Source: Candidatus Xenobium occultum
Lineage (GTDB): Bacteria > Vulcanimicrobiota > Xenobia > Xenobiales > Xenobiaceae
DNA length: 64,000 nt
Assembly: GCA_002423485.1 (NCBI GenBank)
Contig: DIWH01000066.1
Coordinates: 70,193-134,192 of the forward strand
Reading direction: 5' to 3'
How positions within the stretch are numbered: position 1 is the first letter of the stretch; every line of letters starts with the position of its first letter. Positions 1-64,000 of the stretch are shown piece after piece. Made by a program: the position numbers and the translations under genes. The notes beneath the pieces were generated by a model, which was given only the letters and a program-made list of their open reading frames with translations, had not been told where the DNA came from and did no database searches.

Positions 1-9366: not shown

Positions 9367-9634
9367 GGCCGGGCCCCTTCCAGACCACTTCCGCACGGGC
9401 GACCCGGTCGAGTTCCATCGGGACTGGGATCCCGGCTTTGCGCCGGATGACCCCTTCTACAAGGCTCCCGTCCCGGCAGGTTCACGCGGCGAGGTCCTGG
9501 AGGTGGGGCCGGACTACGTGCGGGTCCGGATGCAGGACGTTCAACGCTGGGCGACGCCCCTGATCGTCTGGGCGGAAGGCCGCTTCCCCGACCGGATACC
9601 CGGCGGGCTCTCCTGTCTGCGCAAGCTCAACTGA
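9350..9634 (+). CDS. Small hypothetical protein (94 aa), translationally coupled to the preceding gene
   Basis: ATG at 9350 lies inside the stop region of the upstream ORF. Sequence MGSPPEAGPLPDHFRTGDPVEFHRDWDPGF...VRVRMQDVQRWATPLIVWAEG. No recognisable motif. Confidence 0.45.
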   Translation: MGSPPEAGPLPDHFRTGDPVEFHRDWDPGFAPDDPFYKAPVPAGSRGEVLEVGPDYVRVRMQDVQRWATPLIVWAEGRFPDRIPGGLSCLRKLN

Positions 9635-9652
9635 GGCGCCTCCCGGGCGGCC

Positions 9653-10456
9653 TCAGCCGTCCGAGCGCTTGCGCCCCATCCAGGTGTAGATCCCCATGGT
9701 GGTCACGGTGCAGACCAGCATCAGGGTGGAGACCGCGTTGATCTCCGGGGTGACCCCGAACTTCAGCATCGAGTGGATGGTCAAAGGCAGGGTATTGGCT
9801 CCGACCCCGGCCGTGAAGAACGTGATCACGAAGTCGTCGAAGGACAGGGTGAAGCACAAAAGAGCCCCCGAAATGATTCCGGGAAGAATCTGGGGGAGGG
9901 TCACCAGGCGGAAGGTCTCCCACGGGGTGGCCCCCAGGTCGGCCGCCGCCTCTTCCAGGGACGGGTCCATGCCCGCCAGGCGGGCCCGGACGGTGATGAT
10001 CACGTAAGAGACGCAGAACGCGATGTGGGCCAGCATCACCGTGTACAGGGACAGGGGCTGACGGATCGTCAGGAAGAACGTCAGGACTGACAGGCCCATG
10101 ACGATCTCGGGGACCACCAGGGGAATGAAGACCAGTCCTCCCACCAGACCCCGCCCCAGGAAGCGGTGGCGTGAGAGCGCCAGGGCGGCCATGGTGCCCA
10201 GGACCGTGGCCACCAGGGTGGCCACCAGGCTGACCTTCAGGCTGTTGGCCACGGCGCGGTGGACCGTCTCGTTGCTCAGCAGGCGGAAGTACCAGTCCAG
10301 GGTGAAGCCCTTCCAGGCGGCGTTGCGGTGGTCGGCGTTGAAGCTGAAGACCACCAGGACCACGATGGGGGCATACAGGAAGGCATAGACCGCCAGGGCG
10401 TGGAGCCGCAGAAGCCAGTTGGGGCCGCGGCTGCGGCCGGTTCCCAGGTGGTTCAC
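9653..10456 (-). CDS. potC: Spermidine/putrescine ABC transporter permease PotC
   Basis: Six TM segments, ABC permease EAA-like loop LEEAAADLGATPWETF. GTG start overlaps the potB stop (GTGA). The upstream 160 codons of the ORF-track entry are non-protein-like. Confidence 0.85.
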   Translation of the reverse strand: MNHLGTGRSRGPNWLLRLHALAVYAFLYAPIVVLVVFSFNADHRNAAWKGFTLDWYFRLLSNETVHRAVANSLKVSLVATLVATVLGTMAALALSRHRFLGRGLVGGLVFIPLVVPEIVMGLSVLTFFLTIRQPLSLYTVMLAHIAFCVSYVIITVRARLAGMDPSLEEAAADLGATPWETFRLVTLPQILPGIISGALLCFTLSFDDFVITFFTAGVGANTLPLTIHSMLKFGVTPEINAVSTLMLVCTVTTMGIYTWMGRKRSDG

Positions 10457-11337
10457 GCCAGGGACTCCGCCGAGCCCACCAGCTTCAGGAAGGCCAGGAT
10501 CGAGACCAGCATCAGGCCCATCAGCACCAGGGACAGGGCCGAGCCGAAGGGCCAGTCGTAACTGGCCAGGAACTGCTGCTGGATCAGGTTTCCGATCATC
10601 AGGGTGTCCACCCCGCCCAGGATCTCCGGGGTCACGAAGTCGCCCATGGCCGGGACGAAGGTCAGCAGGCCTCCCGCCACCACCCCGGGCAGCGACAGCG
10701 GGAACACGACCTTCCAGAAGGTGGTGGCCGGCCGGGCCCCCAGGTCGGCCGCCGCTTCCAACAGGGTGCCATCCAGGCGTTCCAGGGCCACGTACAGGGG
10801 GAGGGTGGCGAAGGGCAGGAAGCCGTAGGTCAACCCCAGGACCACCGAGAAGGGCGTGTTGAGAAGAGACAGTGGCTCGCGGATCAGCCCCAGCCCCAGC
10901 AGCGCGCCGTTCAGCAGGCCCTCGGTCTGCAGCAGGGTCATCCACGAGAAGATGCGGACCAGGTATGAGGTCCAGAAGGGCAGCATGACCAGCAAGAGGA
11001 GCAGGGCCTTGTGGCGACCTCCGTGGCGGGCGATGAACCAGGCCAACGGGTAGCCGGCCAGAAGGCAGAAGAAGCTGGTCAGGCCGGCGTAGCGCGCCGA
11101 GCGCAGCAGGATCGGGAGGTTCTCGGGGTCCAGGACGCGCTGATAGTTGTCCAGGGTCCAGGCCGGCTCGAGGTGGTATTGGTCGTTGACCTGGTGGGTG
11201 GACAGGACCACCACCGAGGCCAGGGGCAGGACCAGGAACGTCAGCACGTACAGCAGGAAGGGGGCCACCAGGAGGAGGCCAACCCAGCGCGAGGCGATCC
11301 GTCGGGGCCCTCCCGGGGCCGAGGTCGCGGCGCTCAC
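10453..11337 (-). CDS. potB: Spermidine/putrescine ABC transporter permease PotB
   Basis: TM permease with LLEAAADLGARPATTFWKVVFPLSLPGV (EAA motif). Overlaps potD and potC by 4 nt each. Confidence 0.85.
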   Translation of the reverse strand: MSAATSAPGGPRRIASRWVGLLLVAPFLLYVLTFLVLPLASVVVLSTHQVNDQYHLEPAWTLDNYQRVLDPENLPILLRSARYAGLTSFFCLLAGYPLAWFIARHGGRHKALLLLLVMLPFWTSYLVRIFSWMTLLQTEGLLNGALLGLGLIREPLSLLNTPFSVVLGLTYGFLPFATLPLYVALERLDGTLLEAAADLGARPATTFWKVVFPLSLPGVVAGGLLTFVPAMGDFVTPEILGGVDTLMIGNLIQQQFLASYDWPFGSALSLVLMGLMLVSILAFLKLVGSAESLA

Positions 11338-12437
11338 GAGGGATTTGGGGGCCCGGACGGCCCGCCGCGGAACTTCAACTGGCCCCAGATCTGGTCCCAG
11401 AGGCGCTCACCCGGGCCCAGGTCCGCCTGGAAGATCGTCCGGTCCAGCATGTCCTGGGGAGGGTAGCCCAGGGGGTTCTCCAGCAGATCGGGGCGGACCC
11501 GCTCGCGGGCCTTGGCCAGGGTGGAAGGGAATCCCGTCGCGTTGGTCACCTCGGCCAGGGGCTCGGGCTGCATCAGGTAGTTCAGGAAGGCGATGGCCTC
11601 CTGAGGATGCGGAGCCTCCCGAGGCACACACCACGAGTCGACGAAGACGAAGCTGCCTTCCCGGGGGAGGAAGTAGTCCACGTCGGGGTTGGAAGCCCGG
11701 GCTCGGGCGACGTCTCCGCTCCAGGCCAGGGCCAGCCAGATCTCGTTGCGGGCCAGCCCGTCGATGTAGTCGTTGGTGTACTGCTTGACCAGGGGCTTCT
11801 GCTCCTCCAATGCCCGGCTGGCGTCCTCGAGCTCGGACCGGTCCACGGTGTTCCCCGAATGACCCAGTCGGATCAGCGAGGCTCCCAGGGTGTCGCGCTT
11901 CTCATCCAGCATGGTGATGTGGCCGCGATAGGTCGGATCCCACAGGATGTTCCAGGAATCGGGGACCCCCTGGACCCGTCGCCGGTTGTAGCCGATGCCC
12001 GTCGTGCCCCAGAGGTAGGGCACCGAGAAGCGCAATTCGGGATCCCAGGGAGGGTGGCGGAAGCGCTCCATCATGCCGTCCCGGTTCGCAAAGTCGTCCA
12101 GGGGGGCCAGGAGTTGTTGGCGCAGCAGGCGGCGCAGCATGTAGTCCGAGGCCACCACCAGGTCGTAGCCAGCCCCCAGCTTGAGTTTGGCGAAGAGCAC
12201 GTCCTGGGAGGAGAACTCGTCATAGATCACCGAGATCCCCGTCTGGGAACGGAAGCGGGACACCGTGCCGGGAGCGATGTAGTTGGAGTAGTTGAAGATG
12301 TTCAGGGAGCGCCGGGCCGGGCCCGAGCATCCGCTGAGCCCAAGCCAGGCCAGGGCTGCCAGGGAGCGGCCCAGGAACTCTCGTCGGCCGGGGCCCGGCG
12401 GATGGGCAGCCAGGACCCGAAGGACCGGTTCGCTCAC
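11334..12437 (-). CDS. potD: Spermidine/putrescine-binding periplasmic lipoprotein PotD (Tat/lipobox signal)
   Basis: RREFLGRSLAALAWLGLSGCSG (twin-arginine motif plus lipobox), then a PotD/PotF-type SBP fold (NIFNYSNYIAPG...WSGDVARA...). Confidence 0.8.
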   Translation of the reverse strand: MSEPVLRVLAAHPPGPGRREFLGRSLAALAWLGLSGCSGPARRSLNIFNYSNYIAPGTVSRFRSQTGISVIYDEFSSQDVLFAKLKLGAGYDLVVASDYMLRRLLRQQLLAPLDDFANRDGMMERFRHPPWDPELRFSVPYLWGTTGIGYNRRRVQGVPDSWNILWDPTYRGHITMLDEKRDTLGASLIRLGHSGNTVDRSELEDASRALEEQKPLVKQYTNDYIDGLARNEIWLALAWSGDVARARASNPDVDYFLPREGSFVFVDSWCVPREAPHPQEAIAFLNYLMQPEPLAEVTNATGFPSTLAKARERVRPDLLENPLGYPPQDMLDRTIFQADLGPGERLWDQIWGQLKFRGGPSGPPNPS

Positions 12438-13528
12438 CTGGCCGAGTGCATCAAGGGCAGGAGCGTGGCGCTGGAAGGCCCCCAGTTGACCCAGACCGGC
12501 TCGCCCGGGTTGAAGTCTGCGCAGGCGCCGTGCTGTTGGTTCTGCTGCTCGGCCAGCAGCACATGGTCCTCCGAGACCCGGACCGAGAATCGGGTGCAGG
12601 CCCCCATGAAGACCGAGTCCACCACCGTCCCGGGCAGGCAGTTCCCGGTTTCGGCAGCCCGGGTCAGGCGCAATCGCTCGGGACGCAACGAGAGCTCCGC
12701 CTGGGCGCCTGCGTCGACGCCCTTGCGGGAGGGGACCAGGATCTCGCGATCCGAGAGGACCACGGTGGTCCGGCCGTTCTGGACCGAGCGGACCTTCACG
12801 GGCAGGAAGTTGGCGATCCCGATGAAGTCGGCGACGAACCGGGTGGCCGGGTGGTCGTAGATGTCCCGAGGAGGGCCGATCTGTTCGACTCGTCCGGCGT
12901 TCATCACGGCCACCGAGTCGGACATGGTCAGGGCCTCCTCCTGGTCATGGGTGACCAGCACGAAGGTGATGCCCAGCTCCTTCTGCAAGCGCTTGAGCTC
13001 GAACTGCATGTCGCGGCGCAGTTTCTGGTCCAGAGCGGCCAGGGGCTCGTCCAGCAGCAGGACCTCGGGTTCATTGACCAGGGCCCGGGCCAGGGCCACG
13101 CGCTGCTGCTGACCTCCCGAAAGTTGCTGGATGCGCCGGCGGCCCATCCCGTCCAGGCGGACCAGGCCCAGGATCCATTCGACCTTGGATCGGATCTCCC
13201 GGAGGTTCAGGCGGCGTCGGCGCAAGCCGAAGGCGACGTTTTCGAAGACGTCCATGTGGGGGAACAGGGCATAGTTCTGGAAGACCGTGTTGACCCGTCT
13301 CTGGAAGGGAGCCAGGTGGGTGACATCCTGGCCGTTGATTCGGATGCAGCCGCTGTCGGGTTCGTCAAACCCGGCGATCATGCGCAGCGTGGTCGTCTTG
13401 CCGCATCCGGAGGGCCCCAGAAGCGAGAAGAAGGCGCCGCGCTGCACCTCGAGGTCGACCCGATCGACGGCTTTGACGTTGCCGAATCGACGCGTGACCT
13501 CCCGAAACTCCACGACAAGGTTGTTCAA
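12434..13528 (-). CDS. potA: Spermidine/putrescine import ATP-binding protein PotA
   Basis: Walker A GPSGCGKTT, signature LSGGQQQRVALARAL, Walker B LLLDEPLAALD, plus a C-terminal TOBE-like regulatory domain. Confidence 0.9.
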   Translation of the reverse strand: MNNLVVEFREVTRRFGNVKAVDRVDLEVQRGAFFSLLGPSGCGKTTTLRMIAGFDEPDSGCIRINGQDVTHLAPFQRRVNTVFQNYALFPHMDVFENVAFGLRRRRLNLREIRSKVEWILGLVRLDGMGRRRIQQLSGGQQQRVALARALVNEPEVLLLDEPLAALDQKLRRDMQFELKRLQKELGITFVLVTHDQEEALTMSDSVAVMNAGRVEQIGPPRDIYDHPATRFVADFIGIANFLPVKVRSVQNGRTTVVLSDREILVPSRKGVDAGAQAELSLRPERLRLTRAAETGNCLPGTVVDSVFMGACTRFSVRVSEDHVLLAEQQNQQHGACADFNPGEPVWVNWGPSSATLLPLMHSAR

Positions 13529-13647
13529 CGATCGACCACCCTTCCCGGTGCCTGGACGGACTCCGTCTTGAAATCATGCAGGGTCCATACTAGCGGATCC
13601 CGTCCCCCGTGAACAGCACCTGGGCGGGAAATAAATGCCGGGGGAGT

Positions 13648-14883
13648 CTACCACCTCTGGAGCAGGCGGGCCTGGACCAGGAAGGCCAGGCGCATCAAAG
13701 CCTGGGTATCGCCGACCCGGTCGTCCATGGCCAACTCCAGGACCACTCCCTTGCGGGGGAAGAAGGCGATGAGGACCTGGACCCCTCCCTCCTCGATTCG
13801 GGCCGAGCCGCCGAAGGGATCGGGGTCGGGGTCCTGGAGCGGATCCCGAGGTGGGGGAGGAGACTCGAGAGGTTCTTCCGTGGCCTCCTGGGCGCCGGGA
13901 CCCGGGGAGGCCGCCTCGGGCTCCGGCGTCAGGGATCGGGTGTCGGGTCGGAGATTGTCCGGCAGGCCCAGATCCACCGGAATCGACTGGAAGGCCGGCG
14001 CCGAGCGGGCCTGGATCAGGCCCTCGTCCAGCAGGTCGTAGCGGACGGGGCCCTGGAAGGCGATTTCTTCGAAGGCGGTCTGGGGCGAGGGCTCCGGAGA
14101 GGGTTGGGGGGCGACCTCGGGCTGCGCAGCGGGTTCTTCGGGGCGCTGGCGGGGAAGCAGCGAGAGGAAGGCGCTCTCGCCCAGGCCTTCCACCGTCCGG
14201 CGGTTGGGGGCTGCGGCCCGCAGGGTCTGGAAGTGGCGTTCTGCGGTCAGGCCGCTGGTCCCGCCATACAGCGCGATCTGGAAGAAGCCCCGAGTGCGCG
14301 TGTGGTAGCGGCGCAGGGTGAACGGGCGCGGAAGGTTCGCCTCCGGAGCCAGCAACTGTTGGCCCAGGGCCGTGGGCCGAGGGCGCAGTGCGGCGGCGGG
14401 AGCCTCGCGGACGTCCGTCGAGACGTCGGCGAAGACCACCGGCCGCAAGCCCTGGGGCTGAACCCGTTCCTGCCAGACCTTTCGGGCCTCGTCGGGAAGG
14501 TCGCTGGGAGGGGGCGGTTCCAGGGCCGGAAAGGGGGCCACCTCCCAGGAGGACTGGGGCCGGGTCAGCATGGGCTTCTGATTGGGAACCGCCTCGACTC
14601 CTCCCAGGGGGAGACGGGGCTCTTCGAAGAGGAGATCCGCCTCTTCCTGGGCGCGGCCGGGTTCCTCAGGGCAGCCCGTCACCTCCTGGATCTCCTGCTC
14701 GGTGACCAGGCGCCAGGCCAGGTTCCGGGGATAGCGCAGCCCGTCCTGATCCGCCTGGACGGACAAGGAGCCCAGGACCAGGAGGGCGGCCAGGAACAGG
14801 CAGGCGAGTCGAGGGACCTGAAAGCGCGGCCGAATGCCACGGTCGGTGGCGGATTCAGGAGGGGGGAACCGGCTTGACAGCAT
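13648..14883 (-). CDS. Hypothetical secreted Pro/Glu-rich protein
   Basis: Chosen start MLSSRF... gives a signal peptide (ACLFLAALLVLGSLSVQA). Low-complexity Pro-rich body. The strand choice over the overlapping plus-strand ORF rests on the signal peptide only. Confidence 0.4.
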   Translation of the reverse strand: MLSSRFPPPESATDRGIRPRFQVPRLACLFLAALLVLGSLSVQADQDGLRYPRNLAWRLVTEQEIQEVTGCPEEPGRAQEEADLLFEEPRLPLGGVEAVPNQKPMLTRPQSSWEVAPFPALEPPPPSDLPDEARKVWQERVQPQGLRPVVFADVSTDVREAPAAALRPRPTALGQQLLAPEANLPRPFTLRRYHTRTRGFFQIALYGGTSGLTAERHFQTLRAAAPNRRTVEGLGESAFLSLLPRQRPEEPAAQPEVAPQPSPEPSPQTAFEEIAFQGPVRYDLLDEGLIQARSAPAFQSIPVDLGLPDNLRPDTRSLTPEPEAASPGPGAQEATEEPLESPPPPRDPLQDPDPDPFGGSARIEEGGVQVLIAFFPRKGVVLELAMDDRVGDTQALMRLAFLVQARLLQRW

Positions 14884-14983
14884 GGGTTGGAGGAGGTTCT
14901 GCCTGCCAGCCCCGCTTCCTTTCGCTAGGAATTGGCCCGACCCCAGGCGAAGCCCGACCCATCCGGGAGAAGCGAGGTGGCAC

Positions 14984-16372
14984 ATGATTCGGCTTCGGTT
15001 TCTGGGCGCGGCAGGCACGGTGACGGGGTCACGCTATCTCCTGGATTGGCAGGGGCATCGGTTCATGGTGGACTGCGGGCTCTTCCAGGGCTCCAAGGAG
15101 CTGCGACTGCGCAATCGGGAGCCTTTCGCGGTGCCGGCGGGCAGCGTCGAGGCGGTGGTGCTGACCCACGCCCACATCGACCACTCCGGGTACCTTCCTC
15201 TGCTGCGGCGCACGGGGTTTTCCGGCCCGATCCACTCCACGGGAGGCACCCGGGACCTGTGCGGCCTGCTCTTGCCCGATTCGGCCCAGATCCAGGAGGA
15301 AGAGGCCTCCTACGCCAACCGCCACAAGACGTCCAAGCATCGACCCGCCTTGCCCCTGTACACGCGGGCGGACGCCGAGGCCTGCCTGGGACAGTTCCAG
15401 GACCACCCCTATCGCCAGCCCTTCCAGGTCGTGCCCGGCGTCCAGGCGGTCTTCCGCGACGCGGGTCATATCCTGGGGTCGGCGCGCGTGGAGATCCTCT
15501 TCGAGGGCGACCCGCCGCGGCGCCTGGTCTTCTCGGGGGACCTCGGTCGTCTGGATGCCCCCATCCTGCGAGACCCGGAGCCCCTGGAAGAGGCCGACTG
15601 GCTGGTCCTGGAGTCCACCTATGGCGACCGGGTCCACACCGACCATCCCGTCGAGAAGAACCTGCGTGACCTGGTTCGCGCCGGGGTCCAGCGCGGAGGG
15701 GTGATCGTGGTGCCGGCCTTTGCCGTCGAGCGCACCCAGGAAGTCGTCTATCTGCTGGACGAGTTGCTTCACCAGGGCGCCATCCCCTCCATCCCGGTCT
15801 ACGTCGACTCGCCCATGGCGGTCCGGGCCTTCCGTTTCTTCCAGGACTACCCGCAGTATTACGACGAGGACGCCCGGCGTCTGCTGGAATCGGGGCGCCG
15901 GGTCCTGTCCTTCCCGGGCCTGAAGCTGTGCGAGACGGTCGACGATTCCAAGGCCATCAATCGGGCCCGTCCGCCCTTCCTGGTCATCTCGGCCAGCGGA
16001 ATGGCCACGGGGGGCCGAGTCCTGCACCACCTCAAACGCTACCTGCCGGATCCGGCCAACACGGTGCTGCTGGTCGGCTACCAGGCCGTGGGGACCCGAG
16101 GCTGGCGCCTGCAGCAAGGCGAAGAGAGCGTGCGGATCTTCGGCGAGTCGGTGCGGGTTCGGGCCTGGATCGACAAGCTGGATGGCTTCTCGGGCCACGC
16201 CGACTCGATCCAGCTCGAGCGCTGGGCCACCGGCCTGGCGCGGCCTCCGCGCCGGGTCTTCCTGACCCACGGCGAGCCCGAGGCCCTGGAAGCCCAGCGC
16301 GCCCGTCTGGCCTCCAGGCCGGGATGGGAGGTGCACGTCGCGACCCACGACGAGGAGGTCATCCTGGAGTGA
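14984..16372 (+). CDS. Metallo-beta-lactamase-fold beta-CASP ribonuclease (RNA-processing exonuclease family)
   Basis: HAHIDHSGYLP (HxHxDH), beta-CASP motifs, C-terminal FLTHGEPEALEA. RBS gcgaGGTGGcacATG at 14984. Confidence 0.8.
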   Translation: MIRLRFLGAAGTVTGSRYLLDWQGHRFMVDCGLFQGSKELRLRNREPFAVPAGSVEAVVLTHAHIDHSGYLPLLRRTGFSGPIHSTGGTRDLCGLLLPDSAQIQEEEASYANRHKTSKHRPALPLYTRADAEACLGQFQDHPYRQPFQVVPGVQAVFRDAGHILGSARVEILFEGDPPRRLVFSGDLGRLDAPILRDPEPLEEADWLVLESTYGDRVHTDHPVEKNLRDLVRAGVQRGGVIVVPAFAVERTQEVVYLLDELLHQGAIPSIPVYVDSPMAVRAFRFFQDYPQYYDEDARRLLESGRRVLSFPGLKLCETVDDSKAINRARPPFLVISASGMATGGRVLHHLKRYLPDPANTVLLVGYQAVGTRGWRLQQGEESVRIFGESVRVRAWIDKLDGFSGHADSIQLERWATGLARPPRRVFLTHGEPEALEAQRARLASRPGWEVHVATHDEEVILE

Positions 16373-17016
16373 CCTTCCTGAACATCCCTCTGGCCAGCAC
16401 CCAGACCCGCCTGGCCCTGGGCGGGGGAGGCCTGGTGGCCCAGGCCATCCGCCGGGCCTCGCTGGCCCTGGACCCGTACGTCCCGCGCTGGGACCTGGAT
16501 TTTCGCGACCTGGGGGTGGCGGATTCCGGGGCGGTCCGGAAGGGGGCGAGGATCCTGCTGGGTCCAGGCGCTCCTCCCGAGGACGAGCCCGTCGTCTACG
16601 TCGGGGCCGGTGTCCCGCTGCTGGCCCGGGTTCAGGCCGTCTGGTATGTGGGGGGACGGCGTTACGGGAGGGAGGACCGGGACCGGGCCCGGCATGCGCA
16701 CCGGCTCCTGCCTCTGGCTGAGGTGGGCCTGGAGGTGGGCCTGCGGACCTCCTTGCTGGAAGTGGGAGCCCGGCCCTTTCACCTGGTGGTGGATCTGGAC
16801 GTCCTGGACCCGGTCTGGGCTCCAGCGGTGGCGCGTCCCGCCGGGTTGGGGGCGGAGCCTCGCGAGCTATGGAAGGCCTTTGAAGCCCTCCGGGCCAGCA
16901 CCCTCGGTTCCTTCGAGATCCGCGGCCTTCTGCCGGGGCGCGACGCCGACGGCCAGACCGCACGGTTGGCCGCCGAGGCGGTCCGCGATCTGGCCCTGCT
17001 GGTCTGGGGCCGGTAG
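16369..17016 (+). CDS. Ureohydrolase (arginase/agmatinase/deacetylase)-fold protein. Only the C-terminal half of the fold is present, so it may be truncated or degenerate.
   Basis: HLVVDLDVLDP matches the arginase-family SxDxDxxDP metal-binding motif. The N-terminal GGDHS and DAHxD motifs are absent. GTG start overlaps the RNase stop (GTGA). The 3' end overlaps the convergent MFS gene by about 150 nt. Confidence 0.4.
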   Translation: MTFLNIPLASTQTRLALGGGGLVAQAIRRASLALDPYVPRWDLDFRDLGVADSGAVRKGARILLGPGAPPEDEPVVYVGAGVPLLARVQAVWYVGGRRYGREDRDRARHAHRLLPLAEVGLEVGLRTSLLEVGARPFHLVVDLDVLDPVWAPAVARPAGLGAEPRELWKAFEALRASTLGSFEIRGLLPGRDADGQTARLAAEAVRDLALLVWGR

Positions 17017-18339
17017 CACCTCCAGCCTGGGGCCTGGGGCCGGAGGATGAGCGGGAGCCTCTGAATCCGGCGGGTGGGTCTTCCCCGGCGGGACCGGGCG
17101 CTCTTCGACGAAACGGAAGAGCAGGCCAGCCAGGGCGACCACCACGCTCATGGTGACGAACATGGTGGGATAGCCCAGGAAGCGGACCAGGAAGCCTGCA
17201 AAGAAGGCTCCCAGGCTGCTTCCCAGGTCGGCCGAGGCCGCCACCATGCTCATCCCCGTTCCGGCGAATCGGCTTCCCAACCGGAGCACGGCCAGGGCCG
17301 AAAGGGCGGGGTAGACCATGCCGTGGCCCGTGCCTCCCAGGAAGGCCGCCAGGAGCAGCATCGGCATGGCCCGCCAACCCTCCGGGGCCAGGAAGCTGAT
17401 GGTCAACATGGCGCCGGCCTGCAGGATCAGGGAGGGGCCGACCACCCGGGAGGGCCCCATGCGGTCGGCCAGGGTGGCGGCGTAGATCCGCGTGGCTCCC
17501 GAGGCCAAGGCATACACCGCCAGGAGGATTCCCACCCCTTCCAGGCGGCGCTCATCCAGGAAGGGGGCCACGAAGGAGACCACGCTCCCGGTGGCCACGC
17601 CGAAGGCCACCGAGCCCAGCAGGGTCCCCCGCATGGTGCGGGCTCCGGCCAGGCTCCAGTAGCCCGGAACAGGTCCGCTGGGAGCGCTCTTGGGGCGACG
17701 ATCCCTCAGGGAGGGCGACCACAGGGCTCCCGCCAGGCAGACCGCCCCGCTGCCGACGAAGAGCCCGGGTTCGCCGACGTGCTTGAAGAGCTTCTCGGCC
17801 GAGAGGGGCCCCAGGGTCGCGCCCAGGAGGCCGGTGACCCCGAAGATGCCCAGGAACTCTGCCAGGCGGCCAGGGGGAGCCTGGTCGGCCACCCAGGCGG
17901 TCAGGGCCGTCAGGTAGGTGGCCACGGCCAGCCCCTGCACGGCCCGCAGGGGGATCATCGTGGCCAGGTGGACCGGCACCACCAGGTAGGCGAAGGCCAC
18001 GGCCGCCATCAGGAAGGAACCGGCGATGAAGAAGCGCCGCCTTCCCAGGACGTCCAGGCGGCGACCCAGCCAGGGTTGGACGGCCATCGAGGCCAGCCAG
18101 AAGGAGGCCTCGACCAGGCCGATCCCGTCCTCGGGCATGCCCTGGCGTGCCAGATACTTGGGGAAAAGGAGGAAGGCCGCCGCCCCGCTGCAGCACAAGA
18201 CGTTGATCAGGCAGGCACGCCAGAAGGACCAGGTGTATCCGCGGGGGTCGGGAATCTCGGGCCACCTCCAGGGGGTTGGGAAGAGCTGCCGGGCGGGATC
18301 GTGGGGTCGGGAACGTCGGCCCCAGGTGCGCGCCGGCAT
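16867..18339 (-). CDS. MFS transporter
   Basis: Twelve predicted TM helices and MFS-like loop motifs (GRRLDVLGRRRFFIAG). The low-complexity C-terminal tail overlaps the 3' end of the convergent gene. Confidence 0.75.
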   Translation of the reverse strand: MPARTWGRRSRPHDPARQLFPTPWRWPEIPDPRGYTWSFWRACLINVLCCSGAAAFLLFPKYLARQGMPEDGIGLVEASFWLASMAVQPWLGRRLDVLGRRRFFIAGSFLMAAVAFAYLVVPVHLATMIPLRAVQGLAVATYLTALTAWVADQAPPGRLAEFLGIFGVTGLLGATLGPLSAEKLFKHVGEPGLFVGSGAVCLAGALWSPSLRDRRPKSAPSGPVPGYWSLAGARTMRGTLLGSVAFGVATGSVVSFVAPFLDERRLEGVGILLAVYALASGATRIYAATLADRMGPSRVVGPSLILQAGAMLTISFLAPEGWRAMPMLLLAAFLGGTGHGMVYPALSALAVLRLGSRFAGTGMSMVAASADLGSSLGAFFAGFLVRFLGYPTMFVTMSVVVALAGLLFRFVEERPVPPGKTHPPDSEAPAHPPAPGPRLEVLPAPDQQGQIADRLGGQPCGLAVGVAPRQKAADLEGTEGAGPEGFKGLP

Positions 18340-18554
18340 TCGGGACCGCTTTCGGGAGTCCTACCGCCCGCGGAAGGCGAGGTTGGGGGAACGTGGACCT
18401 CGGGGTGGAATGGTTTTCCTCCCACCAGGAGGTCCCCCGGCGAAGGGTGCGAACCCTGCTTGCGCCAACCCTGGGTGGGTGAACCGGGGCGACCAGGGCG
18501 TTCGACGCCAGAGATGTCGACGTCCTGGTCGCTTCGCGCAATTTCAAAACAGGA

Positions 18555-22277
<3,723 letters not shown>

Positions 22278-22293
22278 GCGACCAGGCCGGCGG

Positions 22294-24654
22294 ATGGCTG
22301 CGGAGGCGTTGACGATGGACCAGGATCCCGACCGGCTTTTCCCTTTCCCCCTGGATGACTTCCAGAAGGAGGCCATCCGCTCGATCCAGGAGGGGAAGAG
22401 CGTCATCGTGTGCGCTCCGACCGGGGCAGGCAAGACCGTCGTGGCGGAATACGCCGTCAAACAGGCCCTGGCGCGGGGGAAGAGGTGTTTCTACACCACT
22501 CCGCTGAAGGCTTTGTCCAACCAGAAGTTCGGGGACCTGCGTCGCGAATACGGTGAGGAGAACGTGGGTCTGTTGACCGGCGACACCTCGCTCCAGCGCC
22601 ACGCTCCGATCGTCGTGATGACCACCGAGGTCTACCGCAACATGCTGTATGGCACGGTGCTGGGGGACGTGCAGTCCAACCTGGCCCACGTCGAGTCCGT
22701 CATCCTCGACGAGTGTCACTACATGAACGACCCCGAGAGGGGCACGGTGTGGGAGGAGTCGGTGATCTACTCGCCGACCCCCGTGCAGCTCGTGGCCCTT
22801 TCGGCCACCGTGGCCAACGCCGCTGACCTGCGGGACTGGATCGAGGCCACCCACGGTCCGACGGATCTGGTTGTGTCGGATTTCCGCCCGGTTCCCCTAC
22901 GCCATCACTACTATCACGAGGGGGACCTTCATCGTCTGGTCATGGGCAATGGCCGGCTGAATCCGCGGCTGGCCGCCCAGGCCCGCCCGGCTCCCCAGGC
23001 TTTCAACAGGGAGCGCGGACGCTTTCGGGCTCCTCGTCCCCGCCAGGAATACCCCGAGAAGGTCGTCTCCGTCCTGGATCGCGAGGGGATGTTGCCGGCG
23101 ATCTTCTTCCTGTTCTCCCGGAAGAAGTGTGATGAGGCTGCGCGAAGGTCCGACCAGGCCGTCAGCCTCTCGGCCCGGCACCGCCAGGAGTTGCAGGAGG
23201 CGATCGACCAGGCTCTGCTCGAGACACCGTCGCTGGCCGATCAGCCCCAACTCGAGCATCTGCGCAACGGCGTGGCAGCCCACCACGCCGGGCTGCTGCC
23301 CGCCTGGAAGGCCCTGGTCGAGAACCTCTTCCAGCAGGGCCTGATCCAGGTGGTGTACGCTACCGAGACCCTGGCCGCAGGCATCAACATGCCCGCTCGG
23401 ACCACCGTGATCAGCGCCATCAGCAAGTACAGCGATGAGGGGCATCGCATGCTGACGGCCAGCGAGTTCCTGCAGATGTCGGGCCGGGCCGGTCGGCGCG
23501 GGATGGACGTCGTCGGGCACGTGGTGGTGGTGCACCATCCCCTCGAACCCGTCGGGGATGCTGCCCGTCTGGCCATCGCCTCGGCAGATCCGCTCATCAG
23601 CCGCTTCACCCCCAGCTATGGAATGGTCCTGAACCTCCTGCAGCGACACTCCCTGGAGGAATCCCGCCGCCTGGTGGAGCGCTCTTTCGGCCAGTTCGTA
23701 GCCGAACGCGAGAAGGGCCCTCTCTTCGAAGAGGCCGCTCGGCTGCACCGCCAGCTCCTGGAGCTCTCGCGTCCGTTGTGTCCGGGGCCGCTCGGAGACC
23801 TGCCGGCCTGGAAGAAGCTGCGCGAGAAGGCCCGCAGCCTGGCTCGTCAGGCCAAGGCCATGGCGGCCGGCCTGAAGGGCCGGACGGACCCGGTCGCACA
23901 GCAGGCCTTGGAGGACCTCAAGACCGGGCGCGCGCAGGCCCTGGAGTCGGCCAACGCCATGCCCTGTCAGGGATGCCCGGTGCAGGGCGAGTGCTCGCGC
24001 CAGATCCAGTCATGGCGGAGCCTGGACCGTCGCCGCGAGGAGATCGAGCGGGGCATGAAGCGGGCCTCTACTCCCTACTGGAAGCAGTTCCAGGACCTGG
24101 AACGGGTCCTGCGGGCCGCCGGCTACCTGGAAGGGCACGAACCAACCTGGGAGGGGCGTATGGCGGCCTCGCTGCGCGCCACCAACATCCTGCTGTTGAG
24201 TGAGGTGGCCCTGTCAGGGATTCTGGAGACGCTTGAGCCGGTCGAGGTGGCCGGGCTGATGTCCGCCCTGGTGGCCGGCGACACCCGAGCCGTCCCGGAT
24301 GTCGGGATGCGGGTGTCGCGGCGCGCGGAGGAGGCCCTGGCGGAGATCGTCGGGGTCTCGCGCGAGGTGCAGAGACTGCAGGAACGCCACGGGGTGGACG
24401 TGCCGGTGTGGGTCAACCCCGTCTTCGCGGGCCTGACCGAGTTCTGGGCCCGGGGGGCAGATTGGCCCCACGTGAAGGCCTACCTCGGGGTCGACGAAGG
24501 CGACATGGTTCGCGGTCTGCGCCGGGCCCTGGATCTGTGCCGTCAGTTCGCCTTCGCTCCCCAAATGCCCGAGCGCATCGCTGCACTGTGCCACGAGGCG
24601 GCGGCCCTCATGGACCGCGACGAGGTGCACGAGGCCCTGGTCTGGTCGGACTAG
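22294..24654 (+). CDS. Ski2-like DEAD/DEAH-box RNA helicase (HelY-type)
   Basis: Motif I CAPTGAGKT, motif II DECHYM, motif VI QMSGRAGRRG. C-terminal Ski2-type domains. Confidence 0.85.
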   Translation: MAAEALTMDQDPDRLFPFPLDDFQKEAIRSIQEGKSVIVCAPTGAGKTVVAEYAVKQALARGKRCFYTTPLKALSNQKFGDLRREYGEENVGLLTGDTSLQRHAPIVVMTTEVYRNMLYGTVLGDVQSNLAHVESVILDECHYMNDPERGTVWEESVIYSPTPVQLVALSATVANAADLRDWIEATHGPTDLVVSDFRPVPLRHHYYHEGDLHRLVMGNGRLNPRLAAQARPAPQAFNRERGRFRAPRPRQEYPEKVVSVLDREGMLPAIFFLFSRKKCDEAARRSDQAVSLSARHRQELQEAIDQALLETPSLADQPQLEHLRNGVAAHHAGLLPAWKALVENLFQQGLIQVVYATETLAAGINMPARTTVISAISKYSDEGHRMLTASEFLQMSGRAGRRGMDVVGHVVVVHHPLEPVGDAARLAIASADPLISRFTPSYGMVLNLLQRHSLEESRRLVERSFGQFVAEREKGPLFEEAARLHRQLLELSRPLCPGPLGDLPAWKKLREKARSLARQAKAMAAGLKGRTDPVAQQALEDLKTGRAQALESANAMPCQGCPVQGECSRQIQSWRSLDRRREEIERGMKRASTPYWKQFQDLERVLRAAGYLEGHEPTWEGRMAASLRATNILLLSEVALSGILETLEPVEVAGLMSALVAGDTRAVPDVGMRVSRRAEEALAEIVGVSREVQRLQERHGVDVPVWVNPVFAGLTEFWARGADWPHVKAYLGVDEGDMVRGLRRALDLCRQFAFAPQMPERIAALCHEAAALMDRDEVHEALVWSD

Positions 24655-25171
24655 ACTCCTGGAGCGGCTCGGCGGACGGGGGGGAGGGGCAGAGCCACCG
24701 GGTCAGTTCCAGGTCCACGGCGGGCATCGGATACCGAGCCAGCAACCCGGGTTCGGCCCAGGTGATCGCGTCGTGGTCGGGAAGTCCGCGCTGCCTGGCC
24801 TCCTCCGGACCCAGGTCCAGGCCGTTTCGGACCCAGTCCGGCCTGGGATTTCGCGCGCGGACCCGGAAGGCCAGCAGCCTCAGAGGTCGTCCCGAGGGCA
24901 GGTGTCCGCCCACCCGGGCCAGAGGTTCCATCACCTCAACCTCCAGACTCAGCTCCTCGCGGAGTTCGCGAACCAGCGATTCCTCCGGCGTCTCTCGAGA
25001 TTCGACCTTGCCTCCGGGAAACTCCCAGAGACCCCCATGGGTGCGCCCCGGGGCCCGACGGGCCAGCAGGACCCGTCCGTCTTTCAGGATCAGCACGGCG
25101 GCGCTGACCAGCAGCTCTTCTTCCAACAGCCACCTCCCGACTTCGGCTTGCGGGCCAGTTTCTTGTTTCAC
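24608..25171 (-). CDS. NUDIX hydrolase (MutT / 8-oxo-dGTP diphosphatase-like)
   Basis: Nudix box GGKVESRETPEESLVRELREELSLEV. The start is probably GTG near 25171; the ATG ORF extends to 25309 and would overlap the divergent neighbour. Confidence 0.75.
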   Translation of the reverse strand: MKQETGPQAEVGRWLLEEELLVSAAVLILKDGRVLLARRAPGRTHGGLWEFPGGKVESRETPEESLVRELREELSLEVEVMEPLARVGGHLPSGRPLRLLAFRVRARNPRPDWVRNGLDLGPEEARQRGLPDHDAITWAEPGLLARYPMPAVDLELTRWLCPSPPSAEPLQESSPTRPGPRAPRRGP

Positions 25172-25281
25172 GGATTTACCCAGCGAAGGATTCCGCGAGG
25201 TCTCGATGGAAGTCCTGCGTTCGCTGGAGAAGGTGTGGTTGCGCCCCGTTTGGCCACAAAGCGAGACGCCTTCTGAAAAGG

Positions 25282-27951
25282 ATGGCTTTGAGAAACAGAG
25301 CGATTGCATTCAAGTCTGTCCTGGGACTCCTGCTGCTGAGCCTGGTCCTGGCGCTGCCTGCCGACGCCAACCAGGAGCAGGCCCGGAAATTCATCCAGCG
25401 CGCCGAGGCGCTCGCGCAGAAGAAGCGCATCCCCGAAGCGACCAAGGCCATCCTGAGCGCCGTCGACGCCGCTCCGGACTGGGACGTCCCCCGAGCCGCC
25501 CTGGCCCGGTTCTACGTGGGGATCGCCAATCGGGACGGGGCCGCCAAGGCTTGGCGTGAGGCCATCGAGCGTTCTCCCAAGAACCCCGCCTATCACCAGG
25601 GCCTGGCGGAGGTCCTGACCTTGAAGGGAGACCTCGAAGGGGCGGCGGCGGCCTGGAAGATCGTGGCGGAGCTGCGCCCGAAGGATTCGAATTCTCGTTA
25701 CAACCTGGCTCAGATCGCCCTGGAGCAAGGGGACCTCGACAGCGCGGAGACCCAACTTTCGCTGGCCGAGAAGCTCGAACCCGGGGCTTTCAAGTTCTCG
25801 CTGCTGCAGGCTCGCATCGATCTGATCCGCAAGGACTACCGGGCTGTGCGCGGTCGCCTGGAGGCCTTGCTTCCCCTGATCCCCGAGCAGCACAAGGAAC
25901 TGCGCGAGCAGGTCCAGTCCCTGCTCGATCAGGCCCATCAGGAGAGCAAGGACACCTGGGTGCAGCGCGGGATCTACTTCGGGATTCCGCTGGTCTTGAT
26001 CGTGGCGGGTTTCGTCACCTGGAAGATCACCCGATGGGTTGAGATCAAGGCGCCGCCCTCCCGGCTGGACCCCAGCACCAACGAATCGATCTGCCGCTTC
26101 GCCCTGACCCATGTCGCGGCCTTGACGGGTCTGCCTCGGTCCTTGTGCTGGGTTGTCAGCCTGGATGGGCGGCGCATGGAGCTGGCCGCCTCCGAGCTGA
26201 TGAAGAACCCGGGCCCCCTGGCGCGACGAGACCTGGTTCGGGCGGACCTGGCGCGCTGGCTCAAGGAGCACGGGCCGGTCCCCTTCCTCTACAAGCTCGA
26301 ATCCCAAGAGCGCCGATTCCTGGACGCCTTCCCGGATCTGGTGAAGAACCTCGAGGGGGTCGAGATCAACGTGGGGGTGCCCCTGGTCTGGAAGGGCGAG
26401 TTCCGTGGCTTGTTGCTTCTGGGCCGCAGTCGTTCGGCGGGTGGCCGCGACCTGCGCGGCCGCTTCGAGAAGAACTCCAGCAGGGTCCAGGGGATCGCCG
26501 AGCAGGCGGCCCAGGCCTTGGATGAGCTGCGCAAGGAACATCTGAAGATCTATGACGTCGAGACCGGCGTGCACAACCGCGCCTATTTCGACGTCTACCT
26601 GTCCGAAGCCGTCCAGACCAGCCGGTCCACCCGGTTGCCCTTGACGCTGCTGATCATGCGGATGGATGCCTTTGACGAAATCCAGGAGAAGTATGGAGAC
26701 AAACTCTCTGGGGAAATCCTCGAGCAGATGCTGGACGCGCTCTTCGACCGTCTGCGCGAGGAAACCAAGACGGTCCTGTTCCGTCTGGAGGGTGGCGTGT
26801 TTGCCCTGGTGGCCCTGGAGCGTGGCCTGCGTGAGGCGCCCTCCCTGGCTCAGCATCTGAAGGCCGCCATCGACGGGTTGAAGATTTCGCGGAACCTGCC
26901 TCGGCCCACGGGCTGCGTGGCCTTCGGAGTCTACCCCGACCACGCCGACGACTGCAACGCCTTGCGGCGGGTCACCATGCGGGCCTTCCGCGACGCGGTC
27001 TACCTGGAGGGGAACCGGGTGCTGGAGGCCGAGCGCGGTGGCGCTTTTGATCCCGACGAAGAGGTTGAGGCTGGAATCCGGGTGGCCGGGAGGCGCGCCC
27101 TGACCGAGGATCCTCCGCCGGCCCAGATTTCCCCTCCATCGGGTCCGGCTCCCTTCCAGCCCTTCACCACCGCCCGACGGTCCGAATCCCCTGCTCCGGA
27201 GGGAGGGGTCAGCGGCACCTTCCCCCAGTCGCCAGAGGACGAGGGCGCTCCGGCAGAGCCGGCCGGCGAGAAGAAGTCCAGGTGGCCCGCTTCCAGGGGC
27301 TCCTCTTCCGAGGCTCCAGGGCGCCTGACCCTGGGCAACTCGCTGCGCCAGGGGCGTTCGGCAGCGCCCCCGGTCCAGCCCATTCCGGTCCCCCAAGCTC
27401 CCATCCCGCCTCCCGGCGCTGCTCCCAGGCCGACATCACCAGGGCTGGAATCGGATCTGTCCGACCTGGCCGATCTGGGGATCGACCCCGAGACCCAGTT
27501 CTGCCTGCAGCCCACCTTCGAAGACCTGGCCGAGTTCGAGGTCCGCTCGGGGCTGGATTCGGGGCAGACCTGCAGCATTCTGTACATCCGACTGGTCAAT
27601 CTCGACGAGCTCCGCTCCGGGGGCGACGAGGAGTCTCTCAAGATTCGACGGAATCTGGCTTCGCTGCTGCATGCCTTCCTGCGCGACGAGGTGGACGTCC
27701 CCGGTCTCATGGGGGCCGATGATTTCGTCCTGCTGCTGACTGGAACGCCCCTGAAGACGGCGGCCAGCCAGGCGGATCAGGTGGCCATGACCGTGAGGAA
27801 CCTGCAGGTTGCCGGACAGGTCGCGATTCCCGCCATCGGAGTCGCCGCTTCCAGCCCGGAGGACCCCGTGGAGGGGCCGGAACTGATCCAGCGCGCGCGC
27901 GCGGCTGCCGCCAAGGGACCTGGAGTGAACCAGTACGGAGAGGAATCCTGA
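25282..27951 (+). CDS. Signal peptide - TPR repeat (periplasmic) - TM helix - two degenerate GGDEF-like domains; putative c-di-GMP-related sensor/receptor membrane protein
   Basis: N-terminal signal LLLLSLVLALPADA, TPR-like helices, TM segment IYFGIPLVLIVAGFVTW. GGDEF-like block DVETGVHNRAYFDVYL...RLEGGVFALVAL (GGDEF replaced by EGGVF). Second block GADDFVLLL. Confidence 0.6.
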   Translation: MALRNRAIAFKSVLGLLLLSLVLALPADANQEQARKFIQRAEALAQKKRIPEATKAILSAVDAAPDWDVPRAALARFYVGIANRDGAAKAWREAIERSPKNPAYHQGLAEVLTLKGDLEGAAAAWKIVAELRPKDSNSRYNLAQIALEQGDLDSAETQLSLAEKLEPGAFKFSLLQARIDLIRKDYRAVRGRLEALLPLIPEQHKELREQVQSLLDQAHQESKDTWVQRGIYFGIPLVLIVAGFVTWKITRWVEIKAPPSRLDPSTNESICRFALTHVAALTGLPRSLCWVVSLDGRRMELAASELMKNPGPLARRDLVRADLARWLKEHGPVPFLYKLESQERRFLDAFPDLVKNLEGVEINVGVPLVWKGEFRGLLLLGRSRSAGGRDLRGRFEKNSSRVQGIAEQAAQALDELRKEHLKIYDVETGVHNRAYFDVYLSEAVQTSRSTRLPLTLLIMRMDAFDEIQEKYGDKLSGEILEQMLDALFDRLREETKTVLFRLEGGVFALVALERGLREAPSLAQHLKAAIDGLKISRNLPRPTGCVAFGVYPDHADDCNALRRVTMRAFRDAVYLEGNRVLEAERGGAFDPDEEVEAGIRVAGRRALTEDPPPAQISPPSGPAPFQPFTTARRSESPAPEGGVSGTFPQSPEDEGAPAEPAGEKKSRWPASRGSSSEAPGRLTLGNSLRQGRSAAPPVQPIPVPQAPIPPPGAAPRPTSPGLESDLSDLADLGIDPETQFCLQPTFEDLAEFEVRSGLDSGQTCSILYIRLVNLDELRSGGDEESLKIRRNLASLLHAFLRDEVDVPGLMGADDFVLLLTGTPLKTAASQADQVAMTVRNLQVAGQVAIPAIGVAASSPEDPVEGPELIQRARAAAAKGPGVNQYGEES

Positions 27952-28409
27952 TGTCCCCTGGTTTCTTGCTGGCGGTTCAGCTCATCCTGGGGGGGACGGC
28001 ACTGATCGGCCTGGTCTGGTTCTGGATGGCAGCTCGGCAACGCCGTTTTGCCGTCCTGCCTTTGGGAATCCTGCTGGTGAGCCTTGCCCTGAGCGTGGTC
28101 GCCGCAGGTTGGCGCAGCCGCGCCGTCGCCGCGTTCGAGTGCGCCGCCGGGTTGCAGCGCCTGGGTCTGGCCATGGAGTTGTATGCCCAGAACAACCAGG
28201 GGACCCCCGCGCGGTCCCTGGACGATCTCGTCCCGTTCTACTTCGACGAGCTCCCCGTCTGTCCGTTGGAGGCAGGATCCCTGGCCACCCTGGAGCGGGG
28301 GGACTCCAGCTTCACCCTGGTCTGTGCGGGCCGGCACCGCGGTCTGGGAGGAACGCCCGAAGGATTCCCTCGCTACACGCCCCGTCAGGGCGCCCAGGTG
28401 CGTCCCTGA
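27951..28409 (+). CDS. Small membrane protein with pseudopilin/DUF1559-like segment; coupled to the upstream gene (TGATG)
   Basis: Two TM helices, then ECAAGLQRLGLAMELYAQNNQGTPARSLDDLVPFY, which resembles the conserved N(L)KQIGLALHNY..G.FP segment of prepilin-like proteins. No canonical prepilin cleavage motif. Confidence 0.5.
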   Translation: MSPGFLLAVQLILGGTALIGLVWFWMAARQRRFAVLPLGILLVSLALSVVAAGWRSRAVAAFECAAGLQRLGLAMELYAQNNQGTPARSLDDLVPFYFDELPVCPLEAGSLATLERGDSSFTLVCAGRHRGLGGTPEGFPRYTPRQGAQVRP

Positions 28410-28522
28410 GAATGCTTGGACGCCCAGCCACCGGGCCAGTTCGGGACGCCCCCCATCGGCGAATCTAGGAACCCAGACGGAAACCCCTCGGTCGCCTCGC
28501 CGGGTCTTTTCCGACCGGGCCC

Positions 28523-29458
28523 CTAGAACTCCCCGCCCCGCTGGCTTCCCGCCACGTTCCAGGTCAGCCCCGAAAGCAGTCGGTCACCCTCGTTCAGGTT
28601 GACCTGCATCTCCAGCTCGGCTTTGCGGCCGGGCAGTCTGTAGCGATAACTGCGCGTCCAGCCATCGCTGCTGAACCAGCGCCAGCCCTCCTCAAGCCGG
28701 GGTTGGACCTTTCCCTCGGGCAGGGCGTCGCGAAACTGCTTGATCTCGGTCTTCACGGCATCCGGGGACAGGCTGGCCTGCAGGCCCGGTGAGGCGACCT
28801 TGCCATACAGCTCCTCTCCCTTTCCGGCTTGGATCAGCTCCAGGATGCGGGCCACCTGCTTCTGGTCCGCCTCGTCCGCGCGGCTCATCAGCGAGCCCAG
28901 GCGTGAGGAGCGCAAGGTCAGCGTCTGGACCCGCATCTCCTGGCCCTGGGGCGCCAAAGCCACGTAGGCCAGCACCTGACCCTGGCTGGCGCGCACCCGC
29001 CACCAGCTCTCCTGAAGCTTCGCCCCAAGCTGGTCCCTCTCCATCTGGCCGGTTGCGGGCGAGGGGTTGATGCCCAGGGTGTGCAGGTCTTCGGGGGACT
29101 CGAAATCTCCTCGGGAAACCTGCTGGATCTCTTCCAGGGGGCCGATGGGAAGGGTCAGGTTCTCGATCAGGGCGCTCTGGATGTCCTCGACCCGGGTGTC
29201 CTTCTGGCGGGATTCCAGCAGGCACTCGGTGTGGAAGGCCCGGGCCTGGTTGCTCCACAGCCGGGCCAGGGCCTTGCGGGCGGCCTGGTCGACCTCCGGG
29301 GACAGGGCCTCAGGGGCGGGGCTCTGCGGGGGAGCCACCGGCAGCACCGGCGAAGGGCTCCCTGTCGAGGCCGGTGGGAAGGGAGCTTGAGGCTTGGGGC
29401 CACAGGCCAGGGCAGTCAACAACAAGACCAGGCAGAGGGCGGCAAGATGACGCATGGG
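28523..29458 (-). CDS. Hypothetical lipoprotein
   Basis: Start MRHLAALCLVLLLTALACGPK (lipobox LAC). The upstream part of the ORF-track entry is R/P-rich junk. Function unknown. Confidence 0.55.
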   Translation of the reverse strand, partial: PMRHLAALCLVLLLTALACGPKPQAPFPPASTGSPSPVLPVAPPQSPAPEALSPEVDQAARKALARLWSNQARAFHTECLLESRQKDTRVEDIQSALIENLTLPIGPLEEIQQVSRGDFESPEDLHTLGINPSPATGQMERDQLGAKLQESWWRVRASQGQVLAYVALAPQGQEMRVQTLTLRSSRLGSLMSRADEADQKQVARILELIQAGKGEELYGKVASPGLQASLSPDAVKTEIKQFRDALPEGKVQPRLEEGWRWFSSDGWTRSYRYRLPGRKAELEMQVNLNEGDRLLSGLTWNVAGSQRGGEF

Positions 29459-30436
29459 GTGGATTTCGAGCCGGGGGAGGACCCCCCCTGCCCCCGGCTC
29501 CGGGTGGTCTTCGCCGGGATGGACGGCCGCTTCTCCACCGTGCCCCTGCAGTTTCTGGCCCGGCGCCATCACCTCGTGGGGGTGATCCACTCCCAGCCCC
29601 GGGCGGTTCGTCGGGGATGGCTGGTGGACTGGGCGCGGGCTGGCGCGGGGCGGGGGAACCTGCGGCGCTTCGCGGAGTCTCTGGGCTGCCCGTTCCTCTC
29701 TGCGGGGCGCTCGGCGGGTCCCGCGCTGGCGGCCTTCCTGCACCAGGCTCGGGCCGACCTCCTGTGCCTGTCCAACTTCTCATTCCTGCTCCCCCCAAAG
29801 ATCCTGGAGATCCCGCGCCAGGGAGCGATCAACCTGCACCTGTCGCTGCTTCCGCGCCACCGGGGCCCGAACCCCTGGTTGTGGATGTTCCACGACCAGG
29901 ACCGGATCGGGGGGGTCAGCGTCCACGTCGTCGAGGAAGGGGAGGACTCCGGCCCGCTTCTGGGGACCTTGGAGCACGAGATTCCGGAGGGGATCACGGC
30001 CGGCGACCTGGCGGATGAGGTCCTGCCCCGGGCAGCCGCGCTGCTGGCCGACGTGGTGGACGCCCTGGCCTGCGGGAACGTGGCGCCGGTGCCCCAGGCC
30101 TGCCCGGACGGGCTGCGCCGGGCCCGCTTCGTCCCCCCCGGTGAGGCCCTGATCGACTGGCAGACCTGGCCGGCCTCCCGGGTCAGCCACTTCCTGCGGG
30201 GGGCCAGCCTGTGGTATGAACCCTTTCCTCCGATCCCCGGCTTCGTCCGGGTGTACGGACCGGCCCTTCCCGGGAAGCCGGGGGATCCCCCCGGGACCCT
30301 GCGCCAGGCGGCGCGGACGGGCTGGATCGCCTGTTGCGACGGGCGGGTCCCCTTCCGCCTTCAAGCCGTGCCTCGCGAGCTCTGGCGGCTGGGTCTGCCC
30401 CTGGCCCTGGGGGCGGGGTTGTGGGCTTTGGCCTGA
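29450..30436 (+). CDS. Formyltransferase-family protein (Fmt/PurN-like catalytic domain)
   Basis: RVVFAGMDGRFSTVPLQFL (N-terminal Rossmann-like) and HLSLLPRHRGPNP (formyltransferase HxSLLPxxRG motif). The start ATG at 29450 overlaps the 5' end of the divergent lipoprotein gene; an alternative GTG lies at 29462. Confidence 0.65.
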   Translation, partial: THGVDFEPGEDPPCPRLRVVFAGMDGRFSTVPLQFLARRHHLVGVIHSQPRAVRRGWLVDWARAGAGRGNLRRFAESLGCPFLSAGRSAGPALAAFLHQARADLLCLSNFSFLLPPKILEIPRQGAINLHLSLLPRHRGPNPWLWMFHDQDRIGGVSVHVVEEGEDSGPLLGTLEHEIPEGITAGDLADEVLPRAAALLADVVDALACGNVAPVPQACPDGLRRARFVPPGEALIDWQTWPASRVSHFLRGASLWYEPFPPIPGFVRVYGPALPGKPGDPPGTLRQAARTGWIACCDGRVPFRLQAVPRELWRLGLPLALGAGLWALA

Positions 30437-30445
30437 GCTCCGGTT

Positions 30446-32023
30446 TCAGTCGACGCTGGGGGCCTCCTCCTGGTAGCGCAGCACCCGGAACTTCCCGATG
30501 GTCGGGAAGTGGGGTGGGGGGCTGGAGGCCAGGTTGGGGTCGTAGGTTGAGTCCACGGTGACCCCGTTCAGGACCGTTCCCTCGACGCTGTCGACCGAGG
30601 CCCAGGCCGGCTTGTACCCCATCATCAGTCCTCCGTACAGCCGGATCCGACCAGGGGTTCGGGTCTCCCAGGAGTCGACGTAGAAGCCCCCCTCCGACCC
30701 TTTGGTCCCCGCCAGGATGGCGGCGTAGATGTCCGTCGGGGGATTGACCGTCTGGGCGACCGAGGTGGGGATCCTCACATTGTAGGCCACCAGGCCCAAA
30801 GAGTCCCGCCCGCCTTCGGGGGTCTGCCCGACCGGGGTGTCGGCCCGGGTCAGGGACCCGCCCAGGACGATCTCCTTGTTGGCCGCCATGTCCACCGCCA
30901 CGGTCCGCTTGCCCTTGTTGACGCCTTGGAGGTCCCGGATGTTTCCGGTGCCATAGATCAGGCCATTGGTCAGCCCGGAGTGGACCGTGAAGGTCCCGTC
31001 GGGCTTGTAGAGGATGGTGCTGCCGCGCAGGACGGGGTTTCCGTCCGGGTCGGTGATCGCGGTGTCGGTGACCTCCACGACCTTGGTGGTCGAATGGCCT
31101 TGTTTGATGGTGACGCTGCGGTTGCCCCCCTCCTCGACGGCCAGGACCATCGAGTCCACGTCGCCCACCACCGTCAGTCCGCCGGACAGGCCTTCCGAGC
31201 TGGCATCCTGCCCCAGGTGGACCCCCCGGGTGGAAGGCGTGACGGAGCTCTGCCCCTGGGCTGCGCGGGCCAGGGCCCCGGAGTCGGTCGGCAGCTCGAT
31301 GCGCCGCGCTCCGGTGCGCAGCGATTCCCGGCCCCCGCGGAAGATCTTGCGGTAGCGCTCCGGGAGGGGGTTCCCCTGGCTGTCGTAGGGAGGGGTTCCC
31401 TGGTAGGCCACCCCGTCGGGGGTGTCGTGGGATTCGACTGTTGTCACCTCGCTCTCGAAGGTCGGAGTCAGGTTCTGGTCATAGAAGCCCGGAGGGACCA
31501 GGATGCGGATCCTGCTGTTGGAGTGGAAGGGACCATCGATGTGATAGTTCGAGGTGGTGATCACCAGGTCCGAACGCCGCTGGTCCTCGAACCAGGCGTA
31601 GCGGGCAAAGGTCTCCTGCCGGGCCAAAGCCCGCACCGCCCGGTAGGCGACTCCGTCCAGGCTGGCCAGCGAGTGGATCTCGTAGACCCGGATGGTGCCC
31701 GTGCCCCGGGGAGGGGTCTGGGGATCGGCCGTCAGGGTGGCCTCCCAGTTCCAGTCTCCGGTCTCGCCCCGCAGGACGTACGAGGTGGCGTCGTCGGGGA
31801 GCGGGGTCTCACCGCGGCTGACGCGGTCCTCGATGAAGGCCAGGGCGTGCAGGACGCCGGAGTCTGCGGCCAGGAAGGCGGCGGTCTCCAGGCGGTTCCG
31901 GCCGGCGGCCCTCAGCTCCAGGGGCAGCAGATCCAGAAGCGCCAAGGCCAGGAAATTCAGGATGACCAGGAAGAAGATGGCCAGCAGCAGCACGGTTCCG
32001 CGGCGTCTTCCGGGCCTCTTCAT
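30446..32023 (-). CDS. PilX/ComZ-like large minor pilin (type IV pilus/pseudopilus tip-associated protein)
   Basis: N-terminal hydrophobic helix plus PilX_N-like ...RNRLETAAFLAADSGVLHALAFIE. 525 aa, Thr/Gly-rich beta-rich body. Last gene of the pseudopilin operon. Confidence 0.6.
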   Translation of the reverse strand: MKRPGRRRGTVLLLAIFFLVILNFLALALLDLLPLELRAAGRNRLETAAFLAADSGVLHALAFIEDRVSRGETPLPDDATSYVLRGETGDWNWEATLTADPQTPPRGTGTIRVYEIHSLASLDGVAYRAVRALARQETFARYAWFEDQRRSDLVITTSNYHIDGPFHSNSRIRILVPPGFYDQNLTPTFESEVTTVESHDTPDGVAYQGTPPYDSQGNPLPERYRKIFRGGRESLRTGARRIELPTDSGALARAAQGQSSVTPSTRGVHLGQDASSEGLSGGLTVVGDVDSMVLAVEEGGNRSVTIKQGHSTTKVVEVTDTAITDPDGNPVLRGSTILYKPDGTFTVHSGLTNGLIYGTGNIRDLQGVNKGKRTVAVDMAANKEIVLGGSLTRADTPVGQTPEGGRDSLGLVAYNVRIPTSVAQTVNPPTDIYAAILAGTKGSEGGFYVDSWETRTPGRIRLYGGLMMGYKPAWASVDSVEGTVLNGVTVDSTYDPNLASSPPPHFPTIGKFRVLRYQEEAPSVD

Positions 32024-32027
32024 CGGG

Positions 32028-32591
32028 TCACCTCGTCGCGTAGTAGGGGATCATGACGGTGGTCTGCACGCGGTACTCCTGGTCCCGTGTGTTCCCTCCG
32101 ACATCCCGGAGGGGTGCCTGGACCACCACGGTGATCTTGACCGAGTTGGGCGAAAGCACCTCCAGGCCAAGCCAGTGGATGTTGCGGGCCAGCACCAGGT
32201 CGGCTTCGCCGGGTGTGTCGGCGTTGGTGGTGACGAGTCCTGTGCTCTGCTCGAAGAGGATCCACTTCTCGTGGTAGGTGGGAGACCGGGGGTCGAAGGG
32301 TTCGGCTGGAATCGTGTAGGCCACCTTGGAGGTCATCGGGAGCAGGTCGTCCGGAGTGTAGATGGCGTCCTGGGTGTCGGTGGCCGGGACGGCCTGGATC
32401 AGCCGCGGGGTCAGGCGCTGCATGGTCTGGCGGGCCCTTTGTTGGAGGGCCACGCGCCCCGTCCCGGTTGAGTAGGCAGACTGCGAGGCGACGTAGATCC
32501 GGGCCAGGATCATGCCCAGCAGCGCCAGGATCGCCGTGCTGATCACCACCTCGACCAGGGTCAGGCCGGGCTGACGCGTGCGTGGGGTCAT
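32028..32591 (-). CDS. Prepilin-type N-terminal cleavage/methylation domain protein (minor pilin, PilV/PilW/GspJ-like)
   Basis: QPG|LTLVEVVISTAILALLGMILA is the classic class-III signal (G-F/L-T-L-x-E). The ORF-track entry (402 aa) carries a non-protein-like 215-aa N-extension. The start overlaps the stop of the upstream pilin. Confidence 0.75.
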   Translation of the reverse strand: MTPRTRQPGLTLVEVVISTAILALLGMILARIYVASQSAYSTGTGRVALQQRARQTMQRLTPRLIQAVPATDTQDAIYTPDDLLPMTSKVAYTIPAEPFDPRSPTYHEKWILFEQSTGLVTTNADTPGEADLVLARNIHWLGLEVLSPNSVKITVVVQAPLRDVGGNTRDQEYRVQTTVMIPYYATR

Positions 32592-33097
32592 GGCCGCCGG
32601 TGGTGGCCGACCATTTCCACCTCCCGAACCTGGTCCTTCTCCATCCACTGGACGCTGACGCGGATCTCGGCGAGGTTGGAGCGATAGTCTGATCCCCCCG
32701 AGCCGGGCACCCGTCCGACCAGGATGCGGCGTCGGAACCCCGTGTGGGGTGGGATGTCGTGGGTGAAGGGAGCGGCTTCGAGGGGGCTGAGTTGCTCCCA
32801 CGAGGTCTTGTCGGTGTCGTTGAGCCCCGAGGTGGAGGGGGGGGGAAGGCTGTCGTAGAGGAAGGGCAGGTTTCGCACCCGGATCAGCTCCACCAGTTGC
32901 CGGCTGTAGTTCACCGCTTCCGAGAGTCGGGCGCTGTGGTTGGTCGAGTGCAGTCCGTAGGCAAAAGAGGCGAAGACCCCCAGGATGCCGATGGCCAGGA
33001 CGGCGATGGCAACAGCCAGCTCGACCTGACTGAACCCCCCCTCCCGCTGTCGTCCAGGAGGCAGGGGCGCCCCGAAGATTCTGCGTTGGAGGCTCAC
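32588..33097 (-). CDS. Prepilin-type N-terminal cleavage/methylation domain protein (minor pilin, FimT/GspH-like)
   Basis: REGG|FSQVELAVAIAVLAIGILGV prepilin motif. 169 aa. Confidence 0.75.
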   Translation of the reverse strand: MSLQRRIFGAPLPPGRQREGGFSQVELAVAIAVLAIGILGVFASFAYGLHSTNHSARLSEAVNYSRQLVELIRVRNLPFLYDSLPPPSTSGLNDTDKTSWEQLSPLEAAPFTHDIPPHTGFRRRILVGRVPGSGGSDYRSNLAEIRVSVQWMEKDQVREVEMVGHHRRP

Positions 33098-33223
33098 CCT
33101 TGATTAATAGCACGGATTCCTTGACTCGTCCTTCCTGCGCGCAACATTCGCGGGAGGGGGGGGGCGCAGATTGGAGAAACCCCTTCCTCGTACGAGGAAG
33201 GTTCCAATTCCGGAGGCACCCAC

Positions 33224-33493
33224 ATGGGCAAGACATCTCGCCGAAGATCAGATTCCGGTCAGCGACAGGCCGAGGCGCTTCGAAAGGCGAACGCCTTGTT
33301 TCCGTTCCACCTGATCTTCGGACTGGCCTGGGTCCTTTTCGGCCTCATTGCCCTGGTCTATGGCTTCCGCACCCGCGAGCAGGGGGCTTTGGCGGCCGGG
33401 GGATTGGTGACCGTCCTGGGCGGTTTCCTGTTGGTTCGGGCGGTGTCGGCCTGGCGGCGCGTCCAGGCCGGCCGCCCCAACTCCCAGGCCTGA
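33224..33493 (+). CDS. Small membrane protein (2 TM), hypothetical
   Basis: RBS ggaggcacccacATG. Two hydrophobic helices (FHLIFGLAWVLFGLIALVYGF, GGLVTVLGGFLLV). Confidence 0.5.
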   Translation: MGKTSRRRSDSGQRQAEALRKANALFPFHLIFGLAWVLFGLIALVYGFRTREQGALAAGGLVTVLGGFLLVRAVSAWRRVQAGRPNSQA

Positions 33494-33601
33494 CCCGGGC
33501 CCCCTGGGCTTGGAGGAGAATCCCGGCGTGCCTGCGAAGGGCACGAAGGTCCTGTGGACCCCAGATCATGAAGACCGGGGTCGGGCTCGGCCCCGGCAGA
33601 G

Positions 33602-34960
33602 GTGACGGCCCTGTCTTCCATCCAGAAAACCTATATTCTCGACACCAGCGTCCTGCTTCATCGGGCAGAATCGCTCTTCTCCTTCGGGGACAACCAGGTC
33701 GTGCTCCCCATCGTCGTGTTGGACGAGATTGACAAGTTCAAGCGCGGGACGACCGAACTGAACCGCGCCGCTCGCGTGGTCATCAAGTCCCTGGACCAGA
33801 TTCGGGAGCGCGGGGACCTCGACAAGGGGGTCCTCCTGGAGAACGGCGGGACCCTGGTCATCAACATCAACGACCGGGACGCCACCAAGCTCCTGCCGCC
33901 GGGCTTCGAGCCTTCCAACGACAACCGGATCCTGGCCACGGCCCTGGCCGTCCAGAAACGCCGTGAGGGGCCGGTCATCCTGGTCTCCAAGGACATCAAC
34001 ATGCGGGTCAAGGCCCAGGCCTTGGGCTTGATGGCCGAGGATTACCGCTACGACCAGATCGTCGACATCGACGAGATGTTCACCGGGCATCGGGATCTGG
34101 TCGTCCCTGAAGACGTGATCGCCGATCTGTATCGGGATCGCTCGGTTCCGCTCCATCGGGCCGGGGAACTGTCCCGTCCCCTGGCCCCCAACGAGTTCGT
34201 CATGCTGACCGGGGGGGCTCCCTCCTCACCGACCGCCCTGACCCGCTACAACCAGGAGGCGGGCCTCCTGAACCGTCTGCGCGAGGTCCGCTTCGACATC
34301 TGGGGCATCCGCCCGCTGAACCGCGAACAGCAGTATGCCTTCGAGGTCCTCCTGGACGACGACGTCCAATTGGTCACCTTGGCCGGCAAGGCGGGCACCG
34401 GGAAGACCATCCTGGCCATCGCCGCAGGTCTGCAGAAGGTGGTCAACGAGAAGGTCCATCGCCGCCTGGCCATCTACCGGCCGGTGATTCCCATGGGCCG
34501 CGACATCGGCTTCCTTCCGGGGACCGAGCAGGAGAAGCTCTCGCCCTGGATGCAGCCCATCATGGACAACCTGGAGTTCCTGCTCAACGAGCACGGGGGC
34601 GGAAAGAAGGGCAGCACCGGACGGGCCGACTACCTGTTGGATTCCAACCTGCTGGACATCCGCGCTCTGACCTACATCCGCGGGCGAAGCCTTCCCCAGC
34701 AGTTCATCATCATCGACGAAGCCCAGAACCTGACGCCCCACGAGGTGAAGACCATCGTGACCCGGGCCGGGGAGGGCACCAAGGTCGTCTTCACCGGTGA
34801 CCCCTACCAGATCGACCACCCCTACCTGGACTCGACCTCCAACGGCCTGACCCACCTGGTCGAGCGTTTCCGGGACCACGCCATCGCCGCGCATGTCACC
34901 TTGTCCAAGGGCGAGCGCTCGAAGCTGGCCGAGCTGGCTTCGGTGGTCATGGAGGAGTAG
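33602..34960 (+). CDS. PhoH2-type protein: N-terminal PIN domain fused to PhoH-like ATPase
   Basis: PIN-like YILDTSVLLHRA...VLPIVVLDEIDKFK. Walker A GKAGTGKT, IIIDEAQNLT, and the PhoH C-terminal region. Confidence 0.85.
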   Translation: MTALSSIQKTYILDTSVLLHRAESLFSFGDNQVVLPIVVLDEIDKFKRGTTELNRAARVVIKSLDQIRERGDLDKGVLLENGGTLVININDRDATKLLPPGFEPSNDNRILATALAVQKRREGPVILVSKDINMRVKAQALGLMAEDYRYDQIVDIDEMFTGHRDLVVPEDVIADLYRDRSVPLHRAGELSRPLAPNEFVMLTGGAPSSPTALTRYNQEAGLLNRLREVRFDIWGIRPLNREQQYAFEVLLDDDVQLVTLAGKAGTGKTILAIAAGLQKVVNEKVHRRLAIYRPVIPMGRDIGFLPGTEQEKLSPWMQPIMDNLEFLLNEHGGGKKGSTGRADYLLDSNLLDIRALTYIRGRSLPQQFIIIDEAQNLTPHEVKTIVTRAGEGTKVVFTGDPYQIDHPYLDSTSNGLTHLVERFRDHAIAAHVTLSKGERSKLAELASVVMEE

Positions 34961-34997
34961 CCACTCCCTGGCGGATTCAGGTGAGGGGAGCCGCATC

Positions 34998-35933
34998 ATG
35001 TCCTGTCGGATCTGGGGCCTGGTGGCCCTTCTGGTTGCGGTGGCCTGTGCACCCCAAGAGGCGGACCGGGTTCCTTCGCAGGGGCCGGTCCGCCTCGTGC
35101 GTCTGGCCACCTGGAACCTGCATGACCTCTTCGACGCCCGGGACGACCCCTATGACGACGAGGTGCGCACCCGCGCGCGCCTGGAGGCCGACCTGGAGGC
35201 CAGGGCCCGGGTCCTGCGCGAACTGGACGCCGATCTGCTGGCCGTGCAGGAGGTCGAGACCGGCGAACTCCTGCAGGAGCTGGCCCAGAGGACGGGCTAC
35301 GAGCAGGTGGTCCTCTTGGAAGGCAACGACGTCCAGCGCGGTATCGACGTCGGCCTCTTGAGCCGGGTCCCCTTGCAGGGCTCGCGAACCCACCTGGCCG
35401 ATCGCCTTCCCAGGACCCGCGGCGCCCCCCGGGATTCCCGTTTCTCGCGCGACTGCCTGGAGGTCCACGTGGCGGTTCCGGGGGGGCTGGTGCTGCTGAT
35501 CAACCACTTCAAGAGCCAGGCCTTCGGCGGTCGGCGCGCGGAGGCCCTGCGCCTGGCCCAGGCCGGCAGGGTCCGCGAGATTGCCCTGGGGCTGGCTGAG
35601 GTCCCGCTGGCCGTCCTGGGTGACCTCAACGCCGATCCCGATTCGCCCTCGCTGGCTCCCCTGAAGCAGCCCCCCTTCCTGGACCCCTTGGAGGCTCTGC
35701 CTCGGGAGGGGCGGGTGACCTGGCGGAAGGGGCGCCGCGACTCGGCCCTGGACTACATCCTGCTCAACCCGGCCCTGGCCCGGCGGCTCGTCCCCGGGTC
35801 GGTCCGGATTCTCGAAGGTGAGGCCGTCCGGGTGGCCAGCGACCATCGGCCGGTCCTGCTCGACCTGTGGCTCCCGGATTGGGAGGCTCAGGAAGGACCG
35901 CCTTCCCAGGCGGGCGAAGGCGCCCCTCCATGA
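34998..35933 (+). CDS. Endonuclease/exonuclease/phosphatase (EEP) family lipoprotein
   Basis: Signal plus lipobox LVALLVAVACAP. EEP motifs ATWNLHDLFD, LAVQEVE, LGDLNADPDSP, SDHRPV. Confidence 0.7.
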   Translation: MSCRIWGLVALLVAVACAPQEADRVPSQGPVRLVRLATWNLHDLFDARDDPYDDEVRTRARLEADLEARARVLRELDADLLAVQEVETGELLQELAQRTGYEQVVLLEGNDVQRGIDVGLLSRVPLQGSRTHLADRLPRTRGAPRDSRFSRDCLEVHVAVPGGLVLLINHFKSQAFGGRRAEALRLAQAGRVREIALGLAEVPLAVLGDLNADPDSPSLAPLKQPPFLDPLEALPREGRVTWRKGRRDSALDYILLNPALARRLVPGSVRILEGEAVRVASDHRPVLLDLWLPDWEAQEGPPSQAGEGAPP

Positions 35934-37177
35934 GCCTGCGCGCCCGCTTCTTCCTGTTCTTCCTGGCCCTGGTCCTGCTTCCGATCCCGGCCCGTCCGGA
36001 GGCCGGTCCGAAGGCCGGCAGCCTGCCCGCCCTTCAAGCCGAGGTCCAGCGCCTTCGGGAGTTGGAGTTCCTGCGCCCGGTCCAGGCCCTGGAGATGTCG
36101 CTGGAGCAGGCCGGCCAGGAGGTCCGCCAGATGCTGGGACGCGACCTGGGGAATCCGACCACCCAGGGGCGCGAGGTCTTCCTGCAATCCTTGGGCCTGC
36201 TCCCCGAGGGGACCAGCCTGGAGGCCTCGCTGGCCTCCCTCTTCGGCGAGCAGATCCGCGGCCTGTACGACCCCCGCAAGCAGGTCTTCGTGGTCGTCCG
36301 GGATGCGCCGGACCCTCTGACCTCCTCCGGTCTCCCGGCGGTCGTGGGTCTGGACCTGGCCGAGCTCTACACCCTGCACGAACTGGTCCACGCCCTGCAG
36401 GATCAGCACTTCGGTCTTCTGGCCCTGGAGGAACGCACCCGGGGGCGCTTCGACGCCTTGATGGCTCTGCGGGCCGTGCTGGAGGGAGACGCCAACCTGG
36501 TCATGTTCCAGGCGGCCGCCCGCCGGATGGGGCTGGACGCCGGGATCCTGGTCTCCTTGCTGGGCTCGGGCCCGGCGCCGAGTCTTCCCGGGTTGGACGC
36601 CTATCCTCAGTTCCAGGAGGCCCCCCGCTTCCTCCAGGAGTTCTTGACCATGCCCTACTTCCAGGGCATGGGCTTCGTGGCCGCCCTGCATCGGGCCGGG
36701 GGATGGCCGAAGGTGGATGCGGCCTTCCGCGACATGCCCGCCTCGACCGAGCACATCCTGCACCCCGAGAAGTTCCTGGGCGGAGAGGATCCCCCGCTGC
36801 GGGTGGACCTCTCGGCCCTGCCCGAGAGGTTCGGCTCCCACTCGCTGTTGAGCGAGGACACGGCTGGCGAGTTCCTGATCCGCGTGTGGGGCGAAGAGAA
36901 CCTGGGAACCGAGCTGGGTCGGGAGGCGGCCGCCGGATGGGGAGGGGATTCCTGGCGGGTCTACTCCGCCGACCAGAGCCGATTCTTCCTGTGGGTCACC
37001 GCCTGGGATACCGAGGCGGATGCCCGAGAGTTCGAAGCGCTGGCCCGCAAGGCCCGGGCCGCGCACCCCGACCGGATCGAGCGCCACGGCGCTCGTGTCC
37101 TGGTGATTTCAGGCGCGCCCGGAGACCTGGTCCAGGTCGTCTCCAGCGCTGCCGGGAAGGCGAAGATCCATCCATGA
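35930..37177 (+). CDS. Secreted HExxH zinc metallopeptidase-like protein (MA clan, DUF-type)
   Basis: Signal peptide FFLFFLALVLLPIPARPEA and YTLHELVHALQDQH (HExxH). ATG overlaps the upstream stop (ATGA). Confidence 0.55.
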   Translation: MSLRARFFLFFLALVLLPIPARPEAGPKAGSLPALQAEVQRLRELEFLRPVQALEMSLEQAGQEVRQMLGRDLGNPTTQGREVFLQSLGLLPEGTSLEASLASLFGEQIRGLYDPRKQVFVVVRDAPDPLTSSGLPAVVGLDLAELYTLHELVHALQDQHFGLLALEERTRGRFDALMALRAVLEGDANLVMFQAAARRMGLDAGILVSLLGSGPAPSLPGLDAYPQFQEAPRFLQEFLTMPYFQGMGFVAALHRAGGWPKVDAAFRDMPASTEHILHPEKFLGGEDPPLRVDLSALPERFGSHSLLSEDTAGEFLIRVWGEENLGTELGREAAAGWGGDSWRVYSADQSRFFLWVTAWDTEADAREFEALARKARAAHPDRIERHGARVLVISGAPGDLVQVVSSAAGKAKIHP

Positions 37178-38292
37178 CCGAGACCCGCTTCGACAGCCTG
37201 ATCCCCGACTACATCCAGCGCCTTGAGCCCTACGTGGCCGGAAAGCCCATCTGGGAGGTCCAGGAGGAGTTCCAACTGCAGGAGGTCGTCAAACTGGCCT
37301 CCAACGAGAACTCGCTGGGGCCCTCTCCCCGGGCGATCCAGGCCGTCCAGGACAGTCTGGTCGACATCCACCGCTACCCGGATACCGGGGGGCTGCGCCT
37401 CCGCCAGGCGCTGGCGGATCTGTATGACCTGAAGGTCGAGAACGTGGTCCTGGGCAGCGGCTCGGAAGGCATCATGTCCTACATCATGCGGACCTTCCTG
37501 GATCGCGAGGACGAGGTCCTCACCGCGGACGCCACCTTCGTGGGTTTCCAGGTGATGGCCCGGGCCCGGGCCGTGCAGCCGGTCTCGGTGCCGCTGAAGG
37601 ACTACCGCTTCGATCTGGAGGCCCTGGCCGATCGGATCACCGAGCGCACGAAGATCGTCTACCTGTGTAATCCCAACAACCCCACGGGGACCTTCTTCAC
37701 CAAGGCCGAGTTCGATCGCTTCCTCGAGCGGCTCCCTTCCCGGATCCTGGTGATCCTGGACGAGGCCTACTACGAGTTCGCCTGCGACCATCCCGATTTT
37801 CCCGACTCGATGAAGTACCGTCACGACCAGGTGATCACCCTGCGCACCTTCTCCAAGGCCTATGGCCTGGCCGGGGTCCGCATCGGCTACGGCTTCGCCC
37901 ACGACTTCCTGATCCGCAACCTGCACAAGATCAAGCTGCCCTTCGAACCCGGCATCCCCGCCCAGGCGGCCGGTCTGGGTGCCCTGGAGGACCGCGAGTT
38001 CCTGGCCCGCACCCAGGAAATGAACCGCCAGGGCCTGCCCTTCTTCTACAAGCACTTTGACCGTCTGGGATTGGAGTACCGCCCCTCGGCGGCCAACTTC
38101 ATCCTGGGAATCCTGAAGTCCAAGGATCAGGTGTCGGCCCTGTACGGCGAGATGCTGCGCCGGGGCGTGATCGTGCGCCCCCTGGAGCGCTTCGGCCTGC
38201 CCCACTGCTTCCGCGTCACCGTGGGCACCGAGTCCGAGAACCGGCGCTGCGTCGAGGTCCTGGAGGAGGTCCTGCCGGCCGTTCGCGGGTGA
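37174..38292 (+). CDS. hisC: Histidinol-phosphate aminotransferase
   Basis: Class-II aminotransferase fold. NPNNPTG, PLP-lysine region RTFSKAYGLAGVRIGY. Start overlaps the upstream stop (ATGA). Confidence 0.85.
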   Translation: MTETRFDSLIPDYIQRLEPYVAGKPIWEVQEEFQLQEVVKLASNENSLGPSPRAIQAVQDSLVDIHRYPDTGGLRLRQALADLYDLKVENVVLGSGSEGIMSYIMRTFLDREDEVLTADATFVGFQVMARARAVQPVSVPLKDYRFDLEALADRITERTKIVYLCNPNNPTGTFFTKAEFDRFLERLPSRILVILDEAYYEFACDHPDFPDSMKYRHDQVITLRTFSKAYGLAGVRIGYGFAHDFLIRNLHKIKLPFEPGIPAQAAGLGALEDREFLARTQEMNRQGLPFFYKHFDRLGLEYRPSAANFILGILKSKDQVSALYGEMLRRGVIVRPLERFGLPHCFRVTVGTESENRRCVEVLEEVLPAVRG

Positions 38293-38317
38293 GGGAGGCG
38301 GGCGCCGGAGAATAGAA

Positions 38318-38352
38318 CAAGCGGACCGGAGAGGGCCTCCTCCAGGACCCCT
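38318..38352. terminator. Bidirectional hairpin between convergent hisC and the surface-protein gene
   Basis: CCGGAGaGGG-cctcctccagga-CCCcTCCGG stem-loop in the 88-nt convergent intergenic region. Confidence 0.45.
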
Positions 38353-38380
38353 CCGGCCCGCCTTCACGAGACGGTTTGCG

Positions 38381-40060
38381 TTACTTCCGGCGCACCTTGA
38401 AGGTCACCGGCGCGCTCTGGGTTCCGTAGGCGTCCTGGGCAATCACGGTGATGTCCAGGTTGGTTCCCGAGGCGAGGTCGGTCGCCCCGATGGCGACGTT
38501 GAAGTGCCCCGAGTTGTCCGCTCGCGCCGAGTTCGTGATGAGTCGCCCGGGGATCGAGAGGAATCCCGGGATCAGGTCCTGGCGGGCTTGCGCCTGGACC
38601 TGCACGGTGGCGCCGGCCACGGTCTGGCCGAGCACGTTGAAGTTGGGGTCCACGTCCTGACCGTTGCTGGGGGACGTGACCTGCAACTGGGTGTTCCCCG
38701 TGCCGGTTCCGGTGATCTGGATGACGGCGGTGGACTGAACAGTCTGGGTCCGCCCGTCGCTCATTCGCAGGGTCGCGTTCATCCAGGAACTGATGTCCCC
38801 GGAGGCGACCGTGTAGGTCCCGCGGTAGAGACCGTACTGGACTTCCTGCATCGGGAATCCGGTGCGGCCGCCGATATCGAACGTCGCGGTGCCGCCGCTG
38901 GCCCCGTGCAGGTCGAAGGTGGCGGTCTGCCCCAGGCTGTAGGGCGGGTTGGGATTCAAGGTGAGGTTGCTGACCAGGCCCGTGGTGTTCCCGCTTCCCG
39001 CGGAGCCGGGGGAGAGGGTGAAGGACCACTGGCGGTCGAGGCTGTTGCCATACCGATCATTGCCGGTGATCCGGGCGGTGTGCTGCCCGGAGCTGAGGTC
39101 GTAGCCCGGATGCCAACGCACCTGGTTGCCCTGGAAGACCAGCTCGTTGGTCACGTCCCGGGTGTCGACCCACATCCGCAGGTTGCCGGACTGGACCTGG
39201 TTGGTGAAGTTGGCTCCGATGCTGGGCCGCAAGTCCGAGGTCACGGAATTGGAGGCCGGGAACTCGGAGGTCTGGGTGTTGGTGCTTCCCCCGCTCGTTC
39301 CGATCGTGATGGTCGAGGCGGCCTCCTGGAGGTCCTCCTGGCCATTCTTCGTGAGGCGGACCAGAAGGGTCGCCGAGTTGGTGACGAGTCCTTGTCCGAC
39401 CGACAGGCCTCCCTGGTAGCGCCCCGGGCTGACCTCTGGCATGGCGATGCCCGTGCGCAGTCCGACGATGTCGAAGGTGGCCTGCCCTCCGGCCGTGCCC
39501 AGGGCGATGACGGTCAGGGTTTCACCGACCGCGAGGGCGCGCTGCGGGCTGACCACCACCTTCTGGATGGTCGGGTGGGTTGTCACTGGGGTGGAGGGGG
39601 TTCCGGTTCCTTCGGCGCTGGTGATCAGCACCGTGCGCGTGGCCGCCCGCCACTCGACGCCGGCCCCCAGGGCCTCGCCGACGAAGCGCAGGGGCACCAC
39701 GGTCCGTCCTCCCAGGGTTCGGGCGGGCGCTTCCAGAGGCACCCACTGCCCGTTGACGCGGGCCTGGTTGGCTCCCAGCGTCAGTTCGATGTTGGTCGCT
39801 TCGCGCTGGGCACGGACGGTGCGGGTGCTCCCGTCCCACACGACGGAGGCCCCCAAGGCCTCGAAGATGCCGCGGAGCGGGACGAAGGTCCGCCCACCGA
39901 GGATGACGGCGGGCTGGTCGGTTCTCAGCAGGTTGCCATCGACAAACACCGAGATCCCCTGGGCGCTGGCGGGGCCAGCCATCAGTGTGAAGAAGGCGGC
40001 CAGGGCCAGCAGGCCCAGGACGCGTTTGTATTCCTTGAAGTTCACGGGTTCCACCTCCAT
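38381..40060 (-). CDS. Secreted cell-surface protein with two copper-amine-oxidase-type N-terminal (stalk) domains and repeated Ig-like/beta-rich modules
   Basis: Signal peptide LLALAAFFTLMAGPASAQG. Two copies of ...VDGNLL..D.PAVILGGRTFVPLR.I.EALGA.V.WDG.TRTV. An internal ~100-aa repeat (GGQATFDIVGLRTG.AMPEV..G.YQG / GGTATFDIGGRTGFPMQEVQYGLYRG). Confidence 0.65.
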   Translation of the reverse strand: MEVEPVNFKEYKRVLGLLALAAFFTLMAGPASAQGISVFVDGNLLRTDQPAVILGGRTFVPLRGIFEALGASVVWDGSTRTVRAQREATNIELTLGANQARVNGQWVPLEAPARTLGGRTVVPLRFVGEALGAGVEWRAATRTVLITSAEGTGTPSTPVTTHPTIQKVVVSPQRALAVGETLTVIALGTAGGQATFDIVGLRTGIAMPEVSPGRYQGGLSVGQGLVTNSATLLVRLTKNGQEDLQEAASTITIGTSGGSTNTQTSEFPASNSVTSDLRPSIGANFTNQVQSGNLRMWVDTRDVTNELVFQGNQVRWHPGYDLSSGQHTARITGNDRYGNSLDRQWSFTLSPGSAGSGNTTGLVSNLTLNPNPPYSLGQTATFDLHGASGGTATFDIGGRTGFPMQEVQYGLYRGTYTVASGDISSWMNATLRMSDGRTQTVQSTAVIQITGTGTGNTQLQVTSPSNGQDVDPNFNVLGQTVAGATVQVQAQARQDLIPGFLSIPGRLITNSARADNSGHFNVAIGATDLASGTNLDITVIAQDAYGTQSAPVTFKVRRK

Positions 40061-40295
40061 GTTCTCCCGAGCGTGCTTGGGAGGCCGTCTTGGGTCGTCT
40101 TCTGTTCAGACGCTTGCATTGTCACTTCTTTCTGTCGATTTCTTGTCTTGGTCGATGGCGGTTCAGGATCTACTAAAAAGCATTGCATGTGGCTGCGTCA
40201 AATCGCCATTTCTCGCTTCAAGAAGTCAGTCTTTATAGGGGTTTTGGCTTCGGTCCAGGTGTGCTGTTGGTTTTGCATTCTGGTCGCTCAGGCTC

Positions 40296-40324
40296 TTGCA
40301 TCGATGGTCCAAAAGGGGTACAAT
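40296..40324 (+). promoter_or_regulatory. Near-consensus sigma70 promoter (TTGCAT-17 nt-TACAAT) upstream of the GlsB-family gene
   Basis: TTGCATcgatggtccaaaaggggTACAAT. Lies in a 380-nt AT-richer island and would give a ~115-nt leader to the 40443 start. Confidence 0.45.
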
Positions 40325-40442
40325 TGAGTCCAGGCCTCACTGGGAATCAATTCGGGTCACGAGGCTGGGGATTCTCTACTCTTGCCGACCGTGAGGTTGG
40401 CATCGGGACAGAAGTTTCGAGAAGTCGAGACCTGTACCCAGG

Positions 40443-40721
40443 ATGAAGGGGGCGTCGCACATGAGCCTCTTGGGTTGGATTCTCTTCCTGGTTGTCGCTG
40501 CTGTTTGCGCCTGGATCGCTGGCGCAATCGTCCCAGGGGCTGTCCCTGGTGGTTTCCTGACGGCCATGGTCCTCGGGGTGGTTGGGGCCTGGCTGGGGAC
40601 CAGGATGATCGGCCAGTTTGGACCGACGCTGGCCGGCGTGCCCCTGTTGCCGGCCATCCTCGGTTCGGGGATCTTGATCTTCGTTCTCGCCCTGGCATCG
40701 AGAGGGCTTCGTCGGGGCTGA
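40443..40721 (+). CDS. GlsB/YeaQ/YmgE-family transglycosylase-associated stress membrane protein
   Basis: LGWILFLVVAAVCAWIAGAIVPG...GFLTAMVLGVVGAWLG is the typical family pattern (three TM, Gly-rich). Confidence 0.65.
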   Translation: MKGASHMSLLGWILFLVVAAVCAWIAGAIVPGAVPGGFLTAMVLGVVGAWLGTRMIGQFGPTLAGVPLLPAILGSGILIFVLALASRGLRRG

Positions 40722-40743
40722 CAGGCCGCTCGCTCTGGTCCGA

Positions 40744-40778
40744 GTGGCCCCCTCTGGCGCGAGTGCAGAGGGGGCCAC
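40744..40778. terminator. Bidirectional rho-independent-type hairpin (perfect 13-bp stem)
   Basis: GTGGCCCCCTCTG-gcgcgagtg-CAGAGGGGGCCAC between convergent genes ending at 40721 and 40793. Confidence 0.6.
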
Positions 40779-40792
40779 CTGGCGAAAGCGTG

Positions 40793-41203
40793 CTACCTTC
40801 CGGTCTGGTTGTCGGACCATGACGTGACCTCGGCGGATTCTGCCATCCCAGGTGCACGGACCGAGGTCTTCACCTGGAACCTGCCCCCGGACACCATCTG
40901 TCGCAACAGCGCGCTGTTGTCGCCGAAGAAGTCCCGGGCCACCCGGTAGCCGGGCTGGATGAACTGGATGTTGTCCCAGGTCTTGATCTTCTCCCAGCCC
41001 TGGCTCTCGTCGGCGCGGATGAAGAGATCCACGACGACGGGGCCCGGCTGGCGGACCCTGGTCGGGTTCTGCAAGGTCACGCGGACGTTCACCTGGTCAG
41101 ACATCCTCCTCACCAGGACGGACTCGATTCTGGCCTCGGCGCTGACCTTCAGCGGCATGAACACGACCAGCAGCAGCGCTGCTCCAAACAACAATCTCTT
41201 CAT
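40793..41203 (-). CDS. Small secreted hypothetical protein
   Basis: Signal peptide MKRLLFGAALLLVVFMPLKVSA. 136 aa, no recognisable motif. Confidence 0.5.
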   Translation of the reverse strand: MKRLLFGAALLLVVFMPLKVSAEARIESVLVRRMSDQVNVRVTLQNPTRVRQPGPVVVDLFIRADESQGWEKIKTWDNIQFIQPGYRVARDFFGDNSALLRQMVSGGRFQVKTSVRAPGMAESAEVTSWSDNQTGR

Positions 41204-41381
41204 GACAATGGACCTCCTGCCATTTTGACGATAGCAGGGGCCAGTAAGGGGAACCTGTCACGGTACCGCGATCCTGGTTCGGAGTACACCCTCGGGAGGG
41301 CTTTCGGATCCGGCTCTCTGTCGAAGCGTGTGCCGTCGGGCTACACTTTGGATCGAGCACAGGAACGTGGAGGTGGTTCTC

Positions 41382-41816
41382 ATGGCATTGCCAGAGACCG
41401 GTCAGGTCATCGAGAAGAAGGTCGTTTCGACTCCTCAAGGTTCGTCCGAGCGGGTTGAAGTCCGCGCCTCGTCGACCTCGCCGAAGGAGAGGCGACTGGG
41501 TCAGGTCCGGCGCGTGCAGGGTTTCATCTGGTTCGCCTATGCCGTCGTCCTGGTGACGATCCTCTTCCGCTTCGGGTTGCTCCTGTTGGGAGCCAATTCG
41601 AACGCCGGCTTCGCCGGCTTCGTCTACGCGGTGAGCCTTCCCCTCGTGGGGCCCTTCCTGGCCCTCTTCGGGCAGGAGGCGGTCTATGGTCAGAGCCTGC
41701 TGGAGGTCTCGGACCTGGTGGCGGCGCTCCTGTACCTGGTCGTTGCGGCGGGCCTGAGTCGACTGGTCTCGCTGGTGATGGCCCCAAATGACCCCACGGG
41801 CGGGTCCTACGAGTAG
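41382..41816 (+). CDS. YggT-family integral membrane protein
   Basis: QVRRVQGFIWFAYAVVLVTILFRF...VYAVSLPLVGPF..LFG...LLEVSDLVAALLYLVV pattern typical of YggT/Ycf19. Start MALPETG at 41382. Confidence 0.55.
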   Translation: MALPETGQVIEKKVVSTPQGSSERVEVRASSTSPKERRLGQVRRVQGFIWFAYAVVLVTILFRFGLLLLGANSNAGFAGFVYAVSLPLVGPFLALFGQEAVYGQSLLEVSDLVAALLYLVVAAGLSRLVSLVMAPNDPTGGSYE

Positions 41817-41882
41817 GAGGACAAGCCAATTCGCGGCCTTCGCATCGAGCGCGCACACTGCCAGGGGGCACCTGTCCTACGT

Positions 41883-42152
41883 GTGGCCGGGCACGTGGAC
41901 GCTTTGACCAGTGGTCTTCTGGTTGAGAACCTGGAGCGACTGGCCGCCGGACCGACGCGGATCGGGCTGGACCTGTCCGGCGTCGACTTCATCGACACGG
42001 CCAGCGCGGCACTCCTGGCCTCCATCCGTGAGCGCCTGGCGCAGGAGGGTTGCCTGCTCGAGGTCTGGGAGGTCTCCCCGCAGGTCCGGGACGTCTTCCT
42101 CGCGCTGGGAATGACGACCCTCCTCTCCCGCAGCGATCGCGATGTCCCGTAG
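41883..42152 (+). CDS. STAS-domain anti-sigma-factor antagonist (SpoIIAA-like)
   Basis: ...VAGHVDALTSGLLVENLERL...GLDLSGVDFIDTASAALLASIRERL..GCLLEVWEVSPQVRDVFLALGMT is the STAS/anti-anti-sigma pattern. The true start may lie slightly upstream (non-ATG). Confidence 0.7.
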   Translation: MAGHVDALTSGLLVENLERLAAGPTRIGLDLSGVDFIDTASAALLASIRERLAQEGCLLEVWEVSPQVRDVFLALGMTTLLSRSDRDVP

Positions 42153-42196
42153 GAATCCTCCTTTCGGCCACGAAACCCATTGCTGCAAGGGGGAAA

Positions 42197-44011
42197 ATGC
42201 TTCGGAAGATCCTGCACCCCGACCAGCCGGTCGGTGCCCCGGGGGCATCCGGGCCGACGCATCCTCTGCTCGAGACGCTCCGGACCGTGCTCACCGGAGC
42301 GCACGGGGCTGCCCTGTGCCTGCTGGATGCCCATGGTCGGGTGGTCGCCCTCAGCCCGGAGGCCGAGATCATGGCGGAGCCCGGGGGTCTACCACCCCCA
42401 GCCATGACGCCGGCCTTGACCGAGTCGGAGTGGCAAGGGTGGTTGCAGCGACCTGGTGGGGGGCGATTCTGGGCCGGGGTCCGGACCATGGCGCTTTGCG
42501 ATCCGCGGGGGAGCCTGTATGGCTTCTTGCAGACGCTTCAGGACCATACCGGGGCTCGTGCCGCCCGCGAGGAGGACCTGGCCGAGGCCCAGCGGGTCCT
42601 GGATGCCATGCGCCAGGGCGAACGTCTGCTGGTGCGCGCCCGCAGGATGGCCCGGCGCGGCGGGTGGGAGTGGAATGCCCGCACCTGCGAGTTGCACATG
42701 AGTGACGAGTTGCTGGGGATTCTCGGCCGTCCTCCAGACCGGATGGTCTCGTTGGACGACTGGTTTGAACTGGTGCATCCGGAGGATGTCGGCCCGTTTC
42801 GTCAGATCCTGAAGTCCGCGCTGGAAACCGGAGGCGCCTTTCGGGCCCTCGTTCGGATTCAAGGCCCTCACGGCGTGGAACGGCTCCTGCTGTGCGACGG
42901 CGACGCAGAATCGGAGAACGGAGACTTCGAAAAGGGTCTGTTCGGAACCGTCCTGGACATCACCGAGCAGAGCCAGGCCCAGGAAGCCTCGTCCAAGAGC
43001 GAGCGTGACCTGCAGGCTGTCCGCGCCCAGACGGAGGCAATCCTCTACGCGGACTCCGCGATGCGCCTCGTGGAAGCGAACCCCGCCGCCGAGCGTCTCT
43101 TCGGTTTTTCCCTCCAGGAAATGGTCGGCCGTCAGGCGGTGGAGATTCTGGGCCTCCGGGCCTGCGCACCTGCCGACTCGGCAGAACCTCACGCCCTCCG
43201 GGAGCTTGAGTTCCGGTGCAAGGATGGCGGTTCCTTCGTCGGGGAGACCATGCGGATCCTGGTGAACGACGCCTCGGGCCAGATGCTGGGCACCCTCTGG
43301 ATGATCTCCGACGTGTCGGCCCGACGTGCAGCCAGGGAGAGGCTGGCGGAGGCCAGGAGGCGCCTGGCCGCCAGCCGTGAAGCCGAAAGAGGCTGGTTGG
43401 CGCGTCAGTTGCACGACGGGCCGGTGCAGGATCTCCTCGCGCTCAGCTATCAACTGGCCCATGCGGCTGGCCACCCTTCCCAAGAGGCCTCGCAGGTCGA
43501 TGAGGTGCGAAGCCAGGTCCTGGAGGTGGTCGGTCGCTTGCGGAACCTGATCGGGGAGCTTCGTCCCCCCGGCCTGGTAGAGTTCGGTCTCGAGGCGGCC
43601 TTGGAGGGCCTGGTTCGTCGCCTGGAGGACTCTGACGGCCCCGTCCTGCCTCGCTTCGAGCTGGACCTGTGCGGCCGCCTCGATCTGCCGGACTCGACGG
43701 CCGTCTGCCTGTTCCGGACGGCCCAGGAGGCTCTCCAGAACGTGATCAAGCATGCCAGGGCCCGGACGGTGCGCGTGCGGATGAGGCCGGTCGGGAGCCG
43801 GGTCGAGTTGACGGTCCGGGACGACGGCTGCGGATTCCAGGTCCCGGAGTGCCTCCAGGAACTGGCGCGTGACCGGCATTTCGGGCTTGTGGGACTGGTC
43901 GAGAGGGCTGAACTTGCCCAAGGAACCCTGGACGTCCGCTCCGAGCCGGGACATGGCACGGAGTTGCGTCTCTCTCTTCCCCTGACCGTGGAGCCCGACG
44001 CCGATGACTGA
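42197..44011 (+). CDS. PAS-domain sensor histidine kinase, NarL-family (HisKA_3 + HATPase_c), cytoplasmic
   Basis: Three PAS-like segments. H-box RGWLARQLHDGPVQDLLAL (HisKA_3). N/G-box region ...DDGCGF...GLVGLVERAELAQGTLDVRSEPGHGTEL. No TM segments. Confidence 0.8.
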   Translation: MLRKILHPDQPVGAPGASGPTHPLLETLRTVLTGAHGAALCLLDAHGRVVALSPEAEIMAEPGGLPPPAMTPALTESEWQGWLQRPGGGRFWAGVRTMALCDPRGSLYGFLQTLQDHTGARAAREEDLAEAQRVLDAMRQGERLLVRARRMARRGGWEWNARTCELHMSDELLGILGRPPDRMVSLDDWFELVHPEDVGPFRQILKSALETGGAFRALVRIQGPHGVERLLLCDGDAESENGDFEKGLFGTVLDITEQSQAQEASSKSERDLQAVRAQTEAILYADSAMRLVEANPAAERLFGFSLQEMVGRQAVEILGLRACAPADSAEPHALRELEFRCKDGGSFVGETMRILVNDASGQMLGTLWMISDVSARRAARERLAEARRRLAASREAERGWLARQLHDGPVQDLLALSYQLAHAAGHPSQEASQVDEVRSQVLEVVGRLRNLIGELRPPGLVEFGLEAALEGLVRRLEDSDGPVLPRFELDLCGRLDLPDSTAVCLFRTAQEALQNVIKHARARTVRVRMRPVGSRVELTVRDDGCGFQVPECLQELARDRHFGLVGLVERAELAQGTLDVRSEPGHGTELRLSLPLTVEPDADD

Positions 44012-44642
44012 GCAGATTCGCGTCGTCCTGGCCGACGACCACCCCTTGATCCTGTCTGGAATCCGCCAGTCTCTGAGCGAGGCCTCCGACATCCTGATTC
44101 TCGGCGAGGCGGGCGACACCAACCAGGCCCTGGAGATCTGCGAGGCCGAGCATCCCGACGTGTTGGTGCTGGACCTCAGCATGCCCGGCCCCTCGTCCAC
44201 CGAGGTCGTCCGGCGACTGGGCGAGACCAGTCCCGAGACCCGGGTCCTGGTCCTGACCGCCCATTCCGACGAGACCCACGTCCGTCAGATGATGCGGGCC
44301 GGGGTGACCGGATACCTGGTGAAGGATGAGGCCCCCGAGAACATCGCCACGGCCGTGCAGGCCGTCGCCCGAGGGACCCTGTGGATCAGCCGGACCGTCG
44401 CCGCCAACGTCAAGAGGCATCTGGGCGCGCCGGAGGGGGATCTGCACGGGTTGACGCGCCGCGAGCGTCAGGTCCTGGTCCGGCTCTCCCAGGGGATGGA
44501 CAATGCCTCGATCGCCGCCGACCTGAACCTTTCCGAGCAGACAGTTCGGAACTACGTCAGCGAGATTTATTCGCGCCTGGACCTCAAGAGCCGGGCTGAG
44601 GCCATCGTCTGGGCCCGGGAACGCCAGGTCCATGATTTCTGA
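44004..44642 (+). CDS. NarL/LuxR-family response regulator (REC + HTH_LuxR)
   Basis: REC IRVVLADDHPLILSGI...DVLVLDLSMPG. HTH LTRRERQVLVRLSQGMDNASIAADLNLSEQTVRNYVSEIYSRL. ATG overlaps the kinase stop (ATGA). Confidence 0.85.
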   Translation: MTEQIRVVLADDHPLILSGIRQSLSEASDILILGEAGDTNQALEICEAEHPDVLVLDLSMPGPSSTEVVRRLGETSPETRVLVLTAHSDETHVRQMMRAGVTGYLVKDEAPENIATAVQAVARGTLWISRTVAANVKRHLGAPEGDLHGLTRRERQVLVRLSQGMDNASIAADLNLSEQTVRNYVSEIYSRLDLKSRAEAIVWARERQVHDF

Positions 44643-44931
44643 GCGGTTCTGCTGTCCTCCCAGTCCAAGGGCCTGACTGCCTCCTGCCCGAGACTCCCTG
44701 GGCTTCCCGCGTCCACTTCCTCGATTCTGGCAGACCTTCGTCGACCGGCGTGGGCGGAGTTCGGGATGGAGTCTGCGGACCTTGATCCCGGTCTCATGCC
44801 CGGTCTCGGGTACGCCAGTGGGTCGAGTCTCCGGATCCCCGTCTCTGCCGCAAGTCCCACGGGCCAGATAGACTTGAGTCTGGTCGGATGCGGTCCGCCG
44901 CCGCCGGAACCGGATTGTGCCGTCCTGATGG

Positions 44932-45972
44932 ATGGCCACGGAGGGATGCATGATGAAGGACTTCCAAGAGCAAGTACCGGGCGGGCACGGTCACAAGCGG
45001 GGAAGGGCCGTGCTGGCGGGCTTGCTTGTGAGCTTCCTGTTGCTGGGCCTGGTGGGCTACGGCTGTTCCGGCAGCGGAACCGCCCAGGCACTGGCCGACC
45101 CGGCCAACCAACTGCCGCATCACATCAACTGGGGCAGCTACAACCTCTACCGCTACCAGCCTGGGACCGAGGGGGGATGGGTCCGGATTGTCAACCTCGG
45201 CGTCTTGGAGGAGTCGCCCCTGCTGGGTGACCGGCCCGTCCTGATGACCCACGGCTGGGGTGGCAGCATCCGCAACAACCGGATGGCGTCCCTGGCCCAG
45301 GACCTCTTCGATCACGGCCTGGCTTCCAGTGTCTTCGGCTTCGAATACGACTCGCAGGACGGCATCCTCGCCAACGGTGTCTTCTATCGGCAGGCGCTGG
45401 ATTTGCTCAGTTCCTTCGGGCCTGGCGCCCTGAACTGGACGACCATCAGCCACAGCATGGGCGGCCTGGTGGCCCGCGCGGCTCTCCAGGGCGATTCCTT
45501 GCCCATCGCCGCCACCGGAAACCGCTTCATCACGCTGGGCACCCCCCACCTGGGCACTCCGGTGGCCGACGCGGTGCAGGGCGCGGACGCCGCCACGCAG
45601 AGCCTGGTGCTCTTCCACCTCGACCAGGGTGGTTTCATGAACTCCGACGGGAACCCGTCTGAGGTCGACCTGGATTCACAAGGCTTGACCGACCTCCGCA
45701 CGGATTCCGAGTTCCTCGCCAACCTGAATCTCACTATCGGAATCCACCCCCAGGCCCGCTTCTTTACCCTCGCCGGAACGGAGCTCGGCAGCATGGAGCA
45801 GGTGAACATCGCTCTCGGGGTGACCACGGACGACGGCCTGGTGACCCTCGAAAGCGCCAACCCGATCGAAATCGTGGCCGCCGGCTCGGGCACGGCCCCG
45901 GTCACCCACACCGAATTGCCGAGCGACCAGACCACCGTCTTCCCGCTGATCCGACAGTTCATGGTGCAGTAG
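44932..45972 (+). CDS. Alpha/beta-hydrolase lipase-like lipoprotein (GxSxG)
   Basis: Lipoprotein signal LLGLVGYGCSG. THGWGG oxyanion-like region and ISHSMGGLVAR nucleophile elbow. Confidence 0.6.
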   Translation: MATEGCMMKDFQEQVPGGHGHKRGRAVLAGLLVSFLLLGLVGYGCSGSGTAQALADPANQLPHHINWGSYNLYRYQPGTEGGWVRIVNLGVLEESPLLGDRPVLMTHGWGGSIRNNRMASLAQDLFDHGLASSVFGFEYDSQDGILANGVFYRQALDLLSSFGPGALNWTTISHSMGGLVARAALQGDSLPIAATGNRFITLGTPHLGTPVADAVQGADAATQSLVLFHLDQGGFMNSDGNPSEVDLDSQGLTDLRTDSEFLANLNLTIGIHPQARFFTLAGTELGSMEQVNIALGVTTDDGLVTLESANPIEIVAAGSGTAPVTHTELPSDQTTVFPLIRQFMVQ

Positions 45973-46053
45973 TCAAAGGGCTCTCCCAGGGTGCGTGGCT
46001 GTCCACCGACGCAGGACTAACCCCAGCCAAAGGGAACCAAGCGACTCCCCTGG

Positions 46054-47580
46054 ATGGGGAGAAGGACGGAGAACTCCTCCATGATGGCTGGCCACGCACT
46101 CGAGATGGAGCGAAGCTCCATCAAGTTCCTTCCGGACCCGGCCCGGGTCGTGCTGCGTCCCTTCATCCCCGGACAGCCCTGGCGGGTGAAGAACGTCATC
46201 GGGCGGGTCTCGGGCCTGGACGACGAGGCGGTGCAGAAACTGCTGGACCAGGTCCTGGTCGAGTTCGCGGGCCGGCATTCCGACCTGGAGCGGATCCTCG
46301 AATCCCACTGTCAGAGGGTCGAGAAGTTCCTGGAACCGGGATTCGAGCCCGGGTGCCCGCGACGCCTGCTTCTGGGGTCCTACCTCACGGCAGAGTATTC
46401 CCTGGAGTCGGCGGCCCTCTTCAATCCCTCCATGGTGCCCCATCCCTCTCAGGAAGGGGTCTCACCGGGTTCGGTACGCTTCATCATCAGCTTTCGGGCC
46501 ACCGGCGAGGGGCACATCTCCTCGATCGAGTTCCGCAGTGGGATCCTGGATGAACGCGGGGGCGTTTCGGTGGAGCCGACGGGTCGTTACGTCACGACTC
46601 CCGACGTCGAACCGGACCCCTCCTATAACAAGGACCTGTTCCTGTGGAAGCTGCAGGAGATGGGGGTGGAGGACGGCTTCGCCGGAGAGGTCCTGGAGCT
46701 GTTGCCTGAGCCCTTCACCCTGGGCCAGCTCACCCGATCCCTCGAGCGGACGCAGGAGCGGTGGGAGGCTCAGCCCCTGACCCGGCAGCAGGTGCGCAAC
46801 GAGCGCCGGACCCGCGACACCATGCGGTGGCTGGCCGAGGCGAACTACCAGGTCCGCTTCCCGGCTGAGATCCCCCTGGCGGAACGGATCATCTTCCCGG
46901 TCTCCACCAGCGAGAGCAACGGCATCGAGGACGCCAGGTTCGTGAGACTGGCCGACGACGACGGCTCGTTCACCTACTACGCCACCTACACCGCGTACAA
47001 CGGCAAGACCATCCTGCCGAACCTCCTCGAGACCAGGGACTTTCTGACCTTCAGGGTGCGAACCCTGAACGGGCCCGCCGTCCAGAACAAGGGGATGGCC
47101 CTCTTCCCGCGACGGATCGGTGGCCGTTACGCCATGATCTCGCGCCAGGACAACGAGAACCTCTTCCTGATGTTCAGCGACAACCTGCACTTCTGGCACA
47201 CCACCCGGAAGCTGGTTCAGCCCAGGCAGCCCTGGGAATTCATTCAGATGGGAAATTGCGGATCCCCGCTGGAGACTGAGGCCGGATGGGTCGTGCTGAC
47301 GCATGGGGTGGGACCCATGCGCAAATACTGCATCGGGGCGATCCTTCTGGACCTGGAGGATCCCAGTCAGGTGATCGGGCGTCTGGCCGAGCCCCTGCTG
47401 TCACCCGACGAGAGCGAGCGCGAGGGTTACGTGCCCAACGTCGTCTACTCGTGCGGATCCATGGTGCACCAGGGCCGGCTGATCATGCCCTACGCAATGT
47501 CGGACCGGGCCTCCAGCATCGCCACGGTCTCGCTGGATGCCTTGCTGGAGCGCCTGAAGTCCGACACGATCCGTTCGTAG
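46054..47580 (+). CDS. GH130-family glycoside phosphorylase (beta-mannoside phosphorylase-like) with ~190-aa N-terminal extension
   Basis: The C-terminal 320 aa match the GH130/DUF377 five-bladed propeller pattern (DARFVRL..DG.FYATYTAYNG, GMALFPRRIGGRYAMISRQD, GWVVLTHGVGP, YVPNVVYSCG). Confidence 0.65.
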   Translation: MGRRTENSSMMAGHALEMERSSIKFLPDPARVVLRPFIPGQPWRVKNVIGRVSGLDDEAVQKLLDQVLVEFAGRHSDLERILESHCQRVEKFLEPGFEPGCPRRLLLGSYLTAEYSLESAALFNPSMVPHPSQEGVSPGSVRFIISFRATGEGHISSIEFRSGILDERGGVSVEPTGRYVTTPDVEPDPSYNKDLFLWKLQEMGVEDGFAGEVLELLPEPFTLGQLTRSLERTQERWEAQPLTRQQVRNERRTRDTMRWLAEANYQVRFPAEIPLAERIIFPVSTSESNGIEDARFVRLADDDGSFTYYATYTAYNGKTILPNLLETRDFLTFRVRTLNGPAVQNKGMALFPRRIGGRYAMISRQDNENLFLMFSDNLHFWHTTRKLVQPRQPWEFIQMGNCGSPLETEAGWVVLTHGVGPMRKYCIGAILLDLEDPSQVIGRLAEPLLSPDESEREGYVPNVVYSCGSMVHQGRLIMPYAMSDRASSIATVSLDALLERLKSDTIRS

Positions 47581-48572
47581 ACGCGAAGGTAGTCGTCCAC
47601 CATGCGCTCGGCGCTGAAGCGCTCTTCCACTTCCTTTCGGCATCGTTGGCGCGAAATCTCCGGCAGGCGGGCGACGGCGGCAGCCGCTTCGGCCGCCCCC
47701 GTGACCAGGAAACCGGTCTCGCCTGGGCTGATGATCTCCGGCATCGAGCCCAGGGGATAGGCGATCACCGGGGTCCCGGTGGCCATGGCCTCGACGACGG
47801 ACAGGCCGAAGGGCTCGGCAAAGGAGATCGGGTGCAGCAGTGCCTTGGCACTTCCCAGCAGGCGATCCCGTTGTTCCGGGCCGACGCTGCCCTCGTACAC
47901 GACGCGATCGCCGTCGATCCAGGGCAGCACTCGCTCCTGGAAGTAGTCCCGGTCCTGCACGATGCCCGCAATCCGCAGTCGGACGCCAGCCCGGCGAGCG
48001 ATCTCGATGGCCTCGTGCGCCCCCTTGTCCGGGTGGAGGCGGCCCAGGAAGACCAGGTCCTGGCCTGGGCCTTCCTGGAAGGTGAATTGGCCCAGATCGA
48101 TCCCATGGTAGACCGTGGCCAGATAGTCCAACCCCGGGGCGCGGTCGGAATCGCTGATCGAGACGTAGTGCACGCGGCCGTTGTACTTCCGGTAGACGGG
48201 GAGGATCCCGGGCGAGGAGAAGCCGTGGATGGTGGTCACGACGGGGGTGTCCACCAGCCCCGAATAACTGAGGGGAAGGAAGTCGAAGTGGTTGTGGATC
48301 AGGTCGAAGTCCGCCGCGTTCTCGAAGACCTCCGAGAGGTGCAGGCACTCCCAGACCTTGGCATCCAGGGAGGGGTCCTCCTCGTAGCCCACCGGACAGA
48401 CGGCTTGCAGCCTCCCCGCCGTGAGCGAGTCGGCGGTGGCGAACAAGGTGACGTCCACACCGCGTGCCATGAGGCCCTCGGCCAGCAGGGAGACGATCTG
48501 CTCCCACGGCCCGTAGTGGCGCGGAGGCGTGCGCCAGGCGATGGGGGAGACCAAGGCGACGCGCAGGCTCAA
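47490..48572 (-). CDS. GT4-family glycosyltransferase
   Basis: LRVALVSPIAWRTPP..YGPWE (GT4 N-domain) and C-terminal EPFGLSVVEAMATGTPVIA (E-x7-E region). TTG start overlaps the stop of the upstream gene (TTGA). The ORF-track 608-aa entry has a junk N-extension. Confidence 0.75.
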   Translation of the reverse strand: MSLRVALVSPIAWRTPPRHYGPWEQIVSLLAEGLMARGVDVTLFATADSLTAGRLQAVCPVGYEEDPSLDAKVWECLHLSEVFENAADFDLIHNHFDFLPLSYSGLVDTPVVTTIHGFSSPGILPVYRKYNGRVHYVSISDSDRAPGLDYLATVYHGIDLGQFTFQEGPGQDLVFLGRLHPDKGAHEAIEIARRAGVRLRIAGIVQDRDYFQERVLPWIDGDRVVYEGSVGPEQRDRLLGSAKALLHPISFAEPFGLSVVEAMATGTPVIAYPLGSMPEIISPGETGFLVTGAAEAAAAVARLPEISRQRCRKEVEERFSAERMVDDYLRVYERIVSDFRRSSKASSETVAMLEARSDIA

Positions 48573-50902
48573 AACGAGGCCGGCCGGGGAATCGGGGCGG
48601 CAGTCTCGCCGGGAAGGCGACGGGCCTCCTGCTCCGCTTCGATCTCGTGCATGGTCAGCAGTGACAGGAGCCAGGCCAGGGTGGACTCCGCCCCCTGGTT
48701 CAGGTTGACCCCTTCGGCGTGCAGGCCGTCCCGGCATCCGCCCGTGACCAGATCCGCCACAGGGACCTGCAGGTCGTTGTGCCCGAGGAACCACGCGAAA
48801 CAGGTCTGGGCCCGGTCCCTCCACTTCCGATGCCCCGTCGTCCGATGCGCCTCGCAGCAGGCCTCCAGCGAAGCCTGGGCCTCCAGGGGCTGCTGGTGGA
48901 ATCGCGCCTGGGCCCGGTCGCGATGGTACCAGCCGCGATTCCCGACCGGCACGAAGTGCCCGGCGGGCGAGGTCTGCACCCGCATCAGCCATTCCAGCAT
49001 GCGCAGTCCAGCCGCACCCATTTCCTGGTTCCCGGTCTCGCGCCCCGCCTGCAGGAGCGCCTGGGGCAGGCGGGCGTTGTCGTAGGTCAGGCCCTCTTCC
49101 GGCCAGGGCCACTCCACGGTTGAAAACCTCTGGAAGCCGTCCAGAAGGCGCCCGGCGATCTCCTCGCGCCGGGTTCTCACGCCTCGATCCCCGGGAAACC
49201 GCTTGAGGTAGGCACTCAGACCCAGGCAGGCAAGAGCCATGGCTCGGGGGGAGCCAAGCCCCGCCACCACTGGCAGGGCTTCCCGGAACAACTGTGCGCC
49301 GAAGCGGAACAGCCAATCGGGCCCCTGTCCCACTGTGACCCCAAGGGCCCAGACGGCGCGCCCCTGGCAGTCTTCCGAACCGATCTCTTCATTCCAGCGG
49401 CGGTCGTAGCCCATGAAGTTGCGGAAACGCCTGCCGTCCGGGTCCCATGCGTGTTCCAGGAAGCTGGCATAGCGGGTGGTCGCCAGGCGCAGGCCGGAGC
49501 GAGACTCGGCCGGCGCGCGCACCGCCACCAGCAGCGCGCGCGCGTTGTCGTCCGTGCAGTACCCCTCGGCCCGTCGGGGAATGCTGAACCGGGCGTGTTG
49601 CAGGACGCCGACGTCGTCGGTGAGCTCCAGCAGGTGGTCGAGCACGAGCCGAGGCGCAGGGGCGGTCCTGGCCAGTACCGGGGGCGGATCGCCTCCATCC
49701 ACTCCGGATGAGGGCAGGCGTTTGCGGATCATGGGTCGCAGGGTCCGCTCGGCCTTGACCTCTTCGAAAAGCTCCTGATAGCGGAGTGCGACCTGGGACC
49801 ACACCATGCTCCGGGTGTGGACGTAGGCTCGTTTGCGCAGGGCGTGCAGTTCGTTGCGGTCCCGCAGCAGTGCCAGGACGTTGGCGGCCAGCGCCTGGGG
49901 GTCCTGGAACGGGGTCAACACGCCGCGGTCGTCGGCCAGCAGGTCCTGGGCGCACCAGTAGGGAGTCGACACGACGGCGTTCCCGCTGCCCAGCGCGTAG
50001 GCCAGGGTGCCCGAGGCGATCTGGGCCTGCCCCAGGTAGGGTGTCACGTAGATCTCCGCCGCCCCCAGGAAGTCACAGAGCTCGGCCAGGGGCACGAAGC
50101 GGTTGTGGAATCGGACGTTTCCCGCGATTCCAAGCTCGTCGGCCAGCGCCTGCAGGTCCGTGCGGTAGGCTTCGCCGTCGCGGGCCAGGACGTGGGGGTG
50201 GGTGGCGCCGAGGACGAGATAGACCACGTCGGGAAACTCCCGCGTGATTTCCGGGAGGGCCCGGATCATGGTCTCGATGCCCTTGGCGGGGGAGAGCAGG
50301 CCGAAGGTCAGGATGACGGTGCGCCCTTCCACGCCCAGTTGTTCCTTGAAGTAGTTGGGATCCAGGAACGGGACGTCCGGAATTCCGTGCGGAATCAGGG
50401 CAATCCGTTCGCGTGGAACGTCGTAGACCTCTCGGAGCAGTTGGATCGCCTGCTCGGTCATCACCACCAACCGGTCGGATCGGTGCGCCACCTCGTCCAT
50501 GACGGTCCGCTGGTCCGGGTCGGGCTCGCGCAGGATGGTGTGCAGCGTGGTGACCAGGGGCAGGTCCACGCGCCGGAGCAGTTCCAGCACGTTCTTGCCC
50601 GCAGTTCCTCCGTAGATCCCATATTCGTGCTGCATGCAGAGCACGTCGGCCGGCCCCTGGCCCAGGAACTCCGCCGCCTGCAGGTACTCATCCAGCCGGT
50701 CCTGGTGGATCTCGAACTGGACCTGAGCCGGGTAGTCGTAACCCTCAGGCCGGTCGTTCATGGCCATGGCAAAGGTTTCCAGGCCGGGTGAGGTCTTGGC
50801 CAGGGCCTCCGTCAGATCGGAGGTGAAGGTGGCGAGGCCGCACAGTCGCGGGAGGTAATTCCCGAGAACGGCGACCGTCCGGACAAGCGGGGTCGCAGGC
50901 AT
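48569..50902 (-). CDS. Bifunctional-looking protein: N-terminal GT4 glycosyltransferase fused to a C-terminal six-hairpin (alpha/alpha)6 glycosidase-like domain (GH63/amylo-alpha-1,6-glucosidase-like)
   Basis: GT4 part VAVLGNYLPRLCGLATFT...LGQAQIASGTLAYALGSGNAVVSTP. The C-terminal 400 aa are W/Y/D-rich with DDNARALLV...LTYDNARLPQALL resembling GDE_C/GH63 barrels. Start MPATPLV at 50902. Confidence 0.6.
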   Translation of the reverse strand: MPATPLVRTVAVLGNYLPRLCGLATFTSDLTEALAKTSPGLETFAMAMNDRPEGYDYPAQVQFEIHQDRLDEYLQAAEFLGQGPADVLCMQHEYGIYGGTAGKNVLELLRRVDLPLVTTLHTILREPDPDQRTVMDEVAHRSDRLVVMTEQAIQLLREVYDVPRERIALIPHGIPDVPFLDPNYFKEQLGVEGRTVILTFGLLSPAKGIETMIRALPEITREFPDVVYLVLGATHPHVLARDGEAYRTDLQALADELGIAGNVRFHNRFVPLAELCDFLGAAEIYVTPYLGQAQIASGTLAYALGSGNAVVSTPYWCAQDLLADDRGVLTPFQDPQALAANVLALLRDRNELHALRKRAYVHTRSMVWSQVALRYQELFEEVKAERTLRPMIRKRLPSSGVDGGDPPPVLARTAPAPRLVLDHLLELTDDVGVLQHARFSIPRRAEGYCTDDNARALLVAVRAPAESRSGLRLATTRYASFLEHAWDPDGRRFRNFMGYDRRWNEEIGSEDCQGRAVWALGVTVGQGPDWLFRFGAQLFREALPVVAGLGSPRAMALACLGLSAYLKRFPGDRGVRTRREEIAGRLLDGFQRFSTVEWPWPEEGLTYDNARLPQALLQAGRETGNQEMGAAGLRMLEWLMRVQTSPAGHFVPVGNRGWYHRDRAQARFHQQPLEAQASLEACCEAHRTTGHRKWRDRAQTCFAWFLGHNDLQVPVADLVTGGCRDGLHAEGVNLNQGAESTLAWLLSLLTMHEIEAEQEARRLPGETAAPIPRPASF

Positions 50903-51090
50903 GAGGTTTTCTTCTCTCTGAGGATCACCCTCTGTGGGGGAAACCCGTCTATTATACCCCGAAACGGGAGACCCTACGCCGAAAGATCCACTGATGCGAC
51001 CTTTTGTCCGGGAAGTCGCGTCAAATTCGAACCCACGGTTCGCGGCCGGGGTCCCGATCCCGGGAAGGTGGCCGGGTGCTATCATGGGGT

Positions 51091-51363
51091 ATGAGCTTCA
51101 TGGACTTCTGGTTCAAGGACAAGAGCGGACAGATCGTGGTGGCGCAGACGCCAAACGCGCCTCTGATCCTGGCCCTGGTGGCCGTGCTGCTGCGACTCGT
51201 CACGACGGGCACGGCCCATCGATTCTTCGGCGCCCTGTTCTTTGGCGCCCTCTTCACCTGGGCCTGGCTGGAGATCGTGGACGGAGCCAACCCTCATCGC
51301 CGCGCGATGGGCTCGGTCACTCTGATCGGCCTGCTCTGGTGGGCCGTCTCTGGCGGCCTCTGA
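51091..51363 (+). CDS. Small membrane protein (hypothetical, 90 aa)
   Basis: MSFMDFWFKDKSGQIVVAQTPNAPLILALVAVLLRLVTTG... with two TM segments. Confidence 0.45.
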   Translation: MSFMDFWFKDKSGQIVVAQTPNAPLILALVAVLLRLVTTGTAHRFFGALFFGALFTWAWLEIVDGANPHRRAMGSVTLIGLLWWAVSGGL

Positions 51364-51377
51364 CCTCCAGCAGGGCT

Positions 51378-51412
51378 TGAGGGAGCGCCCGACCCCGGTT
51401 CGGGGCGCGGGT
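51378..51412 (+). terminator. Rho-independent terminator-like hairpin followed by TTTGTT
   Basis: GCGCCCgaCCCCGgttCGGGGcGCGGGtttgtt immediately after the 51363 stop. Confidence 0.5.
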
Positions 51413-51504
51413 TTGTTCGCGTTTCGGGGGCACCCTCGCCTCGTTCAGATCGTCGTCGGCACCCTCTCTTTCTCGGCCGTTCTCTTCGTGCTAAGATAAC
51501 GGGC

Positions 51505-51906
51505 GTGCGCATCGAGGTGAAGGTGGCCCTGCTCGACTCGCAGGGCGAGCGTTTCATGGGGGCTGGGCCCATGTGGCTTCTGGAGGGGATCCGCAAGACG
51601 GGATCCATCCGTCAGGCAGCCCTGGCCCTGGGGATGTCCTACGCCAAAGCCCACCGCCTGTTGGGCCGTCTGGAGCAGGCCCTGGGAGCCCGGCTCCTGG
51701 TCCGTCGTATCGGCGGCGCCGAGCATGGCGGGGCCGGTCTGACGCCTGAAGGACTTGAGTTCCTCGAGCGCTATACCCGGCTTTGCCAGGCACTCCAGGC
51801 TCGGGCCCGGGACGAGGAGGAGGCCTTCGGCGCGTTCTGCAGCGAGCTGGCTGCCCGAAAAATGCCGCTGGCCCAGGGCGCCTCCGAGGGGGACGGCCGG
51901 GCGTGA
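51505..51906 (+). CDS. ModE N-terminal-domain-like winged-helix transcription regulator (stand-alone)
   Basis: ...LLEGIRKTGSIRQAALALGMSYAKAHRLLGRLEQALGARLLVRRIGGAEHGGAGLTPEG matches the ModE/LysR-like HTH_9 domain. No Mop domains. GTG start. Confidence 0.6.
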   Translation: MRIEVKVALLDSQGERFMGAGPMWLLEGIRKTGSIRQAALALGMSYAKAHRLLGRLEQALGARLLVRRIGGAEHGGAGLTPEGLEFLERYTRLCQALQARARDEEEAFGAFCSELAARKMPLAQGASEGDGRA

Positions 51907-52490
51907 GGCTGCTCTTCACGACCCGGGAGATGGCCACCCTGGCCATGCTGGTGGCCTGCAACGCGGCCATGGAGCTGACCCTGGGCAACCTGCTCCACGC
52001 CGTGCGCTCTCCCATGACCGGCTCGTTGCTGGTGGGCTTGAACCTGGTGGTCTACGCCATGGGCTATCTGCGGGTTCCCCGTCCCGGGGCGATCCTGGTG
52101 ATCGGGGTGGGGACGGCCTTCCTGAAGTTCGCCCTGGCGGGGTCCTTCAAGATGCTGGCCCTGCCGGCGATCGTCCTGGAGGCGTCCCTGATCGATCTGG
52201 TGATCTCTCGGGGGGGCCTGAATCGGGTCACGCTGGTGATCTCCGGGATTCTGGCCAGCGTCTTCTCGCTGGGCTGGAGGCTGACGACGGCCTGGATCTT
52301 CGTCGGGATCGAGCCCGCGGTCACCCTGGCGCGCCTGGTCAACGAGGACTTCGCGGCCCGGGCTCCCTTCCTGGGCCTCCTGGGCGTGATGCTGGCCTCC
52401 CGGGCCCTGGCGGGGGTCCTCTTCGGCCTGTTGGCCTGGCGGGTCCTGGCCCTGGTCGAGTCGGCCCTGCACAGTGGGGCGGAGCCCTGA
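51903..52490 (+). CDS. Hypothetical polytopic membrane protein (5-6 TM), coupled to the regulator gene (GTGA)
   Basis: Hydrophobic throughout (LAMLVACNAAMELTLGNLLHAV..., LVVYAMGYL..., ILVIGVGTAFLKFALAGSF...). Possibly an ECF-type S-component-like transporter subunit; this is not verifiable from sequence. Confidence 0.45.
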   Translation: MRLLFTTREMATLAMLVACNAAMELTLGNLLHAVRSPMTGSLLVGLNLVVYAMGYLRVPRPGAILVIGVGTAFLKFALAGSFKMLALPAIVLEASLIDLVISRGGLNRVTLVISGILASVFSLGWRLTTAWIFVGIEPAVTLARLVNEDFAARAPFLGLLGVMLASRALAGVLFGLLAWRVLALVESALHSGAEP

Positions 52491-52491
52491 G

Positions 52492-53094
52492 ATGGACGGG
52501 CTCCAGAGCCTTCCCGAAATCTTGGAACAGCACTCCGCCGGTGACTTCTGGACCTGGGAGGAGCGCTACGCCTCGCCGCGTCGCCGGCCCCGGCGCGGGC
52601 CCTCGGCCTGGCTGGTCGCCCACGCGGATCGTCTGCCGGAAGGTCGGGCCCTGGACGTGGCCACCGGGGAGGGGCGAAACGCTCTGTTCCTGGCCCGGAG
52701 GGGCTTCGAGGTCACGGGGGTGGACCGCTCGCCCACGGCCTTGCGCACGGCCCGGGCCCGGGCCCGGGAGGAGGGGCTGGAGCTCGAACTCCTCCTGGCC
52801 GATCTCGAGGCCTGCGAGTTGCCCGCCGGGCCCTTCCAGGTGGTGGTGGTGATGCGCTATCTGCAGCGCAGCCTCTTCGAACCGCTCGGTCGGGCCCTGG
52901 CCCCGGGCGGGGTCCTGGTCTATGAGAGTTTCACCCGGGACTACCTGAAGTTCGGGCCCCGGAATCCGGAGCATCTGCTGAGGCCCGGCGAACTGCGTGA
53001 GGCCTTCCGCGACCTGGAGATCCTCTCCTATCGCGAGATCGAGGATCCCGGGCGCCGCGAGGCCCGGGCCAGCCTGCTGGCCCGCAAGCCCTGA
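52492..53094 (+). CDS. Class I SAM-dependent methyltransferase (TehB-like)
   Basis: LDVATGEGRNALFLARRGFEVTGVD (motif I) ... VVVVMRYL ... GGVLVY. Confidence 0.75.
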   Translation: MDGLQSLPEILEQHSAGDFWTWEERYASPRRRPRRGPSAWLVAHADRLPEGRALDVATGEGRNALFLARRGFEVTGVDRSPTALRTARARAREEGLELELLLADLEACELPAGPFQVVVVMRYLQRSLFEPLGRALAPGGVLVYESFTRDYLKFGPRNPEHLLRPGELREAFRDLEILSYREIEDPGRREARASLLARKP

Positions 53095-53129
53095 GAGGCC
53101 CTCCCCCCCCTTCAGGGAAAGGGCCTCTC
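53093..53129. terminator. Bidirectional hairpin (9-bp perfect stem, C8 in loop) between convergent MTase and glgP
   Basis: GAGAGGCCC-tcccccccccttcagggaaa-GGGCCTCTC. Confidence 0.5.
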
Positions 53130-53134
53130 AGGGT

Positions 53135-55777
<2,643 letters not shown>

Positions 55778-56052
55778 CAGCCAACACCTCCAGAATTTCC
55801 CCCGAGGAGTCGCGCCCCCCCGGTCCGCCTCCTTTTCCCCCCCCCCCACAGGGGAACCTCCAATCCCAGGCGCAGGCGCCATCGACCTCTCTTGAACTGG
55901 ACTTGCCAGGGGGCAGCGTCCCTCGAGCTCGCCGTCAGCCTGACCCTTCTCGGACACGAGTGCACGCAGGCCCTGAACCTGGGGGTGTGGAACCCTTCCA
56001 GACCCGGGCGGCCGGGGGACCTTCCCTTGCGGGGGCAGTTTGGGAGGAACCG

Positions 56053-59000
56053 ATGCGCATGATCTCCAGCCGTGCTCTGGCTCTGGCGGGGGCCGTCCTG
56101 GCCACCCTCCTCCTGGCGCTTGCCTGTGGGCGGGGTGGGGGAGAGACCCCGGCGATTCCTGCCTTCCTGCTGCCCCAGGGCGCCGTCCGTCCCGTCGAGG
56201 TGGTCTTCGCCTCGCCCCAAGGGCAACTCAATGAACTCCCTGCGGGCGCCGCGGCCACCCTCGTCTTCAATCAGCCCATGGTCCCGCTGGAGGGCCTGGG
56301 CGAGCCGGGAGCGCCTCCACCCATCACGCTCCAGCCGCCGGTTCCCGGACGTTGGGAGTGGAGGGGGACGGCCACCCTGGTCTTCAGGCCGGAAGGTGAA
56401 TTGCCCCTGGCCACCCGCTTCGAGGTGAGCGTTCCCGCCGGCCTGAAGTCCTTCTCGGGGCAGTCCCTGGCGCAGGAGTTCCGGTTCTCCTTCACCACGC
56501 CCCGTCCCGACCTGGCCCGTTCGATTCCGGCCAATGGGGCCGAGTTCGTGCGCCCCGAGGCCACCCTGCTGCTGGCCTTCAACCAGCCCGTCCAGGCCAG
56601 CGCGGCGGCGGAGGCGATCACCCTGCGGGCGCGCCAGGCCGACCTGGCGATTCAGGTCCGCCCTCCCTCTGACCAGGAATGGAAGACCTTCCAGGACCGC
56701 TCCGCCGGCGACGAACCGCCGCCCGAGTCGGCTCGCAGGAACCTGCTGGTGGTGGATCCCGATTCCCCCCTGGCCTTGGGCACCGAGCACACCCTGGAGA
56801 TCCGCGCGGGCCTGAAGGGGGCCTCCGGGGCCGACCTGGGCCTGGAGAAGGCCCGGACCGTCCGTTTTCGCACCCTGAACCGGTTTGCCGTCTCGGGGCT
56901 TTCCACCGAGTCCGCCTGGCGCCCCGACGGGGCCCTGGTCCTGAAGTTCTCCAACCCGGTCTCGCCGAAGCAGCTCGTCGGCAGCCTGCGCTTCGAACCC
57001 GAGGTCCGTCTTCCCGAATGGTATGCCGAGGACGACCACGCTCGCACGGAGATCTACCTGTACCTGCCTTTGAAGGCTCGCACGGCCTACCGGGCCCTCC
57101 TGGCAGCCGACCTGAGGGATGATTTCGGAAACCCGTTGGGGACCGCCTGGAAGAAGGGCTTCACCACGACGGACTTCTCGCCGGCGCTGAACCTGTCGGG
57201 GGGCCAGGGGATCCTGGAGGCCAGAGGTGACCTGCGCCTTCCGGTGGGGCTGAGGAACCTTGATCGCCTGAGGGTCCGGATGGCCCGGATCGCTCCTGAG
57301 GACCTGGTGCCCCTGCTGCAGAACGAGGAGGCCTTCTGGTCCGACCGGCCCTTCACCCCGCCGGGGGGCTACCAGGTGGATGAGGAGTGGACCCCCGTGG
57401 TTCCACGCAACCAGTTGGTGGATCGCCCCTTGGACCTGTCCCGGGCCCTGGGGGGGCGCCGCTCGGGCCTGGTCTATGTCCAGGTCCAGGCCGGTCAAGG
57501 CGAGTCGACCTGGGACCAGAGGGTGCTGGTGCAGGTGACCGACCTCGGGCTGACGGGAAAGTTTTCGGCCGAGGACACCCTGGTCTGGGCCACCAGCCTG
57601 TCTGGGGCCCAGCCGAAGCCAGGCCTTTCCGTCGAGATCCGCGACGCCGAGAACCGGGTCCGCTGGAGCGGTCGCACCGACTCGAAGGGGCTGGCTGCCG
57701 CACCCGGCTGGGCCGCCTTGGGACTGGACAAAGGCGAGAACTGGGGGCTCCCAGACCACTACGTCCTGGTCCGCGACGGGCAGGATCTGGTCTGCCTGAG
57801 CGCCGAGGGTTCGACCGGCATTTCGCCCTGGGACTTCGACCTGGACCACGAGTGGAACCCCGCGGCCCGAATCTACCAGGCTCAAGCCTTCACCGAGAGG
57901 GGCCTGTACCGGGCCGGCGAGCAGGTCCACCTCAAGGGGACGCTGCGACGCTCGAAGGCCGGACGCTGGATCGTCCCCGAAGAGATCCAGACCTTGGACT
58001 ATGAGGTCTACGACTCCCGAGACCAGAAGATCGGCAAGGGCAGCACACCGGTCTCCACCTTCGGATCCTTCGACCAGACCGTGAAGCTGGACCAGGAGGC
58101 CCCCTCGGGCTTCTATCGGGTGGCCTGGAGCCTGCCCCCCAAGATGCGTCAGGCTGCGGGCACCCAGGATGAGCTGCTTCAGACCAGCTTCCGGGTCGAG
58201 GCCTACCGGCCCGCCCAGTTCGAGGTGACGGTGGAGTCCCAGGCTCCGGCCTTCGTGCAGGGAGACTCCGTGCGCGCCATAATCCGCGGGCGCTACCTCT
58301 TCGGCGCCCCCATGTCGGGGGACGACGTGCGCTACTCGGCCCGCTTGGAGCCCGCGACCTTCCAGCCGGAAGGTTGGGATGGTTTCGAATTCGGAACCTT
58401 GCGCCTGTGGGGGGAGGATCAGCGCGACCAGGAGCGGGTCCTCATGCGCGAGGAGGGAACCCTGGACGAGCAGGGTCAGCGCGAGGTCTCGGTCTCGTTG
58501 GAGGGTGTCCCGTTTGAAGGCCCGGCCCGACTGGTCGTGGAGGGAACCGTCACCTCGGCCAGTCGCCAGGCGATCTCCGGACGTACCTCCGCGATGGTCC
58601 ACCCCGCCTCGTTCGCCCTGGGCCTCAAGACGGGTGGAAGCCTGCGCCAGGCCGGCGCCCAGGTGCCTGTGGACCTGGTGGCGGTCGACCCGCAGGGGAA
58701 GGCCGTCGCGGCCCCCCAGGTGCAGGTGCATCTGCTGCGTCGCGAGTGGGACTCGGTTCGCAAGGCCGGAAGCGGCGGGCGCTACGAGTGGATCTCGCAG
58801 GCCCGCGACACCGAGGTCTCCAGCCAGACCGTCCGGGCCGGTGCGAAGCCCGAGCGCCTGAAGTTGACCCCGCCGCGGGCCGGTCTGTACGTCGTCCGGG
58901 CCCTGGCCAGCGACTCCAAGGGTCGCCAGACCGTAGCCGAGGGCATGCTGTACGCCTGGGGCGGGGACTACGTGGCCTGGGCCCGACAGGACGAGGACCG

Positions 59001-64000: not shown

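Follow-up and report, generated by a model that had tools for sequence, protein, structure and literature searches.

An overlapping gene pair and its neighbours

The window, i.e., the whole stretch of 64,000 nucleotides of Candidatus Xenobium occultum, carries on its forward strand a gene for an 889-aa protein (25282..27951) and a gene for a 152-aa protein (27951..28409). The stop codon of the first gene overlaps the start codon of the second (TGATG), and the overlap that the sequence-only reading had described was recovered, with an open reading frame at each of the two positions. The 889-aa gene was further delineated by Pfam TPR and GGDEF matches and by seven full-length homologues with 55-92% identity, to which more relatives with 30-52% identity can be added. 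The motifs of the 152-aa protein are kept in 8 close and many distant homologues, so that the small gene is a real one.

The two genes were found adjacent, and mostly overlapping, in seven related loci (L004, L005, L007, L008, L009, L010 and L012; 30-57% identity). Stop and start remain coupled in L004, L005, L007 and L009, and a 2-nt gap separates the genes in L012. In L009 the pair is kept though the upstream genes differ, and L011, a contig of 2 kb, contains a stand-alone homologue of the small protein without such an upstream gene. The pair is a conserved two-gene module, probably with translational coupling. It is followed by a 310-aa lipoprotein (MRHLAALCLVLLLTALAC...; 28523..29455, reverse strand) and a 329-aa formyltransferase (29447..30436, forward strand; Pfam Formyl_trans_N, E 1.7e-20). 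Homologues of the lipoprotein occupy the same position in L007, L009, L010 and L012, and its C-terminal 245 residues had no match in Pfam or NCBIfam. The formyltransferase shows 53-70% identity in relatives, and its scores fall well short of the cut-offs for fmt, ArnA and PurN. Pair, lipoprotein and formyltransferase are all conserved in the relatives at 30% identity, L007 and L012.

From the N terminus to the C terminus, the 889-aa protein consists of a signal peptide, a TPR region, a transmembrane (TM) helix, a GAF-like domain, a first GGDEF domain (GGDEF-1), a proline-rich linker and a second GGDEF domain (GGDEF-2). The probable Sec signal peptide (residues 1-29, 25282..25368) falls in a hydrophobic segment (residues 5-31) and ends in LALPADA, followed by NQ. 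This [AV]xA-type end is kept in homologues and, together with the hydropathy, suggests cleavage after ALPADA. The TPR region (residues ~30-215, 25369..25926), predicted to be extracytoplasmic, was matched over residues ~30-205 by Pfam TPR_16, TPR_17, TPR_2, TPR_11 and TPR_19, and was modelled by AF2 with a pLDDT of ~90 and at least 10 helices. Among the folded parts of the protein it shows the weakest conservation (24-48% identity in distant relatives). It resembles PilW, Tgl and PrsT only in a generic way, with scores well short of the cut-offs, and this resemblance was therefore left out as evidence for a link to pili. A single TM helix follows (residues 227-250, 25960..26031; helix 205-248 in the model), and the TPR module and one TM helix noted at first are thus borne out by Pfam and hydropathy together.

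The GAF-like domain (residues 268-413, 26083..26520) is tentative. Pfam GAF (PF01590) covered profile positions 3-133 of 133 in the window protein, below threshold (14.8 bits, cut-off 22.4; E 0.044), and matched three of six family members, with a best E of 2.6e-4. Sequence and profile searches of this region against the PDB gave no match, and an hhalign comparison with a thin profile of two GAF domains was negative (probability 0.5%). The region is also poorly modelled by AF2, whose full-length model (pLDDT 51) is unreliable outside the TPR region. The linker between the GGDEF domains (residues 591-727, 137 aa; 27052..27462) has a Pro/Ala/Ser/Gly-rich, disordered composition (29 Pro and 17 Ala of 137 residues), varies from ~130 to ~430 aa across homologues and shows no secondary structure in the AF2 model. 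Signal peptide, GAF-like domain and 137-aa linker had been missed at first reading, as had the wide spread of the small protein's soluble domain. In a 10-member family alignment, the cytoplasmic block made up of the GAF-like domain and GGDEF-1 is the best conserved part of the protein, which fits a role in binding a ligand or a partner rather than decay.

Two degenerate GGDEF domains

Pfam GGDEF (PF00990) matched two stretches of the 889-aa protein (E 3.1e-21; 76.3 bits, cut-off 23.8). GGDEF-1 (residues 420-590, 26539..27051) carries the signature EGGVF and aligned with the PDB entries of DosC, WspR and TpbB (E ~1e-8). GGDEF-2 (residues 728-889, 27463..27948), with the signature GADDF and the motif RDEVD, is supported by a family profile that matched the entire degenerate GGDEF domain of FimX (3hva), its best PDB match, with E 4.4e-5. 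The two domains are paralogous (E 5e-4).

Individual residues were scored in pairwise HMMER alignments with DosC, WspR and FimX and in a multiple alignment with five canonical GGDEF domains plus WspR, and then across the family in the 10-member alignment. Key positions were numbered after PleD, in which D327 is the first metal-binding Asp and N335 and D344 are the guanine-binding residues, and were mapped via WspR and the canonical alignments. The RLEGGVF of GGDEF-1 aligned column for column with the RxGGDEF of DosC and WspR, and the GADDF of GGDEF-2 aligned with GGEEF, or with the GDSIF of FimX. In GGDEF-1, D327 is replaced by Arg, K332 by Asp, N335 by Gln and D344 by Gly; in GGDEF-2, the positions of D327, N335 and D344 hold Arg, Arg and Leu. 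Across the 10 family members the signatures read [ED][GNT]GVF in GGDEF-1 and [GN]x[DE]D[FY] in GGDEF-2, and in the family-wide alignment neither domain has a GG[DE]EF with both acidic residues. Arg at the metal-binding site and loss of the N335 and D344 equivalents were observed in both domains of all 10 members. Since it is shared by the whole family, this degeneracy is not a sequencing error.

The non-canonical motifs reported by the sequence-only reading thus stood up to alignment with canonical cyclases, which uncovered no hidden GG[DE]EF. Its description of the domains as enzymatically dead also holds, as signature, metal and guanine residues are missing in the window protein and in the 10 family members. 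Activity as a diguanylate cyclase, in spite of the unusual signature motifs, would be in keeping with the highly significant recognition of the GGDEF fold and with the start motif DxxTGxxNR, mostly retained in GGDEF-1. However, the EGGVF of GGDEF-1 has neither acidic signature residue, and in both domains Arg stands for the first metal-binding Asp, with neither the Asn nor the Asp for guanine binding retained. In view of the aligned residues this reading was rejected, and we give it next to no credence. The alignments support the view that neither domain is a cyclase, the catalytic, metal-binding and guanine-binding residues being gone, and GTP binding at the old active site is not likely in either.

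The I-site was sought as RxxD with its Asp five residues before the signature. GGDEF-1 has no such motif: E-T-K-T is found there, and MAFFT aligned an Arg with the site only by means of a 2-residue insertion. GGDEF-2 reads R-D-E-V-D from R801 to D805, with the Asp at the canonical position -6 and its Arg one residue further out, at -10 and not -9, a spacing unlike the RxxD of known I-sites. Nevertheless, R-[DE]-x-[VL]-D (RxxxD) does not vary among the 10 family members, down to 30% identity, and, as a site for a ligand of the c-di-GMP type, is the strongest candidate. A role as c-di-GMP receptor, as first proposed, finds no support in GGDEF-1, which lacks RxxD, and may at most be served by the shifted, though invariant, RxxxD of GGDEF-2.

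Two known receptors are close to this arrangement. PelD of Pseudomonas aeruginosa, a receptor and not an enzyme, consists of a membrane anchor, a GAF domain and a degenerate GGDEF domain, and the same order, with a tentative GAF-like domain, is seen here. PelD, however, binds c-di-GMP via a canonical RxxD I-site that GGDEF-1 does not have, and it contains neither a TPR region nor a second GGDEF domain. No pel genes were found near the pair. Membership in the PelD family was rejected, given that the protein matched no PelD-specific Pfam family, and none besides GGDEF and TPR, at E≤1 and that its GAF-adjacent GGDEF domain is without an I-site. FimX, a REC-PAS-GGDEF-EAL protein of the cytoplasm, relies on its EAL domain to bind c-di-GMP. 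Its GGDEF domain likewise has a degenerate signature (GDSIF), but the REC, PAS and EAL domains are missing from the 889-aa protein. Literature matches for "tandem GGDEF" concerned GGDEF-EAL proteins such as CmrA.

The loss of the nucleotide-binding residues at the old active site of both domains might also indicate that no second messenger is involved and that the protein is a ligand-free membrane scaffold of the FimV/HubP type, in which GGDEF folds and linker serve docking or oligomerisation and the small protein is an accessory anchor. The long disordered linker, of 130 to 430 aa, and the lack of a canonical RxxD would agree with such a scaffold, and the Arg at the metal-binding position could close the pocket. 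On the other hand, the GAF-like/GGDEF-1 block is conserved above the TPR region and the exact RxxxD is invariant to 30% identity, and both would be expected of a specific interface or a ligand site rather than of a generic scaffold. GAF domains, moreover, usually bind small molecules, though the GAF call is weak here. On balance, we regard a ligand-free scaffold as rather improbable.

A membrane hairpin with a pseudopilin-like domain

The 152-aa protein begins with a two-helix membrane hairpin (TM1, residues 3-27; loop ARQRRF; TM2, residues 34-54; 27957..28112), for which hydropathy gave hydrophobic helices at residues 1-28 and 31-56 and AF2 helices at 3-27 and 35-81. It is followed by a GspG-like domain of pseudopilin fold, predicted to be extracytoplasmic (residues 58-152, 28122..28406), with three invariant cysteines (C64, C104 and C125). 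The two TM segments and the LGLAMELYAQNNQGTP...LVPFY stretch described at first were both found. In the AF2 model (pLDDT 77) the hairpin is joined by a long helix and four strands, and the long N-terminal helix packs on an antiparallel sheet, as in the pilin fold. A type IV pilin was the top Foldseek match in the PDB, with an E of 0.5 that is not significant.

At the sequence level, the window protein matched no pilin model in Pfam or NCBIfam at E≤1, including T2SSG (PF08334) and GspG (TIGR01710), and no pilin in the PDB. N_methyl likewise gave no match at E≤1, and the RQRRFAVLPLG ahead of TM2 has neither Gly-1 nor Glu5. A scan for the prepilin motif (G, cleavage site, then F or M-xxx-E) was negative in this open reading frame and found prepilin-like sites elsewhere in the window. 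The domain family comes closer to pilins. Its relatives P0048 (31.6 bits) and P0043 (28.4 bits) exceed the T2SSG cut-off of 21, and P0148 and P0180 are bona fide prepilins with N_methyl above the gathering score; matches to the GspG model are far below cut-off, and a 30-sequence family profile reached the PDB structure of GspG (2kep) with E 0.99. The term pseudopilin-like thus proved apt, on the modelled fold and on the prepilins and T2SSG-matching members of the family, and the stated lack of a prepilin cleavage site was confirmed. Since the prepilin peptidase site is missing, the protein cannot be cleaved and built into a polymer as pilins are.

The "prepilin/DUF1559-like" signature that had been assigned to the protein does not make it a member of DUF1559. 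Relatives of the domain share with DUF1559/H-X9-DG proteins a stretch of ~35 residues, C.xNLKxxxxAxxxY, after the membrane helix. They match SBP_bac_10 at profile positions 3-36 of 268 only and leave the remaining ~230 unmatched, and the window protein itself matches neither the prepilin nor the DUF1559 (SBP_bac_10) model. No H-X9-DG was visible by eye in its C-terminal tail. Compared with GspG/EpsG, the major pseudopilin of type II secretion (PDB 4lw9; T2SSG), the 152-aa protein lacks the prepilin leader and Glu5, and it adds an N-terminal TM helix that completes the hairpin, three cysteines and a C.G..H...P(R/Q)Y tail.

The soluble domain is a widespread module whose family counts 2047 members; it often occurs in tandem, and its fusion partners include Ser/Thr kinases, CHAT proteases and DUF3352 proteins. 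In 116 of 157 relatives the first module is preceded by a signal or TM segment; in a Ser/Thr kinase relative, the kinase is followed by three TM segments and then by the modules, and P0052 and P0056 have signal or lipoprotein leaders. For the 152-aa protein, the soluble domain, with its three invariant cysteines, is on these grounds predicted on the outer face. A literature search returned no paper joining a degenerate GGDEF protein to a pseudopilin partner.

A pilin-type cluster (30446..33097, reverse strand) lies beyond the formyltransferase and comprises a 525-aa protein whose N terminus is PilX-like by eye and two proteins that match N_methyl (32028-32591 and 32588-33097). Minor-pilin genes on the other strand, ~2 kb from the pair, had been noted from the start, and the proposal of a regulator of pilus or pseudopilus function rested on them. 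According to this proposal, the dead GGDEF domains would be receptors through which the neighbouring pilin genes respond to c-di-GMP, and the small protein would be a component or decoy of the pilus machine. The partner indeed has a pilin fold, an I-site-like RxxxD is retained in GGDEF-2, and the latter has its best PDB match in FimX, one of the degenerate GGDEF proteins that control type IV pili. The cluster, however, is found beside the pair only in the closer clade (the window, L004, L005 and L009), in which the whole region is syntenic (MetH, helicase, NUDIX and so on), so that this adjacency says little. In L007 and L012, at 30% identity, the formyltransferase is followed by an unrelated secreted protein or a YkuD-type transpeptidase, with no pilin gene. 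Moreover, GGDEF-1 is without an I-site, and the part of the window that was examined, from 22 to 42 kb, yielded no gene for a pilus ATPase, a platform or a secretin. The neighbourhood argument is thus not upheld, and we consider a c-di-GMP-responsive pilus regulator unlikely.

A possible relay across the envelope

The anatomy of the two proteins, the degeneracy of the GGDEF domains, the fold of the partner and the conservation of the pair are findings that we hold with high confidence. Taken as a whole, the pair is probably a transmembrane relay resembling LapD, or a scaffold. LapD of Pseudomonas fluorescens is an inside-out c-di-GMP receptor that holds or releases a periplasmic partner; it sits in the inner membrane, binds protein through an outer domain, and has a relay domain in the cytoplasm and dead c-di-GMP-type domains, of which EAL is the c-di-GMP site. 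The 889-aa protein is likewise a membrane protein with an outer binding domain, a relay domain and catalytically dead domains. In contrast, it has a TPR region, a GAF-like domain and two GGDEF folds in place of EAL, HAMP and the LapD periplasmic domain, and its partner is a pseudopilin-fold protein and not a protease as for LapD. Consistently, no Pfam match to EAL, HAMP or LapD_MoxY_N was found in the protein, and the NCBIfam LapD model matched its GGDEF region only (E 3e-9; 35.8 bits, cut-off 1020).

In the relay that we infer for the pair, from its topology and physical interaction to its ligand and direction of signalling, the 889-aa protein would be an inner-membrane pseudoenzyme exposing a TPR protein-binding module outside and, inside, the GAF-like domain and two paralogous GGDEF folds separated by the long disordered Pro-rich linker. 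The 152-aa protein would be anchored by an uncleavable hairpin and would expose its GspG-type domain, which contains the three conserved cysteines, to the outside. Both proteins would form a stoichiometric complex, in which the TPR module holds the pseudopilin-like domain, and a ligand or partner bound to the cytoplasmic GAF-like/GGDEF folds would alter binding by the outer assembly of TPR and pseudopilin-like domains; a signal could also run from outside to inside. That the pair forms such a complex and works as a LapD-type transmembrane relay seems to us evenly balanced.

GGDEF proteins that have lost catalysis are familiar as effectors and scaffolds, so that the 889-aa protein adds an unusual architecture and not a new principle. 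What is unusual in it is the TPR-TM-GAF-like-GGDEF-linker-GGDEF arrangement, with Arg for the metal-binding Asp twice. As a lead, the partner promises more: a pseudopilin fold that has lost the prepilin signal, turned into a fixed extracytoplasmic module, which is wired here to a signalling-type protein and is fused elsewhere to kinases. Tentatively, the pair may be an envelope switch, inside-out or outside-in, in which the dead tandem-GGDEF protein senses a cytoplasmic nucleotide through RxxxD or the GAF-like domain and its TPR region controls a tethered pseudopilin that cannot polymerise, the Cys-containing GspG-like module then being an undescribed pseudopilin-derived sensor or adaptor domain outside the cytoplasm. 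If true, pilins would have been reused as sensor or adaptor domains, and the pair would offer an entry to envelope signalling in Candidatus Eremiobacterota (class UBP9), a group that to our knowledge is known from metagenomes only.

Architecture of the overlapping gene pair

The two genes lie on the forward strand at 25282-27951 (889 aa) and 27951-28409 (152 aa), and the stop codon of the first overlaps the start codon of the second in TGATG, exactly as the sequence-only reading had placed them. The TPR module and single transmembrane (TM) helix which that reading ascribed to the large protein were also recovered: several Pfam TPR families covered residues ~30-205, and hydropathy gave one TM helix at residues 227-250 as well as a signal-like N-terminus (residues 5-31) ending in ALPADA, followed by NQ. 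GGDEF (PF00990) matched two stretches in Pfam (E 3e-21). NCBIfam matches were limited to GGDEF at domain level and to generic TPR models, and none came anywhere near the equivalog cut-offs. Residues 268-413 gave a full-length GAF match below the Pfam threshold (E 0.044); 3 of 6 family members gave the match (best E 2.6e-4 among relatives), and neither a PDB profile search nor a thin hhalign comparison confirmed this call. Residues 591-727 form a Pro/Ala/Ser/Gly-rich linker that has no structure in the AF2 model and measures from ~130 to ~430 aa among homologues. In the homologue P0007, ~430 aa with repeated KPEL(L/R)SS(E/G)(T/S)RPAVP units separate the GGDEF folds; linker length is evidently free to vary. 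The full-length AF2 model is trustworthy for the TPR region only (pLDDT ~90 versus <50 elsewhere). In an alignment of ten family members, with 24-98% identity per region, the GAF-like and GGDEF-1 block was the best-conserved region, and the TPR region showed the lowest conservation of any folded part.

Degeneration of both GGDEF domains

In pairwise HMMER alignments, RLEGGVF of GGDEF-1 aligned exactly onto RYGGDEF of DosC and RYGGEEF of WspR, and GADDF of GGDEF-2 aligned onto GGEEF. Individual positions were read from the ten-member alignment and from a second one in which both domains of four family members were set beside a WspR fragment and five canonical GGDEF domains. Residues are named by PleD numbering, mapped via WspR and the canonical sequences. 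In GGDEF-1, D327 is replaced by R, K332 by D, N335 by Q and D344 by G, the family signature is [ED][GNT]GVF, and the RxxD I-site positions are occupied by ETKT. In GGDEF-2, D327 is replaced by R, N335 by R and D344 by L, and the signature is [GN]x[DE]D[FY]. The two domains are paralogous (E 5e-4), and a six-sequence GGDEF-2 profile matched FimX (3hva) over the full length of its degenerate GGDEF domain (E 4.4e-5).

No canonical GG[DE]EF emerged from alignment against DosC, WspR and the canonical domains, and the earlier description of non-canonical active-site motifs (RLEGGVF and GADDF) stands; the metal- and guanine-binding positions are replaced as well. Judging from these residues, neither domain can have cyclase activity, and the former active site of either is unlikely to bind GTP. 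An active cyclase can be excluded for practical purposes, the catalytic and binding residues being replaced in both domains. Possibly, the protein could be a c-di-GMP receptor, a role conceivable solely via a shifted site in GGDEF-2, where R-[DE]-x-[VL]-D is kept in every member of the ten-member alignment; in this RxxxD the Asp occupies the canonical -6 position and the Arg lies one residue farther out.

An invariant Arg occupies the first metal-binding Asp position in both domains, within MRMD in GGDEF-1 (26653-26661, residues 458-460) and IRL in GGDEF-2 (27580-27588, residues 767-769). By pairing with the acidic residues that the signature still has, this Arg might take the place of the metal ion.

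A pseudopilin-like module in the small protein

The small protein itself had no sequence match in Pfam, NCBIfam or PDB. Its 8 close homologues share invariant C64, C104 and C125 and an RH.G.GG..FPR motif. Hydropathy indicated two hydrophobic helices, and the AF2 model (pLDDT 77) showed a helical hairpin in which the second helix runs to residue 81 and lies against four short strands. The short RQRR loop is expected on the cytoplasmic side, so that both termini would lie outside. The soluble domain (28122-28406, forward strand) is a ~95-aa Cys-containing GspG-like module for which no dedicated Pfam or NCBIfam model gave a match.

Searching 1.84 billion representatives with a profile of this domain yielded 2047 relatives at E<=1e-3, 399 of them at E<=1e-10. 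Some reached Pfam T2SSG above its gathering score, and weak matches of others to DUF1559 or GspG fell on the same stretch. Two relatives (P0148 and P0180) have a bona fide N_methyl motif of prepilins; others keep a decayed ...LAAILVPNF... helix. Among 157 proteins (the best 150 of the 2047 plus the close homologues), 117 carry 2-4 module copies, often in tandem, and 116 have a signal peptide, lipobox or TM segment ahead of the modules. Fusions link the module to Ser/Thr kinases (P0046), DUF3352 (P0043, P0050), CHAT (P0058) and cytochrome-c-like regions, and in one kinase relative the modules follow three TM segments. Because of these leaders and the kinase layout, the soluble domain is most likely extracytoplasmic. 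The proposal of a pseudopilin-like protein without a cleavage site draws its support from fold and family context rather than by a direct significant match; the N_methyl/DUF1559 match looked for in the 152-aa protein was absent in Pfam and appeared in relatives only.

Conservation of the pair and its possible role

Seven full-length homologues of the large protein were found, all from metagenome-assembled genomes. UBP9 has been placed as a basal class within Candidatus Eremiobacterota (10.1101/534180). In the close clade, the order MetH, helicase, NUDIX, pair, lipoprotein, formyltransferase and pilin-type genes is kept. In the upstream part of this block, syntenic in close relatives (18555-25309), MetH (18555-22277) is a cobalamin-dependent methionine synthase, the helicase (22240-24654) is of the DEAD/DSHCT type, and the NUDIX hydrolase lies within 24608-25309 on the reverse strand. 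Since the whole neighbourhood is syntenic there, gene adjacency says little, and stand-alone small-protein homologues from the representative search were therefore looked up. On contigs L007, L008, L009/L010 and L012, a protein of the same architecture (30-57% identity, signatures again degenerate) lies directly 5' of the small gene, mostly with start-stop overlap; the 2-kb contig L011 has a small-protein homologue without the large gene. The pair is followed by a lipoprotein homologue on the opposite strand and the formyltransferase in L007, L009 and L012, the three contigs long enough, and the lipoprotein homologue is present in L010. Genes upstream of the pair differ in L009.

The lipoprotein (start 29455, reverse strand) and formyltransferase (start 29447, forward strand) genes are divergent, and their 5' ends appear to overlap by 9 bases (29447-29455), an arrangement equally tight in the closer-clade contig L004. 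The formyltransferase (29447-30436), at 53-70% identity, is far better conserved than the pair, and its matches to the fmt, ArnA and PurN models fall far short of the cut-offs. The pilin-type cluster is headed by a 525-aa protein (30446-32023) with, by eye, a PilX-like hydrophobic N-terminus, which had no match in Pfam or NCBIfam and whose C-terminal portion shares 62% identity with its L009 counterpart. Past the pilin-type genes, 33602-34957 encodes a PIN-PhoH ATPase and 34893-35930 an Exo_endo_phos nuclease/phosphatase; a class I/II aminotransferase gene lies within 35818-38289, and a surface protein with Cu_amine_oxidN1 and Big_6 is encoded at 38381-40057 on the reverse strand.

The 525-aa protein follows the formyltransferase in the closer clade and L009 only. 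A role of the pair in pilus regulation is a possible but tenuous reading, since unrelated genes take this place in L007 and L012. The conserved unit is the pair with lipoprotein and formyltransferase, not the pair with a pilin operon. The observation in the sequence-only reading was confirmed, and its interpretation was supported in part.

In the reading proposed here, the dead tandem-GGDEF transmembrane protein and its tethered pseudopilin-fold partner would form a complex, with the TPR module as the likely place where the partner docks on the outer side of the membrane. LapD offers the closest working analogy: this membrane protein has dead c-di-GMP-type domains and passes a signal from the cytoplasm on to a partner in the periplasm. 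A scaffold that binds no ligand is a serious rival to this reading. Membership of the LapD, PelD or FimX families was ruled out by the lack of EAL, HAMP and a canonical I-site. Degenerate GGDEF effectors or scaffolds and pseudopilin-derived domains are known already, and the pair is a variant in an uncultured lineage. Its main interest lies in the widespread, non-processed GspG-like module, apparently undescribed, and in the coupling of this module to a signalling-type protein.
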